A DNA stretch of 64,000 bases from Phallusia mammillata (taxonomy: Eukaryota). Position 1 is the stretch's first letter. Each line of letters opens with the position of its first letter. The position numbers and the translations under genes are program-made. The stretch spans positions 23,436,001 to 23,500,000 of the forward strand of contig OZ281500.1 of the NCBI GenBank assembly GCA_965637545.1, in the 5' to 3' direction. Shown one piece after another: positions 1 to 64,000 of this stretch. The notes below the pieces were generated by a model. It did not search any database, was not told where the DNA came from, and saw only the letters and a list, made by a program, of their open reading frames with translations.

Positions 1-479
1 CAATTATCCAAAAAATTTAAAGAACTTAGCTCAATTAAGTACACATTCTTTGTAAAAAAAAACTTAGTGAGAACATTCGTAATTGAAACTTAAAGCGTAA
101 AGTTGGAATCACCCACTCCGTTGCTTGGCGAATGCAAACTTATGAGCCTTATAGATATGGCTGTAAGTTCAGAAAAAAAGATTTAGTCGTTCATCCTTTA
201 GTTTTAAAGATATATGTATATATTTAGATATATATATATATAAATATCGCTTTTACAGCATCGTCAGTATCTATTGGAAACATTACTGAAAAATGAATAA
301 TTTAACTGGACCAAAAAGTGCTAAAAGTGACACATTTGGTTGTCAAACATTTCGGCAAATCCTTGTTCAAGTTATCAATTCAAGTTACACAGTTTAATGT
401 CAAATTATTGTATGGCATTTTGTCTAATAGGCAGCACGCAAATAACATAAACAGCTTCCTAAAAACAAGTTTTTCGAAC

Positions 480-3400
480 CTGTTGCCGACCGGTACCAGC
501 CACATTGTCGCCATATCCGTATAAAGTTCCTTCGCTTTTGATTCTCCCAGTAGTTGTGTATCGTAATCCCATCTCGCCCCTTCCAAAAACAAGCCTCTGA
601 TGTAACAACCGTCCACCGGACGCGCTTCTATTTCGTCATAATGCTCCTTCAACACCTGTGAACGAATAAATAAGCTCAATATTTTGCAGATATAAAGTTA
701 GCAAAAATGTTGGATTTTTGAATACATTTGGAGAAGTTTGAATATCACAGAAACGCGAACATTATGATTTTCGTTAGGAATTTAACAAATGCTTGTTTAA
801 AAGGGGTGAAGTAAATCGGCAATGTGGTAATGTGAAAGAAAATAGGAGTGATAAAAAAATCACATTTTTCAAGCAGAAAAAAGCACGTCTAAGGTAGCAG
901 TTTGTATTCTATAGTTTGTAGCAAATTTATTTTCGCAAAAATGGTTTGTTTCACAAACACATCCTTACACTTAAGTGACAAAGTTGGCCAAACATGTATT
1001 ATATTATTGCAAACGTATTTTTAATAGTGAGCTTCGACAGGTGTTCGCTGTTTCGTGTCACGTTCTCCAATGCCCTCATGTTGTAAAACGTGTCCCATAA
1101 CACAGAAAAACAAAGTGTTGACACATTACAAAACATATTTATGTAAATCCCTTTAGGGTAATAAACTTCCATCAGTCGTTAACAAGTCAACTTTAGAAGT
1201 GCTTTGACGCAAAACACACTAACGTACACAAAGTTACGCCCTACATGGAACACATGAACCAGAAAAGAATCTGAATTATTTATGAACAGTTTGCATATTA
1301 TGCGCACAACAGTCGTGTTTGCCGATAACACGTACATGTTGGGCTGCAGTTTAAAGCCAAACAAAATTATCATTGATTTTTTAGTGGGCGCCGATGGCAC
1401 GAGATAATTCGATTGTGTTGTCAGTCAGTAGTGACGTAACAATAGATGTCACGTGGTAATTGTGAACACAATCGATTGTCGAACGAAGCCATTGTCATTC
1501 GGGTTTGTTGTCATAAACATCGGGAAACAAACTGGAATTTGTTTATCCACAAAAGTTATCTAGTTATGACCTTATCATCACTTATTGTAGCAACTGTAAC
1601 ATGACGTCACACGCCGGGTGTTCTATGACGTAACAACGTACTTCCTTTTTTGTGATGGCACCATATACTTTTGCTTTTTGACTTAAATATGTATTTACAT
1701 TTTCATGGCGCAATATTGCCATTTTGTGACGTAACAACGTACTCTTATTTTGTGACGCCACATGTGTCCTCTTTAGTGACGTCATAATGCCCCTGTACTT
1801 AAACAATCCAATTCACGAGTAAAATCACCTTAAAACCGAAGCTTATGGTGTCGATTGAGATAACCTCCTTCCTCGCGTAATTCTGTAGTGTTCCTGTGAG
1901 GAAAGCTTGTGGGAAGAAAAATCCTGAAATCCAGAAGACGACAGGGACACCGTGGTCGATCCAGTGTTGGATAAACTTGATGCGAGCGAGCAAGTCTTCC
2001 AACCATGAAGCGAGAGGTTTCAGTGATGGGTAGGCCTGGGTGTAAATTAACGGTTTGTTGGATTCGAGTTGGAAAATAGCTTCAACACAAACTGTACAGC
2101 GTAATATGTATCACCTGAAACGTTGTACCTAACGTGGTCAAGATGCACAAACAGTGAATTATTAGTGAATTTTACGAGGTATTAGTGAATTTTACGAGGT
2201 ATTTTATACTATAAATAACATTGTCAGCATTTTAAATATTTATTTTAATACATTCCCGTCTTGATTTTTAGCTTAGCTATATACAACGCAACTATCAAAA
2301 TTATACTAAACTCCTTTTAAACATTGCATAAAATGTCATTACTTAGCTGACAAATTCAGCACAAACTTAAATCAGTCTGTATATTTATTATTGCAAAACA
2401 CTTAAAATTATATTTTGCCCAAAAATATGGCATCGTCAGTCCTAAGCTGATTTAAGTGTGTGCTAAATCTGTCAGCTAAGTAATGCCAATATATGTAACT
2501 GGCGTCGTCTGTGGAGCATCCGTGAATCAGGACGATTTCTGCATTAGTACATCGCTATTGCATAAAGTGTTTGTTTGAGCACCTATTTTACAATTTACCT
2601 TTCCAGACCATAGTGTAGGAACTTCGTTAATGTATAAACTATTGAACATCATTTCTAACGACTCTGACATGACGACGAGACCCTTGATGGCTTTGAGCAA
2701 GTCTTGAGACGATTGGATGATGGCGTTCAACAATCGGTTGTATCTGAAATTTGTGAAAATTGCCGATGGTTTTGTAATGCAGTAACACTTCCAAATTGTA
2801 AAACTAGGCATATTTTTGTTGTGACAAAAGTTGATTGTCGAAACGTTATGTTTCATACAAATATGGCTTGTTTATTTCACGTTAAAATTTTTAAAACCGT
2901 GAACACCTAACTTTTTGTTACAGTTTGCAACATTTTAGTAACAACTCCTGCTATGTTGTATTGTTGCATAAAAAATGTTTGCTGTTTTTTTTTGCTAGTG
3001 TAAACCAAAGAAATACACTTACGTAACATTTGCATTTTTTCCTAAAAATAGATTTCTTTTTCGCATGTTTCTGACCTTGGATAATTTCAAGGTCATTACC
3101 ACGCCTCACCTGATAACTTCCTGTACTAACACAGTGTTCATAGACTCCTCATACATCACCGGATATTTCTCCATCACTTCATCAAGAGGGAAAGGTTTTG
3201 GGACTTCAGAGAGAATTTTCTTGGTGACTTCCTCCACAACCTAAAGCAACGGAGAAAAGGTAACGAATACACCTTATAAGTCGATTCTGTGTACGAAGTC
3301 TAAAACTTTGGTAATTTGTTCCTTTGTTTGTTTCATTTTTATCCTCGGTGGGTGGGCAACGCCCTAATGCAGAGGTGTGCAACCTGCGGCCCGCGGGCCA

Positions 3401-6400
3401 AATGCGGCCCTTTATTAAAGGTTGTGCGGCCCGCAGAGACCCTTGGATTTCAAATGTCCTGGCAAACGAGTATAACTAATATATATTTTTGAGCAAGATT
3501 AATGCGCCCGATGCTATCTTTCTGTGACCTGGCAATATGTGGCTAGAATCAAATGCGAATTTAACTGGTAGTTAAGCATATTTGGTAAGCAACAAAGAAA
3601 AATCACCTTGTGTAAAACACAGGTGCGGCCCGCGATCTAATTTCGGCAATCGTATTTGGCCCCACAGCAACAAAGGTTGCACACCCCTGCCCTAATGCGT
3701 TATGCTCACAATGAGTCCGCCGTCGAGCTACTTATTTTATCCCAAGCCCATTCAATCATTTTTGTTCGAGTTTTTTCGACAAAGGCAGTTGGTGACTTCA
3801 ATTTAGTTCAACCCATCGGGAACCACTGGGTTGGAGCAATGCCGCTTAAGTGTCTTGCTCAGGGAAACACAAGCAACCGAGATAGGATTAGAACACACAA
3901 CCAGTGTTTATTTTAAGGTGTTTTGGGGGAAATAATTCGTTTAACTTTAAGCAAATATGGCTATTTTTTGGTATTTAAATGAAACACTTGCGGTCTCTTA
4001 AAACTACTTAGCGGTCACCCAAACCAAACCTTAAAAAAAACCTGCCCACAACCTTGTGATCACAAGGCAGTTACGCTAACCTCGCTGTCATCTTGGTGGT
4101 AAAAAGGCCAAACAACCTGGGAATTTACTGTGTACGCGTAGTGATCGCGAGGTTGTGGGTTCTTATCCTGCCTCGTTAGCTTGTGTTTACCTGATCAAGA
4201 AATTAGCAATAAGATACAACAAGTTAAAGCTAAATGTCTTACTACTGTTGACGTCAAGAGGTTGACGTTAAGCAATATTTATAACCCACCTTACATTATC
4301 GGATAGTATTAAGTCATACTATTTCTTTGATAAATGATGTTATAATATCAAAGCAGCGTTTCCAACAATAGCTAAGAAATAATATTTTGTGCGAAAAAAA
4401 TCCGGATCCACGCCGACAGTTCTCTTCTCCTACCCACCTCTTCACTTGAATGTCCTGCCGCTGAGGATGTTTTGGGTTGTAGATGGATGAGAGCAGTGAG
4501 GGTCGAGAAACTCTCGTTTTGTGCGAATGTGATGTTCGCGTTATCGTGCATCCCGAAAATTTCCGGCGTATCGTTGATCGGGAGGGTCCTGATGTACTGG
4601 ATGTAACCCTGTAGGTGAGGATAAAGTCTTGGGTTAAAATTTTAGTTCTCTGCTAATTCTAATTGTTTTGCGAAGAAATTTAAAAATATTTTTTATCCAA
4701 AACTGTATTTTAAGAAGGTGACTTAACCACCCCCCCCCCCCCCCCCCTCCCCCCCAAAAATAGTTGAACATAAAAGTCTAAAACACACCGAAGAGCAAAC
4801 GTTAATATATCCAACCGCAAAAGTGCTGTACACAAACAAACTCCCTCCGTAATAAATAAAATTTGCGCTTTAAGCGGATGGATTCTCCCCTGTTTCGAAC
4901 AACCATCATTGAAACAAACTTTTAATGTTTTTGTGTCACATCAGCAAGATACCGGACATAACCAATACGTAAATCCCCACCGCCCCAACACAAAAGCACT
5001 TCATACCACACTTTTTGGGGTGACTTAACAATGACGTCATGGTCGGACAAAAACTGCTTTTTTAGTTTTTAAGTCACAAAATGTCGATGATACCAATGAA
5101 AGGTAATACACCCCCGTCGCTGCACCTATATCACTTTCGGTTGACGCAACAATGACGTCACGCTTCGATGACGTCATCCCCTGTAACTTACGTTGTTGTC
5201 GCAGTCGGTGTCGATCTGTTTGTACATCCCGCTGACAGAATAGCTGTGGTTGATTTTGAGTACACTGAAACTGTAGAAGTCGGACAGAATATTCATCAGG
5301 CATCGCCGATCCCAGTCGTCAGTTACACGCCCTCCGTAGTTGATGTGACCCGCTGTATACGTCAGACACTAAGAGGATATACGGGAAAACCATGGTTATT
5401 AGGAGCCTGGATAAGGTGTGTTTTGAGTAAATGTTATTCAGTGTTATGACTTCTGTCAGCATTCCCAAATGGCAAAGCGTAGGCTAGAAAAATCTTGAGT
5501 CTTTCCGGGACTCGCGGTGAACCCGTCGAAAGTCGAATCACAAGCACCATTGCCTGCCTCGTATGGTGCACATGTCAGCTTCGTTGTAGGGGATCACCAG
5601 TTCGAAAAACATTTTCTGCTGTTCATTATCGCCTAATCAAAGCATTACGCAACAACGTTTTTTTTTTAACTGCAAAAGTGATGGTGTTCTATTGTCAGAC
5701 AACTTGTACATCTGAGTGTAAGTTCGTCTCTTGTAACATAAAACGTCTCACAATTCGCGCACCTATGAAGAATTTATTACAAGATTATTACAATTTATGG
5801 CATGCAATTGGCCGAATAGTCTGAGGCGCCTGACCTCCCGGGTTCGAATCTTAAAAATAAATAAAGTAGTGATTTTTACCTTGAATGGGATATCTTCGTA
5901 TTCATCGAGAAACATTCTCAGCTGCGAGATACAGATGCGCAAATCGCCCGTGGTGAACTCGTAAGGAATGTTGAAGCCGAGAGGACCGAATTTGCGCCTC
6001 TCCAGCCCCACCCCGTGGAAGAGACACAATGAGAAGAGAAGGGACTTGAACTCGGCAACCTGTCGATGTAAGCAGGTCGTGTGTAAAGTTTAATTTAAGT
6101 CTACTTGTCTTTAGAGCAAACTTATGTTTATAGTTACTTGTTACCAACATAGACTGCAAATAATGCAACAAATCCAAAAAGTCAAGTTTGTGGAGCTTTC
6201 TGGCAAATGTAATTTTATTCCGACGTTTCGACGTCCTATACAGGTCGTCTTCATCAGGGTAAATAACACTGAATGCGACTAGCACAGTGCACGATAAACA
6301 AAGGAAACAAAGAATGGAACGCAAGCACGTCACAACGCAACGAAAACACCGCGTGATAACGAATTATTGGGCCTCTAATCCAATCAGGTTATTAAGCATT

Positions 6401-9400
6401 TGGGACGATTTTGGCGGCATAACTAAGTTTCTTTTAAAGTATTTGTCTTTTAATTTAAACCAGTGGTTCCCAACCGGGAAGGAAATCCTCTCAAGGAAAA
6501 TGTTAAAACTTGAGGGGAGGAATTTGGTTTAATTTTTACATGTGGTTTGTAAATAGGCACTTAAGTTTTGGGAAAATAACCTGTGAAGTTGAAAAAAAAA
6601 CCCGATTTTAAATGATCTTTGTATGGTGTTACAACTACCATGTGGTATATTAGGGAGGAATTAAAATGTTTTGAATTGCTAAGTGAGGAATTCATCAAAA
6701 AAGGTTTGAAAACCACTGGTTAAAACATTACTTTCCATAGAGGGCGGGTGGGATTCGAACCTACATCCTAAACTTTTAAACAGCTCTCAGACGTAAAATG
6801 CTAAAATCTTTTATCTTTCTCATAGTTTTATTTGCAACTTTTAATTATATTTCTTACCTTTGAACACGAGTTGAGGAAATCGTCGTTTTGTGCCACGTAA
6901 GCTCTCAGCAAATTTGCTTTGATTCCTCTCGGTGGTTCGATTGTCATTTTGCTGCCGTTCTGCAGGATAGCAACGGGGAACTGGTTGCTAGGCATTGACG
7001 TCAACCACAGTCTGAAATCTCTGTGAACCTATGAGGGAATAGAAACAAAATTGCAGAATGTATAAACGAAAATTAAGCACAGTTGCCAAATAAATTACAA
7101 TTCCATTAAAGCAGTGGTTCTCAAAGTATGGGTCGCGACCCAAACATGGGTCGCGCAGGGTCAAAAAATGGGTCGCGCTATGCTGATTCAATGCTGACCA
7201 AACGAACTCTTACTGCATTAAGTAAACACAAACGGATTTACTTAATGTAGTAGTAAAGTCACCTCACTCGACCACGTTGTACATTAAACAGAACCAACTG
7301 TTACCACATAAAGACGACAATAGGCTTCCAACTTTACTTTACTGCACATGGCGATTGAAACATTTTTACAATTGGGATTCACTTCTATCAATGATCATAG
7401 TGCTACAAAGCCACAATGTGTGTTGTGTTATGCAGTGTTGGCGAACGAATCGATCAGGTCTGCAGCCATTTTGACATGGGCAGACTCCTATGCGGCGACG
7501 ACGTGGCCTCGAAATTGCCGTCCGTCTCGTTAATACATTTTTTGATGTTTGAGGCTTGGGTCGTGAGATGTTCATAAAACTCAGATTTGGGTCGCGGTCA
7601 AAAAAGTTTGAGAACCACTGCATTAAAGGAACGATAGAAAGGATAAACAAGTAGACCAATGAGAAACATAAAAGCAGAAAAAATGGGGATTTTTAAAGCA
7701 GTCTTTTATATGGACTACTAGTAAAATCAACCATAGTTTTGTTGATTTTATTACTTTAGATCCAAACAACAATTCAGTACTTCATAACCCAACGATTATT
7801 TAAGTTGTATGCGTATGTACAGTTTAGAAAACTGTAAATCCCTCTCTCAAATCACAAATCACAATTCGGCAACGCATAAAGCCAATCCACTTTTACATAT
7901 TAGAAGAGTAGTCTATCTGTGTTCTAGTGTAGAAAAAATATTATTCGCCAATTGTTGTTCCTTGTCTGCTCAAAAGTAGAAGTTTTACAATAATAAATGC
8001 TAATTTTAGACACCCAACCAAACTACAGACGTGGTCTAGTTATTTTCTTATTCAATAAACACAGTTAGTGGTGGGATTCGAACCAACGACCTTACGAACA
8101 CACAACAAACTTACTTTATCCGGGTCGATAGATTCGATCAGCCTCTCGAGGTTAGGCATCCAGCTTGGAGCGAGATGACAGTTTTGGAAGAAAACCCATT
8201 TGCCTCTGTCCATAGCGCTACGTATCATCGCCTCAGCACGTGGTCCCTGGTAAAAAAAGTTCAAGATATTAAAGTGGTTTTGCTCGGCTTCAAAAAAACA
8301 ACAAATTTCGGTTGCATTATAATTAAAGTTTTATTTTATTAAAAATGGTTTCAATTGTAGTGCAAGATAACTTATGAAAAGTTTGGCTTGGTAACAGATA
8401 ACTTACACTACACGTATAATAGTACAATATTTAGGTAGGTGAAATAGAGTGAAAAGCTACAAAAACACAGAAAAAATGAAATGTCTTCGCGAAAGTATCA
8501 AAGTACAACAAAAGAAAAAACTTTTAAATCACTAAAGATTGGGAATAGGCTAAAACGTTAAGAAAGAATATTTTTTTATTATTTTAGCGTCAGTTTGTCG
8601 AGTGTCGATTCTAATACTTTATGTACGTTTGGTTCATCATTGTACGTCAGGCCTATTAGGGACTCACACTAATTTAGACCATCACCAAGCATTCCAATAT
8701 GGCAAGGCGCAGGCTAAAAGAAACTTGAATTTATGTTTATTTTGAATAGTTTATGAATTATTCCACACTTGTTTATTGATTCTATTTGAATAAGGTGCAA
8801 TATAAGTTAGTTAAACTGAAAACCAATGAAATTTAAAACCGAATTTTCCAGCCTACCTGCCCCTGGCCGAGTGAGATCGCCGAAAGCTTTTTAGAGAATC
8901 TCATTTCTTCTGCAAACTTGTAAAGGTCGGCAGCCGGGTCGGTTCCAGCCGACAGGACAAATATAAGTGGTGTTACTGGTGAGGATTCTTTGAACACAGT
9001 GGAAAGGTCGCTCGCTTGAGGCTCGATGAAACGCTGGCCCATGTACTTTGCAACGTAATCTTGCATTGCGTTTGTAACCTGCAAAAACGAATGGCTGCAT
9101 TAAGGCAGGTAGGTTGTGCTAGGCACATATGCATGTAACAAGTGATTTAAAAAATGTGGTTGCTAATGTTTGTTAATAATCTGTTGAAGCAGCAGTTTCA
9201 AAAAACGTTTTTGTTTTACTTGTGTTTTCATAAAATAAACTAATCTCAGAAAAGTGAATTTTAGGATCATGTTACGTGAACACATTCCAATACACAACGA
9301 TTATGACGGCATCGCACGTCATAAAGTACTAACCACGTCAGCGCGGAGACAACGTAGGATGATGATCTTCTGGAAGTCATCTATTTTCTCCTTCCATTGT

Positions 9401-12400
9401 CCGGGCAACTCCTCTCTGTGAGGTTCAACCGAATCGAAAATTCGCCTGAAACCGTCCGAATCATCCTTGAAGTCACGTGCGAAGGTTGAGAACTTCGGCT
9501 ACAGAAGTTTGGAAACAGAAGTTTTAAAACAACAAGGTAGTTTTCCACAACAGTGTTTCAAAACTTTTTTTCAGGCCACACTTACATAACTTAAAAAAAG
9601 AGTTAAAATGTAACAATTTAAGAAACACTTGGGTGCACAAGACATGAACTTGAAGATTAGCTTTACTAAAAACATTGTGAATAGAAGCTTTAATACAACA
9701 AGGTAGTTTTCCACAACCAAGTGTTTCGAAACTCTTTTTACATCACACTTAAATTAAAAAAAAATCGAAATGTAACAATACATAAGACACAAAAAAAATA
9801 TTATTCAGTTGACATTTTACTTGAGCATTCTGTTGTTGCCAGGCAGACTTATAATATTAACAGTTATTTGTTGACTAGTTACGACACAAACTGTTTCAGC
9901 CAAGAGCTTTGCAGCTTTTTTTTGCTTCAAGTGATCCTGTTTTTTTAGGATAAACACAAATTCATCACTAGGATCAGCCCTGAAGCGTCCATGTAGACCA
10001 GCGATCATGGCACAGTCATGTACAAATCATAATACGCCAGGCCTATTGAAGGCGTTGTACCGAATCAGTCGGTCACCAAGCATTCCCAAATGCCAAGGCA
10101 TATAGGATAAAAAATGTAGCAAGAGATATATACAAAAATCTCACCAGAGCAGCCAGCATGAGAATGTCACCCCATGAGCGATCGGAGATCCAATCAGTTG
10201 AAGGATTGGGTAGTTTTTCTGGCACGATCGTTCCTCCAGCTAACAACCACCTCCATTCGTCCGGGTCGATCTTGTCTTCGTTCATTTGGATACGAATCTA
10301 CACAGGGTGAACACGAATACGAGTGAAATAAGTAAAAAAGCAAAATGCACAAACAAAACTATCGCTTTTCAATTTTTTTTAAATATTTGATCCACTGAAT
10401 TGGTCAAAAATACTGAAAGAGTAGCAGGCAATCGGATTGAGTTTGATTTTTTATTTTTAAAACAGAAAATTCAATTACACCCGATTTAAACGGCATTGTC
10501 TGTTTTTGTCTCATTCGAATCGAATCATTTTCATTGATACAAAGTACGAAAGTTTTCAGTTTCAGTGCGTTATTTTTTCAGTACAGTTTTAGTACATTAT
10601 CACTTCACAATTCCGTTTATTAGGCAACCGGATAATCGAATACCGGTTGACCAAGCAACGCATAATCTAGGGAGCAGTGTACTGGACAGGTAGATATGCA
10701 GGTTATAACTTACGCAAAGCAGGAATGCGAACATGAGCTTGTGACGTTCAAACAGGGATCGACAGACGTTGGAATATAAACTGAATGTGTTGTACTCGTT
10801 GATATTCACGATTCGCTTCTCAATTGTGTCTGCGAAGAAACAAAGCAAGTGTCAGCTTTGTTTAAAAAATAGCCAAAATCAAGCCCGAAAGTTAGATGCT
10901 CTAAGGCGAAAGTAACAACCTGATTCAGGCTGGAATTAAGCCCGAACACATTGTGTAGAACCCTACTACTTTTTATTTCAAAGTCTAATTTGCTATGCAG
11001 AAACAGATTGGCTTCCATGTTCATTAGCAATATCCTTATACAGCTGAAACTATCACAGATATATATCCTAATTCACTTTTTGCAGAGCAAAGCACCCACA
11101 TAAAAATACATAGGTTAATTTTGATCCAAATAATTGGATTTAGGCTTCTGCAATCTTCTGCAAATCTCAAAACGTTTCTGTAATCTTAAGTCTGACCTGC
11201 ACGTTCAGCATTTGCAATACTGTTAAGGAAAATCCCGATGAACCATTCCAACGAATACTGGTACATGGGATCGATGTTGGCCAGATCCGACACACAGAAG
11301 AATAGGATCTGGGTTCGAACCGCAACAGGGATGTACTGGGAACGTGTCACGTCGATGTCTTTCTCGGTCTGTTCGGCGATCACAACTTTTGCCTAAAAGA
11401 AGATATTGTGGTAGGGTTTGCTTTTAACTGATATGAATTTAAGGCAGAAGTTTACTCGCAGAGACGCGTGTGTTTTCTTAATTGTCAGTTCCTGTAAATT
11501 TTTACTGACCCTCATAAACATAATCTAATTTCAAAACAAATAGAGCTTATTATTACGTTATGAGTTCATATATGACTCTACACACACGCTAATAACAGAT
11601 TTCCATTTAGTGGCTACTGTTTTTTTGTCATTCAATATGGTCCGCAAGTTGGTGAAAAACCTTGCCTTTTGAGACCTAATACCCACCTTGATTTCACCAG
11701 CCTTGACTTTGGATTGCTCCAACACTTCAATCAGTTCAACATTGTCCACTGGGTTCCCTTCAGTTGCGCTCAACCTGTATAAGATCTGATCCTCAATCTC
11801 TTTCAGTTCTCCCTTCATCTTCGCGTTTGTCACAATCAACTGGTTCTTGGCTTCTTCCAAATCAGGGCGCTCTTCCGCCACCACGCGACCAAGCAGTTGG
11901 TCTTGGAGTCCGCTGTTAAAAGAAAAAACAACAAACATGTTTAGTATTTCTAGTTATTTGCAAACAGCAGAAAAAACATCTCTCTGCGGGACTCGAACAC
12001 ATAGCAACTGTTTCTTAAGTGTTAATGCGCTTACAAAAGAAGGCATTGCTAGCTGACTCTTTTAATTATCGTCTTGTTAACAAGTTAAGAAACGATCTTA
12101 GAATTTCGAGTTGTTTTAAAACAAATAATGCCGTGCTTAAGGCTTGCAAAAAAGTATTGCCATTTTAAAACTAATTTGCGTGCAGCAGATAAATAAGCCT
12201 CTCAGTGAGATTTAAACCAACAGCAATTGAACATGTAGTATTGGAAGGGGATGTTTAGTTGGCATTTTCGTTGATCCTTAAGTTTTGCCTATAAACTAAT
12301 GCTCAACGCAACACAATATGCCCTCAAGACAAAACAAAATGTTATACAAACACATTGAATAACCACTTAGAATTCAGGTAAGTCTGCAAAATATTAATAT

Positions 12401-15400
12401 TGCAGTTTAAGGATATTTTTTCATAAATATATTTTTAAACCACATACTTTTCCACCCAAAAATATGCAGCAGTAGTTGGTTTTCTACATTTATAGAAAAC
12501 ACGACATTATTCTTGGTGACAAGGAGTCAATAACCCACCTGGGTTCAAGGGTGAAGTTCACGATGGTGACCTTGACAGCGACCTCTGGTGTGTAATGTGG
12601 ATTGGGAAGTTTAGTTGTGATGTAAAGTTTGAAATCATCGTGGTATGGAATCACTGCGTCGCCAAGTTTGATCACAAGACCTCCCTGTTGCTTGAAAGTC
12701 TGTATGTGTGGAACAAATGTTAAGTCAGTATGTGGGAAAATAAGTTAGAAATAATACTATGGATAGGCTTGATGTTACTGTTTCAAAACACAATTTATTC
12801 AATAAATGTAATTGGAACATTCAAGCCAAAAGTAGAACCGCTTTTTTGTATTTTTAGGTTCAGTTTAAGCAGCAAAACATATTTATTTAGAAAATATAAT
12901 TACTTAAGACTAAGAAACAAGTAACATGTATACTTTATGTATGTTTAAGATTTTCATGTATTCAAATCCAAATTAGACATAAAAAGATAAATGCTAAGCG
13001 ATTATTTGGTCTTTTAAAAAACTGTAAAAAACACTTAGAAATTGAAATATATCAGCTTGGTTGTTTGTAATAAGATGAAAAATTGGAATTAGTATAAGAT
13101 AATTCAAATCACTACAAACTCGAACCTGTTTAAGTAGAATCGGTTCCAGCGCCGGATCGAGTTCTTCTAGAACATTCTCTAGTATCATTGGCTTTCCGAA
13201 TCTCACAGCATTCTCAAGACTTCTCAGGAAATCTCGGTCAGTCAACTTGATAGCGTCCAAACCGTTGTCTTTCTCCATACTTTTCACCCATTTGTTCGCC
13301 TGGGAAGGTAGGTAAGTATTGTTATTTAGATGTAAAGTGTAATTAGGAACGAAAACCGCTGTACTCGAATACTCGGCGAAAATTACCACAAGTGTTGCTG
13401 TATTTGAGTACCATAAACCAAGCGTCCCAGTACTCGGGTACTCGAAGGCGTGTACGACTGTCTTTCAGGACTCAAGACCATGGATATTGCTGTGCTTGAG
13501 TACGCAGCTCAGAGTAATGCCGTATTCGAGTACTTAGAGCTTATCGCTGTATTCTGAGACGAGTATTACTGTACTTGCAGTCGCAATACAATGATATTCG
13601 GGTAAAATAATCTTACCTGCCCTTGTGGATCGATGAATAATGGCCAACGTTGCGAATATTGGACGATTACTCCGTTTTCCACACTGAGGTTGTCACGTGG
13701 TAAGCCGTATATTTGCCAGTTCCTGATCTTCACGGGGTCGCCGAGTGTTGAGACGAGAGTAGGCGATTCGGTTCTTGGAACTTTGCAGTCGTCCAAGTGA
13801 CTCTTCCACTGATTGAGCAGACTTGCTCTGAACTCACCCTGTGTGACGTTGGCAAGCGTTTAAGTTGTGAATGATTACTGAATACTGAAAGTTGGCCGTG
13901 TTTTTGTTAGATTTGCAAATTTGTAAGTACTTACAATTTCCTTAAACCTGTCAGCCGGCTAAATGTTAGTTCAGAAAAACGCCAAACACTTTCGGTAAAA
14001 AAAATCTTTTAAAACCGTTTTTTTACGTTTGTATAAACGCTGTTGTCTATTATGCCAGGGACATTTAGGTAAACATCAAAAATATACAAAGGCATACTGG
14101 GACAGATCATTAGGTTTCAACATGAACCTTTTATCTTCAACAGAACGGTTGTATATTGCGCTCTAAAAGGAGTGAAGAATCGCAAATGGTTGGAAAAAGT
14201 GTAACTTCTAAAAAGTATAAAAAAGGTTTAAGAATGGAACAAAGATCGACAAGGCTTGTAAGTGGTGCCGAACTCGGGCTTAAAATTGAATTAAACATGT
14301 TTGATTCGGGCCTGAGTTCATTGTGTCACAGCACGTTGATTAATTTGCGCTTTAATGAAAAAAAAATCGGTTTTGTTCCCCAATTTTTGCCCAAATACTC
14401 TAGTTTTAACTAAATTTCAGTGACCAAAATCTTGGTCAAATAAAACAAACAAGAAAATCTCACCGTAAACGCTCCCAAGTAAGCCACAAAGCCAGCCGAT
14501 ACCATGACGTCACCGATGATATTGGCGATCATGTGATCAAGTGACGTCACGGTGTCATGCCAACGAATCTTTTCGTCGGCGAGTCCGTTGATGAGTTTGT
14601 CGGCGCGCACTAGGCGTTCCTCGCACAGTCGACATTTGTTTTCCAGTTCTTCCTTCTTGTTCACACCTGTGTTTAGATTTTGATACGCCGTGTAAATTTT
14701 TGGAAAATTTAATTTTGTATGTACAATAAACCACGTTAAACCGGATTCGGTTAATCCGGATCTTCGCCTAATCCGGACAAAGTTTTGGTTCATACGGGTC
14801 CGGATTAACCGAGGTTTACTGTAAGCGCAAACTACAAAGTGCAACCTGCGTTGGGATTCGAATCCATGCCGGAGACTATCTTAAGCTTATACTCATTAAC
14901 GGTATCCACAACAAAGTTTTCAACTTAATATTAACTTACAGAGCGTGTATTTCTCCTGCAGTGTCGCGATTCCGTCTTTTACTTCGTCCAACTTCGCTTT
15001 CGCTTCATCGAGGATCTTCTGGGTGGAAGCGAGATCATTTTGAGCTTCGGCCAATGCTGCTCGTTTTGGTGCGACGCCCTTTGCTACGAAGTGATACCTG
15101 GAAAACAGAACGTGAAATTTTAAAGCGAAGATACTTTAATAGGAGGCAGGCAACGGTGCTTGTGATTCGACTTTCGGCGGGTTAAACACTGAGCCTGTGT
15201 AGTTTAGTTTGTACCAGTCCCAAAAAGCTTCTGTCGTGGGTTCGAATCCCACCGAAGGCTAATTTTTTCTAGGTTATGCCTTTCCATTTGAGAATGCTTG
15301 GTAAACCGACTTGATTCAGTATGACCTCTTTAATAAGCCTGTCGTAATGTGATTTAAATACGGTGATCGCATAAACGTTTGTGTTGTGATCCCAGTTGGG

Positions 15401-18400
15401 ATTTTATGTTCTTTATAAAATAATGACTGGTCTTTTGGAGAACCCCTATTTCTAAGCTGACATATGCAGCATACGAGGCAAGCAACGGTGCTTGTGATTC
15501 GACTTTAGACGGGTCACCACTACTCCAGTATAGTTTAGTTGGTGCAGTGCGAAAATACTCCTGTCGTGGGTTGGAATCCCACCGCAGACTAGATTTTTCT
15601 AGCCTGTGCCTTGCCATATGGGATTGCTTGGTGACCGGCTTGGCTCGGTAATAACGCCTTTAATGATAAGCCTGGCGTATTTATATGAACGTGCCGTGCT
15701 CGCTAGTCTGCATAGACCACAGACGCTTAAGGGCAGATCCCAAGATTGAACTTAATATATTTTTAAATGATAACTGGTTAATCTGGTGATCCCCTACTAC
15801 GAAACTGACATGTGCAGCATACGAGGCAGGCAACAGTGCTAGTCATTCGACTTCCGGCGGATTCTCCGCTGAGCCTGTGTAGCTCAGTTAGTAGAGCGCA
15901 AGTCCCGGAAAAACTCCTGTCGCCAAACTCTTTTTTGACCAAATAAAACTGAACTCCAAGTCAAACATTTTCATGGTCACTTACTTATGCATAGCTCTGG
16001 CCCACTGACAGATAGATGTGCACGCTTTTGACACTTTGGCGATGGCGGCCGGCATAAAATCATCGTTCTCAATGTAGGGCTGGATTTTCTGAATCACCGA
16101 GTCGGGAATATTATCCTTGTCGTATTTGAAGAGGGATTCCAAAAACTACACGAAAAAAATAATTGCAGTTTTAACAATACCTGACTTAAAACAAGAATAT
16201 ATCAGATGGTTTCTTGGTGGATGAAGACTGTAATGAACCTTATATCCTAGGGTTGTTGGTTAAACTCCAGTTTATACAGCATTAGAATTATTCTTCACCT
16301 TTCTATTATTTTAATTTAATTTTAATTTTTATAATTTTATGTTTTTTTCTTCACGTTTTTTTATTTTTTGTTATTTATTACTATTTTTTATTTCACCTTT
16401 CCAGGGTCTTGCAGTAAAGCTTTTCCCGGTTCCCAGTAATCGTCAACTTTCGTTCCAATCTTTTCTCCCGCCACCTTCTTCGCTTTCACACCTTGCATGA
16501 TGCAAACCGCCTCAATCACCAACCTTACTCCCGCTGGAGGGCGCATCATCGCACGAACCTGGATTTTAACACTCGAATAAATGTTTGATTGGAATGGGCC
16601 AAGGCAAACCAAACGACTTTAGTGTCCAAGTACTCGGTACCGAGCATCGTTTTATTTACTCAAATGACACTAAAACATAAACTAACTATTTTTTTAAGTT
16701 TTGAAGGCAAAAGCGTTTGTTTTAAAAACACAACGTCCGCCTAAACCAATGCTTTGGATTTTCAGATACTAAATTGCTAGTTCTAAAGCGGCTTTTTCTC
16801 ACTATCATAACAAGCACACGTTTAAAAGTGTTTGTGGCCCACTTAAAATTCCTTCGTGATCCGCTACAAGGCCATGGCCCGCAGTTGGGAAACTATTGGC
16901 CTAAACCAGTGGTTCCCAGCCGGGAAGGAATTTTAAAACTTCAGGGGAGGAATTTACTTTAATTTGCACATATGGTTTGTAAATAGACACTTTAGCTCTG
17001 AGAATATAACCAATAAAGTTGATAAAAGGCCCATTTTTAAATTATATTTGTATGGATTAGCATCTACTATGTAGTCTAGTGGGGGAGGAATGAAAATGTT
17101 TTTTTTATGTGAGGAATTCGTCGATGAAGGTTTGGAACCTAAACAATTAACTTTACAATATCAAAAAAAAGGCAATCACCTCAGTAACGTCGTTCTTGTT
17201 GAGCGACTTGAGACTGGCGAGAGCGGCTTCGAGCGCGGGAAGAGCTTCGTCCAAATCCCGCTGAGCATCTGCGGCGATCGCCTGGGCCTTCTCCGCTTGC
17301 ACTGTGGCTTCTGCTTCCTGCTTGGAAACCACCTTCTCCGTTTCCTTGGCAACGATCTGCGACGGATGAGAGGAACGTGATTATACGAGAAACGCAAAAC
17401 GGTTATAACAAATTAAAGCAGTTTTAAGTCAATAATGCGGTAACTTTAATTCGGTTAATCGCATATTACGTCTAATTGCATGTGAATGTAAACCGGAGCC
17501 TTTTCGTTTCTTATTTGCTTATTTAAACAGAACCAATTCAGCTAAACGTTGACTCGTCCATTTCTCACCGTGTCTTTAGCAATTTGTTCCATGGTCGCTG
17601 CAGTTTCGGTGGCAGCATCTTCCAGCAGAGGGCGCATTGTCTCAAGTTCTTCCTGCATCTTTGCTACGTCATCAGCAGTACGGAGTAACTGGGACGACAT
17701 AATGTGTTGATTTTAATTATCGAAGAGTTTACTATAAAATGCATAAAAATAGTTGGTGGAGCATTTTTAAAACACATAAGAAATGTTATGGTTCCATATG
17801 TCTTGCAAAGGTGATAAAAGAGTAATATATTTTACAAAAAAAGGTCTAGGAGTAACGCTGCACAAACAGCAAGCAAAAATAAACAAGACTGTATTACCAT
17901 AGTTGAAGTGCATGGCAAAATCATGCAGTAACCTACGGCAGAACTTAAATTTACTTTACGAAACAAAACAAAGCCTCAAACTGGTTACACATCGTTTTGC
18001 CGCTTTTGTGATCGAATTACAGTAATATTTGACCCATCACGGCTTCATTCTCTAAGTTTTTATCAGTGATGTTGCATGAGCATTGCCTAAACTAGGCATG
18101 ACACACTTAACATTAATTTGGACCACTGCTTTCTTTTCAAATCGGAATTAACTTTATTTTTTGTCAGTTTTCTGAACAATCAACAAAATAACCGAACCTT
18201 ATCGAGCCCAATCTTCATCCTGTTCCGATTCGTCGAGAGTTCCTTGATTTTCATTCCGATCAGTTTACTGAAAATCCCCAACAGCTCGAGGTATGACGTA
18301 GGAGTTACGTAGTTGTGACGTGATAACTCGGCGAGGAAGAGTGTGGAAGTTTCAGCGACGGACTGGTGCATTGTCACGCACATTTCAACCATTCCTGATA

Positions 18401-21400
18401 GTAGGGAGAAAATCGTGTTTGATTGTTGGGGAATGAATTTAAATTGTTTGTTTGTTTGTTTACAGTAATTTTGACACAAACCTACATATAAACCTATTTC
18501 GACGTTAAAAAGTGACGTTATATTCCCTTTTCAACAAATTATGAGGTAAAATTGTTATAACATTAATACTCATTTGAGGATAAATATTTTATGTGAGGAG
18601 AAATATTAATGCATATTGCGCAACCCATTTCCAACAAAAACATGCCGTTTGTATACTTTCTGACTGTTTTGTTGGCAAAATACATGTTTATTAAAGTTTT
18701 AGCAGCAAACTGCGGCGAAATTGGTGAATATTTAAAATAAAAGTAAAAATTAAAAAAAATATATGACATTCTTTGGTAAACACGTTTCTCTAGTTACAAA
18801 TCCTAGAAAACAAAGCGAAAAATTAACACAAAAACATAAAAAACATATCCACCTTTCATAAGATCTTTATCCGAGGTGTCGATGTCGGTGATCTCGTTGA
18901 GGAACATCGTGGCTACGCTCTCTAGTGCCTCGTCTGGCCACTCGCTGAACCAGTCGATCGTGCAACACGTGATCAGTGACGGGAACATACGAAGTCGGGC
19001 CCGGAAAATCTCACCGATGGGACTGAGGAGTTAAGTAATGATTAAAAGACTTTGCATGCAGTGGTGGGATTTAAATTTTTTGTCAGTCGGTTCTGTTACA
19101 AAAAGTCCATTGACAGCAACCAGTAATGCTAACCGGTTCGCTGATCTCATAAAATTTCGTGAGACGGTTCTATAGAACCGGTGCGAACCGGTTGAATCCC
19201 ACCACTGTTTACTTGGTACAAATTATAACTAATAAATTTGCCTTGCATTTTTTCTCTATTATTTCGTGTATACGAAAAGTCTTTGAATAATATTACGTAG
19301 TTTGTAATGTGTTATGTAGCATTATGTCAAAATGCCAATTTTTAATTGTATGTTACACTTATTTAAAAAGTCTTGTAAAGCAAATATAAGAGAATTAAGT
19401 TCTTTGAAAAATGATGCTTTTAATGTAAAACATATCTTCAAACTTTTTCAAAGTTTTTAAATGACAAAATTCAGTTGGTTTTGGTAAAATACCTCTACCA
19501 GGTCTATTGTATTGCGATTCTCGTTGAAGTTACCCTAATTAAAGCATTAAATGTATTGACATATTAACACTCACCTCATACAGACGATCGTGTGCATGTT
19601 GGACTTGACGCGTTTCGTGAACGCATTGAATAAGTTCGACTTAGTTGGGGGAAGCCCCTGGTCCATTACTATCGGTTTCATGGCTCCGAATATATTGTCG
19701 AGGTCGTCGAGCGCGTAAATGTTCGGTACATCCCCCGAATTGAGAATGTTGTTTAAGTCCTAAGGAGGAAAATATTCAAGGAACTTAACTTAAGGATAAA
19801 TACAAACATAGGTTCATAAGGGAAAAGTTTTGAGCGTTACACAGGTAGTAATTAAAGTTAAACAAGGAGATAAGTAATCCCTCATGTTGTCAAAAAACAC
19901 AAGTAAACTTCAAATTGTGTACACTGTTTTCAGCCAACAATTTATTATCAGTGCAGCTTGTAAATCACTTTAGTTCCAAGCAGCTGCTTGGCCACTGTAG
20001 ATCAGTTCCTCTGAGAGTTTATCCCTACTGCGGCGTCTAAAATATTTGTTGAGACATGGCTTTTCAGCCTGTTGCCGTTAGATGGCTACACTAGCCTGTA
20101 TGGCCTTATGTCTTGTCACCAACTGCACTGGTAAGCCCTTTGGGTTTTTTAGTTGTTGTTTTTACTTTAATTGCTTTGTTGTGGTTTCAAAATACGTTTG
20201 TTTCCAGTGTTTCATGATTGTTTCGTTGACGTTTATCATTTACTTGTTACAATTCCGTTTCGAAATAAACACATGTATTATATATATTATAAAATAGTCA
20301 TTTTGTCAATGCATAAATTGACAAATGTCTCCACCAGACACACAAGTATACACTATTATCACCTCCAAGAACGATTCGCTTTTGATCTGTGTGTCGCTGA
20401 ACAGGAAAGTTATGGGTTGACTTTGCAGTCCAGCTTTCAACATACAACGTTTAATGTCTTCTCGCCATTCAGTGACACCGTAATTCTTCGCCAGTTCAAT
20501 CTGGAAAAGCTCATAATCGGCCCTGCCAAGAAACAAAAATTTGTTGCATTTTATCGACGTAGGTCGACGAAAGAATGATAGGATGCTTTACTTTATAGCT
20601 GTGCAAACGTTTTTATTATGATGAAAATATCACAAAAGTTCATATGATCATCACATATCATGAAACTATCACCATATGACTTTAACATTATCAAATGAGA
20701 TCAAATCATCGTTACATGACATCAAATCATTATCTTATGAGATCAAATGATCATCACATGAGATCAAATCATCGTCACATGACATCAAATCATTATCTTA
20801 TGAGATCAAATGATCATCACATGAGACCAAATCATCGTCACATGAGATCAAATCATTATCATAAGAGATCAAATAATCATCACATGAGATCAAATTATCG
20901 TCACATGACATCAAATCATCGTTACATGACATCAAATCATTATCATATAAGACTAAATGATCATCACATGAGATCAAATCCTCGTTATATGACTTTAAAT
21001 CATCACCACATACTGTTACACAATTCACGATTGACATCGTACGACATCATGTGATTATCACACCAGATCAGATGACTATTTATCACATGACACCAGCCAA
21101 CTCACATGTGAGTAGCCAGTCGTGATAAACTCTGTCTTCCGCTCCCTCCTACTCCCAGGAGCAGAGCGTTGCCGAGAGGTTGTCGGATGATTCTTGAGAT
21201 CCTGCAAACATGCTGCACTGCATCCACGAAGAGTACCAACTTCATCTGTGCCGTGTTCACTTGATTGTAATCCTCAAGAAACTCTTCCATGATTGAGGTC
21301 ATCTGGAAGTTGCAAAGTGATCATGAGAAATGTAGTGGTTTATGAAAAATTGTGTAATAAGTTGAACACAAATAAAATTGTTGTGTTATAACAGCTAAGT

Positions 21401-24400
21401 TTATTCTCTTAACTTTATTTTTCGATTTTGCTTGGTAAGTTTGAATTCGTTTTTCGTCATTTATTTGTTTTCAATAGGCCATGATTTGTGTTTGACTAAA
21501 TCGGTAAAGTGACACAGACTTACTATGTTATTTACAACTTTATTAGCTTTCGCAATAGTAAAATTGCATTAAAATGTCAAAAGGCAGAAGCTTCACACAT
21601 TAACGGAACCGCCCGAAGTATCTTATACCTTCTGATAATCGTCGATGTAGTTGTAGAGTTTTGCGTCTGAGCTCGTATTCAGGAAATCACCGAAAAGAAC
21701 CGGTTTGGTCGGTAGAACTTCATCGATGTCAAGCTGTGGAAAAAAAAGTGATTGCAAAACTACACGTTTCTGGTTGTTTAACTTAACTCCCCCCAATTGT
21801 CAATAAATGACTAGCTTGAATAGGGTGAATAAAATACAGCGTACCTTTCAAACACCAAAACCTTTTTGAAAAATACGAAGATGAATTTAGTTATAATATC
21901 TTTTAAATCGACAAAAAAATTGGTGAAATAACTTGCACCATGGACAATTTCTAAGATGAAATCATTGTTTCAAGCCTTAACCAACATCGCATTTTGTGTA
22001 TTTAGAGATCGTTTAAAATCAACAAGCTGTCAAGATGTAGAAAGAATACAAAGCCAATAACACACACGAAAGTAGCCACTACAGGCAAAGCGGGAATGAA
22101 TGCGGTACAATTAACGATACACGTGATTGTGGAATGCGGGAACGCGATTCTCTGCCTTGAGGATAGAACACGAAGCGTGACCACAACAAAACCTTTGAAA
22201 CCTAATTTGAAGTTCGTAGCATTGTCAAGAAAATACATTTGGGGGTTACCAAGGGGCTGTCTATAAAACCTTACAAACTGGGTATTCCGCTTTAGACAGG
22301 TAATCTTGCAGTTGTATTATTACCTTAAATCTTTCTTTGATGTTGGATTCAAGTTGATCGGAAAACCAGTTCCTGTCTTCAACGCTGACGAGTCGATCCT
22401 GGAAAACCCTGCAACTCTCGTGATACCAAAGTCGCATCAGCATTTCACGAGACTGGAGAGGAAAATATGTTGAGTTGAGTTTATTTCGCTTGGTGGAAGA
22501 CACATAAAAACACAATTGCACTAAAACAGTCACCAAGCCGGAAATAGCTGCGCAACGTTAAGACGTTATGGTGCGCAAAACAGTGAAGGGCACAATTGGT
22601 GAATCATGACTAAACGCGCTGCAGTTACACCGTATTATAAAGCGTTATGTGGCAGGAGTTCACCAGAAAGTGATTTGGCGCAATATTAAAAAAATAAAAA
22701 AATATTAAAAAAAAATTTGATGTTACATTTGCATTAAGATAAATAATGCTTTCCGTCAAAAAAAAATCTTTTTCAATCACTTTAAAACTAGATTACTCTT
22801 TCCACCTAATTTGAATAGATAAAATATTATTATCCATGTACTGGGGTTTGAACCCATAAGCTCTCGACTTACATCGATCTTGGTGACTTCCATCATCAAC
22901 ATTCCTTGGAAGACTTTTGACAAATCTCTCAAGTTGAATGTGTAGTGAGATTTGGCGGGAGTGGGGAGCAGCTGCGTGGTTATGACGTCATAAACCTTGA
23001 CTGTTGCGTCAACAAGCTCCTTGCCGAGATCTCGGATGTCTTCTGGCGCCGGAGCTGGATGAGGATCAGAAGAAAATTATAGAAGAGCTAATTGGGATTA
23101 ATTATGAATGCGAAACAACTAAAACAAAAGCTTGATTTGTTTGTTGAAATACCAGCATGCTCAATATTGAGATGATATTATCTATACAAGCTAAAACTGT
23201 ATTAGGTTTATTGTTCTTTAAAATAGTCATTGGCATGAGTTTTTTGCCGAACCTTGGTTTGCAGCAGTTTGGTGAAATGGAACAATGCCCAAATAGTTAG
23301 GATTATAACACGATTAAAGCCATAAAAAGCAAAAAATATATAAACCAACTATTTTGACAAGCAAAGGTATACCAAACTATTTTGGTATTTTTACAATGCT
23401 TTGGGGTAAATTCAAAATTACCCTCACACATAAATACACTCTTATTCTTTAACTTGTTGTTTAAGCCGAAAAAGAACAAATAATTTTAAAAGGTACATAA
23501 AGCAAACGATTAAAAGTCTTTAATAAAATTATAACACATAATTATAGGGTAACACTAATTCGAAAGAAAATCAAAAAACAGTTCAAGACATGTTTTGATT
23601 TGACATCCGCGATTAAACACCACCATGGAGCCGTAGATAAAATGGAATTGAATGAATTGATGAAGCTTGATATGAATAAAATAAATCAAGCAGGATGTTT
23701 TAAAGCAAATAAAAGCAGTGCCTGGATCTCGCTATGACGAAGCCTTGTATTCCAAAACACATCTTCGTAACTGTTATAACACCGAAGTACATAGATGACT
23801 GTGCCACTTTTTAATTATTAAACTAAAGGCAGCATTAGTTTTTAATGTTTTTGCTTGAGCATGATTCCTAAACTAGACTCTTTCTCTGGTAAATGTTTAA
23901 TAACTTCTGAATAAAAATGCTAATCTCGGCTACCATCAAGCGGTCTTTTCGTTTGTCTAATATCAGGCTCTTTCTATTTTCCAAAATTACTGTCAAATTT
24001 AGTGGTCATAAATGGTATTTGTAACTTTCAACCCTTTTCACCCACATCTGTTTAATACTGACAAGAATAAGTTGTATTTAAATCTGACAAAACTTCTGGT
24101 CTACAACATAGGTTTTTGTGTAAGGTCTAGGCTGGTTTATATTCTGTTTGATTTTAGTAATTCTGAACTACAGCTTAATTTGTAACCTCAACCCCAAAGT
24201 TTTTTTTGCATGATCTTGCACGTTCACACTGATTCAATACTCACTCATATGGCTGATAATGCTCCTTGCGCCTCCTGCAGTGAAAATAAGAACAGTATTG
24301 GTTAACATTGGTTATATCGAACCTAACAAACAGCGAACGTGACGAATTTAACAACAGTCCATTGGGGATTCTTGCATTTAAAAAATGACCAAAATTTTGA

Positions 24401-27400
24401 ATCAGGATTTAAACTTTAGATCAGTGTTCGAGTTTTATGTGGTGAAACGTTTGGCGTTGAAGTCTTCGCTTAAATTATGTATTAAAGTTTTGCTTACTTG
24501 AAACTATGAGCAAAGTATTTAAATGTAAGACAATTTTTTGTTAATTAAAGTTTACTTTCTTTTGCTGTGATACATAAAAGAGAGATAAAAAGATACTTGT
24601 AAAAAAACAGCTTCCATAAAGCTTGAATTGTTGGAAATAGACTTCGGTTTGCAATAAAATGTTTCCTCTACAATTCAAGTTCTTATGTTTTAACAAATAT
24701 TGGTTATAACTTTTAACCAGTGGTGGGATTCAGCCGGTTCGCACCGGTTCTATAGAACCGTCTTACGAAATTTTATGGGATCAGCGAACCGGTTAGCATT
24801 GTAACTGTCAATGCATTTTTTGCAACAGAACCGGCTAAAAATGTGACTTTTGTGATAAAATCGGCTGACAAAAAATTTGAATCCCACCACTGATTATAAC
24901 GGTAGTCATGCTTCGGGCCTAACACAAATTTTAGAGTTTTTATGCAACAATTTGATCATACTTAGCCAGCTTCCGACAATGGTTGTGAAAATTCTCGACT
25001 TGCTATCGCTTTCAATCTCCGTGCACGTTAAGTAGTTGAAGTGACGTAGGAATCGGGCGGTGATGGGGTTTCTACCGCCCCCTGGTGGACCCATTGCGCA
25101 CACGAATGCGATGTCAACCAGAGTACGGAAAGATCCTGAGAAAAAAAAACGCTGTTTTAACTTAATGCCGTTTTTTACAAGTCTGTAAAAAGGCTACCAG
25201 GAGTACTGTCATTTCGCAATTGTTGACCATATAACAAGATAAAAAGTTTAATCATGAAGTTTTTTTGTAAATACCTAGATTTAAAAAAGTGCAGTTGTTG
25301 TAAAATAAAAATGTATCTGTTCATCTTACAATATGTGTCCGATTTCAGCAAAAAGGTAACAGTTGTTAACACTATGTGTAAAATTTTCACAATGTAAAAA
25401 ATAAGCATTCATCCGGCGTAATTTTGTTTCGATAACTCGCGGTCCTATATTGATTATATGTTCCTCCCCTAACAAGCAGTTCATTCAGCAATGGAAGTGT
25501 AACTATAAATGAGATTATGTTATTCCTGTGAAACTTGCATTAAGAGCAATTACAGTACACCAGGCCTGTTAAAGGCGTAATAGGCTAGAAAAATCTAGCT
25601 TGCGGTGGGATTCGAACCCCCGACACTAGCCTTTCCGGGACTAACTGAGCTACACAGGCTCAAGAGCAACTATGTTATATTTTTTCCAGTAGGTGGCAGC
25701 ACATCACTCACCGATGGCTTTCCTGTCGTACCAGCCATTGTGGTCCATCCACTGTCTGAGCAATTCTATTGGAGGTTGAGCCCCGTATTTCTCCAATGCT
25801 GGCATGTTTAGATCGTCGATGAAAAACACAGCGTATTTTCCGAGTGGTGGCGCAAACACGCCTTTGCGACGTTTGTCCAATTTGCCGTCAATCAAATCCT
25901 TCAAAGATAGAAAGAGATACAATAACGAACAAGCTTAAAAACGTGAGAAACTTGGCGTTATCTGTAAATACTTGAAAGAGGCAGACAGCTTAAGAACCTT
26001 GTTTCAGCTTAACCGATTTTTTGGGAGTATAATAATAACAAAGCAGCAGTGCGTTTTTGAAACAGTCGTTTTTAAATAAAGTTTAATATATCTTAGCTGC
26101 TGCAATTTTAACTACGAAAACGATTGTATCTGGTTTCAATAGATCTTAATTGTTGAACAATGTCTACATTAAAAAATACATTCAATTTGTTAAGTTTAAA
26201 GAAAGCTGAAATTGCAACGTACTTGTATTTGGTTTGCGGATGTTTTCGCGGAGAACATGAGAAAGTTTGGAATATAGTCTGTTGGCATTCCCTTGAGCAG
26301 CTTCTCGGCAAGTACAACAGTTTTACCGGTTCCTGTCGGACCCACAGTCAACACCTAAAAAGAGTAAAAATCACCCATTTAAGTTACTGCGTAAAATCAA
26401 ACCACGAACAAAACTAACAGGAGGTTTTTTAAGTTTAAACTTTTCAACATTTAATGCGATACTTTGGCTAGCTTATGATATAGCACAGCAAAACGGAATG
26501 TTGGTTTAAAACAGCTAAGCGCATTTTTTCTTTCGACGAGTTTCAAGATCTGTGCTTGTAAAAGTTCATGTATTTTCGCAACGCAATAGCAAAGCGAAGT
26601 ACCAAATCATTGTAACGAACTATTCAGAAAACATCTAAGTTAAAGCAATTACACAACAAAATACATTAACAACATCACTTGTATCTCCACAGAACAGATA
26701 ACAGTCAAGCAATAAGCATGATTTGTACTTATGCATCTTTATAACTTTGTTTTGATTCACCGACCTGTTTCTTGTGCATGACGAGCATCTCTAATAGCAG
26801 TGACGTCCTCACAGTGTCGATGGTTGGAACTATGATGTCAGCATAAGGAGTGGATGGGGTGATCTCAAACTGGGGAGCGCTGTCCATCCAACTCTTCCAT
26901 CGGATCTGAAGACAGAGGATTGAAAATGTAGGAATAACAACAAGTCTCTTTGTTGCATAGGATCTTAACTGGTAGTTAATGAAGCTTTAACGTGTTTTGG
27001 TGGCAAATATCAGGAACATAAAATGGGTCTGTCGGATTAGTGTGTTCGGAAACTTGAGGTCATTATTTTATTGTTTGTCAATAAATGCATTTGTATGTAA
27101 TCGAAGGTGGTAGTATAATTAAGAAACATGTAATTTATATTTTTATTTAAACATGCCAGGTCCTACATTGAATCTTATCTAATTGATAAGGCGTTTTATA
27201 AACCAATGTTTGTGCATATTTTACCCTATTGGTTGATACACTGGAAGTTTTTCTACCTCTTGCGATCCAGCTTTTGCCGTTTCTTCGTCATCGTCCGCGT
27301 CACCGGGGGCTTTTTTGTTGGTAATCCCCGCATCGTCAAGTTGGTAATCGTAAGGGAGACCGTGCTCAGGAAATTGAAGTTTAATCTGAAAAGAATTGAC

Positions 27401-30400
27401 ATTTTCTCACGTTTTTTCGTTTCTCATTTAAAATTTAGACAATGTTATTTGATGCAAAAAAAGTGAATTGTTAAATTAAAGTAAAATTCGATGCAAAAAA
27501 TTGTCAATTTTTGAGTTTTTTGTTTCTAACATTAAAAATGCTGTTTAACAAAAAGAATGTAAATTGTCACAAGTGCAATTTAATAAAGTCAAAATATTCA
27601 ATGTTACAAGTTTGTAGAACAAATAAATGGCGGTTAAAATGTAGACTTAATTGTTTGATACAAAACAAAGAGCACTATGTAGTCACTGTCGAATTGTATC
27701 TTACGTCGTCTTCCGCCATTCTCTTGCGGAGATATTCGGAAAACTTTTGCCTCCCGTCATTGTCAGTTGTTCCGCCAACGCTCCAAACCAGAGCGAAGAA
27801 AAACCACGGTTCGATGAGGTCTGCAACCCGCGCCAACTGCGCTTCGCTGAGTTCGGGTTCACCCTGTGTGTCAAAATCGGAAAAAGTTTGTCAAAATTTA
27901 CATTCGATTTTGCTGATTCCGATTTTTAGTTAGAAGTACAAACAACAAAAACAAATATTTATGGCATTTTAATCAATAAACAAGTAATTTTTAAGACATA
28001 ATACAATAGAACAATGATACAAAAAAAACTAATTATTACTGGAGTGCCAGATTAAATGTAAGTTTGTTTTTATTAGGTATTTAACAGTGATGTGATCTGC
28101 AACATATTACAAGCATACAAGTATAGAGGAAGATTTATAAATCAAAGAAGTTATACATGCGATTGTAACATGCACTAAACTATGCTATACAGGCGCTTCT
28201 ATCTGTGGAAAGACACAAGGAAGAGAAAAATTGTAAATCACTAAAAAAAGAAGAAATTACTGTAATCCAAAATATTCCAAAGTTAGGTGTATTTGGTAGA
28301 AGTAATTTCGTACTTGTGTAAAATGCGTAGTTTCAGGCAATACTAAAAATAAATAAGTTAAAAAATAGAAACGTATTCTTGCTCTGGTAAGTGCTAGTTA
28401 ACTTTCATGCTAGAAATCAGTTAACTTGAAAGTATGATAAAATATCTTAATACTTTATATCACAACACAATTGCCGTGTCCAAATGGAAAATTGAACGCT
28501 CAAGTCAATATGTAATCATCATTGACTGGTTGTTTGGCAGGTATGTTTGTTTTTAAAAGGTTGTAAACATACAAGACTATACAAGCTTTTCATTATCATT
28601 AACCATTCGTTCTGTGTGCAACATGCTCATATATATTATCATGCAATCTTAGTGCAGTGGCTGATAGCATTCCCAACATATCGCCATCATGCACAAACTT
28701 ACATCACTGAAGTATTTTGCAAACCTCTTGTCCTTCTGCGCTTTTTGGCGAAGTGCGGCTGCCCCCTTTGGTGATTTTTGGGATAATATGTCAATTATTT
28801 ACTACTTAAACTTAAAGCAACTAAATAGAGGAAGTTTAAGCCACAAAACTGGACTTAAGAATTGAGCAGGGATAAAAACAATTGTTCATGTATCCGCTTT
28901 CGATACGAATAGTGAAACTAACCGGTTACTTAGGTATAACTGGTTGCCTTTTTTGTTTTTAATTTAGAATTTAAACCTAAAAGATACGGTTATTTTTGTT
29001 TTGTTACTACATGAAGAATTTTGCAGTAAGTCAGTTGCCTCAACTTTTGGGAAGGAAACTTGGACATTAAAACTATTGCGAACAAACATATGGGTACAAA
29101 CAACACAATACTTTGTAAATTTAGCATTAAACTGCTAGAAGCCAAAACTAAAGCAGCAAACCAGGAAAAGCGTTTCAATGATAAAATATTTTTCAAAAAA
29201 ATGGGTTTATCAGCACTTTACTTAAAAAGTGCAACTAAAAGCCCAGCCTTTTAAATATGCAACTGATAAACTCAGGCGCCTAATCAGCAAATACAAGCCA
29301 GCAGTATAAAAGAGTGCAAAAAACGGGGATTCATTTTTTTATGGTCACAAATAAAAAGATGTAAGAAATAAAAAGTAATCTACGAATTCAAAGTATCGTA
29401 AATGCGTGTTATATAACAATAAATATAAACGTTCGGCGGTTTCCACAGGCATTTGGTGATACTGAAGATTATGCGCGAAACAGTCAAAATTAAGTCTAAA
29501 CTGATCGGGACGGACACAAACTTTTATTCAATGTATATTTTTCCCGAAGATCTACAGGGCAAACAAATGGTTTCGTTTAAAACCTTGCTGTTTTTCCAAC
29601 CGGAAGAGAATATGGTAATTAAGAATTATTATAAAGTTTGTTAAAAGTATTTTCGCCTTTAAAGATAAAACGAAGTTAATTTTGCTGTTTAAATGAGTCA
29701 AAACCAATAGATTTTTTTAACAAATAAGACCAAAGATGGTTTAAAAAATTTATATGATTTAAAAGGCACAAGTGAGAGTAAATTGATGATTTTGGGCATG
29801 TATTTTATTATTAACTATTATTTTACCTCTTTCGGTATGAGCGGTTGAAAGAAACAATCTAAGAAGTTGAGAAGACTGAATGTGAGGTTGGCGTCAACAG
29901 ATGGGACGATCTCCTTCAAGTTCTTGCGCATAAAGCGAACTGAAGACTGTAAACAATATAGAGGTTTGTAATTGAACAAGTTGAACGAATTACAAGTACC
30001 AGAAACTAATAACAAGGAATTCGGGTGATATAAAGCAACATTAAGTAAGCTGCAGACCGTGCACAATGTTTCGATCTATAAGGTCTCGTCAGCGCAGCTG
30101 GTGACGAGACATGGGTCGTATTGGCTAGTGTAGCCATCTAACGGCACTCCAGTTTGTTGGGAGTAACAGGTTGACAAGAAATGCCCCAACAAAACTAAGC
30201 TAGACATAAACCACGAAACCACGTAGTGCACAGTCTGCAGTTCCTTTTAAACTTTTACATTATTGTCCTCCAATAGCATTGGTCTTAAGACACAACATTT
30301 AAAAGACATTAATACGTTTTAAGTAGAAGCGACAGAGTATTTAAAAGTTTAGGCGTTCACAAGTTTTGAATACCATATTTTTATGTAATATTTTTATGTA

Positions 30401-33400
30401 ACGTTCCAATAGCATTGGTCTTAGGCTATTTTATTCAAACAGACATGGATACGTTTTAAGTAGAAAGAGGCAGAATATTTTAAAGTTTTAATGTCTACAA
30501 TTTTTGTGACCGTATTTTAATCATAAAAAATTGGACCAAATTTTTATGTACTGTGCAGTTATTTCTCACCTCCAAGTAGCGATCGAACAAGCTCTGTAGT
30601 TGTTCGATGTACGGCAGTATCGCATCAGGGACTCTTTTCAGCCAGCAATATACGAAAGGTGCAAGTCCGATATAGCCAGGTTCAAGGTAAACCATTCCAC
30701 AGCGTGAGACAGTGGCTGGAGAGGCGACCGCCAAATCAGCAACCTGAAAAAAACAAGATATGCCCTTGTTAGTGAAGGTGTAGTACAGATTTAGTGTTTG
30801 TTTTTGTAAAATCAAGTTACAAATAAAAGTTAACAGTGTATTTGTGTGTTGTATCCATGGAGGCCTTAGCAATTTCCTTTTAAATTACCTTATCAGTTAT
30901 AAGCTTATATAGAGACCATAATCAAATATTATAAACAATTTCTCTTGCAATGTTTCAAAATTACTTATTTCAGTTTGGCAGAATGATTAAATTGACAAAC
31001 AATCATTGTAAGAATGCGTTTTATTGTCAAAAAAAAAAACATAAAAAACAATTTTGCTTAGATCAAGCTAAACTAAATCTTATATTACTGTGAGTTTAAG
31101 CATTGAGATTTCATATACCTCAAACATCATGGTCATGTGAGCAGTGAGTTTGATGATTTCTCCACTGCTCAAACACAATTTTTTGTTGTCGTCCAACACA
31201 GTGTTCATGTTTTCGATCCAAACGGCATCAACCGGTCCGTCGAACATGTACCTGAAGATACGTAAGAAATCACATAAAGAGAAAGTAAAACATAAAAACA
31301 TATTATTAATTTGGAGCTGTAAACTGCCGTATGTCGGGCTACGAATCCAGGAAAGTATTTTTAAACAAAAGCCGAACTAGAAATGTATATTTTTTTCCAA
31401 GATGAAATTAAGTCACAAATGGGGCATATGTCGTGGGTGAGCGAGGGCCAAAAGTTACAGTAAGCCTGAATAACTATCAGAATTTGAAGAAAAATATACT
31501 AACTAGAGTGCTGTAAGGTTAGCTACATTAGCTCACTTGGTTAATATCTTGTAACCAGCTGCACTGATAAGCTCTTACAGATCGAAACAGCGTGCACTGT
31601 CAGCAGCTTATTTATCATGTATTGGCTCGGTACTTTTATAAACAAACTTTGTTGAACGACATATTTGTTAAACTTTGTTTTACTAAAAAAGTGAGGAACA
31701 AAACGTGGTTAAAAAACACTGAAACCATAACACACGAAAACTATTTTCCAGATAGTACAATATTAGCAATAATGTAACAATACATGTTTTAGCGCAATTG
31801 TGTTGTTACGTTGTCTTTCACCAAGCAAAATAAACTCAACTCAACACAATAACATGCTACAAACATATTTAAAGTTCGACCCACCATCGTTTGTCGATGT
31901 CTGTAGAAGCCACGCCTTGTCTAATCAGGGTTGACAGGATTCCGTCCGTCCATTCGTGAGTCATTGCGTCAAATTCACCGTACAACTGACCCATGGTGAT
32001 TGACTTCGGGTTTAGCACGCTAACCTGAAATGTAAAAAACACGAATTAAACAACAAAGTTTATTGAAACAGCTAAGTAATCTGCCAAATGTTTTGATTGA
32101 TATGGTCTCATCAGTGCAGCTGGTGACAAGAGATTGGTCGTATTGGCTAGTGTAGACATCTAACGGCATTGTAGTTTGTTAGAGTAACAGAGTAAACATG
32201 GCTATACACTAGCCGACACTGTTGAGACATTATAGGTTGAAACAGTGTGTACTGTCAGCAGTTTACTTATCATGTAATGCCTCAATGCATTTCTACTGAT
32301 TATATAAAACTGAACTGATTTGCTAAAACACAATATTTTAAATTAGGTCAATACAAATGCTATGCACAGAATCTGTCCCACTAATAGTAGACATGTTAAT
32401 GTCCACAAATATTATGCTTCTTTATTATTATTTTTTTGGATTTAAATAATTTGATTTTTCCACAGTAGTTGAGGGAATTTTTTTAAAGTACATTTTAACA
32501 TGCAATTTAAAGCGACATATGAATTTATCGTAATCTACCCTTGTGAAGAAATACATATTTTGCTTAAACAGCAGAACCGCTGTCTATAAGCAAGCAATTA
32601 GAAATTTTCTAGCAGCAGGGTTCCCGCGAAATGTTTGTTTATAAATTCCATGACTTTTCCAAAACTTTTCCAAAAAAAACCCCGAATTTCCATAACCTTA
32701 ACCGAAAAAAATCGAGCAATTCCCATAGTAAAACTAGAAAACAGGCTTTGGTATATGCAGCCAATTTACCATATTTGCAACGAATATACAAACGTTACGT
32801 AATATATCTCTATCTGGCATTTTCAGGAGCCTAATTCCATACTTTTTCAAGGACTTTTGCAAAAGTTGGCTTTTTCAAAACTTTTCCAGGCCTTAATAAC
32901 ACAAATTTAAATTCCATAACCTTTCCAGGTTTTCCATACCCGCGGGAACCCTGTAGCAGTCTTTGTTTAAATTCAAATAAACCACAGATTGTTGAAACAC
33001 TTACATGTACGGCTTCATACGTTCCTCCGCTGATAGAAGGCTGACCTCTCAGTTGTGTCAGAGCTTTACCGAGTACGTTATAGCACTTGGTCTTGCCTGA
33101 ACACGTCGGCCCAACCAACATAAGTCCGTGGCGGACAATCGTTGTCTCGTACAGCTGAATACATTTGGTGACGAACCCGTCGACCTCTTGAACTCCGACC
33201 TTTGGACAGGAGTCCTTGATAGAGTCCATGAGAGCTCCGTAGTCGATCGCCTCTTCTTTGATCTTTGGGAAGAGATCAGACACTATACCGCGGAAGAGCT
33301 TGAGATCGTCCAGAAGGAATTTGGGAACATTCACATCCCGGATGGCACGGAGGCAGATCACCTCCTCATCCATGTCCGGATGTTCCCGCTTCAGGTTGCC

Positions 33401-36400
33401 TAGAAGACGATATATATTTATGATGAGGTATTTTATAAGGTTGCAAAAGTATAGTTTTATTAATGTTTTCGTTTATATCTTTTAGATTTGAAGTACGTGT
33501 GTTATTTTTTTTTCAGCAATACTGTAGTACAAACGCCATTTGTACATGCCAACAGCCGGGTGCCAGTTCGATAGAGGTTTGTAACTAAGCCACGACAGAA
33601 GTATAATGCAGTTTATTTTTATTGACTTTTATTAATCTCTAGTTTGGGGATCACCTTACTGCGAAAAAAGCAACCAAAGAAACTTGCATGTACAAAACAA
33701 CTAAGAATGGAAAGCATTTTCCAAATTACGAAATCCGTCAATGAATTAAATGGAATATATATATTTCGCCTAATGGCATCTTCAGTTCCTATAAAAACCA
33801 CAAGATAATACAAGCATGTCCCTGCCCATGTACTGAAGTGGCTACTAATGATCTAAGCTTACCAGCTGCTGATATGACGGTCTTAACAGCTCTCATGCCG
33901 AAATCGTAGTGATCCTGTGAGCTGAGTTGTTCCGATGACAGTTTGAACGTTGTCACGATCTTCTTTGCAAGATGCTGGGATTCAAAGAAGCAATTTTAAG
34001 CAACGCAATACAAAAGATTTATGCCCCAATGTTAGTACATTGTGCCTTTCAGTACAAGTTAATTTTTGGTGTAATTTTTTTTCTGGACTGTTTGTGTGAC
34101 TTATAGGTAAGGTCTTCTTACACATTTTCAATGTCATGACGATTTTTTTCAACCGCAATGAATATTAATGATAGAACTTGCGTTCAATTTTCTGTTGCAC
34201 GTGAACATTAAGTTTGTAACACTACAACATGCAGCTTACAAATAAATACTTTATACATATCGAGTAATATAGAAAAATTGTCATATTTCCAACATTTTAC
34301 TATGGTGTTTCTAAAACTTAAATCATAGATACAAACTAGAAAAGGCCACTACGTACCTTGGCATTGCTGAACCCAAAACTGTAGAGAGAAATTTCTGCAA
34401 TCATAGCGTAGTCGGGCACCATCATCGCCACTGGTCGGAACAAGGCCTGTGTAGAAGTGAAATGATTTTGGATAAAAAATCTAATACTGAGCCCCATAAT
34501 GTAGCCCCTAATAAGCTGAAAACGTTGAACTTCAAGACAAGATTAAAATGTTTTTGTTTTTTGGCTTAGATGACAGACATAGTTCAAGCGGATGCAGGGC
34601 TACTTATAATATTATTAAAATGTGTGGTGACTATTGTATATGTTTGTATTGTGTTTAACCACCAACGATTAAAATCAATTCACATAATACATGTCAAAAC
34701 GTATTTTTCTTTCCATTTAGTTTTTACTTTAGCATTCTCATGCTAATTTATACCAGTATTTATTTTTAGCGGTCAAAGTCTTGCATATTCGACTTACTTT
34801 TAGATTATCCGGAAGTTCTGTCCTTCCGGCGTATCCAGGGTTCATGGTGATGAACACGGCGCAAGAAGTTTTCAACGAAATCTCTACTCCTTCAAACATG
34901 AATCTATCCAATCTTGCGCTCTGAGCGTTCTGGATTGTTGCAATCTGCTGCGCCACGACTGATAACACCTGGAGAAGAGATCGGTTGATTAATAACATTC
35001 TGGTAAAATATCTAAACTAAATGCATTTATTGCAACTTCTAAAATGTACAGGTTTCTGGCAGATAGGTTTTTAATTAAATTTGTTAAAATTTTTGATTGG
35101 AATTTAAATTTTAAACTAAATTGTAATACAAAATGCAATGAGTATAATTTCAAAACTACACATATATACTTTGATTAGTACTATTTTGCTGATGCTTGAC
35201 CAACAAGGCCAACCAAAAAAACTTTAAACCAGGGTTCGGTAACCAATGGCTCACAAGCCAGCTGTGGCTCTTTTGATGAATGCTTCTGGGTTTCAGACAA
35301 AAAAACTCATTTCTTTTTATTTGTAATTAACATTGGTCATTTGGCAATTGGTGACTTGAGAGAAAAATTACATTTTTGGCAATTCTTCATTAACAATATT
35401 AATGCTTCAAAAACAGAGATCCTGGAAAATACAAATCTTTTCCCTAAATCCCAGGATTAGAAAAAGTGTCTCAAATGACAATCCCTAGTACAACCCACCT
35501 CAATATCAATCCGGTTGAACTCATCAAAGCAAGCCCATGCTCCTGAACTCGCCAAACCCTTGAAGAACTTTCCCATGGCCATGAAGTCGAGCTGGTCACT
35601 ACAGTTGAACACGACAGTCTGAATCGCCAGCGCTTTGCCAAGATCTTTCGTGGTTTCAGTTTTTCCAGTTCCTGCTGGTCCAGCGGGGGCTCCCCCGAAC
35701 TTGAGATGAAGGGCTCCCGTCAATGTGAGGTAACATCTGGTGAAACAGAATCATATGATCGTGAATATGATACATCTTGTGAAAAATTATATTATCATGA
35801 AACATCTAGCACCAAATACTCATGAATATGTAAACATCTGGTAAAAAAACGTGGGTTCATTTGATGTATAATCACGGGATCGCAAACATAAAAAAATCAT
35901 ATGATTGTCAATATGACACAGCTGGGGTAAAACCATAAGATCATAATCATGAAACATCTAATGTAAAATCTTACAATCGGTTATGTTTCATGAAATAAAG
36001 ATCTGTTTTTTTGGACTTAAACTAGCTGTTCTCACGATCGAATGTATTAATCAAAAGACTGCTTTGACAAAACTACTGGGTTCATTTTATTCCGCAAAGT
36101 CAATAAATAAAAAAATATTTCAACTCACCGATCAGTTAGTGGAGTGATGACAAGTCGACCAGTGTTTCCCAAATATTCGTATCCATAAGGAAACTCTGCG
36201 TTCACAGCTCGCACAAAAAGATTGTTCTTCGTCCAATAGTATCTGAAAATACAACATAAACATTAAAAAAAAACACTTCAATTGGGTATAACAGGTCGCA
36301 ATTTTGCTCAGGTTATTATAGGACACAGGTAAAGTGTTCAAATCTCATGCATCGACATCTTGTAGCATGGTGAAGCTAGGAAGACCACATTTAATACGAT

Positions 36401-39400
36401 GTAACTCTGTCTCGCCTACTCTTCGTTTCATTGTATGGGCTGACGCAAATCACAACAAAAATTGTCCGACAGGCAACCAGAAATTTGTCCGACTGGTAGA
36501 GCGCGAGTCCCGGAAAGACTCCTATCGTGGGTTTGAATCCCACCGGAGTCTAGATTTTTCTAGCCTGTGCCTCGCTATATGGGAATGCTTGGGAGACCAG
36601 CTGATTCGGTACAACGCCTTCAATACAGGTCTGGCGTACTGTGATTAGCAACCAGGAATTTATCTTTTGTTCACCTCAGTTGACTGATCCATTCGAAATC
36701 GTTAACAGTTTCAACTTTTTCGTCACACAAATTCCCCACCACGTCTCTGGCATGGACCTGTAGATAGAACACATACATGAGGTTATGAAATGCCGCAACG
36801 ATGCTCAAACGTCCTTTACACTGTCTGAGTTAACTATAGGTTGTTTAACGTCCTAAATAGAATTGTCACGACCGTTGTTACTAAATTGTGTCTTATTTAC
36901 AGTTTTCAATCACTACTAATGTTGAGATTGCATTCACTGAACTTATTCGTTCTTTTATTTATTTTATGTATAATTTTGTGCATGTGTTAACAGACATAAG
37001 CTGTTATTGTTAATATTAGGGTTTTTTCAGAGGTGTTTCTTTCTAGTCTATTTCAGTTTTATTTTTAGACTTATAATTTACTTTACAAGTACATATTTTT
37101 TGAATAATAAATATAGGGAAAAAAACTTTTTTGATATTTACAACTTACATGAGCTAGTTTAGAGCACTTTTATCATGATACAACTGCAATAAAGGTTACT
37201 CCACAAAACTGACCAACCGATCATAATAAGCCACGTCACTTACCTCTATAACGATCAGCGCTGACATCATCATACGTTGAAGTGCTGTGAGTTTTCCTCG
37301 GACCAACTCAACAAGATCGTTCAGCATCTGAATCAACCTCTCATGGAGTTCAGGCAGCTTCCCAGCTTCAATCGCCTCTTCCACGTATTTCGCCCAGTAA
37401 ACTTGGGAAACTGCGATTACCACTTGACCTGGGGATATATTGGAAAATATTTTTGTTAACTTTGTTTCTTAATTAAGTTTATTATGTTAACAATTGAGTG
37501 CTGGTGTTGTAGACGTGGCAACTTGGTTGACCTCTCACCCAACCTATTAAGTTCAGTTATTGTTTGGTTAAATTCTTTGTTTTTGTTTTATGATTATGTG
37601 TATTAATAACTTTGAACGTTTATAATATTCTATTTGAATAAGGAAATAATATATCGCAAAGCACATATTATAAGTTGACACATTTGACTCTGGAATTACG
37701 ACTGGTGTTGCAAAAGTAGAAATCAATAATTATTATGGGTTTATTAGCAATAACGGGAATACTTTTCTTAAATAAGGTTTAGGCGTTAAATGGTGAAAAA
37801 CGTGAAACTAAACCATTGCTTGCAAGTCACAAGAATACGTTGGCATATTTTTCTTACATAAAGTTTTCCGGATAAAATGGTGGATAACGTAAAAACAAAA
37901 AAAAAGAGACTGACAAATCAGAAGAAATGTTACATTTTTTTGTAGATAGAGTTTTCTCGATTAAATGGTGGAGACTATTTTTAAAAAAATTTAAATAATT
38001 ATCAAACCGAAAATGAAGACAAAAATAAAGATTTCACCTGGCCAGTTAAGCACCCATTCCGTTCGTTTAGTCTCCATGTAATCGATCACCGCTTTATCGC
38101 ACTGATTCCTCACTGATTGCATCATTACTCTCTCTACTTCGCCCAGCCAATCTTCAACGTTTCCTGTCGGGTAAAGATCTTCAGAAAACTGCACGTGCTC
38201 CCCCTCGCCCGAAATCATCTCAGTCATCTTCATGTCAGACTCGAAATTGATCTGTGAGAAAACAATGAGTCTTGTGACGTCATAATCCACAAACAACAAT
38301 AATGTATTTAGGTATTGGAACTCGTTGTAAGCTATCTTGTCGAAACACAATAGCCAAAATAATGTCATCATGGCACATAAGGGTATGTTGGAGCGGTCGA
38401 AACTTTATTGAGCAGCGGCGCCATGTCCGAGTCATGTTAGAAACGTGTAAGAGGTAGAACAACGCGAAATCGGCGTAATGTAATGGTATTTGCGTTGCTC
38501 TTACACACACAAAACCTTGGGATTTTTTTCCTTTTCAGATTTCTTTTATGTAAAAAAAATTATTCAACATTTTGTCACTTTTTACGATTAAAAACACATT
38601 CTAAACAGTTTCGTGCCGCAAGTCTATTTATTGTGCAAAAAAGATACTCAAAGAACGTTATCTTTGCAGCAGTTTGAGCACAGTAGAAATACCAAAGCAC
38701 TTTGGAGCTAGCAATCGTTGTTTCGATTTGCATATTAGCCCTTTGATAGATTCTCTGCAAGTTGGAGGATTATAGAGAAAATTCGCACCTTGAAAACATT
38801 CTCGAAGCATTTTCTTAGATGAGGTTGCACAGCGGTCGGATCTTTGGTTTGAGACAAAATCTCAAGAAGTTCGTCGTCCGATAAAAAGTAAAATCTGAGG
38901 AAAGGAATAAATTTGAGAATAAAAATAACACAAGAGGCTGATAACGTGTTGTGCTCCAACAAGCGTGCTTGGAAAATCAAATAATATCCAGTAAAAACGT
39001 AAACTATCTTAGTTTAAGTTAAAATAAATTTCAGCAATAGCAATTACATTGAGTTTGCAGAAAATGAGAATAACTATACAATTTTAAGTAAATATATATT
39101 GTGTCAAGCAATGAGTGCATCGAATTCGTAAATATGAAATGTTTCCGTTTTAAGTGAGTTGACTTCAACAACGATTTAATATCTGTGAAAAATAGTTATT
39201 GTTTTTACAAGCAATCCAGTGTAAAGAAGTGGGTGCAAATTTTTTAATAGCAATTGCCGAGCTATCTCCATGCTTACCTGGGGAAAGCGGATCTCTTGGT
39301 TTCCAAATACTCGCTCAGTCCCTTCTGTACTTGCTCCAGAAGTTTGTTGCACTCCTTCAAGCTCTCCAGAAGACGGGAGTCGGAACACAGGGAAATCACC

Positions 39401-42400
39401 TGAAACGATACCCCAAATTACAAACAATACATTTTTTAGTAACCTCGTTTGAAAGGTATCATTCGCAAGTCAAATTTAAACGGAACAGTTTAATTTGCAA
39501 ACAGACTGCAAATTCACAACGCCAAAATAAACCGAAAAATCTCAACATTGAAAAAGCTTCACAACTTGCTGAAACTATCTTAGACTTAAGATGAACATAA
39601 ATTCATAACTGGGATCAGCCTGAAGCGTCTATGTAGACCAGCGATCACGGCACACTCATATGTAAATCACAGTACACCAGGCCTGTTGAAGGCGTTTTAC
39701 CAAACGATATTGTTTTCGCCTTTAAAATTTGTAACTAAACTACATAATTCCCCAAACCTGTGTGTTGTCATTTGCGTTCTTCATAATTTTCCTCCACATT
39801 CTCTCCATGGTCTGATATCTCTTCCCTTCCACCGGGAGCTGCCGGTTGATGTCCTCCGAACTGAAGATCGGCTCCAAGTATAACCACGATCTCTGGCACA
39901 CCAACCACTCATCCAACACGTCCTAATGGATGAGAACAAGTGTAAATATACGAACATTGTAGATAACTGCTTTTTAATATTTACTTCACGTAGAAACATC
40001 GAGGCCCTGAAGGAACAATATATTTCAATGAAAAATGTGCCCCGTTCTTCTTACAACTGAGTCCAGATCATAGTACGCTAGGCCTATTGAAGGTGTCATA
40101 CCGAATCAGCCGGCCACCGAGCATTTACCACAAGGTAAGGCGTAGGCCAGAAAAAAATCTAGCCTGCGGTGGGATTCGAACCCACGACAGAAGTCTTTCG
40201 GGGACTCGCGCTTCACCAAATGAGCTACACAGGCTCAGTGGTAAGCCCGTCGAAAGTCGAATGACTAGCACCGTTGCTGGACTCGTAATTTGAGATCAAC
40301 GTCCACATTCTCACCTGAGTCATACTCAGCTTTCCCTCCCAAGTGCTGATTCGCTCTTCGAAGGGTTTCTTGTAAGGGGAGAACGACATCGTTTGTGTCA
40401 TCACAATGTGATCGTCCAGTAATTGTGATGCCTCTTCCGGTGACTTGATAATGTAAGTTCCGGTTTCCTTGTAAGCTTTCACCTGTTTTTTGAAGAGAAA
40501 TTATTCGTTTCAAACAAAAGCTTATGTTGTCTTGTCGACGGTTGCCATTGACGACAGACGTTCAGGTTTTTCTATTCGTCAATTAAGTTTACTTGACATC
40601 GAAACGTATATTTCATTAACTAACGAATATAATGGCTCAAATAGACGTAAAATGCGACATGCTTTATTATGTACACATTTCGGCAAATGCTCACGCCATC
40701 ATCAGTGATATGTGGGGCCACATCAGTTACATCCGTTTATATCCAGTTAAGTCTTATAAACGATTGACAAAAAGGTGCGAAACAAGCATCGCGTAAAAAC
40801 GATAGACAAGTAATTATTTTGCTTTTGGCCTTTTAAACTACAGTCTTATCAATGTTTTATTAAAGTGTAACTATTTTTCGTTTCAAAAACGATCGTGTTG
40901 GGAAGTGTGTCATCACCGTAGTGACGATAAGATAAGCAATTCAACAAAGCAATTGCTTGTAGAGCAGAGGACAGTTGATAAAGTAAGGGGAGTTAGTTAC
41001 AAGCTAGAAATCACAACTCAAAGTACAACAAGATCACCTCAAAGTTAATAGGCTCCCATTCCTTCTCCATCTTGTCAAGAGCTTGTTCAATGCTAAACTC
41101 CTTCCCAGCTACTTCGGCAACCTTAGCAATCTTGTCAATGTGCTCAGCTAAATTCATTTCCAAACATTTGCTGAAGGTCAAAGTCGCCTGAGCAAGATTT
41201 GTATTAAATACGCAACCTCAAAAATTGAAAATAAGAGATAACATATCGCTTAGACGTGTATTGACTAACAATTTTTGAATCTTTTTTCCCGAGATCACAA
41301 TAATCCAAAATGGGGTGATATTAAAAAAAGATAAGGACGTTTGAAATTGTATTGTTGGTTTTTAAATTTTTAACTTTTATTCAATAAGTTTTGGGCAAAT
41401 TTTAGGCGGTTAATTGGGTCTTCAATTATGGTAATGAGTTGGTTCATCCTATTTTTAAGCATATTTTAAAGTTATGTCAGTAAACGAAAAAATACAAACT
41501 TTTTACTGAAACCGTTGATTAAACAAAGGTTGCTAAATCTGCTTTTATTTTTTAAACTTATAAACGAAAGTTTGATCTACGATAACCTTTTGGTAATTTC
41601 AAAAGTTGATTTGGTTTATCACATTATAACGCAGTGTTTCTTAACCTTTTTAGCGCTTGTACCCTTTAAGCTTTTATGAAACTTAGGTGTTGAATGCATG
41701 CATTAAAACAGTCTTGTAAGTTCAGCAATATTTACAGCACACCAACAATCAGTCAATTCAACTCAGTCAAAGATACATAACAAAGTAACTTGTTATGCAT
41801 TCTTCACAAATATGTCTAACTAGCGCATAATTTCACACTGCCTGTCGTACCCCCTGCTTTGGTGCTTCGAACCCCCAAGGGGTACACGTACCCTTGGTTA
41901 AGAATCCCTGTTATAACGTTTTTAAACCAACACCCTGTCGACCACATACTTTAGGCTGAACAGAAAAACCAAGTTCTTTGGACAAGAGATCCCAATGTCT
42001 GATTCTCATTCCGGGATTTCGGAGTCCCTGTATGAGTGGGATGAAAGGCTTGAAATCTTCCACCTGTGTCTTCATCTGCATCGCCACCTGCTGGACGCCT
42101 GTGCAAGACATGTTGAGTCAGCACAATTGAAAAATTTGTAAAAGTAGTTAGGTTAAAATTACGAGCGTTTTGTGACCATAGACATAAATATGTCAGAAAA
42201 AAACAAAACTAAGCAGCATTTTCTGATTGTTTTAGCAGTAATGTTTAAACCGATTCAAGTCAGCGCTTTGTCTTTGAACACTGTTATTCTTAATTAAATT
42301 GCTTTGCATCACAACAACGGCATATAATACAATTGCCGATGTCTTAGCATAAACACTTTCTAAAAAAATGTTCCAAATTTTCACCCATGTCAAATTATGC

Positions 42401-45400
42401 AAAATAAGTTCATTAAAATAATATTTGTGACAAATATTTCAAAAAATATAAATATCAAATAATACTTGATAGCTTTTTTTTAATAAAATATTTTTTTAAA
42501 TAATCTCTACAGTGCCATTTTCGTTTCAAAATTGTACATGCACAATAAAACTTTCAATATCAATTAGGCCTAAGCAAAAATAAAATCCAGCTCTACCGAC
42601 CAGGAATCTCCTTGAACTGCTTGGCGCACTTGTGCAGAACACGGAAGCTGTCATTCACGCTACGCTCCAATTGCTCGGGGTCAATCGAGGTCAGCGGGTC
42701 ATTCATCCATGACTCGTGCCATCTCATCCAATCAGAAGTGGTCGTCCAAAGGTCACGGTAAGGTTGGAAATCTTTCACCAGCTTGTTCAGTTTATCGTAC
42801 TGCATTGCGTCACACACGGACGTGTTACGTCACAATGCCGCGTGTTTGTGACGTCACGATGTTGATGTCATAGATGATGATGGTTAGTTGATGACGAAAT
42901 GAGGTTGATGACGTAAAGATGAAGTTAAGCGTAGCATGAAAAGCAAAAATATATCTAATAGAAATTAACAATATTTTTATGCCAATCGAAAAAACAACAA
43001 CAAAGATTGTTTTGTTGACGAATATCGTTTACGGTTTTCCTGTGAACAAAACACACATATATATTTTTCTCATGTTCTATTGAACCTGTTGTTAAAATAT
43101 AAGAATAAAGCTCTGTGGTCTTGTAGCATAATTGAGGTGAAATCTTTGCTTTAAATCTATGCAAGTTAGAACACTACTGTGCCACACCAACTGTAGTACT
43201 TTTTTTGTCTATTTTGAAGCAACCAGGAAAATGGAAAAGTGAAAAAAATCGTTTACGAGTTAAGCGACTAAACTAAAATCTAGTTGCGTCTATTCTAAAT
43301 TCACTACATGACCTACGATAATGGAACGTGACGTAACGAACGGGCACTGTGACGTCACTGACAATACACAGACGAACAAAGCCGTTTGTTGGAGGCATTA
43401 TCACCCAACAAACGAACCTTGTTTGTCCATAGTAGGAATAAACTGAGCAGCGCTCGAAAAAGATTTGAAGTTAGGGCAGAGCCTAAACCTTATATTTCGA
43501 CCAATGAACGACCAGTAACGTGAAAGGATTAGAAGGGGTTGGAGGAAAGGCCACGTCAACTTAACTTCGTCGGACGATAGAAATGTTAATTTCACCACAA
43601 GGAAAAAAAACGACAGAGGGCGCTATGGTGTCTCACGTAACGTAGGGGCCTTGACCGAATGGTCTGGCGCGCCTGACCCATATATAGACATAAAAAAACC
43701 TGATCGGGATTCGTCCCCGGGAGCGTCCTGGGTTCGAACTCCGTGAAAATAATTCCGATGTTAACTTTAATGAATTAATAAGGCAAATCAATATTCAAGC
43801 ATTTAAACATAATGTACCAAGACATGATGAGTCATAATAAAAGATGACAGTTGTGTGAAATTTACCCAAACTCAAACAAATAAAATTTTAATTAAATCGA
43901 AAATTTACATTCATTTTGAGAGATTAAAAAAATTAGCTAGAATCACAAAATTGGGAGCGACAGAAATCTTACAAGGTTTTGGCAGAGGGGGCAAGAGCTA
44001 CATATACGACAGACTTGCTTTTAATCATTTTAAATCCATCTCCCCGTGTTTGGGCCTAGATTTTATCAGCTTGGTTTGTTTAAAATTAAAACTGAATGAT
44101 AAATTTGTTTGTGTTTTTAACGTGAAGTCAACAAAACCAGATGTTTAGTGTGATTTTTAATCGATTAAAGGATTTCGGTTATCAGTTTAAGGAGCGGAAA
44201 CGGACTGTTTGCAAAAGATAAGACTACGATCATTTGCTTGATAACGCACTCCTTGACTTTCGCAGTAAATATTTTACGAACGTGTTTTGTAGAGGGTAAA
44301 AGTCAACGTTCAAATAGTTTTCCTTTGACGCGGTAGTTTTTAACATTACCAGAGAGCCACATCAAATGTTACGAATTTTTATAGTTTTGCATAAGTATGA
44401 GTAATGTTAAAGTCATGAGGTTTTTAAGATCCCGATAATATTTGAGGACATTAATCAAATCGGATTGTTAACGTTATGGCACATTTGACATTTAAATTTG
44501 ATCTGTTTTCGGCGCAGCTTTGTTTGTTTTTAGTTTGTTAAATTTGACGTGATCTTTCCTCTACCCACGTGACACGGTCATGGTTGAATAACCACATCGT
44601 CGAAAAAATGCCTCAAAACAATGAGAAATAAGAAACAACATTAGAAAGTAATATAACCACAACGTAACTAGATTTCCAACCAGTTTTGGTGATATCAAAT
44701 CACTTGAGAGGTAGGCTCTCAGCTTTGAACAGACAGTGATTTTAGGCACATGTTGACAAATTGTTTGCAAACGGTTTAGAAACTCGTTCATTTTCTTTCA
44801 ACAAATTAAACCCTGCAGTTTTCTGCTTCACAACGTTGTAAGGTTGTGTAGCGATTTTGGTCTTTGAGTTTGGTTTAGTTGCAATCAGGTCAGAAATGTT
44901 TACTATACATGGGAAATAAACTCTGATAAAGATTAGGTTTCATCAAAAAGTTGTCAAATTTTTTTTTGCAGGAACAGAAGTGACAATATTCTGTCTGTAT
45001 TCTACCTGACAATATTCTATTCTATCTGTAAACAACAACAACAAACAGATAATTATGTACTATTTGTGAAAAGTATATCATTAGGATTTTAGAAGACTTT
45101 CTTTAATAATAAATTGGCTGATGTATTTTCATTTGCAAATACTTTAGTTGTAAAACAGGCCCGTATAAGTGCAACGAAGTCCCAAAACTTACGTTAGTAA
45201 CGGGCATCCCAAACAGGCGCTCTCTCTGGTTATAAACTTGTGCGAGTTGTTGACATTCTTTAAGTTGTTTGTTGATGCGCCTCACTTCGTTGGCGACTTC
45301 ATGAGCTTTCAGGATCTCATTGTGAGCAGCGAAACCGGCTACGACCATCTGTGGTAGATAAAATCTGAATTTCTGACACTGGTGATAACAGCGGGTGTTT

Positions 45401-46048
45401 ATGCATTGGTTCTGAAACGTTTCAGAATTGGGGGGAAAATTCGCCAAAAAAACCACTTTTTGAAGTCTTTAGAAACATACAGTTCGAGAGTCACTCAGTA
45501 ACAACCTTTAAATGAAAATGAATTTGCTGTCTGCAAGGCTCTCTGGCAATTGGAAACTTTAATTGAGCTTAATGTGTTTGCTAGGCCTGTTAAGAAATCA
45601 ACCTCAATCAAATTCACAACAAATATTTACGGTAGTTTTTTTTTAAATCTCCAGAAACATACAGCTCTAAAGTCACTCTTAAACAACGTTTGCATTAAAA
45701 TGCATTTACTGTGTTCAAGGGTCTGTGTGACTCTATGGCAATTGTGAAATTTAATTTAATTTTAGCCTAATGTGTATGCCAGGCCTGCTAGAAAAGTTTT
45801 AAATCGAACTCAAGCTCTCACATGCAAATTCAAGGTTGTGGTGGGATTCGAACCCACAAATCGATTGTTTTCAGACCGACATTGTATCAGTTTTCCGCAC
45901 ACGAACCTGCAAAGTATCGAGTCGATCCTGGAAGTTGTTCTGATCTCCGAGTTGGAGTTTGTGGAAATGTTCTTCCAGCTCCTGGAGTGAAGCATAAGTC
46001 GCTTCCATCTGATCCTCTAGCTTCTTCGGCCAACCGATCGCCGACCAT
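480..46048 (-). CDS. DNAH1: Dynein axonemal heavy chain 1 (inner-arm dynein), partial at both ends, 61 exons
   Basis: Spliced translation follows recalled human DNAH1 colinearly. Motifs: AAA1 [14 protein letters not shown] and CFDEFNRI; AAA2 [10 protein letters not shown]; AAA3 GPTGTGKT and FIDDLNMP; AAA4 GVGGSGRQS; [17 protein letters not shown]; stalk [15 protein letters not shown]; AAA5 [11 protein letters not shown] and GLQDQLL; AAA6 [11 protein letters not shown]; C-terminal [23 protein letters not shown] and [10 protein letters not shown]. Exons in transcription order, all GT-AG; phases agreed at the junctions checked: 45907-46048, 45193-45348, 42601-42799, 41950-42098, 41038-41187, 40315-40482, 39758-39922, 39278-39399, 38789-38894, 38038-38251, 37244-37428, 36675-36757, 36129-36242, 35499-35736, 34798-34968, 34357-34446, 33863-33974, 33005-33399, 31885-32024, 31119-31251, 30570-30743, 29827-29946, 27705-27863, 27257-27385, 26765-26905, 26223-26354, 25712-25898, 24962-25135, 24245-24274 (microexon), 22873-23054, 22324-22452, 21629-21733, 21106-21302, 20363-20522, 19575-19759, 18853-19022, 18198-18394, 17569-17688, 17180-17356, 16397-16558, 15985-16145, 14940-15097, 14464-14666, 13617-13838, 13126-13299, 12539-12699, 11687-11912, 11197-11392, 10714-10829, 10145-10297, 9334-9498, 8857-9078, 8115-8246, 6858-7028, 5880-6059, 5192-5368, 4438-4608, 3110-3240, 2599-2743, 1829-2035, 480-655. 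Confidence 0.96.
2324..2497. repeat. Foldback/MITE-like inverted repeat, ~50 bp arms with ~70 bp spacer
   Basis: ttgcataaaatgtcattacttagctgacaaattcagcacaaacttaaatcag (2324-2375) against the reverse complement of 2447-2497, ttacatatattggcattacttagctgacagatttagcacacacttaaatcag. Confidence 0.75.
3370..3689. mobile_element. Non-autonomous hAT (Charlie-like) MITE, 320 bp
   Basis: TIR CAGAGGTGTGCAACCT / AGGTTGCACACCCCTG, subterminal gcggcccgc repeats, perfect 8-bp TSD ccctaatg. Confidence 0.9.
3781..4090 (-). mobile_element. tRNA-derived SINE (Cics-1-like), interrupted by a MITE at 3902-4044
   Basis: Contains gggaaccactgggttggagcaatgccgcttaagtgtcttgctcagggaaacac, similar to the recalled Ciona Cics-1 body. 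The tRNA-related head continues on the far side of the MITE. A second partial head lies at about 4135-4200 (+). Confidence 0.55.
3902..4044 (+). mobile_element. hAT-type MITE, short variant (143 bp)
   Basis: Imperfect TIR CAGTGTTTATTTTAAGG / CCTTAAAAAAAACCTG, TSD cacacaac/cccacaac (7/8). About 97 bp are nearly identical to the inverted copy at 50257-50443. Confidence 0.85.
4730..4755. repeat. Poly-C tract (C18-T-C7); poly-G on the DNAH1 sense strand
   Basis: Direct reading of 4730-4755. Confidence 0.9.
5458..5602 (-). mobile_element. Family T repeat, internally deleted copy
   Basis: agcattcccaaatggcaaagcgtaggctagaaaaatc...ctttccgggactcgcg...gtcgaaagtcgaatcacaagcacc...ggggatcaccag. Confidence 0.75.
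6461..6718. mobile_element. hAT/Charlie MITE (258 bp)
   Basis: TIR CAGTGGTTCCCAACC / GGTTTGAAAACCACTG, degraded TSD atttaaac/gttaaaac. A second copy lies at 16907-~17140. Confidence 0.8.
7112..7620 (+). mobile_element. Internally deleted hAT Charlie/Buster element (509 bp) retaining a transposase fragment
   Basis: TIR CAGTGGTTCTCAAA / TTTGAGAACCACTG, perfect TSD cattaaag, subterminal gggtcgcg repeats. Internal frame [29 protein letters not shown] resembles the N-terminal zinc-finger region of Buster/Charlie transposases (GF...KPQCVxCxxVLANESMKPSKL). Confidence 0.88.
9955..10120 (-). mobile_element. Family T repeat, 3' body
   Basis: ttcatcactaggatcagccctgaagcgtccatgtagaccagcgatc...ggtcaccaagcattcccaaatgccaagg. 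Confidence 0.75.
13345..13575. repeat. Degenerate tactcg/gagtac-rich array, possibly a decayed hAT MITE
   Basis: About 10 variants of gctgtactcgagtac in about 230 bp. Confidence 0.5.
14724..14821. mobile_element. pogo/Tigger-like MITE (TA TSD)
   Basis: ta-CAATAAACCACGTTAA...TTAACCGAGGTTTACTG-ta with internal ccggattaa repeats. Related copies at 55086-55295 and 60284-60468. Confidence 0.7.
15141..15925 (+). mobile_element. Three head-to-tail copies of family T repeat filling one DNAH1 intron
   Basis: Each copy has gaggcaggcaacggtgct.gtgattcgactt, followed by a tRNA-like module at about 15193, 15525 and 15873 (the last truncated). Confidence 0.8.
16907..17140. mobile_element. hAT/Charlie MITE, second copy of the 6461-6718 family (3' end eroded)
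   Basis: Colinear similarity: cagtggttccc...gggaaggaa...aaaactt.aggggaggaattt...tggtttgtaaatag.cact. An end fragment of another MITE abuts it at about 16820-16900. Confidence 0.75.
19059..19207. mobile_element. hAT-type MITE (CAGTGGTGGGATT family)
   Basis: TIR CAGTGGTGGGATT / AATCCCACCACTG, TSD tttgcatg/tttacttg (6/8). Inverted copy at 24718-24892. Confidence 0.85.
20695..21009. repeat. 21-bp minisatellite (about 15 units) with 63-bp higher-order structure
   Basis: Unit atga(g/c)atcaaat(c/g)atc(g/a)tcac. Variants cycle A(..catcgtYac), B(..cattatcWt), C(..gatcatcac). Confidence 0.92.
24245..24274 (-). CDS. DNAH1: Predicted 30-nt DNAH1 microexon (adds [10 protein letters not shown])
   Basis: Minus strand reads ttcttattttcactgcag|GAGGCGCAAGGAGCATTATCAGCCATATGA|gtgagt. 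It is symmetric phase 1, has no stop, and sits where recalled human DNAH1 has about 12 more residues than direct 24962->23054 splicing would give. Confidence 0.65.
   Translation of the reverse strand, partial: EAQGALSAI
24718..24892. mobile_element. hAT-type MITE (CAGTGGTGGGATT family)
   Basis: Same TIR, TSD cttttaac/attataac (6/8), internal accggttctatagaaccg palindrome shared with the 19059 copy. Confidence 0.85.
25555..25665 (-). mobile_element. Family T repeat with partly deleted tRNA-like module
   Basis: caggcctgttaaaggcgtaataggctagaaaaatctagcttgcggtgggattcgaaccc...ctttccgggactaactgagctacacaggctc. Confidence 0.75.
32100..32290. repeat. Dispersed repeat family D with internal inverted repeat
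   Basis: ggtctcatcagtgcagctggtgacaagag..ggtcgtattggctagtgtag.catctaacggca...ctatacactagcc. Related copies at about 20045-20140 (inverted), 30078-30150, 31525-31640 and 59325-59400. Confidence 0.65.
32616..32953. mobile_element. TIR element with 6-bp TSD (338 bp; possibly hAT6-type)
   Basis: Perfect 13-bp TIR CAGGGTTCCCGCG / CGCGGGAACCCTG flanked by tagcag on both sides, with subterminal ttttcca repeats. Confidence 0.85.
36490..36650 (+). mobile_element. Family T repeat
   Basis: tggtagagcgcgagtcccggaaagactcctatcgtgggtttgaatcccacc...agatttttctagcc...ctggcgtactgtgatt. Confidence 0.75.
39586..39700 (-). mobile_element. Family T repeat, 3' terminus
   Basis: ttaagatgaacataaattcataactgggatcagcctgaagcgtctatgtagaccagcgatcacggcacactc. 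Confidence 0.75.
40065..40287 (-). mobile_element. Dispersed ~350 bp repeat with internal tRNA-like cassette (family T), best-preserved core
   Basis: Shares 5' flank, tRNA-like module and 3' body with copies at about 5458-5602, 8640-8725, 9955-10120, 15141-15372, 15430-15760, 15783-15925, 25555-25665, 36490-36650, 39586-39700, 56048-56095, 57420-57585 and 58712-58880. Confidence 0.8.
40162..40234 (-). ncRNA. tRNA-like cloverleaf inside a family T repeat (probably not an aminoacylated tRNA)
   Basis: GCCTGTG TA GCTC ATTTGGTG AAGC GC GAGTC CCCGAAA GACTT CTGTC GTGGG TTCGAAT CCCAC CGCAGGC: 7-bp acceptor stem, A box, B box GGTTCGAATCC, and T7 four nt downstream. C at position 33 and one extra nt before the anticodon stem argue against function in translation. 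Confidence 0.5.
41632..41910. mobile_element. hAT/Charlie MITE (279 bp)
   Basis: TIR CAGTGTTTCTTAACC / GGTTAAGAATCCCTG, perfect TSD ttataacg, subterminal gtaccc repeats. Confidence 0.9.
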
Positions 46049-46102
46049 CTGCGAGGTAACAAAATTAAGTTAGTTGGAATTTTTTCTTTGGGCACAATTT
46101 AG

Positions 46103-46454
46103 TAGGGATGGGCCAAAACTGCAAGTGTTCTGTTTGGAGCATGCTCGGGTGCATTATGACGTCACAAACATTCCCCATCCCAGCCAGTTTTACAAGTTCG
46201 ATTACGTCACCAAGGTTGCTTACGTCACCAGCGGTGTAATAAGCTGTACAGACCCTAGAAGTATGTGTTTTTTCACAATCATAACGCATTTAAATAAACA
46301 GTCATTATTGTTCTTACCCTTTTATCAAAAGGTTCATATATTAGAATGAATATGCAAATTTAGTGCTCGGGTCAGTTTGTGCAACCGCTCGGCCGAGCAC
46401 CGAGCATCAAAAACAGCAATGCTCGGTACCGGGTTCTGGCTCGGCTCATCCCTA
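46103..46454. mobile_element. hAT Ac-type MITE (352 bp)
   Basis: TIR TAGGGATGGGCC / GGCTCATCCCTA, perfect TSD caatttag, subterminal gctcgg repeats. A relic is at about 16590-16650. Confidence 0.88.
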
Positions 46455-48198
46455 CAATTTAGGAGTATTTAGCACAATTTTGGGTTTATTGAAAATACAA
46501 TACAGTACTTGTTTGTAAACATTTAGGTTTTCTGTGAGAGATGTTCCGTATGGTGCACTTTGCAAATAGAAACTAACTAATACTTTTAATGAACACAACA
46601 ATAATATGGCAAACGGTTTGCCAAAGTAGTATAGTTCATCCCGTAATGATACAATATAATCTAGACCGAGTTATAATCCCTTTTCACATAGGTTTGTAAA
46701 AATCGTTAGAATCTAAACCCTTCATGTTTATTAAAAAATTTAAAAATCTGCTTTTGTGTCGTACCACGCACATGCTGTGTGAATTTTTTTACGTTTTTAT
46801 TTTCTGGTTAATTTTATACAATAAAATTAATTTAACCAAGTCTCAAGGGTTGCGGGATGGTCTAAGTAAAATATATGAATGATATTTATTGGAAGTGGCT
46901 TGTACAAATTTGACAAATGTGCGTGCAAATATTCCACAGAGGTTTGGTGGACACAATGTGACGTAGGTACGAAAAACGTTATTCATAAAGCCTGAGAAAG
47001 CGGTAGAGTGCAAGGAGAACCGTGAGAAATAAGATGCTTCACAAATAAAACTTGTATTAAACATTTACTCGAACATGTAACTAACACTCTGGTGCTAAAA
47101 GTTGCCTTAATATTGAAATATCCCTTCCATGAGACAGCGGTTTAGGGTCATTATATTTTGCCACTGTAGTAGATGCTAGAACAAAACTTTAGATCAATTG
47201 CTGTAGTTTTTTTCTGGTAGTATTTTCGACTCTCAAAAAAATGAATATCTGAGTTTTTCGAGGGCTCCAAGTAAATTTTACTTTGGGGTCTACAGACTGA
47301 CTACGCAAACAGTGTAACTGCTTGGCGAGTTGGAAAATATCAAAACCGCAACTCTGCCACATCTGTGGGATGTTTGGCTTCATTTCCTTGTCAAATGCAC
47401 GTCCTGCGTCCTAATGGAAGCGGTTAGCTTTGAGAGAACTGTTCACGAGAAAGCTTGTTGGCCAGTTGACAAAGATTCGACAGCGTAAGTGACACTTGGT
47501 GCGTGTGTGATAAGGAAGCTGGCACCGTACGTGATTGTTTTCATATATAAGTTGGAGATACAAAAAATACTTTACAGTTTTCCGAAGCGGACAGCTGAAA
47601 GCAGTAAATATGAATTTGTTGTTGTCTGATAACGCACTTTCCTCTAAATATGAGTTTGGAATTTAATTTTATTGGTTATTTAAAACTAACTTTACAACCA
47701 TCTTTTTACAAGCTAAGTTTACAACTCAGATAAATAAAGACAGAGAAAATATAAACTTAAAGTTCTTTCAGCGACAATCAAAGAGTAAAATAGCAGAAAT
47801 TAAAACGTAAATTTGTTTGTGAAAAAAATCTGATAATTTTTTTTGGAGGTAAGTGATCAGCAAACTTTATAACCAGCCAATGTTAGCATGAAGGGAAATC
47901 TTGTAAGATAATAATAGGTATACAGATGATTTACACAGGCTAGGAAGCCTGTGACGTCATAGGAGATTCGCAGACGAACCACTCCCAGTGAAAGGAAGGG
48001 TTCGTTCGTAATTATTTTCGAGGTTTCTTGGCGATTGTACGTTGCTTTCCAAAGATAGATGTGGAGTGGTGATAATAATAATAATGCTCACTGATTACAA
48101 GAGTCTGATAACGGCATGTTTCCTAGGTTGGTCCGTTTTTAGCGTTGTACAAACTGAATCAATAGTGTTGTGCGCAAATTTTGGGATATTTTCTATAT

Positions 48199-48729
48199 CA
48201 GCGCTTCCCAACCGGTGGGCCGCGGCCCACTGGTGGTCCGCGACGTTCTTTTTCGTGGGCCGCGAAGCTTGTCAAACTTCAAAAAGTTACACAGTTCGTG
48301 TGAACGTACTTTCAAGTTTTACTATATTTCTCTAAAATATAATATTAGTTACTATGAAAGTCGCATAAAATTTCACGTTAAACAAAGCTTTATCACACAA
48401 ACAAACTGCAATTGTTACGTCATAACAGCACTTAAACTGCAATTGTCGCATCACAACACTACTTAATCGAAGACACGAAACAGTCTTAACACTGATACAC
48501 TAAATGCTGAATTGCGTGTGAACTTGTCTCCCAATTGAACTCCGACTTGATCTCATCATATAAAATCAGCAAGCTCAGGCTTCAGAAGTATTGCTTGTGC
48601 GGTTATTATTGTTCTTTCTTAATGTTTGTTCTTTTTCATTGTGGTTTTGTCGCAATATTAAACGGTGGTCCACCAAAAAAATTTTTTTTGGGAAGTGGGC
48701 CGTGAGCTGGAAAAGGTTGGGAAGCACTG
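48199..48729. mobile_element. hAT/Charlie MITE (531 bp)
   Basis: TIR CAGCGCTTCCCAACC / GGTTGGGAAGCACTG, perfect TSD ttctatat. Confidence 0.9.
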
Positions 48730-48735
48730 TTCTAT

Positions 48736-48779
48736 ATAATTGTCAGTCTGAGATAATTGTCAGTCTGAGATAATTGTCA
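48736..48779. repeat. 17-bp tandem repeat, about 2.6 copies
   Basis: ataattgtcagtctgag repeated immediately right of the 48199-48729 MITE. Confidence 0.85.
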
Positions 48780-50049
48780 ATTAGCAAAAGTACGTTTCTA
48801 CAAAAATATTACTAATGTGTGTTGCTTAACTGCAGTCTATGTGGCAAGTTTTGACGCCTGTTTGTCCTTCAGTCTGTTTTTATTTTGGTAAGAACGCTAT
48901 AACTTTTTCGTACGAGAACAATTGTACATTTATCAATTAAGATGTATGTTGCTCGTGTAAGCATCGTGCTTCCGTCCATTTATATCAGGAACAGTAAGAC
49001 ACTTTTTTCCGCTTGTCAGACAATATTCCGGGAACTGGTGTAGAATCACAGAATCAGCAAAAAGACATTGATCAGAAAGGGTCTGGGTGGTAAAGGTCTA
49101 TTCGTCAATTCTCCTTGTGCTCAAAATAGAGCATGACTTTCTAACCTGACATATGGTTACATAAGTGGGCGAAAATCTTCTTTGTATTTTCACAAATAGA
49201 TTGCGGAGTACTGATGAACAGCTTAGACGTTTGCAAAGATTTAATCAAGCGTAAAATACGAAGTAAACGTCGTTTCGAATCAAAACAATTCGAATTCCGA
49301 AATCACATTTTCATTAATGTTACTGAATTTTAAAAAGGGAGCGTGAAAATGTTCAAGTGAATGATCTTAGCGATTAGGCATAAAAATTATCTAGAAAAAA
49401 TATGTATTATTTGTATTGGGTAACCGAGTTATGAACTTTGAAGTTAAACAGTTAGTTCCGAATTCACTTTCTTATTGTTACAACAAAGCAAAAACGTAAA
49501 AACATGAAAAGTATTTTCAGAAAGCAATTCCAATTTTCTTAGCTTACGCACTTGAAACGTGGGAAGGAAAAATCAGGATTTTATCTGTTTCTCCTACAAT
49601 TAAGAAAACAACTTTCAAATACTTTCTCCTAGCTTTTTTCCTGTAAGCTTCTAATTCTGGTATGTTAGTGACTCATTTCCTTAAAACGCCGGTGTTATGT
49701 TACCCGGGTGCACATTTCCTTTACGTCAAGATTTAGTTGACGTCAAATTCTCTACGTCAACTGCTAACTGTAAAGTATTCACAAATTTAGAATCATTTGT
49801 TAAAAACTAAGCAGTCACAGAAAACCGAATCTGAAGAACTCTTGCGGGACAAGCGTGCGTTTACGTCTGCTCAAAGTTAAACCTTAGAGAGCTGAATGAA
49901 AGTCATTGCTAATTGATTTCTCAACTGTCAGGTTAAAATCAACCCGAGCAAAAGGAGGTTTTTAAGAAAGAAGCAGTTTGCCAAGAAGAGTAATACAAAC
50001 CATGATTATGTGAGCTTTTTACCAAACAGGATTAGTTTTTAATTTTATG

Positions 50050-50960
50050 CTTTCAAAGAAATTTTAGTTTGCAGCACATTTGTGTAGTTTTTAGTTTCAT
50101 AGAAGGGCACCACTCGACAGTCAATAAGTAATGTTTTTATCCAATTAAAGAGTAAACATAACCACACGTTTAGTGCTTCAATTAAACGTACAATTCAACG
50201 AGTTCAATTCCAATCGTTCCTGCAACAGCCTGATATTATTTTTCTGTCAACAAGATCAGGTTTTTTTTTAAGGTTTGGTTTGGGTGACCGCTAAGTAGTT
50301 TTAAGAGACCGCAAGTGTTTCATTTAAATACCAAAAAATAGCCATATTTGCTTAAACAAAGTATTTATGTCCAAATTTTGGGAAACCGCTGGAGAAATTT
50401 GGGGGACCGTTTCGGTCCCCCAAAACACCTTAAAAAAACACTGAACAAGATAAAGACAGTGCTGTTTGTCGAAACCTTACAAACCAGGAGTTGAAAAACA
50501 CACAGTTTTAGGCATTTCCGCTCAGACATCTTTTTGATAGCTGACAGAAATATTATTGAACCAACAGACGGGGTTGCGGGGTGTAGTCCATTTGATGACA
50601 GAGGCTTCGACTTTCTTGCCGGTGTTTTTTCTATCAATACTATGTTGCTGTTTCTTCCAATTGGTAAAAGGAAAGGCCATGTCTTATTCAAATGGAAAGG
50701 TGATGTTTCTTAATTTCCGGCCCTCAGTCATTTGACAGAATTTTCTTATCAATTGTTCCGCAAAAATTTCAAAACAGAACAAAAAAAAAAACGCTTCAAA
50801 AATATCTTAGGCATATACCATCCATTGCTTATCAATACGACGATGAAAAAATGTTTGAGCAAAATTATAGAGTTGGCTTCTTCTGTGGCCTGAGAGGTGA
50901 CCATGAATGAGCAGATCACCAGTCAATAGGAGTTATTCTGTTTGCTCAATCTCTCAGACG
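50050..50960 (-). pseudogene. Possible decayed hAT transposase relic (TTF-type zinc finger, ZMYM1-like)
   Basis: Colinear broken frames DLLIHG...FAQTFFHRRIDKQWMVYA*..FCFEIF, then PFTNWKK, then W..TR*IVRLIEAL. These resemble the recalled order F...Y.R...WLxYS...FCF, FxNWKK, W..L.RII in such transposases. Many stops and frameshifts; interrupted by the 50257 MITE. Confidence 0.35.
50257..50443 (-). mobile_element. hAT-type MITE, long variant (187 bp), same family as 3902-4044
   Basis: Same TIRs in reverse orientation, perfect 8-bp TSD aacaagat. Confidence 0.9.
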
Positions 50961-53900
50961 TGGAGCCACCGGCAGCCGTTTCCTATCATGCGTAAATCAA
51001 CAATCCAAGTTTGAAGAGCTTTTACCTTGACTGGTGTCGCTGAGAAATTGATGCGGTAACGAACTTCAATGACTTCGCCACGTTTTTGTACACATTTTTG
51101 CGTGGGTTGTTTTGATAACGAATCGTTGGCTTGAGATACTTGAAGGCCACAAACAGTTAAAGTGGAAACGCAATATTTTGTTGAGTTTTGCGGTTTGGTT
51201 TTTCAGGGAAAGGTTTTTGGTGGCCTATACCGACATGTTTGTTGTTAAGATTTTGTGTTTTGATCCCTGATAGTTCACTGGCAATTTTTGCGGCATGCAC
51301 ATGTTTTACAATGAAAACAAAGCATAGCCTGGAAGGCGCGCATTGATAATAAAACTAATTTTCAAGATGTTTAAAGTTTGAAATTGGAACCAAAAACTTT
51401 GATTTAGAATAATACATTTACTAGTTAGAAGTACGCAAAAAGTTGCAAAAGTTGTTTCAGCTTTGTTGACACAACTAGCTGTCGTTGGTAAAATACGAAA
51501 CTTGTGATGTGGTCGACAATAAAAAAGGCGGTGTAGTCTTCTGGTGTATTTTTTAGCAACGAATCAGATGAAAAATGGAAAAATCGTACTAAGCAGTTGA
51601 TTCAAAATCATTACCACAGAAAGCTCACAATTTCGGCTCCGTTGTTGATTTTGACCTGATGTGATAAACGACGTTGATCAATAGTTTAGGGTGGTAAATT
51701 ACAAACGCACACAATCAACCCGCAAGACCTCTTCAGTTTTTTCTCAGTAATACGGTTCACTGCTACAACAAACCGCATTTCAGGAAATCACGTTTAACAA
51801 CAGACTGACAAAATGTGTGTCACCAAACTCCTTGCAACGTTGCTGACAGTTGCAGACTTTTCAACTAGTCTCAGTGCCCAGACTGGTGATACTTAGAAAC
51901 ACTGTTGAAGCGAACTGCAATTTAATGTGTTCACTAATTTTTTTTAACAGTTTTGTTTATAGTTCAGCTGGTTTAGTAAGTTTTTGTCTGGAAGATTTAG
52001 GGATCTATGAAAGATAAAGTGTTTTCGTTTTAGAGAATTTTTTCCTAATAGTTTGTCTAGTTTTGGTTGGAGGGATATTTGTCAGGAAAATCTTTTCAAT
52101 ATTTGACAATTCTTTATCTGATAAGAGATGTCTCATAGGAAATGATTCGACAAGGTATGCGTGTCGTCACTTTTTTGTCCATTTTATTAGCGGTTTTTGA
52201 AGCTCAATTCAAAATATCGTTAACTGTTTGTTTATAGCGTTTGAGAATTTTACCCTTTGAGCAAAATAATGTTTCCGGCGTGTCAATTTAAAAATGTACG
52301 ACGGTATAGGCAATGTTTCATGAAATAACTGTCTTGCACTAAGGATAACAGCAGAGATTGTTGAAATGTCTAAATTGCAAAATATTCAATATAATAAAGA
52401 TTACTGGCAGTAATGTTGTCATTCAAGCTGTTTTACAAATCCACTATTGCCAATTTCGAAAATGTGATTATAGTTTATCATTGGCTCCATACATAAACGA
52501 AAAAATTAGTGGCAGTAATAAGAAACCAGATAAAAATGCAAAAAGGCAAATATAATAAAACAATATAGTTACAAATAATAATAAATTACCAACAAAGAGG
52601 TGACTATTTTTAAGTCATAGTCAAAAGTAATTCTTTTATTTGGATTTGTGTGCGTTTTCACTTCTCTAACGTGGAAAATAAACATTTGTGTGAGCAACCA
52701 TGCACAGCAGATCGAGCACAATTTTCCAACGGTTTCAGATCAGCTATGCAAAGGACGGAGAGACAGAACGTGACTGCGGTTACAAAATTTTCAGGTCCGG
52801 GTTTCTTAGTACAATTGTTGGTTCGACGCGAGACATAGAAGGTTTTTCGTCGAAAAGATAGAGAATGTTTATTCGTCCATGGTCAACTGCGAACTTGGCA
52901 CATTGAAAAGTCGATTTCGAAAGTTCTTTTGTCAACACATAGCACCGTTAGAGAGCTCTTGAAAGGAAAACTGTGTCTGTGTGAAACGTGTTGAAGATAT
53001 TGAGATTAAGAGCTACATAGAAATACGAGGAAAATGATATTCATTGTATTTAGATAAGTCTGTGGTTGGATTCATCTCAAAGGAAAAAAAGCATAAAGTT
53101 ATTTATACTACCTTGGACAAACGCAATAGCCTACTGTACGTAGTGAATATATCCATTGCAAACGTTGCAGAATCAGTGCAATTGCATTATTGCAAGTGTT
53201 GGTATTCCAAAAATAGTGTGTTTGGATGCTTTTACGTTTGGGGTAAACATTTTTTGTCTGGTATGAAAAAAATCAAAAATTTACGCATGTTACCTCATTT
53301 AAACGCATTACTATTGAAGAAGCTGTATATGCAGTAAATACATACCAGTGGAACAGCAAAATCAATGAACTTGAATTATAAAAAAAACTCTTAAAATAAG
53401 AAAACATTGTAAAATGTTGCTTGATAAAAGTTCAATTGCTAGATAACTTGCATGTAGTGAATGCATTTCGTCATAGACAGAGATTTTAAAAACCATTCAA
53501 TGAAAACAGTCAAGCATTAAAAGTTTAAAATTGCAAAAAGTTTTGGCAGGTATCATGCAACGTTATTGTTGTGATAAAACATGGTAAGGCGTTATAATGC
53601 CCCCGAGCAAATTGTTACAATAACAAACCCGATTGAAGCTGCACTATGGCGCTGCAAGTAAACGTTCGATCAAAGATTTTCGCCTTATCTTAAAAACTAC
53701 ATGTGACAAAGAATTCATTATGCGAGAATTTGAAAAAACAGCCGTTTTTGTTTATAAATCGTTCAACAAATTTACGACTTTGATTCCACTTCGAACTGGT
53801 ATGGAGGTTTGGAATAAGGCTACAACCGGGGGAAAACAGCAAACACTGAAACATTCTGGCAAAAAAGAAATATTTATTTAAGCTTTTAACCGGAGAAATT

Positions 53901-54877
53901 GCTATGAGCATAAGTGTGCCGGCTGTTCAATCTGTTTTCTGTGCGAAGTACTTGCAGAAAAAAGTCCCGATTAAATTTGTGTCAGTCAGGAGGACAGTGG
54001 CTATTTGTAGCACTTATTTGGTGGTACACAACAGAAAAACGTCAGATAAGGCTTTAATTGCTGGCGTTAAAGGGCGAAAGTCGTGCATTAACCGACCTTA
54101 AGGTTGACTGTGGCAGAAATAACTTACAGGAGCCTCAAGGCCAGATGTGTTAGAATGAGGAAGTTTAGATTTAGAGCATAATGTTTTCACTGAACACAAA
54201 TATTACATGCGATGGACAGGATAGGTCAGTTAGGCTACTTGAAAACCGCAATAGCACATCTGACTTAGATTAATGTCACAGAACGTATAAGTGAAGTTAA
54301 ACAGAAGATTAAACAACAACGAACAGAAGTATGTACTTTACAATACCTGGAATTGTTTAGAATTGATAATTTAGTATCTTAATCGCAAATCAATACACAG
54401 AATAATAAGCTGTTTAAATTTTTTGTAACAAACATAGATGCCCTTGGTATATCACTTACGAAACGTCGACAGAATACAGCATGTTGTTTTTCACAAATAC
54501 AGGGTCAGTATACATATCTGAGGTGACAAAGTGCTTTGTGCTGGAATATATATTTTGTACAATTATCTCTTCCTAAATATGTTGACAAAGTTCAGTTGAC
54601 AAGTGTTTTCCTGGCAGAAACGTAGTAATTTGGCGTTTATGTGTAATTTAAGACCTTAAAAAGAAAATTCCGAATCGAGAAATCAGAAAAACAACGAGTC
54701 ACACACTTGGGTTGTTTTTCATATAAGTGTTTATAACCGTGTTTTTTTTAATCACAAGTCCAATTTGAACAATAAAACATGTCGCTTTTTACGTATATTT
54801 GGGCCGTTATTTTCATCATTAAGTCCAATTTTATTTCTTCAAAGCAACTAAAAAACTGCTTTTATCTCGACAGTGCA

Positions 54878-54890
54878 TTTTTGCTTGCAG
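54878..54890 (+). promoter_or_regulatory. Strong 3' splice acceptor upstream of the receptor ATG (5'UTR intron or spliced-leader trans-splice site)
   Basis: tttttgcttgcag|G ends at 54890, 41 nt before the ATG of the signal peptide at 54932. Confidence 0.4.
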
Positions 54891-54931
54891 GAGTGTTAGG
54901 CTGTAAGTTTAAGCCTGCCCCAAATGCAAGC

Positions 54932-57900
54932 ATGCGAGGGTTTGTCGCGGTGATCGTGATTATATTTCTGGTTCTGCCGGAATCTACGCATGCCAAAGCA
55001 GGCAAAACTGCCTCGAAGAGTGGCCTCGTCGCTGCGGCAAAGAATGTGAGACAAGGGCAAAGCAGCTCATGTGAGTGAATTGAAACAAAGCAAACCTCCG
55101 TTAATCAGAACCTGATTGTACCAAAAAATTTGTCCGGATTAACTGATGTCGATTAGTTTAAGCCTGACCACTACAAATTATTTGTACCTCGAGTTTTGTC
55201 GGAGTTAGGCGCAAATCCGGATTAACCGATGTCGATTAGTGCAAGCCTTAACACATTACAAATCATTTGTATACCTCGAGTTTAGAGGTTTACTGTGCTT
55301 GGAAAAATATATGTATTGTAAAAATACACAAACAAAAAACAATAGGCCTGACATTAAGTATACTTGTGTTAGGCCCAAGGCTAACACTTAGGAAGTACCT
55401 ACTTAGTTGTAGCGATAACCATTTGTCTGGAGGTCGACATTTACATTTGAAAACAACAACACGAGCAAAAATCGTTTTTGGTTAGCTGAACTTGTCCATA
55501 CAAATGCAAGATTCACGGACCATGTAGAAATTTTAAGGCGAAGCCTATATTTAGTCACCTCATACCAATTTAAACAAAATTTACCTAAAAGCGATTTCCT
55601 ACATCCCCAAATGACAAAGAAACAAAAATATGTTAATATAATGAAGGACGACAATAGTTTTATTTATTCTTATGTTCAGCTCTAAAGGTTAGGCTTCAAC
55701 GCAAATATTACAATTTAAGTTATTTACAAATTTATCTTTTCCAAAAACACCTTAAATAATAAGAGTGTTAAGTTAACAACAGTTCAATATTTTTTAGCTG
55801 GCACTGGAGCAACAGCCGAGAGCAGGTCGACTGGATCTTACAGCAGACGCAACAGAACGAATACACCACTACAACAGTTGAAGGAAGATATTATGGACGG
55901 GTACGATGCAACCATGGCACCAGTCATCCACCATGAACAGAACGTCAACATACGAGTCGGAATTACTTATAGACAGGTCAGACTCAACCCAAGTTTGTGG
56001 TGTTTAAGTGAGTGAATTTAATCATGCAGTATTTAAAAGCTCTTTGTGGGACTGGCGTACTGTGATTTGTATGTAAGTGTGCCATGATAAACGGATCAAA
56101 TATGCCATCGTGTTCAAATTGATGTTATTGATCATTCTCACGGCCTAACAGGCCAGCAAACAGGCACCAATTCATTTAACTGTCACTGTATGAATAAAGC
56201 GCTAAAATTTCAGAGCTGAACAGCTGGGGACGTAATATCTAATAGTGACGTCATTGATTTCTGGGTTGTCACGTGATGTAAGAAAAGGCGTACTAAAGCG
56301 ATTACGCAAACCAGTTTGGTTGTAAAACCCTAACAGACAGAGAGAGTGGTACAAAGAAAATGAGAGCATACGTGACATGTAACTAATATTCAGTTTGCAA
56401 TTTCAGCTACCTGCATTTTAATTCGATTTGCAAACAAAACAAACAAGGCAGAACCGCGTGTTGTGGGTTGTACAAACAAACTGCTACATTTGTGACAACA
56501 GAAAAACGACGAAAACAGGTTGAGATTCGTAAACTGACACCAAGAAAACGGTAACTTTGCCCACGGCGCGGCCAGTTTGGCATCAAAAATGCATGATGAC
56601 ATTAAAAGGTCCAATTTGAAACAGCTTCCTCGCAAAAGGATCAAGTTTTACCACAAAGCGGTGCAAAGCGCTGAATAATTTATCAAAGGGCAACATTAAC
56701 GCGACCCAGTTAGGGTATTTTGAGGTTTTCCAAGCTTGAAAACAACTGAACTTCGCCCTCCACTAAAGATTTACGAACACAAAAGGGGAATTCTATTACA
56801 TAAGTTATGTTGTTACGTCATAAACCCGTCATAAAGGGTGCTTTTCGACATTACAATCCCAGAATTGCGTTGGAATTTGCAAAGTATGATTGACAGCACA
56901 AAGGATGACGTGGCCCACTTTTCCACGAACGCGTTTAAGGCATTTTAATAAGTAGCTGATCTAGACAACTTGCGGTGTAGCTCGGCGCCTTGTTGAGCAG
57001 ACAAGGTAAGGTAGATCAATTTTCTCTTGTGTATTGATAAGCAAGATAATCACTTGCAGTTAATTGAAACCGTTTTCAAGGGGACCTAAGATTATCATCT
57101 CCCGAGTCCGGACAAACAAATTAATATACATAAGAAAACAATGGCAGTTTCGGTATTCATTATGTTGTCGATCTATTTAAAAGAAGTGCCGACAAAAACG
57201 AAATGTTTTATCAAGGCATATTGACTTGCATTTTTATGGTTTATCAAAAGCGGAAAACTGATTGGTTTATTTTGGCAGGTTTTGGATTTGGATGAAAAGA
57301 ACCAAGTGCTGAAGAGTTTGATCTGGTTACGACTTGTCTGGAACGACATCCATTTCATGTGGGATCCAGCTGACTACGCTGGTTTGGACGAACGTAAGTT
57401 TATCAACAAGAAAACCACAAGAGCCATATGTGGGAATGTTTGGTGACCGGCTGATTCGGTGTGGCGCCTTAAAGGGGTCTGGCGTACTATGATTAATAAT
57501 TATATGAGTGTGCCGTGATCGCTGGTCTGCATGGGCGCTTCACAGGGCTGATCCCAGTTATGAATTTAAGTTCCTCTTGGTAAACCTAGAACAGCAAAGG
57601 GACGCCTACACTTCGATGAACGTAAATAGTAAAACGAATTGACAGAAAATTTAATCAAAGTTGCAAAAGTGTGAAAGTGTGAAAGTATTAACCTTTTAAA
57701 TGTTCATAGAAAATGATTTTTGAAAGCATTTTAAATACCGTCTTCCATGTCAACTATAAGGTTCACGCATCTTGCGGTCCAAAATAGTTGCATAATTTTG
57801 GACAGTGATTCTTATGCTATAAACTTAGCAAGCCCAGTGCGTTCTACTAAAAAAAAATCGCATGTCAAACTCTCATCAAATAACGACCGCGTGTCCCGTA

Positions 57901-60900
57901 CATAATCACGTGACAATATTTTCCCGTCTTTTTTATAGTGGAGATTCCCCACTCTTTGGTTTGGATGCCTGACATCGTGGTTTATGAGGAGATTGGGGTT
58001 CGATCCTACGCCCCTCGACTCACACACGTTAAAGTGAGGCACGATGGGACGGTTCAGTACCAGGAACCAACTTCTATTGAGACTTCGTGCAGCATCGATA
58101 CTGCTTACTTCCCATTCGATGTTCAGGTGAGACATAATGGGTTACAATAGGGACTTTTTTTCACATTAATATTTCGTTGTAATGTTTTATTGGGTTTGTT
58201 TTGTATGTTTTTTGTGTTTTTTTGTATTTCCTGCTTCCTTTAAATTTCTTGATAAATGTCTCAGCGCCCCAAAATGTGAACAAAAACCACTGTACGAAAG
58301 TACAAGTATCAAGAAAACCCATGTCTACAAGCTTGAAATCCAATTTGCACTGCTACTATTACAAGCACAGAAAATATCGAAAATTTAACGATTCTAGTTT
58401 CTCGTGCAAACAACCCTGTAATTTTGTTTTTCTTCAAACAAATGATTGGGCTGCGATTTACGATCCAGATGCAATTAAACAGAATATTCGATTAACTGAG
58501 ACGCAATTATTCTCGGGTTCAGATCTGTCGCATGACGTTCGTGTCCTGGTCGCAACCCGTGACCCACGTTGACCTTTCGAGCGACCGGGAGTCATGGAAA
58601 CTGTCACGTGACACAAAGTCGTATTTCATCAACACCGGCGAGTGGAAATTGGCGAAGATCGGCGTCAGGAAAGTGGTGAGATAAGAAACAAAACACTGAT
58701 ACTTTGGTGGCTAAGATGGATACATTCATAACTGGGATCAGACCCGAAGCGTCTATCTATGCAGACCAGCGATAACGGCACACTCATTCATAAATCATAG
58801 TATCCCAGCCCTATTAAAAGCGTATAGCCTGCGGTAGAATTCGAACCCACGACAGGAGTCTTTCCGGAAAATGCGCTCGTAGAGAAGTTTGACAAAAGTT
58901 TTGGGAGTATTAAACTTGGCAAATCTCTATATTTTTCCTTTAAAAAACGATTTTGAATTCGTTGGTTAAGAATCTAATTCATAATGCATTAAGCACTTAC
59001 AAAAATAAACCGCCCACCCAAACCACACACGACCTGCAACTTAATCCTCCAACATCAAAATATCGTCGTAAACTTGTCAACGTGCTCATCCGATTAACCG
59101 AAACATCTTTGCAGGTTCGAGATTACGGAGCGCTGGTGAACCGTAAAGCTAAAACATTGGATGAGCTTCAAGCGACACTCATGAATGGCACCGCCACTGA
59201 AAGGTGAGATGGAAAATGGTGTTGAACCAAAGAGAAACGAGCGCACAATGTTATAAACCGAAACGAAAACAGTATCCAGGGTGCAGACAGGGCACAATAT
59301 TTCTACCTATACTCCCAAAGTCATGTAGCCTATATGGACAATGCCTTGTCACTAGCTGTACTAATCAGACCTTACAAGTCGAAACAGTGTGTACTTCATT
59401 TAATGACTGAATGATTTAATCGGAAAAAAAACGAGAGGAGCACCTTCATGGCTTCAGCTACGATACAACACATTAAGAAATAGGGGGCTTGGTTATACAA
59501 CCACTTAACGAAATTGCCACGTTATACCTTTCCAACATGAATGATAACCAATAGTGTCCACTTTGTCAATGCATTTTTTAATGTACGTATTAAAGTCCAC
59601 ACATCATTCTCTTTCAACAATAATGAAGAGTTTTTTAACACGGTGAACAGATCTTCAATGAGAGTTTCGCGCTTGTCATGCGGCAAGCTATGTTCAAGGA
59701 AAACATAAATGAGTAACACACAAAAAAAGTCTCATTACTTAATTAACATGACCTCTAAGCGTTCGAAAAATACCACAAAAAATGGGCAGAAACGTTTTGG
59801 CCCAAAACTAACTTTGAAAAATCATTTTGGAACACGTACAAAATGTGACGGGTGCTGATCTATACTTAGTCACCACTAAACGTTCGAAAAACCTCCAGAG
59901 GCAATTTTCGCAGGTACATTCTACCCAAAACTGACTTAAAAAGTCTTACGTGTAGTTTGGATCATGTACAACGGGCGGGCGCTCTATGAGGTAGACCTAG
60001 TCTGTATCTTGAGAAGTGGCCAAATATTGAAAACTTAACGATGTTAGGAATATGATATTGATCCGAAACTCGATTAAAAATGCAACCTTGTCCCAATGCC
60101 AACACATTCGACTTTATTAACCTGTCAATCATTTGTAAGGCTGTGATAGCTATAGCAGATATTTGGCGGCGGACAATAAGAATAAACGCGTGCTGCTTTA
60201 CAAATAGACTGACAATGTAGTTTATCACACACACAGAAATTTTTTAGCCTTTAGTCCAAACCGAATCTTGAATTTTTGTGATACAGTAGACCTCGGTTAA
60301 TCCGGACCCGTTTGGATCCAAAAATTTGTCCAGATTGTGCGAAGACCTGGATTAACCGACGTCGGTTAGTTAAAGCTTTACCACATTACAAATCATTTGT
60401 ACCTCAAGTTTTGTCCAAATTAGAGGAAGATCCGCATTAACAGAATCCAGTTTTACCAAGGTTTACTCTATTATAGCTTTTTCGATACATATTGGTGTGT
60501 ATATTCGTTGGCAGTAGACCTTGATCTCAATAACTCAACACTATTTCGTTGTACTTAGTCCGACAAACGCTACAGATAGCCCAGAAGGCACAACAACGCA
60601 ATCTCCTATCACCGTCGGACCGCCAAAAGTTGAAAACATCATGGATTCACCAACACAACAAATAGAGACGATGTTACCTGGGAATCATACAGTCACAGAA
60701 AGCATGTATGCAGAGGTGAGACGGATTCTTCTAGACCCAGTGTGGATTGGGTTTTGTTTGAGTGCAGACAATACTTTTGGTAGCAGGATCGAAAATTTTG
60801 TATTTCAAATTTTCTTTTTTGGTCAAGCATAGAATTGAATTATATTTAAATACGACCGAGTATGCCTATACCGGCGATATATGTGTGTTTTGCAACAAAA

Positions 60901-63620
60901 AGTTTAGGTTGGATAAGCTTTTACCATTATTATTATTTTCCTTGGTAATTTGTTAATTCATCGGAGTGTTAGATAAAGTTTGTTAGTGTAAAGATAAATT
61001 CTATTTTGTCCATGACGAAGAATAGTTGCAAAGTTTTACAATGGAACAAGTCGTGTGTCCTATAAGCTTTCGGGAAGTCACTCTTTTTGTGATGTTACAC
61101 AGAGTTTTAAATGATTTTATGAGAAAACATTCAAATTAAAGTTCGACCTTCACAGGTGATCTTTACACTGGTGGTGAGGAGGAACTCATCTCTCTACATG
61201 CAGAGTATGCTCTTCCCAAGTATCATCCTAACCACTGTTGCTCTTCTCGGCTTCTACCTGCCTCCGGAGTCGGGAGAAAGGATCGGACTCCAGATCACAA
61301 TCCTCCTTACTTTTATGGTAAGCTACTAAAAAAGCTCTTACTTAAATGCTCCTGACCAAAAATGAGGTTTCTCAATACAATTGATGGCAGTTCCAATACG
61401 GACAATGCTTTCAGTACCGTATAACCTAGGGGTTCACGTACCCCGATGAGTAAAAAACATATTCCAAGTGGGGTGCAAAGATGCTTCATCACTTCAGTTA
61501 GAGAATAATAGTTTCGTTCCAGAAAGTACAGAAGAATTGGTATGTTAGTTTTTAGATGCAAAGCATTTGCACTTAATTTGTATTGAGAAAACATTTTAGC
61601 CTTGGTTGGCAAATGCCAAGGGGACAATGTAAATGTAAGCTGTTTTGAAACACTAAACGGACAAGAAAAGTAGCTCAAAAATAAAATTCCCAGAAAACTT
61701 GTGCACATATACATTGTAATGCGGACGTTTCAACAATCGCGTTTATCATGGTCAGTGTAGTGTTGAACTGAACTTATGCACATGGGGAAATTCCACACAA
61801 GTAAAACACGATAAACGGTGTGTCGCAGGTGTTTCTGCTTGCAGTGGGAGAAATGTTTCCCGCTTCAACCGGCCCCTACTTGGGAGTGTATTTCGTCATC
61901 TGCATGGGGTTACTCGGGGTCAACCTGGCTATGACGGTGATGGTGCTGCACATTCACTTTAAACCAGTCGTGAATAAACCCGAAGGAAAACGACAGAAAA
62001 CTTCCCCCAAGAAAACCAGAATGAAAAGGTGCGTAAAAATGAATGGTCGCGTGCGAAAGAATGAAACGGTTTCGCAAACGAGTATTGTGCAGTCAACCGT
62101 AGCAAAACGCATTGCTTTGTGCCAGTTGTCAAGACTAGATGATAAACTTAGGAAATATTTTACAGTCCATACGAAACCATTTTGAGCTCTGGTAATTCTT
62201 TTTTAATGAACTACTTTGAAATGAAGTAACTGTATATTATGAAGAGGCTGGTTGTATAAACTCTCTATTGTTTAAAACCGTATCGAATCTAGGTTTACTC
62301 TAACCCTAATCTAAAATAGATTTGCTTTAGCTGCAATAAATAATTCAAACTAGGGTTCTTAGTTTGGCAACGTTTTAAATTCAACAAGCAAATGTCTCAC
62401 AACAGTTACGCAGTCCAGCAAAAGACCAGTTTTAATTTGACATCTGATAAGAAAAGGAGTTCTTTGGCAAATGCAACTACCTATAGAAAAATACTGCTCT
62501 CAAAAATCTCAATATTTTCCATCAGATGCGCCGTCTCCTGTTGCGACAGCGACTTTAGCGGCGACGACGAAAGCTGCGTAAAAAAAACAAAGCGGAAAAA
62601 ACGGAACGGTTCCGCAATTCCGCGTCATTACCGGAAATTCCTTCAGTTCTGCGATCGATATTGGACACTAGGGGAGCGTGGTTCGCGCTGGATGCAACCT
62701 CTGACTGATGACGAAGACGATTACGACGATGATGACGTCATCTCCGGCTACGAATCGAACTCCAACGAATGCACGTGGTCGGATTCCCGGGAAATCGCGG
62801 GAACGGAGAAAGTCCCGGCGGATTTGCAGAAAAATTCCGAGGAAAAACGGGAAAGGAGTTTTTCCGCGATTCCCGATGTAAAGTTTATCAACGAAACTGG
62901 CAAGGATTCGATTGAAGAGAAACAGAAAAGGTTGGTGACAATTTGCTCCAGTATATAGAAGCACATGCCACCGGGTAAAGTAAAATACAGATTAAAAGAC
63001 GCACTAAAGCAGTTGAGAGCCAAGTCTACATATAAAGGGCAAAAAAGATTAATGCAGACTATGAAGTGAATAAATTGTTAGGTGACCTTTATAAACGCAA
63101 AAGTTTACCAGTCTTTACACTGCAGCTAAGGGAAACCCAAAATATACATAGATAGAACTTCGAATTGACCTTTCAACGCCTGTAAACAGTTGCAATATTT
63201 TATATAATCGTCAGGTGCTCTCATATTTCGTATGATAGACAGACAAAAACGACACATAAAAAGGTTCGCGAAAAAAGGATTCACAGAAAAAAATTAATAT
63301 TAACAATCGATAACTACCAATAGCGTAACTCAAATTTGCTTTATTCCAGCGCAAGCGTAATCAACCTCTCAGCGCCCGAACATTTGGCGGCAAATCACCA
63401 TAACAACGGACTCAACAGGGGAAAATCCACCGGATGTCTAGAAGTGCTCAACCGTGACGCCCGTAATCGGTCAAGCGGATCGATCGTTAGTCTCGCGGCA
63501 GAGAAAAAACAGAACCAGCAAAAGTACGAAAGCAAGAGCGACACCGAGCGATCAAACGTGTTGCGCCATCGAGTGTTGAATTCAATCACTAATATGAAGG
63601 GATTCACCAAAGTCGCTAAG
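54932..63620 (+). CDS. Cys-loop pentameric ligand-gated cation channel subunit (nicotinic acetylcholine receptor alpha7/9/10-like or 5-HT3-like; lacks vicinal Cys), 3' end (M4) off-window
   Basis: Exons 54932-55070, 55798-55976, 57279-57393, 57939-58126, 58523-58675, 59115-59203, 60559-60715, 61156-61317, 61829-62028, 62526-62930 and 63350-63620 are all GT-AG with consistent phases and give 686 codons without a stop. Features: signal peptide MRGFVAVIVIIFLVLPESTHA; LKEDIMDGY helix; DLDEKNQVL..WLRLVWND..F.WDP; loop A WMPDIVVYE; Cys-loop CSIDTAYFPFDVQIC (C-x13-C); loop B FVSWS; GEW; M1 LFPSIILTTVALLGFYLPPESGER; M2 IGLQITILLTFMVFLLAVGEMFP; M3 YFVICMGLLGVNLAMTVMVLHIH; long M3-M4 loop ending FTKVAK at a donor site. 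Confidence 0.92.
55086..55295. mobile_element. pogo/Tigger-like MITE, eroded copy with internal duplication
   Basis: aaacctccgttaatc...ccggattaac(t/c)gatgtcgattag twice...gaggtttactg. Confidence 0.65.
57420..57585 (+). mobile_element. Family T repeat, 3' body and terminus
   Basis: gggaatgtttggtgaccggctgattcggt...gctggtctgcat...gctgatcccagttatgaatttaagttcc. Confidence 0.75.
58712..58880 (-). mobile_element. Family T repeat, internally deleted copy
   Basis: taagatggatacattcataactgggatcagacccgaagcgtc...agcctgcggtagaattcgaacccacgacaggagtctttccgg. Confidence 0.75.
60284..60468. mobile_element. pogo/Tigger-like MITE (TA TSD)
   Basis: ta-CAGTAGACCTCGGTTAATCCGGA...TTACCAAGGTTTACTC-ta. Confidence 0.7.
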
Positions 63621-63694
63621 GTATGTGATGTGAAACTGATACATGTGTGGATTTACATTTGTCATTAGTTTGAAACATTTGACAGATTAAAATG

Positions 63695-63960
63695 ATTGTG
63701 ACGTCAGAATAAAATATTTTATGACGTCATGACGAAATACTCAGGAATAATTGTGACGTCAGATTGGAGTATTTGTGACGTCAAATTGACATGTTTGTAA
63801 AGTCAGAAAGAAATATTTGTGACGCCAGATTGGAATAATTGTGACGTCAGATTGGAGTATTTGTGACGTCAGAATGAAATATTTGCGACCTCAGAATCAA
63901 ATATTTGTGACGTCAGATGAAAATACTTGTGACGTCAGATTGAAATGTTTTGTGACGTTA
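63695..63960. repeat. 22-bp minisatellite (about 11-12 units) built on the TGACGTCA palindrome
   Basis: Unit approximately ttgtgacgtcagattggagtat, with 8 perfect TGACGTCA sites and several degenerate ones. Confidence 0.9.
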
Positions 63961-64000
63961 GACTAAATCCTTGATAAGCTATTGCTGCCAGGCATAATGT

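What the first reader, a model, noticed from the sequence alone, without database searches (positions are those of the whole stretch)
46049..64000. Receptor gene apparently nested antisense in a giant DNAH1 intron
Seen: DNAH1 introns in the window are about 0.2-2.4 kb. The most 5' visible exon (45907-46048, phase-2 acceptor, corresponding to roughly residue 900 of human DNAH1) is preceded by at least 18 kb with no recognisable dynein exon, and an 11+ exon ion-channel gene occupies the opposite strand there. Established from memory: DNAH1 is an inner-arm dynein of motile cilia, and an alpha7-related nAChR mediates ciliary arrest in Ciona gill slits. Inference: a cholinergic-type cation channel embedded in a ciliary motor gene could share a ciliated-cell chromatin domain, or be mutually exclusive with it through transcriptional collision.
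Basis: partly seen in the sequence, partly recalled or inferred. Interest (0 to 1): 0.7.

Follow-up and report, generated by a model that had tools for sequence, protein, structure and literature searches.

The report
Receptor gene nested in dynein intron
A complete, transcribed ion-channel receptor gene lies backwards inside one 19.8-kb intron of the ciliary motor gene DNAH1 in this sea-squirt-like genome, which is a real but ordinary gene-within-a-gene arrangement with no evidence yet that the two genes affect each other.

Summary
The minus-strand gene is a single-copy DNAH1 orthologue. Its exon at 45907-46048 joins, by homology, reading phase and GT..AG ends, to an exon 19,804 nt upstream, 1.85 kb beyond the window's end. 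The other 63 gaps between dynein exon blocks have a median of about 0.5 kb and a maximum of 2.4 kb.

A plus-strand cationic Cys-loop receptor gene lies wholly inside this intron. Its coding sequence runs from 54932 to 64608 in at least 12 exons. It has a Cys-loop, M1-M4 and a PESGER pore motif. Its last three splice junctions appear in RNA-type contigs.

A divergent relative, in which only exons still align, has the same receptor between the same two dynein exons. Two more distant relatives have that intron at only 0.2-0.9 kb with no receptor, so the nesting is probably a lineage-specific gain.

Three things are not shown:
- No RNA read crosses the big intron.
- No functional coupling between the genes was tested.
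- No vicinal loop-C cysteines were found, and the best per-exon matches are alpha9, beta3, alpha4 and 5-HT3A, so an alpha7 link is unsupported.

The scan noted this nesting from the neighbouring window, and other nested genes elsewhere in this genome. Nested genes are common, so interest is low.

The parts
473..46048 (-). Part of the host gene (DNAH1 orthologue) that lies in the window: linker, AAA+ motor and C-terminus, in 56 homology blocks
   Evidence: Colinear tblastn blocks. Pfam DHC_N2 at 38093-42790. The AAA1 exon scores 188 bits to DNAH1 against 97 bits to DNAH6.
45907..46048 (-). Host exon just 3' of the giant intron (142 nt, phase-2 acceptor); corresponds to P0005 residues 916-966
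   Evidence: Single-copy in the genome. 88% amino-acid identity in the close relative.
46049..64000 (-). Giant host intron, 19,804 nt in all. It continues to position 65852 in extended coordinates (G000:C7:23501852).
   Evidence: GT..AG ends on the minus strand, matching phase, and no dynein homology inside.
46101..46455 (.). Interspersed repeat copy inside the intron
   Evidence: Several copies elsewhere in the genome at 79-82% identity.
48199..48734 (.). Interspersed repeat of about 535 bp, with copies up to 99% identical elsewhere in the genome
   Evidence: more than 30 scored copies, with 4405 first-look candidates for the 8.85-kb query as a whole.
54932..55045 (+). Receptor exon 1: ATG and signal peptide (predicted)
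   Evidence: Open frame, GT donor, in phase with exon 2. No RNA or homology support.
55878..55976 (+). Receptor exon 2 (start of the ligand-binding domain)
   Evidence: Pfam LBD positions 6-37, weak. AG/GT ends. 38% match in the relative.
57279..57393 (+). Receptor exon 3 (LBD, W-x-D...W motif region)
   Evidence: Pfam LBD positions 39-78. AG/GT ends. 58.5% identity in the relative.
57939..58126 (+). Receptor exon 4 (LBD, WxPD motif and first Cys of the Cys-loop)
   Evidence: Pfam LBD positions 76-138, E 1.3e-14. PDB matches alpha9, beta3, alpha4 and 5-HT3A.
58523..58675 (+). Receptor exon 5 (second Cys of the C-x13-C loop, loop B FVSW, GEW strand)
   Evidence: Boundaries and frame. Matches the canonical exon of paralogue L022.
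58676..61155 (+). Stretch holding the loop-C exons. One ends ...TESMYAE|GT near 60715. The exon boundaries were not resolved here.
   Evidence: Open segment 60518-60829 and donor sequence. Phase arithmetic requires one further exon.
61156..61317 (+). Receptor exon with pre-M1, M1 and M2 (PESGER pore entrance)
   Evidence: Pfam Neur_chan_memb positions 2-38. Best PDB match 5-HT3A. AG/GT ends.
61829..62028 (+). Receptor exon with the end of M2 and M3
   Evidence: Pfam Neur_chan_memb positions 40-129. The donor at 62028 is seen in RNA-type contigs of 3 runs.
62526..62930 (+). Receptor exon, intracellular loop part 1
   Evidence: Both junctions are seen in contigs of 3-4 runs. The frame stays open.
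63350..63620 (+). Receptor exon, intracellular loop part 2. The last exon (M4, stop at 64606-64608) lies at 64369-64608, beyond the window.
   Evidence: Junctions 62930>63350 and 63620>64369 are seen in contigs. The M4 exon matches Pfam memb positions 175-231.

Best explanation
This is an ordinary host/nested gene pair. The single DNAH1 (inner-arm axonemal dynein heavy chain) gene runs on the minus strand from about 75 kb (extended coordinates) down to position 473. One of its roughly 65 introns, after the codon for about residue 915, has grown to 19.8 kb. That intron contains a complete, intron-bearing, independently transcribed gene for a cationic Cys-loop (nAChR/5-HT3-type) receptor subunit on the opposite strand, together with interspersed repeats.

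The receptor belongs to a small family of three genes, with two paralogues on contig C1. Because it has at least 11 introns, it probably entered the intron by a DNA-level duplication or transposition rather than by retroposition. This would have happened in an ancestor shared with one divergent relative. More distant relatives keep the same intron at 0.2-0.9 kb with no gene in it.

Shown here:
- the anatomy of both genes;
- that the flanking host exons are single-copy;
- transcription and splicing of the receptor's 3' half;
- conservation of the nesting in the close relative, and its absence in distant ones.

Inferred only:
- that the host is spliced across the nested gene;
- that the arrangement is a gain;
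- that the two genes are regulated independently.
For: Colinear homology places the intron between two in-phase exons with GT..AG ends. Both flanking exons occur only once in the 240-Mb genome. The extended sequence has no N.

The host is DNAH1 on both sides of the intron. The receptor has Pfam LBD and TM hits, a C-x13-C loop, PESGER and M4. Exons 1-5 and the M1-to-stop exons each read open; the loop-C exons between them were not resolved.

RNA-type contigs show three plus-strand GT..AG junctions of the receptor and pieces running to about 64896. That is 0.95 kb short of the host exon. Host tail exons are also transcribed, with a minus-strand junction 67865>67319.

In the close relative, receptor exons 2-4 lie antisense 4.7-9.2 kb upstream of the downstream host exon, on one contig. 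The receptor M4 exon lies antisense 2.4 kb past the upstream host exon, on another contig. That copy is closest to the nested copy here, not to the C1 paralogues. Only exons align at the DNA level.

More distant relatives have this intron at 817 and 919 nt and at 204 nt, with no receptor.
Against: No read or contig joins 65853 to 46048. No listed contig piece or depth bin covered the exon at 65853-66058 in the four runs laid.

The runs are only guessed to be RNA, and they are contigs rather than raw reads. The relative's two contigs do not overlap, so its nesting is pieced together from two halves. The species of all the relatives are unknown, because they come from metagenome contigs.

The receptor's exon 1 and its loop-C exons are predictions only. 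Independent regulation of the two genes is assumed, not tested.
Confidence: 0.9

Rival explanations
1. Functional coupling by co-expression. The receptor shares the chromatin domain of DNAH1, is switched on with it in multiciliated cells, and acts there as a ciliary-arrest channel.
For: The nesting is kept in a relative so diverged that its introns no longer align. Contigs of both genes occur in run X1. An alpha7-related nAChR mediates ciliary arrest in Ciona gill slits, according to Jokura 2020 as cited in PMC13596531.
Against: Once a gene sits in an intron, its position is hard to lose, so conservation of the nesting is expected without any function. The receptor has no alpha-type loop-C Cys-Cys that I could find and is not closest to alpha7. 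It evolves much faster than its host: 58-61% against 88-94% amino-acid identity. The tissue of X1 is unknown, and depth from contigs cannot rank genes. More distant relatives run DNAH1 without the receptor.
Confidence: 0.08
2. Transcriptional interference. Antisense passage of polymerase along the 19.8-kb intron makes expression of the two genes mutually exclusive in a cell, or alters host isoforms.
For: The geometry allows it: the nested gene is antisense and fills half of the intron. Host/nested crosstalk is described in mammals (PMC11694760) and interference by nested genes in PMC3192792 (title and abstract).
Against: Nothing here measures it. Both transcripts are present in at least one library. 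Nested pairs are common, and many show no such effect.
Confidence: 0.12
3. Artefact or split gene. The tail exons (65.8-75 kb) and the motor exons (up to 46048) are not one transcription unit, either through misassembly or because the dynein gene has broken into two genes with the receptor simply lying between them.
For: No RNA junction across the intron was seen. An unspliced reading stops at once after the donor (AAG TGA).
Against: The sequence is gap-free. Independent metagenome assemblies of a relative link each host exon to the matching end of the receptor. The exon phases match and the splice signals are canonical. Both halves are single-copy and under strong constraint at 88-94% identity. 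A motor with no tail, or a tail with no motor, would not make a working inner-arm dynein (established knowledge).
Confidence: 0.03

Closest known systems
Host/nested gene pairs of animal genomes (mammalian catalogue PMC11694760; Drosophila tim2/2mit PMC3786989; LRRTM genes in alpha-catenin introns PMC3933685)
   Same: A whole protein-coding gene sits inside one long intron of another gene, here in the opposite orientation. The host intron is far longer than its neighbours. The arrangement is kept in a related species.
   Different: This particular pair (DNAH1 and a Cys-loop receptor) did not turn up in the three literature searches I ran. It is absent from the more distant relatives examined. 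No expression interplay was measured here.
DNAH1 (inner-arm axonemal dynein heavy chain 1; PDB 8J07 g6, 9FQR X1, 9D2F U)
   Same: It is the best match both in the AAA1 exon (188 bits against 97 for DNAH6) and in the tail exon beyond the receptor (DNAH1 residues 775-843). DHC_N2 is present. No DHC_N1 hit was found.
   Different: The full protein was not assembled or searched as one piece. The intron at about residue 915 is shared with the relatives examined but is absent in the genome that encodes P0005.
Cationic pentameric ligand-gated channels (nicotinic acetylcholine and 5-HT3 receptors)
   Same: Ligand-binding and transmembrane Pfam domains, a C-x13-C Cys-loop, a loop-B Trp (FVSW), a PESGER ring at the mouth of M2, a long M3-M4 loop and M4.
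   Different: No loop-C vicinal cysteines were found, so it is not an alpha-type subunit. There are extra Ser/Thr/Pro-rich exons before strand beta-10. The ligand is unknown. It evolves fast, at 58-61% identity to the relative's copy.

Membership tests
Host/nested gene pair | The whole nested transcription unit lies inside a single intron of the host | tested here: met
   The coding sequence runs 54932-64608 and RNA-type contigs end near 64896. The intron spans 46049-65852. The 5' end of the receptor transcript was not mapped, but 8.9 kb of intron lies upstream of the ATG.
Host/nested gene pair | The host exons on either side are spliced to each other in mature mRNA | tested here: inconclusive
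This is supported by colinear homology, matching phase and GT..AG ends, but no contig covered the junction.
Host/nested gene pair | Both genes are real and intact rather than pseudogenes | tested here: met
   For the receptor, exons 1-5 and M1-to-stop each read open and the 3' half is spliced in RNA-type contigs. For the host, there are 65 colinear blocks, and neighbouring exons are 88-94% conserved in the relative. The loop-C exons of the receptor were not resolved.
DNAH1 orthologue | Closest to DNAH1 among all dynein heavy chains, in both the motor and the tail | tested here: met
   188 bits to DNAH1; 136 to Chlamydomonas DHC2; 97 to DNAH6; only DNAH1 chains, E 1e-15.
DNAH1 orthologue | Single-headed inner-arm dynein located in the axoneme | not testable with these tools
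   Needs proteomics or cryo-electron tomography of cilia.
Cys-loop (pentameric ligand-gated) receptor | Neur_chan_LBD plus Neur_chan_memb domains, a 13-residue Cys-loop and four membrane helices | tested here: met
   the loop reads SCSIDTAYFPFDVQIC, M1-M3 are present, and M4 lies on the last exon.
Cys-loop (pentameric ligand-gated) receptor | Cation selectivity signature (Glu at -1' before M2) | tested here: met
   PESGERIGLQITILL aligns to PNSGERVSFKITLLL of 5-HT3A. Actual selectivity was not measured.
alpha7-type (alpha) nicotinic receptor subunit | Vicinal Cys-Cys in loop C | tested here: not met
   The open plus-strand segments of at least 28 aa between exon 5 and the M1 exon contain no CC in a loop-C context. 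The exon that ends ...TESMYAE has no Cys at all. Caveat: the loop-C exon boundaries are not confirmed by RNA.
alpha7-type (alpha) nicotinic receptor subunit | Closest to alpha7/alpha8 among solved receptors | tested here: not met
   For the LBD exon, alpha9 scores 47.5, beta3 44.9, alpha4 44.7, 5-HT3A 43.5 and alpha7 33.9 bits. For the M1-M2 exon, 5-HT3A scores 45.5 and alpha7 36.8 bits. This is a per-exon comparison only; no tree was built.

The most novel reading that the evidence does not exclude
The nested, fast-evolving Cys-loop receptor was captured by the DNAH1 intron. It has since been kept there because it is transcribed from within the ciliary-motor gene's active chromatin in multiciliated (gill-slit) cells. 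This would give those cells a lineage-specific channel that stops or tunes ciliary beating, so that the motor and its brake are one regulatory unit.
Probability: 0.07. Interest if true: 0.5.

Novelty: new member of a known kind. Interest (0 to 1): 0.22.

Why it matters
For annotation, it shows that the DNAH1 gene of this genome is complete and spans about 75 kb. Gene finders must not cut it in two at the receptor, and the receptor is a separate antisense gene.

For evolution, it is a dated example of a multi-exon gene being gained by a formerly short intron. The intron is 0.2-0.9 kb in more distant relatives and 15-20 kb in two species. It adds to several nested pairs already noted in this genome.

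If the two genes were shown to be co-expressed or mutually exclusive in ciliated cells, the pair would be a compact system for studying host/nested crosstalk in a chordate with small introns. Nothing here shows that yet.

Tried and rejected
- **Pfam DHC_N1 search of the genome.** It found no hit near the locus. This does not mean the tail is absent: homology to DNAH1-like proteins found it.
- **Word search with the two flanking exon peptides, looking for transcript-derived fragments that cross the junction.** All hits were ORFs on genomic contigs that stop at or read into the intron. They proved useful for synteny instead.
- **Read laying on 62001-68000.** No listed contig piece or depth bin covered the host exon at 65853-66058, so the big-intron junction stays unseen.
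- **Exon 5 of the receptor.** My first guess, 58402-58494, was wrong. Comparison with paralogue L022 showed the canonical exon at 58523-58675.
- **P0005's own genome (GCA_001642005.1).** It has no intron at this position, so it is uninformative about nesting.
- **tRNA and Rfam scans of the intron.** They found nothing. Rfam also found no hammerhead in the foldback.
- **Joined models.** Exons were concatenated only inside a script to check frames.
- One script printed a long, useless translation because a motif was not found. Nothing was taken from it except the exon ends, which were re-derived.

Full report
**Location and material.** The window is G000:C7:23436001-23500000. I fetched the next 80 kb and joined it to the window. 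The resulting 144 kb has no N. Coordinates above 64000 are these extended coordinates (window numbering continued).

**The host gene.** Long minus-strand ORFs carry classic dynein motifs, and Pfam DHC_N2 lies at 38093-42790.
- A library-wide HMMER search with one AAA1 exon returned dynein heavy chains. I mapped ten of them back by tblastn.
- They give 65 colinear minus-strand blocks from 473 to 74543. The gaps between blocks have a median of 503 nt. The four largest ordinary gaps are 1816, 1874, 1951 and 2369 nt, and one gap is 19,801 nt.
- The best reference, P0005, aligns residues 916-966 to 46050-45898 and residues 848-916 to 66058-65852, with no residues missing.
- On the minus strand the upstream exon ends ...GAC TTC AAC GCA AA|GTGAGT. 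The downstream exon starts after ...CCTCGCAG| at 46048. Both are phase 2, and the joined reading [15 protein letters not shown] matches P0005 DDFNAR-WTTIGWPNK.
- The intron is 46049-65852, 19,804 nt.
- Against solved structures, the AAA1 exon scores 188 bits to DNAH1 and 97 to DNAH6. The tail exon at 66542-66781 hits only DNAH1, at residues 775-843.
- Each of the two flanking exon peptides occurs once in the 240-Mb genome.

**The nested gene.** Plus-strand exons give Pfam Neur_chan_LBD and Neur_chan_memb hits. They match nicotinic and 5-HT3 receptor chains.
- With canonical AG/GT ends, the exons are 54932-55045, 55878-55976, 57279-57393, 57939-58126 and 58523-58675. Together they read open for 223 residues: a signal peptide, a Cys-loop SCSIDTAYFPFDVQIC, and a loop-B FVSW.
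- Exons 61156-61317, 61829-62028, 62526-62930, 63350-63620 and 64369-64608 read open for 425 residues to the stop. They cover M1, M2 with PESGER, M3, a long loop and M4.
- One or two loop-C exons between 58676 and 61155 were not resolved. One of them ends ...TESMYAE near 60715.
- No vicinal Cys-Cys in a loop-C context was found, so the subunit is not alpha-type. Per exon it is no closer to alpha7 than to alpha9, beta3, alpha4 or 5-HT3A.
- Two paralogues lie on contig C1, at 58-60% identity in exon 4 and about 80% in M1-M2.

**RNA evidence.** Four runs guessed to be RNA, kept as Logan contigs and coming from two studies, were laid on 62001-68000.
- They show plus-strand GT..AG junctions 62028>62526 (3 runs), 62930>63350 (4 runs) and 63620>64369 (2 runs). 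All three keep the frame.
- Contig pieces run to about 64896, which is 0.95 kb short of the host exon.
- Host tail exons are also present in run X1: a piece at 66563-66768 and a minus-strand junction 67865>67319.
- No listed contig piece or depth bin covered 65853-66058, so splicing across the big intron was not seen directly.

**The rest of the intron.** The 8.9 kb between the host exon and the receptor ATG holds interspersed repeats, including a 535-bp element with 99%-identical copies elsewhere. It has no tRNA and no Rfam family.

**Relatives.** Word searches with the two flanking exon peptides found ORFs on metagenome and other contigs, and I fetched those contigs.
- *Close relative (host exons 88-94% identical).* One set of contigs carries the upstream host exon, with the receptor's M4 exon antisense 2.4 kb beyond it. 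Another set carries the downstream host exon, with receptor exons 2, 3 and 4 antisense 4.7-9.2 kb before it. The two sets do not overlap, so the intron there is longer than 15 kb.
- That receptor copy is closer to the nested copy here than to the C1 paralogues: exon 3 is 58.5% against 46.5% and 42.5%, and M4 is 61% against 29%.
- Only exons align at the DNA level, at 70-80%, so the two species are well diverged.
- *More distant relative (66-81% identical).* The same intron is 817 or 919 nt on two long contigs, with no receptor exon within 10 kb.
- *Still more distant (50-63% identical, a Tara scaffold).* The intron there is 204 nt.
- The genome that encodes P0005 has no intron at this position.
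- The simplest reading is that a short ancestral intron gained the receptor gene in the lineage leading to this species and its close relative. Because the gene has at least 11 introns, this was not a retroposition.

**Interpretation.** This is a genuine host/nested gene pair. Such pairs are common. According to PMC11694760, 17% of human and 12% of mouse genes host a nested gene, mostly in long introns. Other notes of this scan report nested genes elsewhere in this genome; I did not check them. One of those notes calls the genome Phallusia mammillata or a close relative, which I also did not test.

Nothing ties this receptor to that one, and no data here bear on chromatin sharing or polymerase collision.

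**Limits.**
- The runs are contigs of guessed RNA type, from unknown tissue.
- The relatives are unnamed.
- The receptor's exon 1 and loop-C exons are predictions.

Noticed in passing
L010:2001-2266 (extended coordinates 64001-64266, in the receptor's last intron): A near-perfect foldback: two 128-nt arms, 99% complementary, 10 nt apart. Short contig pieces from all four RNA-type runs pile up here at high depth, with loose ends, so it is a copy of a widely transcribed repeat. Rfam gives no hammerhead match even at E<=1, only sub-threshold hairpin (miRNA-like) matches.
   Followed up: partly
window 48199-48734: A repeat of about 535 bp with copies 94-99% identical on several contigs, so it is probably a recently active non-autonomous element.
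   Followed up: no
L010:3401-3600 and 4801-5000 (extended coordinates 65401-65600 and 66801-67000): Two short stretches (contig pieces of about 50-60 nt) inside host introns have very high summed contig depth in all four runs, with loose ends on both sides. This is typical of a small repeat embedded in many transcripts.
   Followed up: no
window 54932-64000 compared with L018 and L016: The nested receptor evolves far faster than its host. Receptor exons are 38-61% identical to the relative's copy, while the neighbouring dynein exons are 88-94% identical.
   Followed up: partly
window 61156-61317 compared with L022:6422-6963: The nested copy has pre-M1 through M2 on one exon, whereas the C1 paralogue splits it after ...SSLYMQ. 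An intron was therefore lost or gained between the paralogues.
   Followed up: no
L013:15246-16220: On one of the distant relative's two long contigs, the last 29 codons of a dynein exon (the one matching window 42605-42799) recur four more times at 156-nt spacing. This tandem duplication is absent from the sister contig L012.
   Followed up: no
P0005 residues ~1441-1878 (L011:23300-29600): The public gene model used as reference carries about 440 residues with no counterpart in this dynein, and it lacks the exon matching window 37241-37435. It looks like a mispredicted or chimeric stretch in that annotation.
   Followed up: no

What the first reader, a model, noticed from the sequence alone, without database searches (positions are those of the whole stretch)
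59115..60715. Cys-loop receptor whose loop C vicinal Cys-Cys is replaced by a 75-residue glycosylated Ser/Thr/Pro-rich insert on two dedicated exons
Seen: EWKLAKIGVRKVVRDY aligns without gaps to alpha7 EWDLVGIPGKRSERFY, and MYAEVIFTLVVRR to PYPDVTFTVTMRR. Between the two tyrosines alpha7 has 6 residues (ECCKEP). Here there are 75: GALVNRKAKTLDELQATLMNGTATESPTNATDSPEGTTTQSPITVGPPKVENIMDSPTQQIETMLPGNHTVTESM. The insert has a short predicted amphipathic helix followed by a mucin-like stretch with three sequons (NGT, NAT, NHT). Both exons (59115-59203 and 60559-60715) have canonical splice sites and are needed to keep the frame and supply both tyrosines. Established: loop C caps the agonist pocket and is the docking site for three-finger toxins and alpha-conotoxins. 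Inference: the subunit presents a large glycosylated appendage over the binding site that could change ligand access or gating, give toxin resistance, or act as an extracellular tether or sensor. I do not recall such an insert in characterised nAChR or 5-HT3 subunits.
Basis: partly seen in the sequence, partly recalled or inferred. Interest (0 to 1): 0.88.

Follow-up and report, generated by a model that had tools for sequence, protein, structure and literature searches.

The report
Sea-squirt 5-HT3-like receptor, giant loop C
A sea-squirt gene for a neurotransmitter-gated ion channel really does carry, and transcribe, a 75-residue sugar-bearing insert at the tip of the flap that closes over the ligand pocket, but the enlarged flap is shared by a whole undescribed tunicate receptor family that looks closest to vertebrate serotonin 5-HT3 receptors.

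Summary
Exons 59115-59203 and 60559-60715 have AG/GT borders. In RNA-like contigs of three runs they are spliced into the chain 58675>59115, 59203>60559, 60715>61156; the DNA run lacks these joints. They place 75 residues with three N-glycosylation sequons between the two loop C tyrosines.

The gene has 12 exons and encodes 765 residues; its last exon lies beyond the window. It belongs to a tunicate-only clade (Phallusia, Ciona, Clavelina, Styela). That clade looks nearest to vertebrate 5-HT3A, which has no Cys-Cys pair, so nothing was replaced.

Every full-length clade member seen has an enlarged loop C on dedicated exon(s). The spacing from GEW to the pre-M1 arginines is 35-97 residues, against 26-29 in 128 matches in ordinary relatives. 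The window gene is the longest, and the only one of the three orthologues with a Ser/Thr/Pro-rich middle.

Orthologues in Clavelina and Styela share the same nested position inside a dynein gene. The insert's ends are conserved and its middle is not. All four polymorphisms seen in the insert exon are synonymous.

Most 5-HT3A pocket residues are kept, so the insert probably tunes ligand capping rather than abolishing it. Function is untested. The scan had not noted this loop C feature before.

The parts
54932..55070 (+). Exon 1: start codon, signal peptide (MRGFVAVIVIIFLVLPESTHA) and the clade motif GKTASKSGL; phase-1 donor T|gtgagt
   Evidence: One search gives the sequence. One search shows the full model is a 2298-nt open CDS. 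The motif GKTA[ST]K.GL and a phase-1 first intron are shared with the orthologues. This junction was not covered by the laid reads.
55798..55976 (+). Exon 2: N-terminal helix and the first strand of the ligand-binding domain
   Evidence: Pfam PF02931 positions 2-34, weak on its own. Blastp collinearity with the Clavelina orthologue starts within this exon, at about residue 69 of the model.
57279..57393 (+). Exon 3: loop D (IWLRLVW; equivalents of 5-HT3A W91 and R93 kept)
   Evidence: PF02931, 27.4 bits. Joint 57393>57939 is present in RNA-like contigs. Residue table.
57939..58126 (+). Exon 4: loops A and E and the first Cys-loop cysteine (C, then 13 residues, then C completed in exon 5)
   Evidence: PF02931, 53.4 bits. 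PDB best hits are nAChR alpha9 at 7.5e-12 and 5-HT3A at 7.4e-11. Joint 58126>58523 is.
58523..58675 (+). Exon 5: second Cys-loop cysteine, loop B Trp (FVSW), loop F, GEW, and strand beta9 up to ...GVRKV
   Evidence: Among solved structures only 5-HT3A matches (E 0.0017). Joint 58675>59115 is present in three runs.
59115..59203 (+). Exon 6: first loop C exon. VRDY (first pocket tyrosine) plus the first 25 and two-thirds codons of the insert, with sequon NGT; ends in phase 2
   Evidence: Joints on both sides are present in RNA-like contigs of three runs and absent from the DNA run. No Pfam match.
60559..60715 (+). Exon 7: second loop C exon. Ser/Thr/Pro-rich stretch with sequons NAT and NHT, then the conserved module IMDSP...TESM, then Tyr-Ala-Glu (second pocket tyrosine)
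   Evidence: It is single copy in the genome. Four polymorphisms, all synonymous. The C-terminal module aligns with orthologues and paralogues.
61156..61317 (+). Exon 8: strand beta10, pre-M1 Arg-Arg, M1, the cation-selectivity motif PPESGER, and the first half of M2
   Evidence: PF02932, 35.1 bits. PDB best hit is 5-HT3A at 6e-11. It is 73-90% identical to full-length clade members.
61829..62028 (+). Exon 9: end of M2, M3, and the start of the cytoplasmic loop
   Evidence: weak PF02932 match. Joint 61317>61829 is. Three synonymous polymorphisms.
62526..62930 (+). Exon 10: cytoplasmic M3-M4 loop
   Evidence: Open frame and AG/GT borders. The one mismatch where contigs run past 62028 fits an exon beginning ATGCG. 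Collinear with the Clavelina orthologue.
63350..63620 (+). Exon 11: cytoplasmic loop, continued. The final exon (pre-M4 helix, M4, stop codon) lies outside the window at L002 1369-1608, which corresponds to window-scale 64369-64608
   Evidence: The motif EEWKSVARAVD...F.R.Y is shared with both orthologues.

Best explanation
Shown. The window holds exons 1-11 of a transcribed 12-exon gene for a 765-residue cation-type Cys-loop receptor subunit of an ascidian, most likely Phallusia mammillata. The gene belongs to a tunicate-only clade. The closest characterised relatives of that clade appear to be vertebrate 5-HT3A receptors rather than alpha7. No member has a Cys-Cys pair, and every full-length member seen has an enlarged loop C on one or two dedicated exons. 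In this gene the tip of the loop C hairpin is 75 residues long; 5-HT3A has about 5-7 there. The hairpin stems and their ligand-contacting residues are kept (Tyr before the insert, Tyr-Ala-Glu after it). So are most other 5-HT3A pocket residues and the cation-selectivity motifs.

Inferred. The hairpin still closes over an amine-type ligand. The insert leaves and re-enters at the tip. It starts with a poorly conserved, probably disordered stretch that is N- and probably O-glycosylated and rich in Ser/Thr/Pro. It ends with a conserved short helix (around SPTQQIETML) and a linker that lead back into strand beta10. A pentamer would therefore carry up to five bulky, hydrated, glycan-bearing excursions around the pocket entrances. 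These would load loop C and tune ligand access and capping (kinetics, pharmacology, exclusion of large ligands) rather than abolish binding. The extra length in this species arose by lineage-specific expansion of the variable middle of an older clade-wide insert.
For: Transcription and splicing.

Full open gene model with 11 GT..AG introns.

Family: Pfam PF02931 and PF02932. By sequence, exons 5 and 8 match 5-HT3A best. The orthologue model's best structural matches are 5-HT3A.

Clade: one search found tunicate proteins 73-90% identical in M1-M2. One search names them (Styela, Clavelina, Ciona, Phallusia) and lists vertebrate 5-HT3A next. In the tree the tunicate clade has support 100/99. The window gene joins Clavelina P0151 at 100/98 and Styela P0004 at 99/99. 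Both orthologues lie antisense inside a dynein heavy-chain gene of about 4264 residues.

Loop C length: the GEW to pre-M1 spacing is 26-29 residues in 128 matches, against 35-97 in the clade, with the window gene at 97. Paralogues in the same genome have single dedicated loop C exons of about 46 and 55 codons.

Pocket: equivalents of W91, R93, E130, T180, F181, S183, W184, D205, Y235 and E237 are kept, and F227 is Tyr. The pore has PPESGER and a 20' Glu.

Structure: AlphaFold models of both orthologues give a normal fold (pLDDT 83 and 81). The first half of the insert has low confidence (44-57). A short helix at pLDDT 63-81 follows the conserved [MI]D(S)P motif and precedes beta10.

Constraint: 4 of 4 polymorphisms in exon 7 are synonymous, against a chance expectation of 0.003.
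Against: There are no functional data of any kind; the ligand is unknown.

The loop E tyrosines of 5-HT3A are lost (Y144 to Lys, Y154 to Gln), F131 is Glu and W196 is Asp. Serotonin binding is therefore not implied.

The middle of the insert is not conserved in sequence or length between the three orthologues (40, 52 and 75 residues). That also fits a neutral spacer.

The window protein itself could not be folded, because a spliced protein has no reference. The structural statements are carried over from orthologues.

The tree is unrooted, so 'sister to 5-HT3' is not shown. Full-length phmmer scores the Clavelina orthologue equally against nAChR alpha4 and 5-HT3A.

The RNA-like runs are labelled RNA only by a guess and come from one study. 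Contigs cannot show minor isoforms.

Glycosylation is predicted from sequons and composition only.
Confidence: 0.55

Rival explanations
1. Tolerated spacer. The loop C tip of this clade became permissive to insertions. The middle of the insert is a neutral, disordered, hydrophilic filler with no role of its own. Only the conserved ends matter, because they keep the hairpin intact. The Ser/Thr/Pro richness and the sequons in this species are by-products of drift in a solvent-exposed loop.
For: Length and sequence of the middle differ freely among orthologues and paralogues: spacing runs from 35 to 97, and the middles are acidic, Asn/Ser-rich or Ser/Thr/Pro-rich. AlphaFold gives low confidence there. 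The internal intron differs in phase between Phallusia (phase 2) and Styela (phase 0) and is absent in Clavelina. That points to repeated remodelling.
Against: All four polymorphisms in exon 7 are synonymous, three of them in or at the edge of the variable part. An enlarged loop C has been kept in every full-length clade member seen, across three ascidian orders, rather than shrinking back. Three sequons in 75 residues is dense compared with one in the remaining extracellular part.
Confidence: 0.28
2. Regulated cassette. Because exons 6 and 7 together are 246 nt and are bounded by phase-0 introns, they are skipped together in some tissues or stages. That would give a subunit without loop C, which cannot form the principal face of a binding site and acts as a structural or dominant-negative partner.
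For: Frame arithmetic. Loop C splice variants exist in insect GRD and pHCl subunits (PMC2064938). NCBI lists the Styela orthologue as 'isoform X1', so other isoforms are predicted there.
Against: No 58675>61156 joint appears in any of the three RNA-like runs, while the inclusion joints appear in all three. Skipping would remove both pocket tyrosines and parts of strands beta9 and beta10, which is likely to damage the fold.
Confidence: 0.07
3. Toxin or pathogen shield. The glycosylated excursion evolved specifically to block peptide toxins or lectins that dock on loop C.
For: From general knowledge, loop C is the docking site of three-finger toxins and alpha-conotoxins, and glycans near loop C confer resistance in some snake-resistant mammals. 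The insert middle evolves fast.
Against: No toxin pressure on an ascidian 5-HT3-like channel is known. Paralogues and orthologues have equally long inserts with few or no sequons, some of them acidic, so glycan shielding cannot explain the clade-wide feature. The polymorphisms are synonymous rather than diversifying.
Confidence: 0.05
4. Artefact or dying gene. The two exons are a mis-assembly or retained intronic sequence, or the gene is a pseudogene.
For: Nothing beyond the oddity of the insert itself.
Against: The 2298-nt CDS over 12 exons is open. Spliced contigs appear in three runs and an independent DNA run matches the assembly. Only synonymous differences were found. Syntenic orthologues exist in two other ascidian orders.
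Confidence: 0.02

Closest known systems
Vertebrate 5-HT3A receptor subunit (HTR3A; e.g. mouse 4PIR/6HIQ, human 8AXD)
   Same: Cation-selective Cys-loop subunit with no Cys-Cys pair. It shares the motifs TF.SW (loop B), IW.R (loop D), F.N.GEW, Y-A-E after the loop C tip, the pre-M1 Arg-Arg and PP[DE]SGER before M2. 5-HT3A gives the best structural matches. It is the best sequence match for exons 5 and 8. In the protein search, vertebrate 5-HT3A proteins are the first non-tunicate hits.
   Different: The loop C tip is 75 residues here, against about 5-7 in 5-HT3A. The loop E tyrosines Y144 and Y154, F131 and W196 are replaced. The cytoplasmic loop is far longer: 765 residues in total against about 480. 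Whether the tunicate clade is truly sister to HTR3 is unresolved, because the tree is unrooted and the alpha4 score is equal. The ligand is unknown.
nAChR alpha7/alpha9-type subunits
   Same: Same superfamily and cationic branch. The stretch from the GEW tryptophan to the first loop C tyrosine has the same length as in the alpha7-like protein P0011. Exons 3 and 4 score slightly better against nAChR alpha4 and alpha9 than against 5-HT3A.
   Different: No vicinal Cys-Cys pair in the gene or in its introns. The clade is separated from the alpha7/alpha9/alpha10-like proteins by a branch with 100/99 support. The loop D Arg and the Y-A-E motif are 5-HT3-type.
Drosophila GRD, and the Tribolium GRD and pHCl loop C variants (PMC2064938)
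   Same: Precedent for a long stretch at the loop C site of a Cys-loop subunit (75 residues in Drosophila GRD), and for loop C length set by splicing.
   Different: These are subunits of the GABA/glycine-type branch in insects, so the insertions are independent. I found no report of a Ser/Thr/Pro-rich, sequon-bearing composition or of a conserved returning helix. The GRD sequences were not examined here.
Tunicate paralogues and orthologues of the same clade (predicted proteins variously named alpha-9-like, beta-3-like, acr-16-like, 5-HT3A-like or uncharacterized)
   Same: Same gene structure and N-terminal GKTA.K.GL motif. M1-M2 is 73-90% identical, and each has an enlarged loop C on dedicated exon(s).
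   Different: The window gene has the longest loop C (spacing 97, next longest 84). Among the three orthologues it is the only one with a Ser/Thr/Pro-rich middle. Its group ends the insert with M-[YF]-[AS]-E and keeps the loop D Trp. Most members of the other group end it with H-W-[ST]-[DEQ], and most have Arg at the loop D Trp position.

Membership tests
Cys-loop pentameric ligand-gated ion channel superfamily | Extracellular Neur_chan_LBD domain (PF02931) | tested here: met
   Exons 3 and 4 score above the 26-bit cut-off on their own (27.4 and 53.4 bits). Exons 2 and 5 match collinear parts of the profile.
Cys-loop pentameric ligand-gated ion channel superfamily | Cys-loop: two cysteines separated by 13 residues, with the FPFD motif | tested here: met
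   C-SIDTAYFPFDVQI-C spans exons 4 and 5. The joint 58126>58523 is in an RNA-like contig of run X3.
Cys-loop pentameric ligand-gated ion channel superfamily | Four transmembrane helices M1-M4 (PF02932) | tested here: met
   Exon 8 scores 35.1 bits against a 28.1-bit cut-off. M3 is in exon 9 and M4 in the exon beyond the window. The orthologue models show the M1-M3 helices.
Cys-loop pentameric ligand-gated ion channel superfamily | Assembly into a pentamer that forms a gated channel | not testable with these tools
   Needs expression and electrophysiology or a solved structure.
Cation-selective branch (nAChR / 5-HT3 / ZAC) | Glu at -1' (GE[RK] before M2), no Pro-Ala-Arg anion motif, Leu at 9', and an acidic residue near 20' | tested here: met
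   PPESGERIGLQITILLTFMVFLLAVGEMFP.
nAChR alpha subunit | Vicinal Cys-Cys in loop C (Y-x-C-C) | tested here: not met
   There is no Cys in the 82 residues encoded by exons 6 and 7. The neighbouring introns hold no alternative exon with CC in loop C context. No clade member has the pair.
5-HT3 receptor subunits (HTR3) | Phylogenetic placement with vertebrate HTR3 to the exclusion of nAChRs | tested here: inconclusive
   The tree has three well-supported clans and no outgroup, so the sister relation is not resolved. Midpoint rooting, hit ranking, Foldseek ranking and slightly higher identity favour HTR3. Full-length phmmer gives a tie.
5-HT3 receptor subunits (HTR3) | Principal-face pocket residues E130, W184, F227, Y235, E237 (human 5-HT3A numbering, PMC9977066) | tested here: met
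   The equivalents are E, W, Y (a conservative change from F227), Y and E.
5-HT3 receptor subunits (HTR3) | Complementary-face residues W91, R93, Y144, Y154 | tested here: inconclusive
   W91 and R93 are kept. Y144 is Lys and Y154 is Gln. In addition F131 is Glu and W196 is Asp.
5-HT3 receptor subunits (HTR3) | Gating by serotonin and block by setrons | not testable with these tools
   There is only indirect literature. 5-HT3 antagonists disturb Phallusia development, as cited in PMC10136630. No link to this gene is shown.

The most novel reading that the evidence does not exclude
Ascidians possess an undescribed family of HTR3 co-orthologues, where published surveys reported no tunicate 5-HT3 homologue. 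In this family the ligand-capping loop C has been turned into an extracellular appendage with a function of its own. That function could be a tethered lid or auto-modulator of the orthosteric site, or a docking arm for an extracellular partner. In Phallusia the appendage is elaborated into a mucin-like glycosylated arm. On this reading gating would be controlled through a structured module (the conserved returning helix) that has no counterpart in any characterised pentameric channel.
Probability: 0.15. Interest if true: 0.78.

Novelty: new variant of a known kind. Interest (0 to 1): 0.55.

Why it matters
Loop C is the element whose closure over the agonist starts gating in every well-studied Cys-loop receptor. 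It is also the main docking site for peptide toxins and many drugs. This family has kept a loop C tip enlarged to about 14-75 residues between the two pocket aromatics, against about 5-7 in 5-HT3A, across three ascidian orders, while retaining most pocket residues. That makes it a natural experiment on how much load the capping loop can carry and what an appended module can do to access and gating.

The result also bears on the origin of 5-HT3 receptors. A 2023 survey found no tunicate homologue (PMC9977066), and a 2019 nAChR study set aside any Ciona or amphioxus sequences that grouped with HTR3 in a neighbour-joining tree (PMC6354393). If a rooted tree confirms the affinity, these genes would be the closest invertebrate relatives of vertebrate HTR3. 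They would also be candidate targets for the developmental effects of 5-HT3 antagonists reported in Phallusia. All members are available for direct expression tests.

Tried and rejected
1. Alternative short loop C exon with Cys-Cys. I translated the three introns between 58676 and 61155 in all forward frames. The only CC lies in an unrelated 52-residue frame with no loop C context. Rejected.

2. Insert exon derived from a repeat or mobile element. Exon 7 has no second copy at protein level in the 240-Mb genome. DNA-run depth over it is single-copy, unlike the neighbouring intronic repeats. There is no tandem repeat at DNA level. Rejected.

3. The intronic high-copy repeats looked tRNA-derived, but ARAGORN finds no tRNA there. 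Not pursued.

4. ESM Atlas search with exon 4 returned only generic LBD fragments. Uninformative.

5. Rooting the tree. I fetched four other receptor loci of this genome hoping for an anion-type outgroup. All frames that matched my motif screen looked nAChR-like. The multi-unit proteins among the hits include a flatworm protein and are not a defensible outgroup. The tree is therefore left unrooted, and I do not claim a sister relation to HTR3.

6. Folding the window protein itself. A spliced protein has no reference and I did not type it in. The two syntenic orthologues were folded instead.

7. Pseudogene or assembly artefact. Rejected; see the rival explanations.

Full report
OBSERVATION

Exon 59115-59203 (89 nt) and exon 60559-60715 (157 nt) both have AG acceptors and GTGAGA donors. 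Joined to 58523-58675 and 61156-61317 they read ...GEWKLAKIGVRKV | VRDY, then 75 residues, then YAE | VIFTLVVRRNSSLY. The 75 residues hold three sequons (NGT, NAT, NHT). They are 35% Ser+Thr+Pro, with 9 acidic and 4 basic residues.

Two corrections apply. The two insert exons together are 246 nt, so skipping both would stay in frame; each alone is required.

TRANSCRIPTS

Run X4, which holds 85% of the stretch's sampled words and behaves as genomic DNA, covers the stretch continuously. Three small RNA-like runs from one study cover only the exons and some intronic repeats. Those three carry the GT..AG joints 57393>57939, 58126>58523, 58675>59115, 59203>60559, 60715>61156 and 61317>61829. One 710-nt contig runs through exon 5, both insert exons and exon 8. 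Run X4 has none of these joints. No 58675>61156 joint was seen, although contigs drop rare forms. The introns hold no alternative exon with a Cys-Cys pair.

GENE MODEL

There are twelve exons: 54932-55070, 55798-55976, 57279-57393, 57939-58126, 58523-58675, 59115-59203, 60559-60715, 61156-61317, 61829-62028, 62526-62930, 63350-63620, and a last exon beyond the window (L002 1369-1608). All introns are GT..AG. The CDS is 2298 nt and open, giving 765 residues. The two loop C tyrosines are residues 262 and 338.

FAMILY

Pfam finds Neur_chan_LBD on exons 2-5 and Neur_chan_memb on exons 8-9, and nothing on the insert exons. The protein has the Cys-loop (two cysteines 13 residues apart, with FPFD). 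It also has the cationic pore signature PPESGER...L9'...E20'.

Against solved structures the picture is mixed:
- Exon 5, which directly precedes the insert, matches only 5-HT3A.
- Exon 8 matches 5-HT3A best.
- Exons 3 and 4 score slightly better with nAChR alpha4 and alpha9.

The post-insert motif Y-A-E-x-x-F...V-x-R-R is the 5-HT3A motif, as seen in dozens of 5-HT3A proteins. 5-HT3A has no Cys-Cys pair. The framing 'Cys-Cys replaced', with alpha7 as reference, is therefore not apt.

RELATIVES

A full HMMER scan with exon 8 found a set of proteins 73-90% identical in M1-M2. A follow-up search names them. All are tunicate proteins from Styela clava, Clavelina lepadiformis, Ciona intestinalis and Phallusia mammillata. 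Their automatic names are inconsistent: alpha-9-like, beta-3-like, acr-16-like, 5-HT3A-like, uncharacterized. Apart from three fused fish predictions and one unnamed sequence, which hold 5-HT3A-like units, roughly the next hundred hits are vertebrate 5-HT3A.

The Phallusia mammillata entry P0155 matches a paralogue locus of the window's genome at about 97.5% identity overall, with seven of eleven aligned segments at 100%. The window is therefore from that species or a very close one.

In a maximum-likelihood tree the tunicate clade has support 100/99. The window gene pairs with Clavelina P0151 (100/98) and then Styela P0004 (99/99). Both orthologues lie antisense inside a dynein heavy-chain gene of about 4264 residues. 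Earlier notes of this scan report the same arrangement for the window. That makes orthology secure across three ascidian orders.

The tree has three clans: tunicate, vertebrate 5-HT3A, and alpha7/alpha9/alpha10-like nAChRs (named). It has no outgroup, so the sister relation is not resolved. Midpoint rooting, hit ranking, Foldseek ranking and slightly higher identity favour 5-HT3. Full-length phmmer gives a tie with alpha4.

LOOP C ACROSS THE FAMILY

The distance from the GEW motif to the pre-M1 Arg-Arg is 26-29 residues in 128 matches in 5-HT3A and nAChR-like proteins. In the tunicate clade it is 35, 59, 62, 63, 69, 72, 75, 75 and 84, and it is 97 in the window gene, the longest.

The two paralogues in the same genome (contig C1) carry their enlarged loop C on a single dedicated exon of about 46 or 55 codons, one of them strongly acidic. 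The Clavelina orthologue has one loop C exon. The Styela orthologue has two exons of 90 nt each, split in phase 0. The window gene has two exons split in phase 2. The inner intron is therefore not shared, and the region has been remodelled repeatedly.

Among the three orthologues the ends of the insert are conserved. The start reads VRDYG.L in Phallusia and Clavelina. The end reads [MI]D(S)P, then about ten residues, then T-x-x-M-[YF]-[AS]-E. The middle is not conserved: 40, 52 and 75 residues lie between the two aromatic residues. The extra length in the window gene is the Ser/Thr/Pro-rich piece at the start of exon 7. That piece is single copy in the genome and not a tandem repeat.

POCKET RESIDUES

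In human 5-HT3A numbering (PMC9977066), the window gene and its orthologues keep W91, R93, E130, T180, F181, S183, W184, D205 and E237. F227 is Tyr. Y235 is Tyr in the window gene and in Styela, and Phe in Clavelina. F131 is Glu, Y144 is Lys, Y154 is Gln, Thr or Ala, and W196 is Asp, Glu or Lys. The principal face is therefore intact and the complementary face partly changed. An amine-type ligand is plausible; serotonin itself is not implied.

STRUCTURE

The spliced window protein cannot be passed by reference, so I folded the two syntenic orthologues with a 52-row alignment. Both give a normal Cys-loop fold, with mean pLDDT 83 and 81. Strands beta9 and beta10 are confident. The first half of the insert has low confidence (44-57). 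A short helix directly follows the conserved [MI]D(S)P motif at pLDDT 63-81, just before beta10. By alignment this helix corresponds to about SPTQQIETML in the window protein.

CONSTRAINT

The reference differs from the contigs of runs X3 and X4 at four places in exon 7 and three in exon 9. All seven are synonymous third positions. For exon 7 alone, four of four by chance has probability about 0.003. This is a small sample. It also comes from haplotypes, so the sites may be linked.

MECHANISM (INFERRED)

The hairpin stems and their ligand-contacting residues are kept. Loop C most likely still caps a pocket. The insert is an excursion from the tip: a flexible, hydrated, probably glycosylated stretch, then a conserved helix that returns to beta10. 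In a pentamer this would put bulky excursions around the pocket entrances. I expect them to alter agonist access and the energetics of capping, and to keep large ligands away.

The main rival is that the middle is a neutral spacer. Lesser rivals are a joint-skipping cassette, a dedicated toxin shield, and an artefact.

LITERATURE

- Long loop C stretches are known elsewhere in the superfamily. Drosophila GRD has 75 residues at this site, and Tribolium GRD and pHCl have loop C splice inserts (PMC2064938).
- A 2023 survey of 5-HT3 homologues found no tunicate sequence, and its longest loop C insert was 17 residues (PMC9977066).
- A 2019 nAChR study excluded any Ciona or amphioxus sequences that grouped with HTR3 in a neighbour-joining tree (PMC6354393).
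- Searches for a description of this tunicate clade or of a glycosylated loop C insert found none. The library lacks most subscription journals.
- 5-HT3 antagonists are reported to disturb Phallusia development, as cited in PMC10136630. A link to these genes is speculation.

LIMITS

- There is no functional evidence.
- The RNA label of the three runs is a guess, and all three come from one study.
- The tree is unrooted.
- Structure is inferred from orthologues.
- Glycosylation is predicted only.
- Exon 1 and the exons after 62100 are not covered by the laid reads.

Noticed in passing
window 54932-64000 (+) and loci L011, L012: In Clavelina and Styela the receptor gene lies antisense inside a dynein heavy-chain gene of about 4264 residues that spans the whole fetched locus. 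Earlier notes of this scan say the same for the window (DNAH1 intron). The nesting therefore appears conserved across three ascidian orders.
   Followed up: partly
window 63696-63962: The intron after exon 11 holds nine copies of a unit containing TTGTGACGTCAGA, which includes the palindrome TGACGTCA. The copies are spaced about 22 or 44-55 nt apart. Chance expectation for the whole window is 0.05 matches.
   Followed up: partly
window 57364-57691, 58676-59003 and 60152-60479: These intronic stretches have very high summed contig depth in the DNA run (10^4 to 10^5, against about 250 for the flanks). They are also present in the RNA-like runs, so they are abundant dispersed repeats. Loose ends look tRNA-like, but ARAGORN finds no tRNA.
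   Followed up: partly
G000 contig C1: 22438001-22455000 (+) and 25100001-25120000 (-): Two paralogues of the same clade lie about 2.7 Mb apart on another contig. Each has a single dedicated loop C exon, and in both the M1-M2 exon is split in two by an extra intron that the window gene lacks.
   Followed up: partly
window 62526-63620 and L002 1369-1500: The cytoplasmic M3-M4 loop is very long, about 330 residues. It contains an acidic run (DDEDDYDDDD) and a Lys/Arg/Glu-rich stretch before M4. The motif SAIP...FLQFC.[KR]Y is shared with both orthologues.
   Followed up: no
whole genome G000: The Pfam LBD profile gave only 41 matches at E<=0.001 (a lower bound), grouping into my estimate of 15-20 Cys-loop receptor genes. 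That is a small repertoire, of which this clade makes up at least three genes.
   Followed up: no
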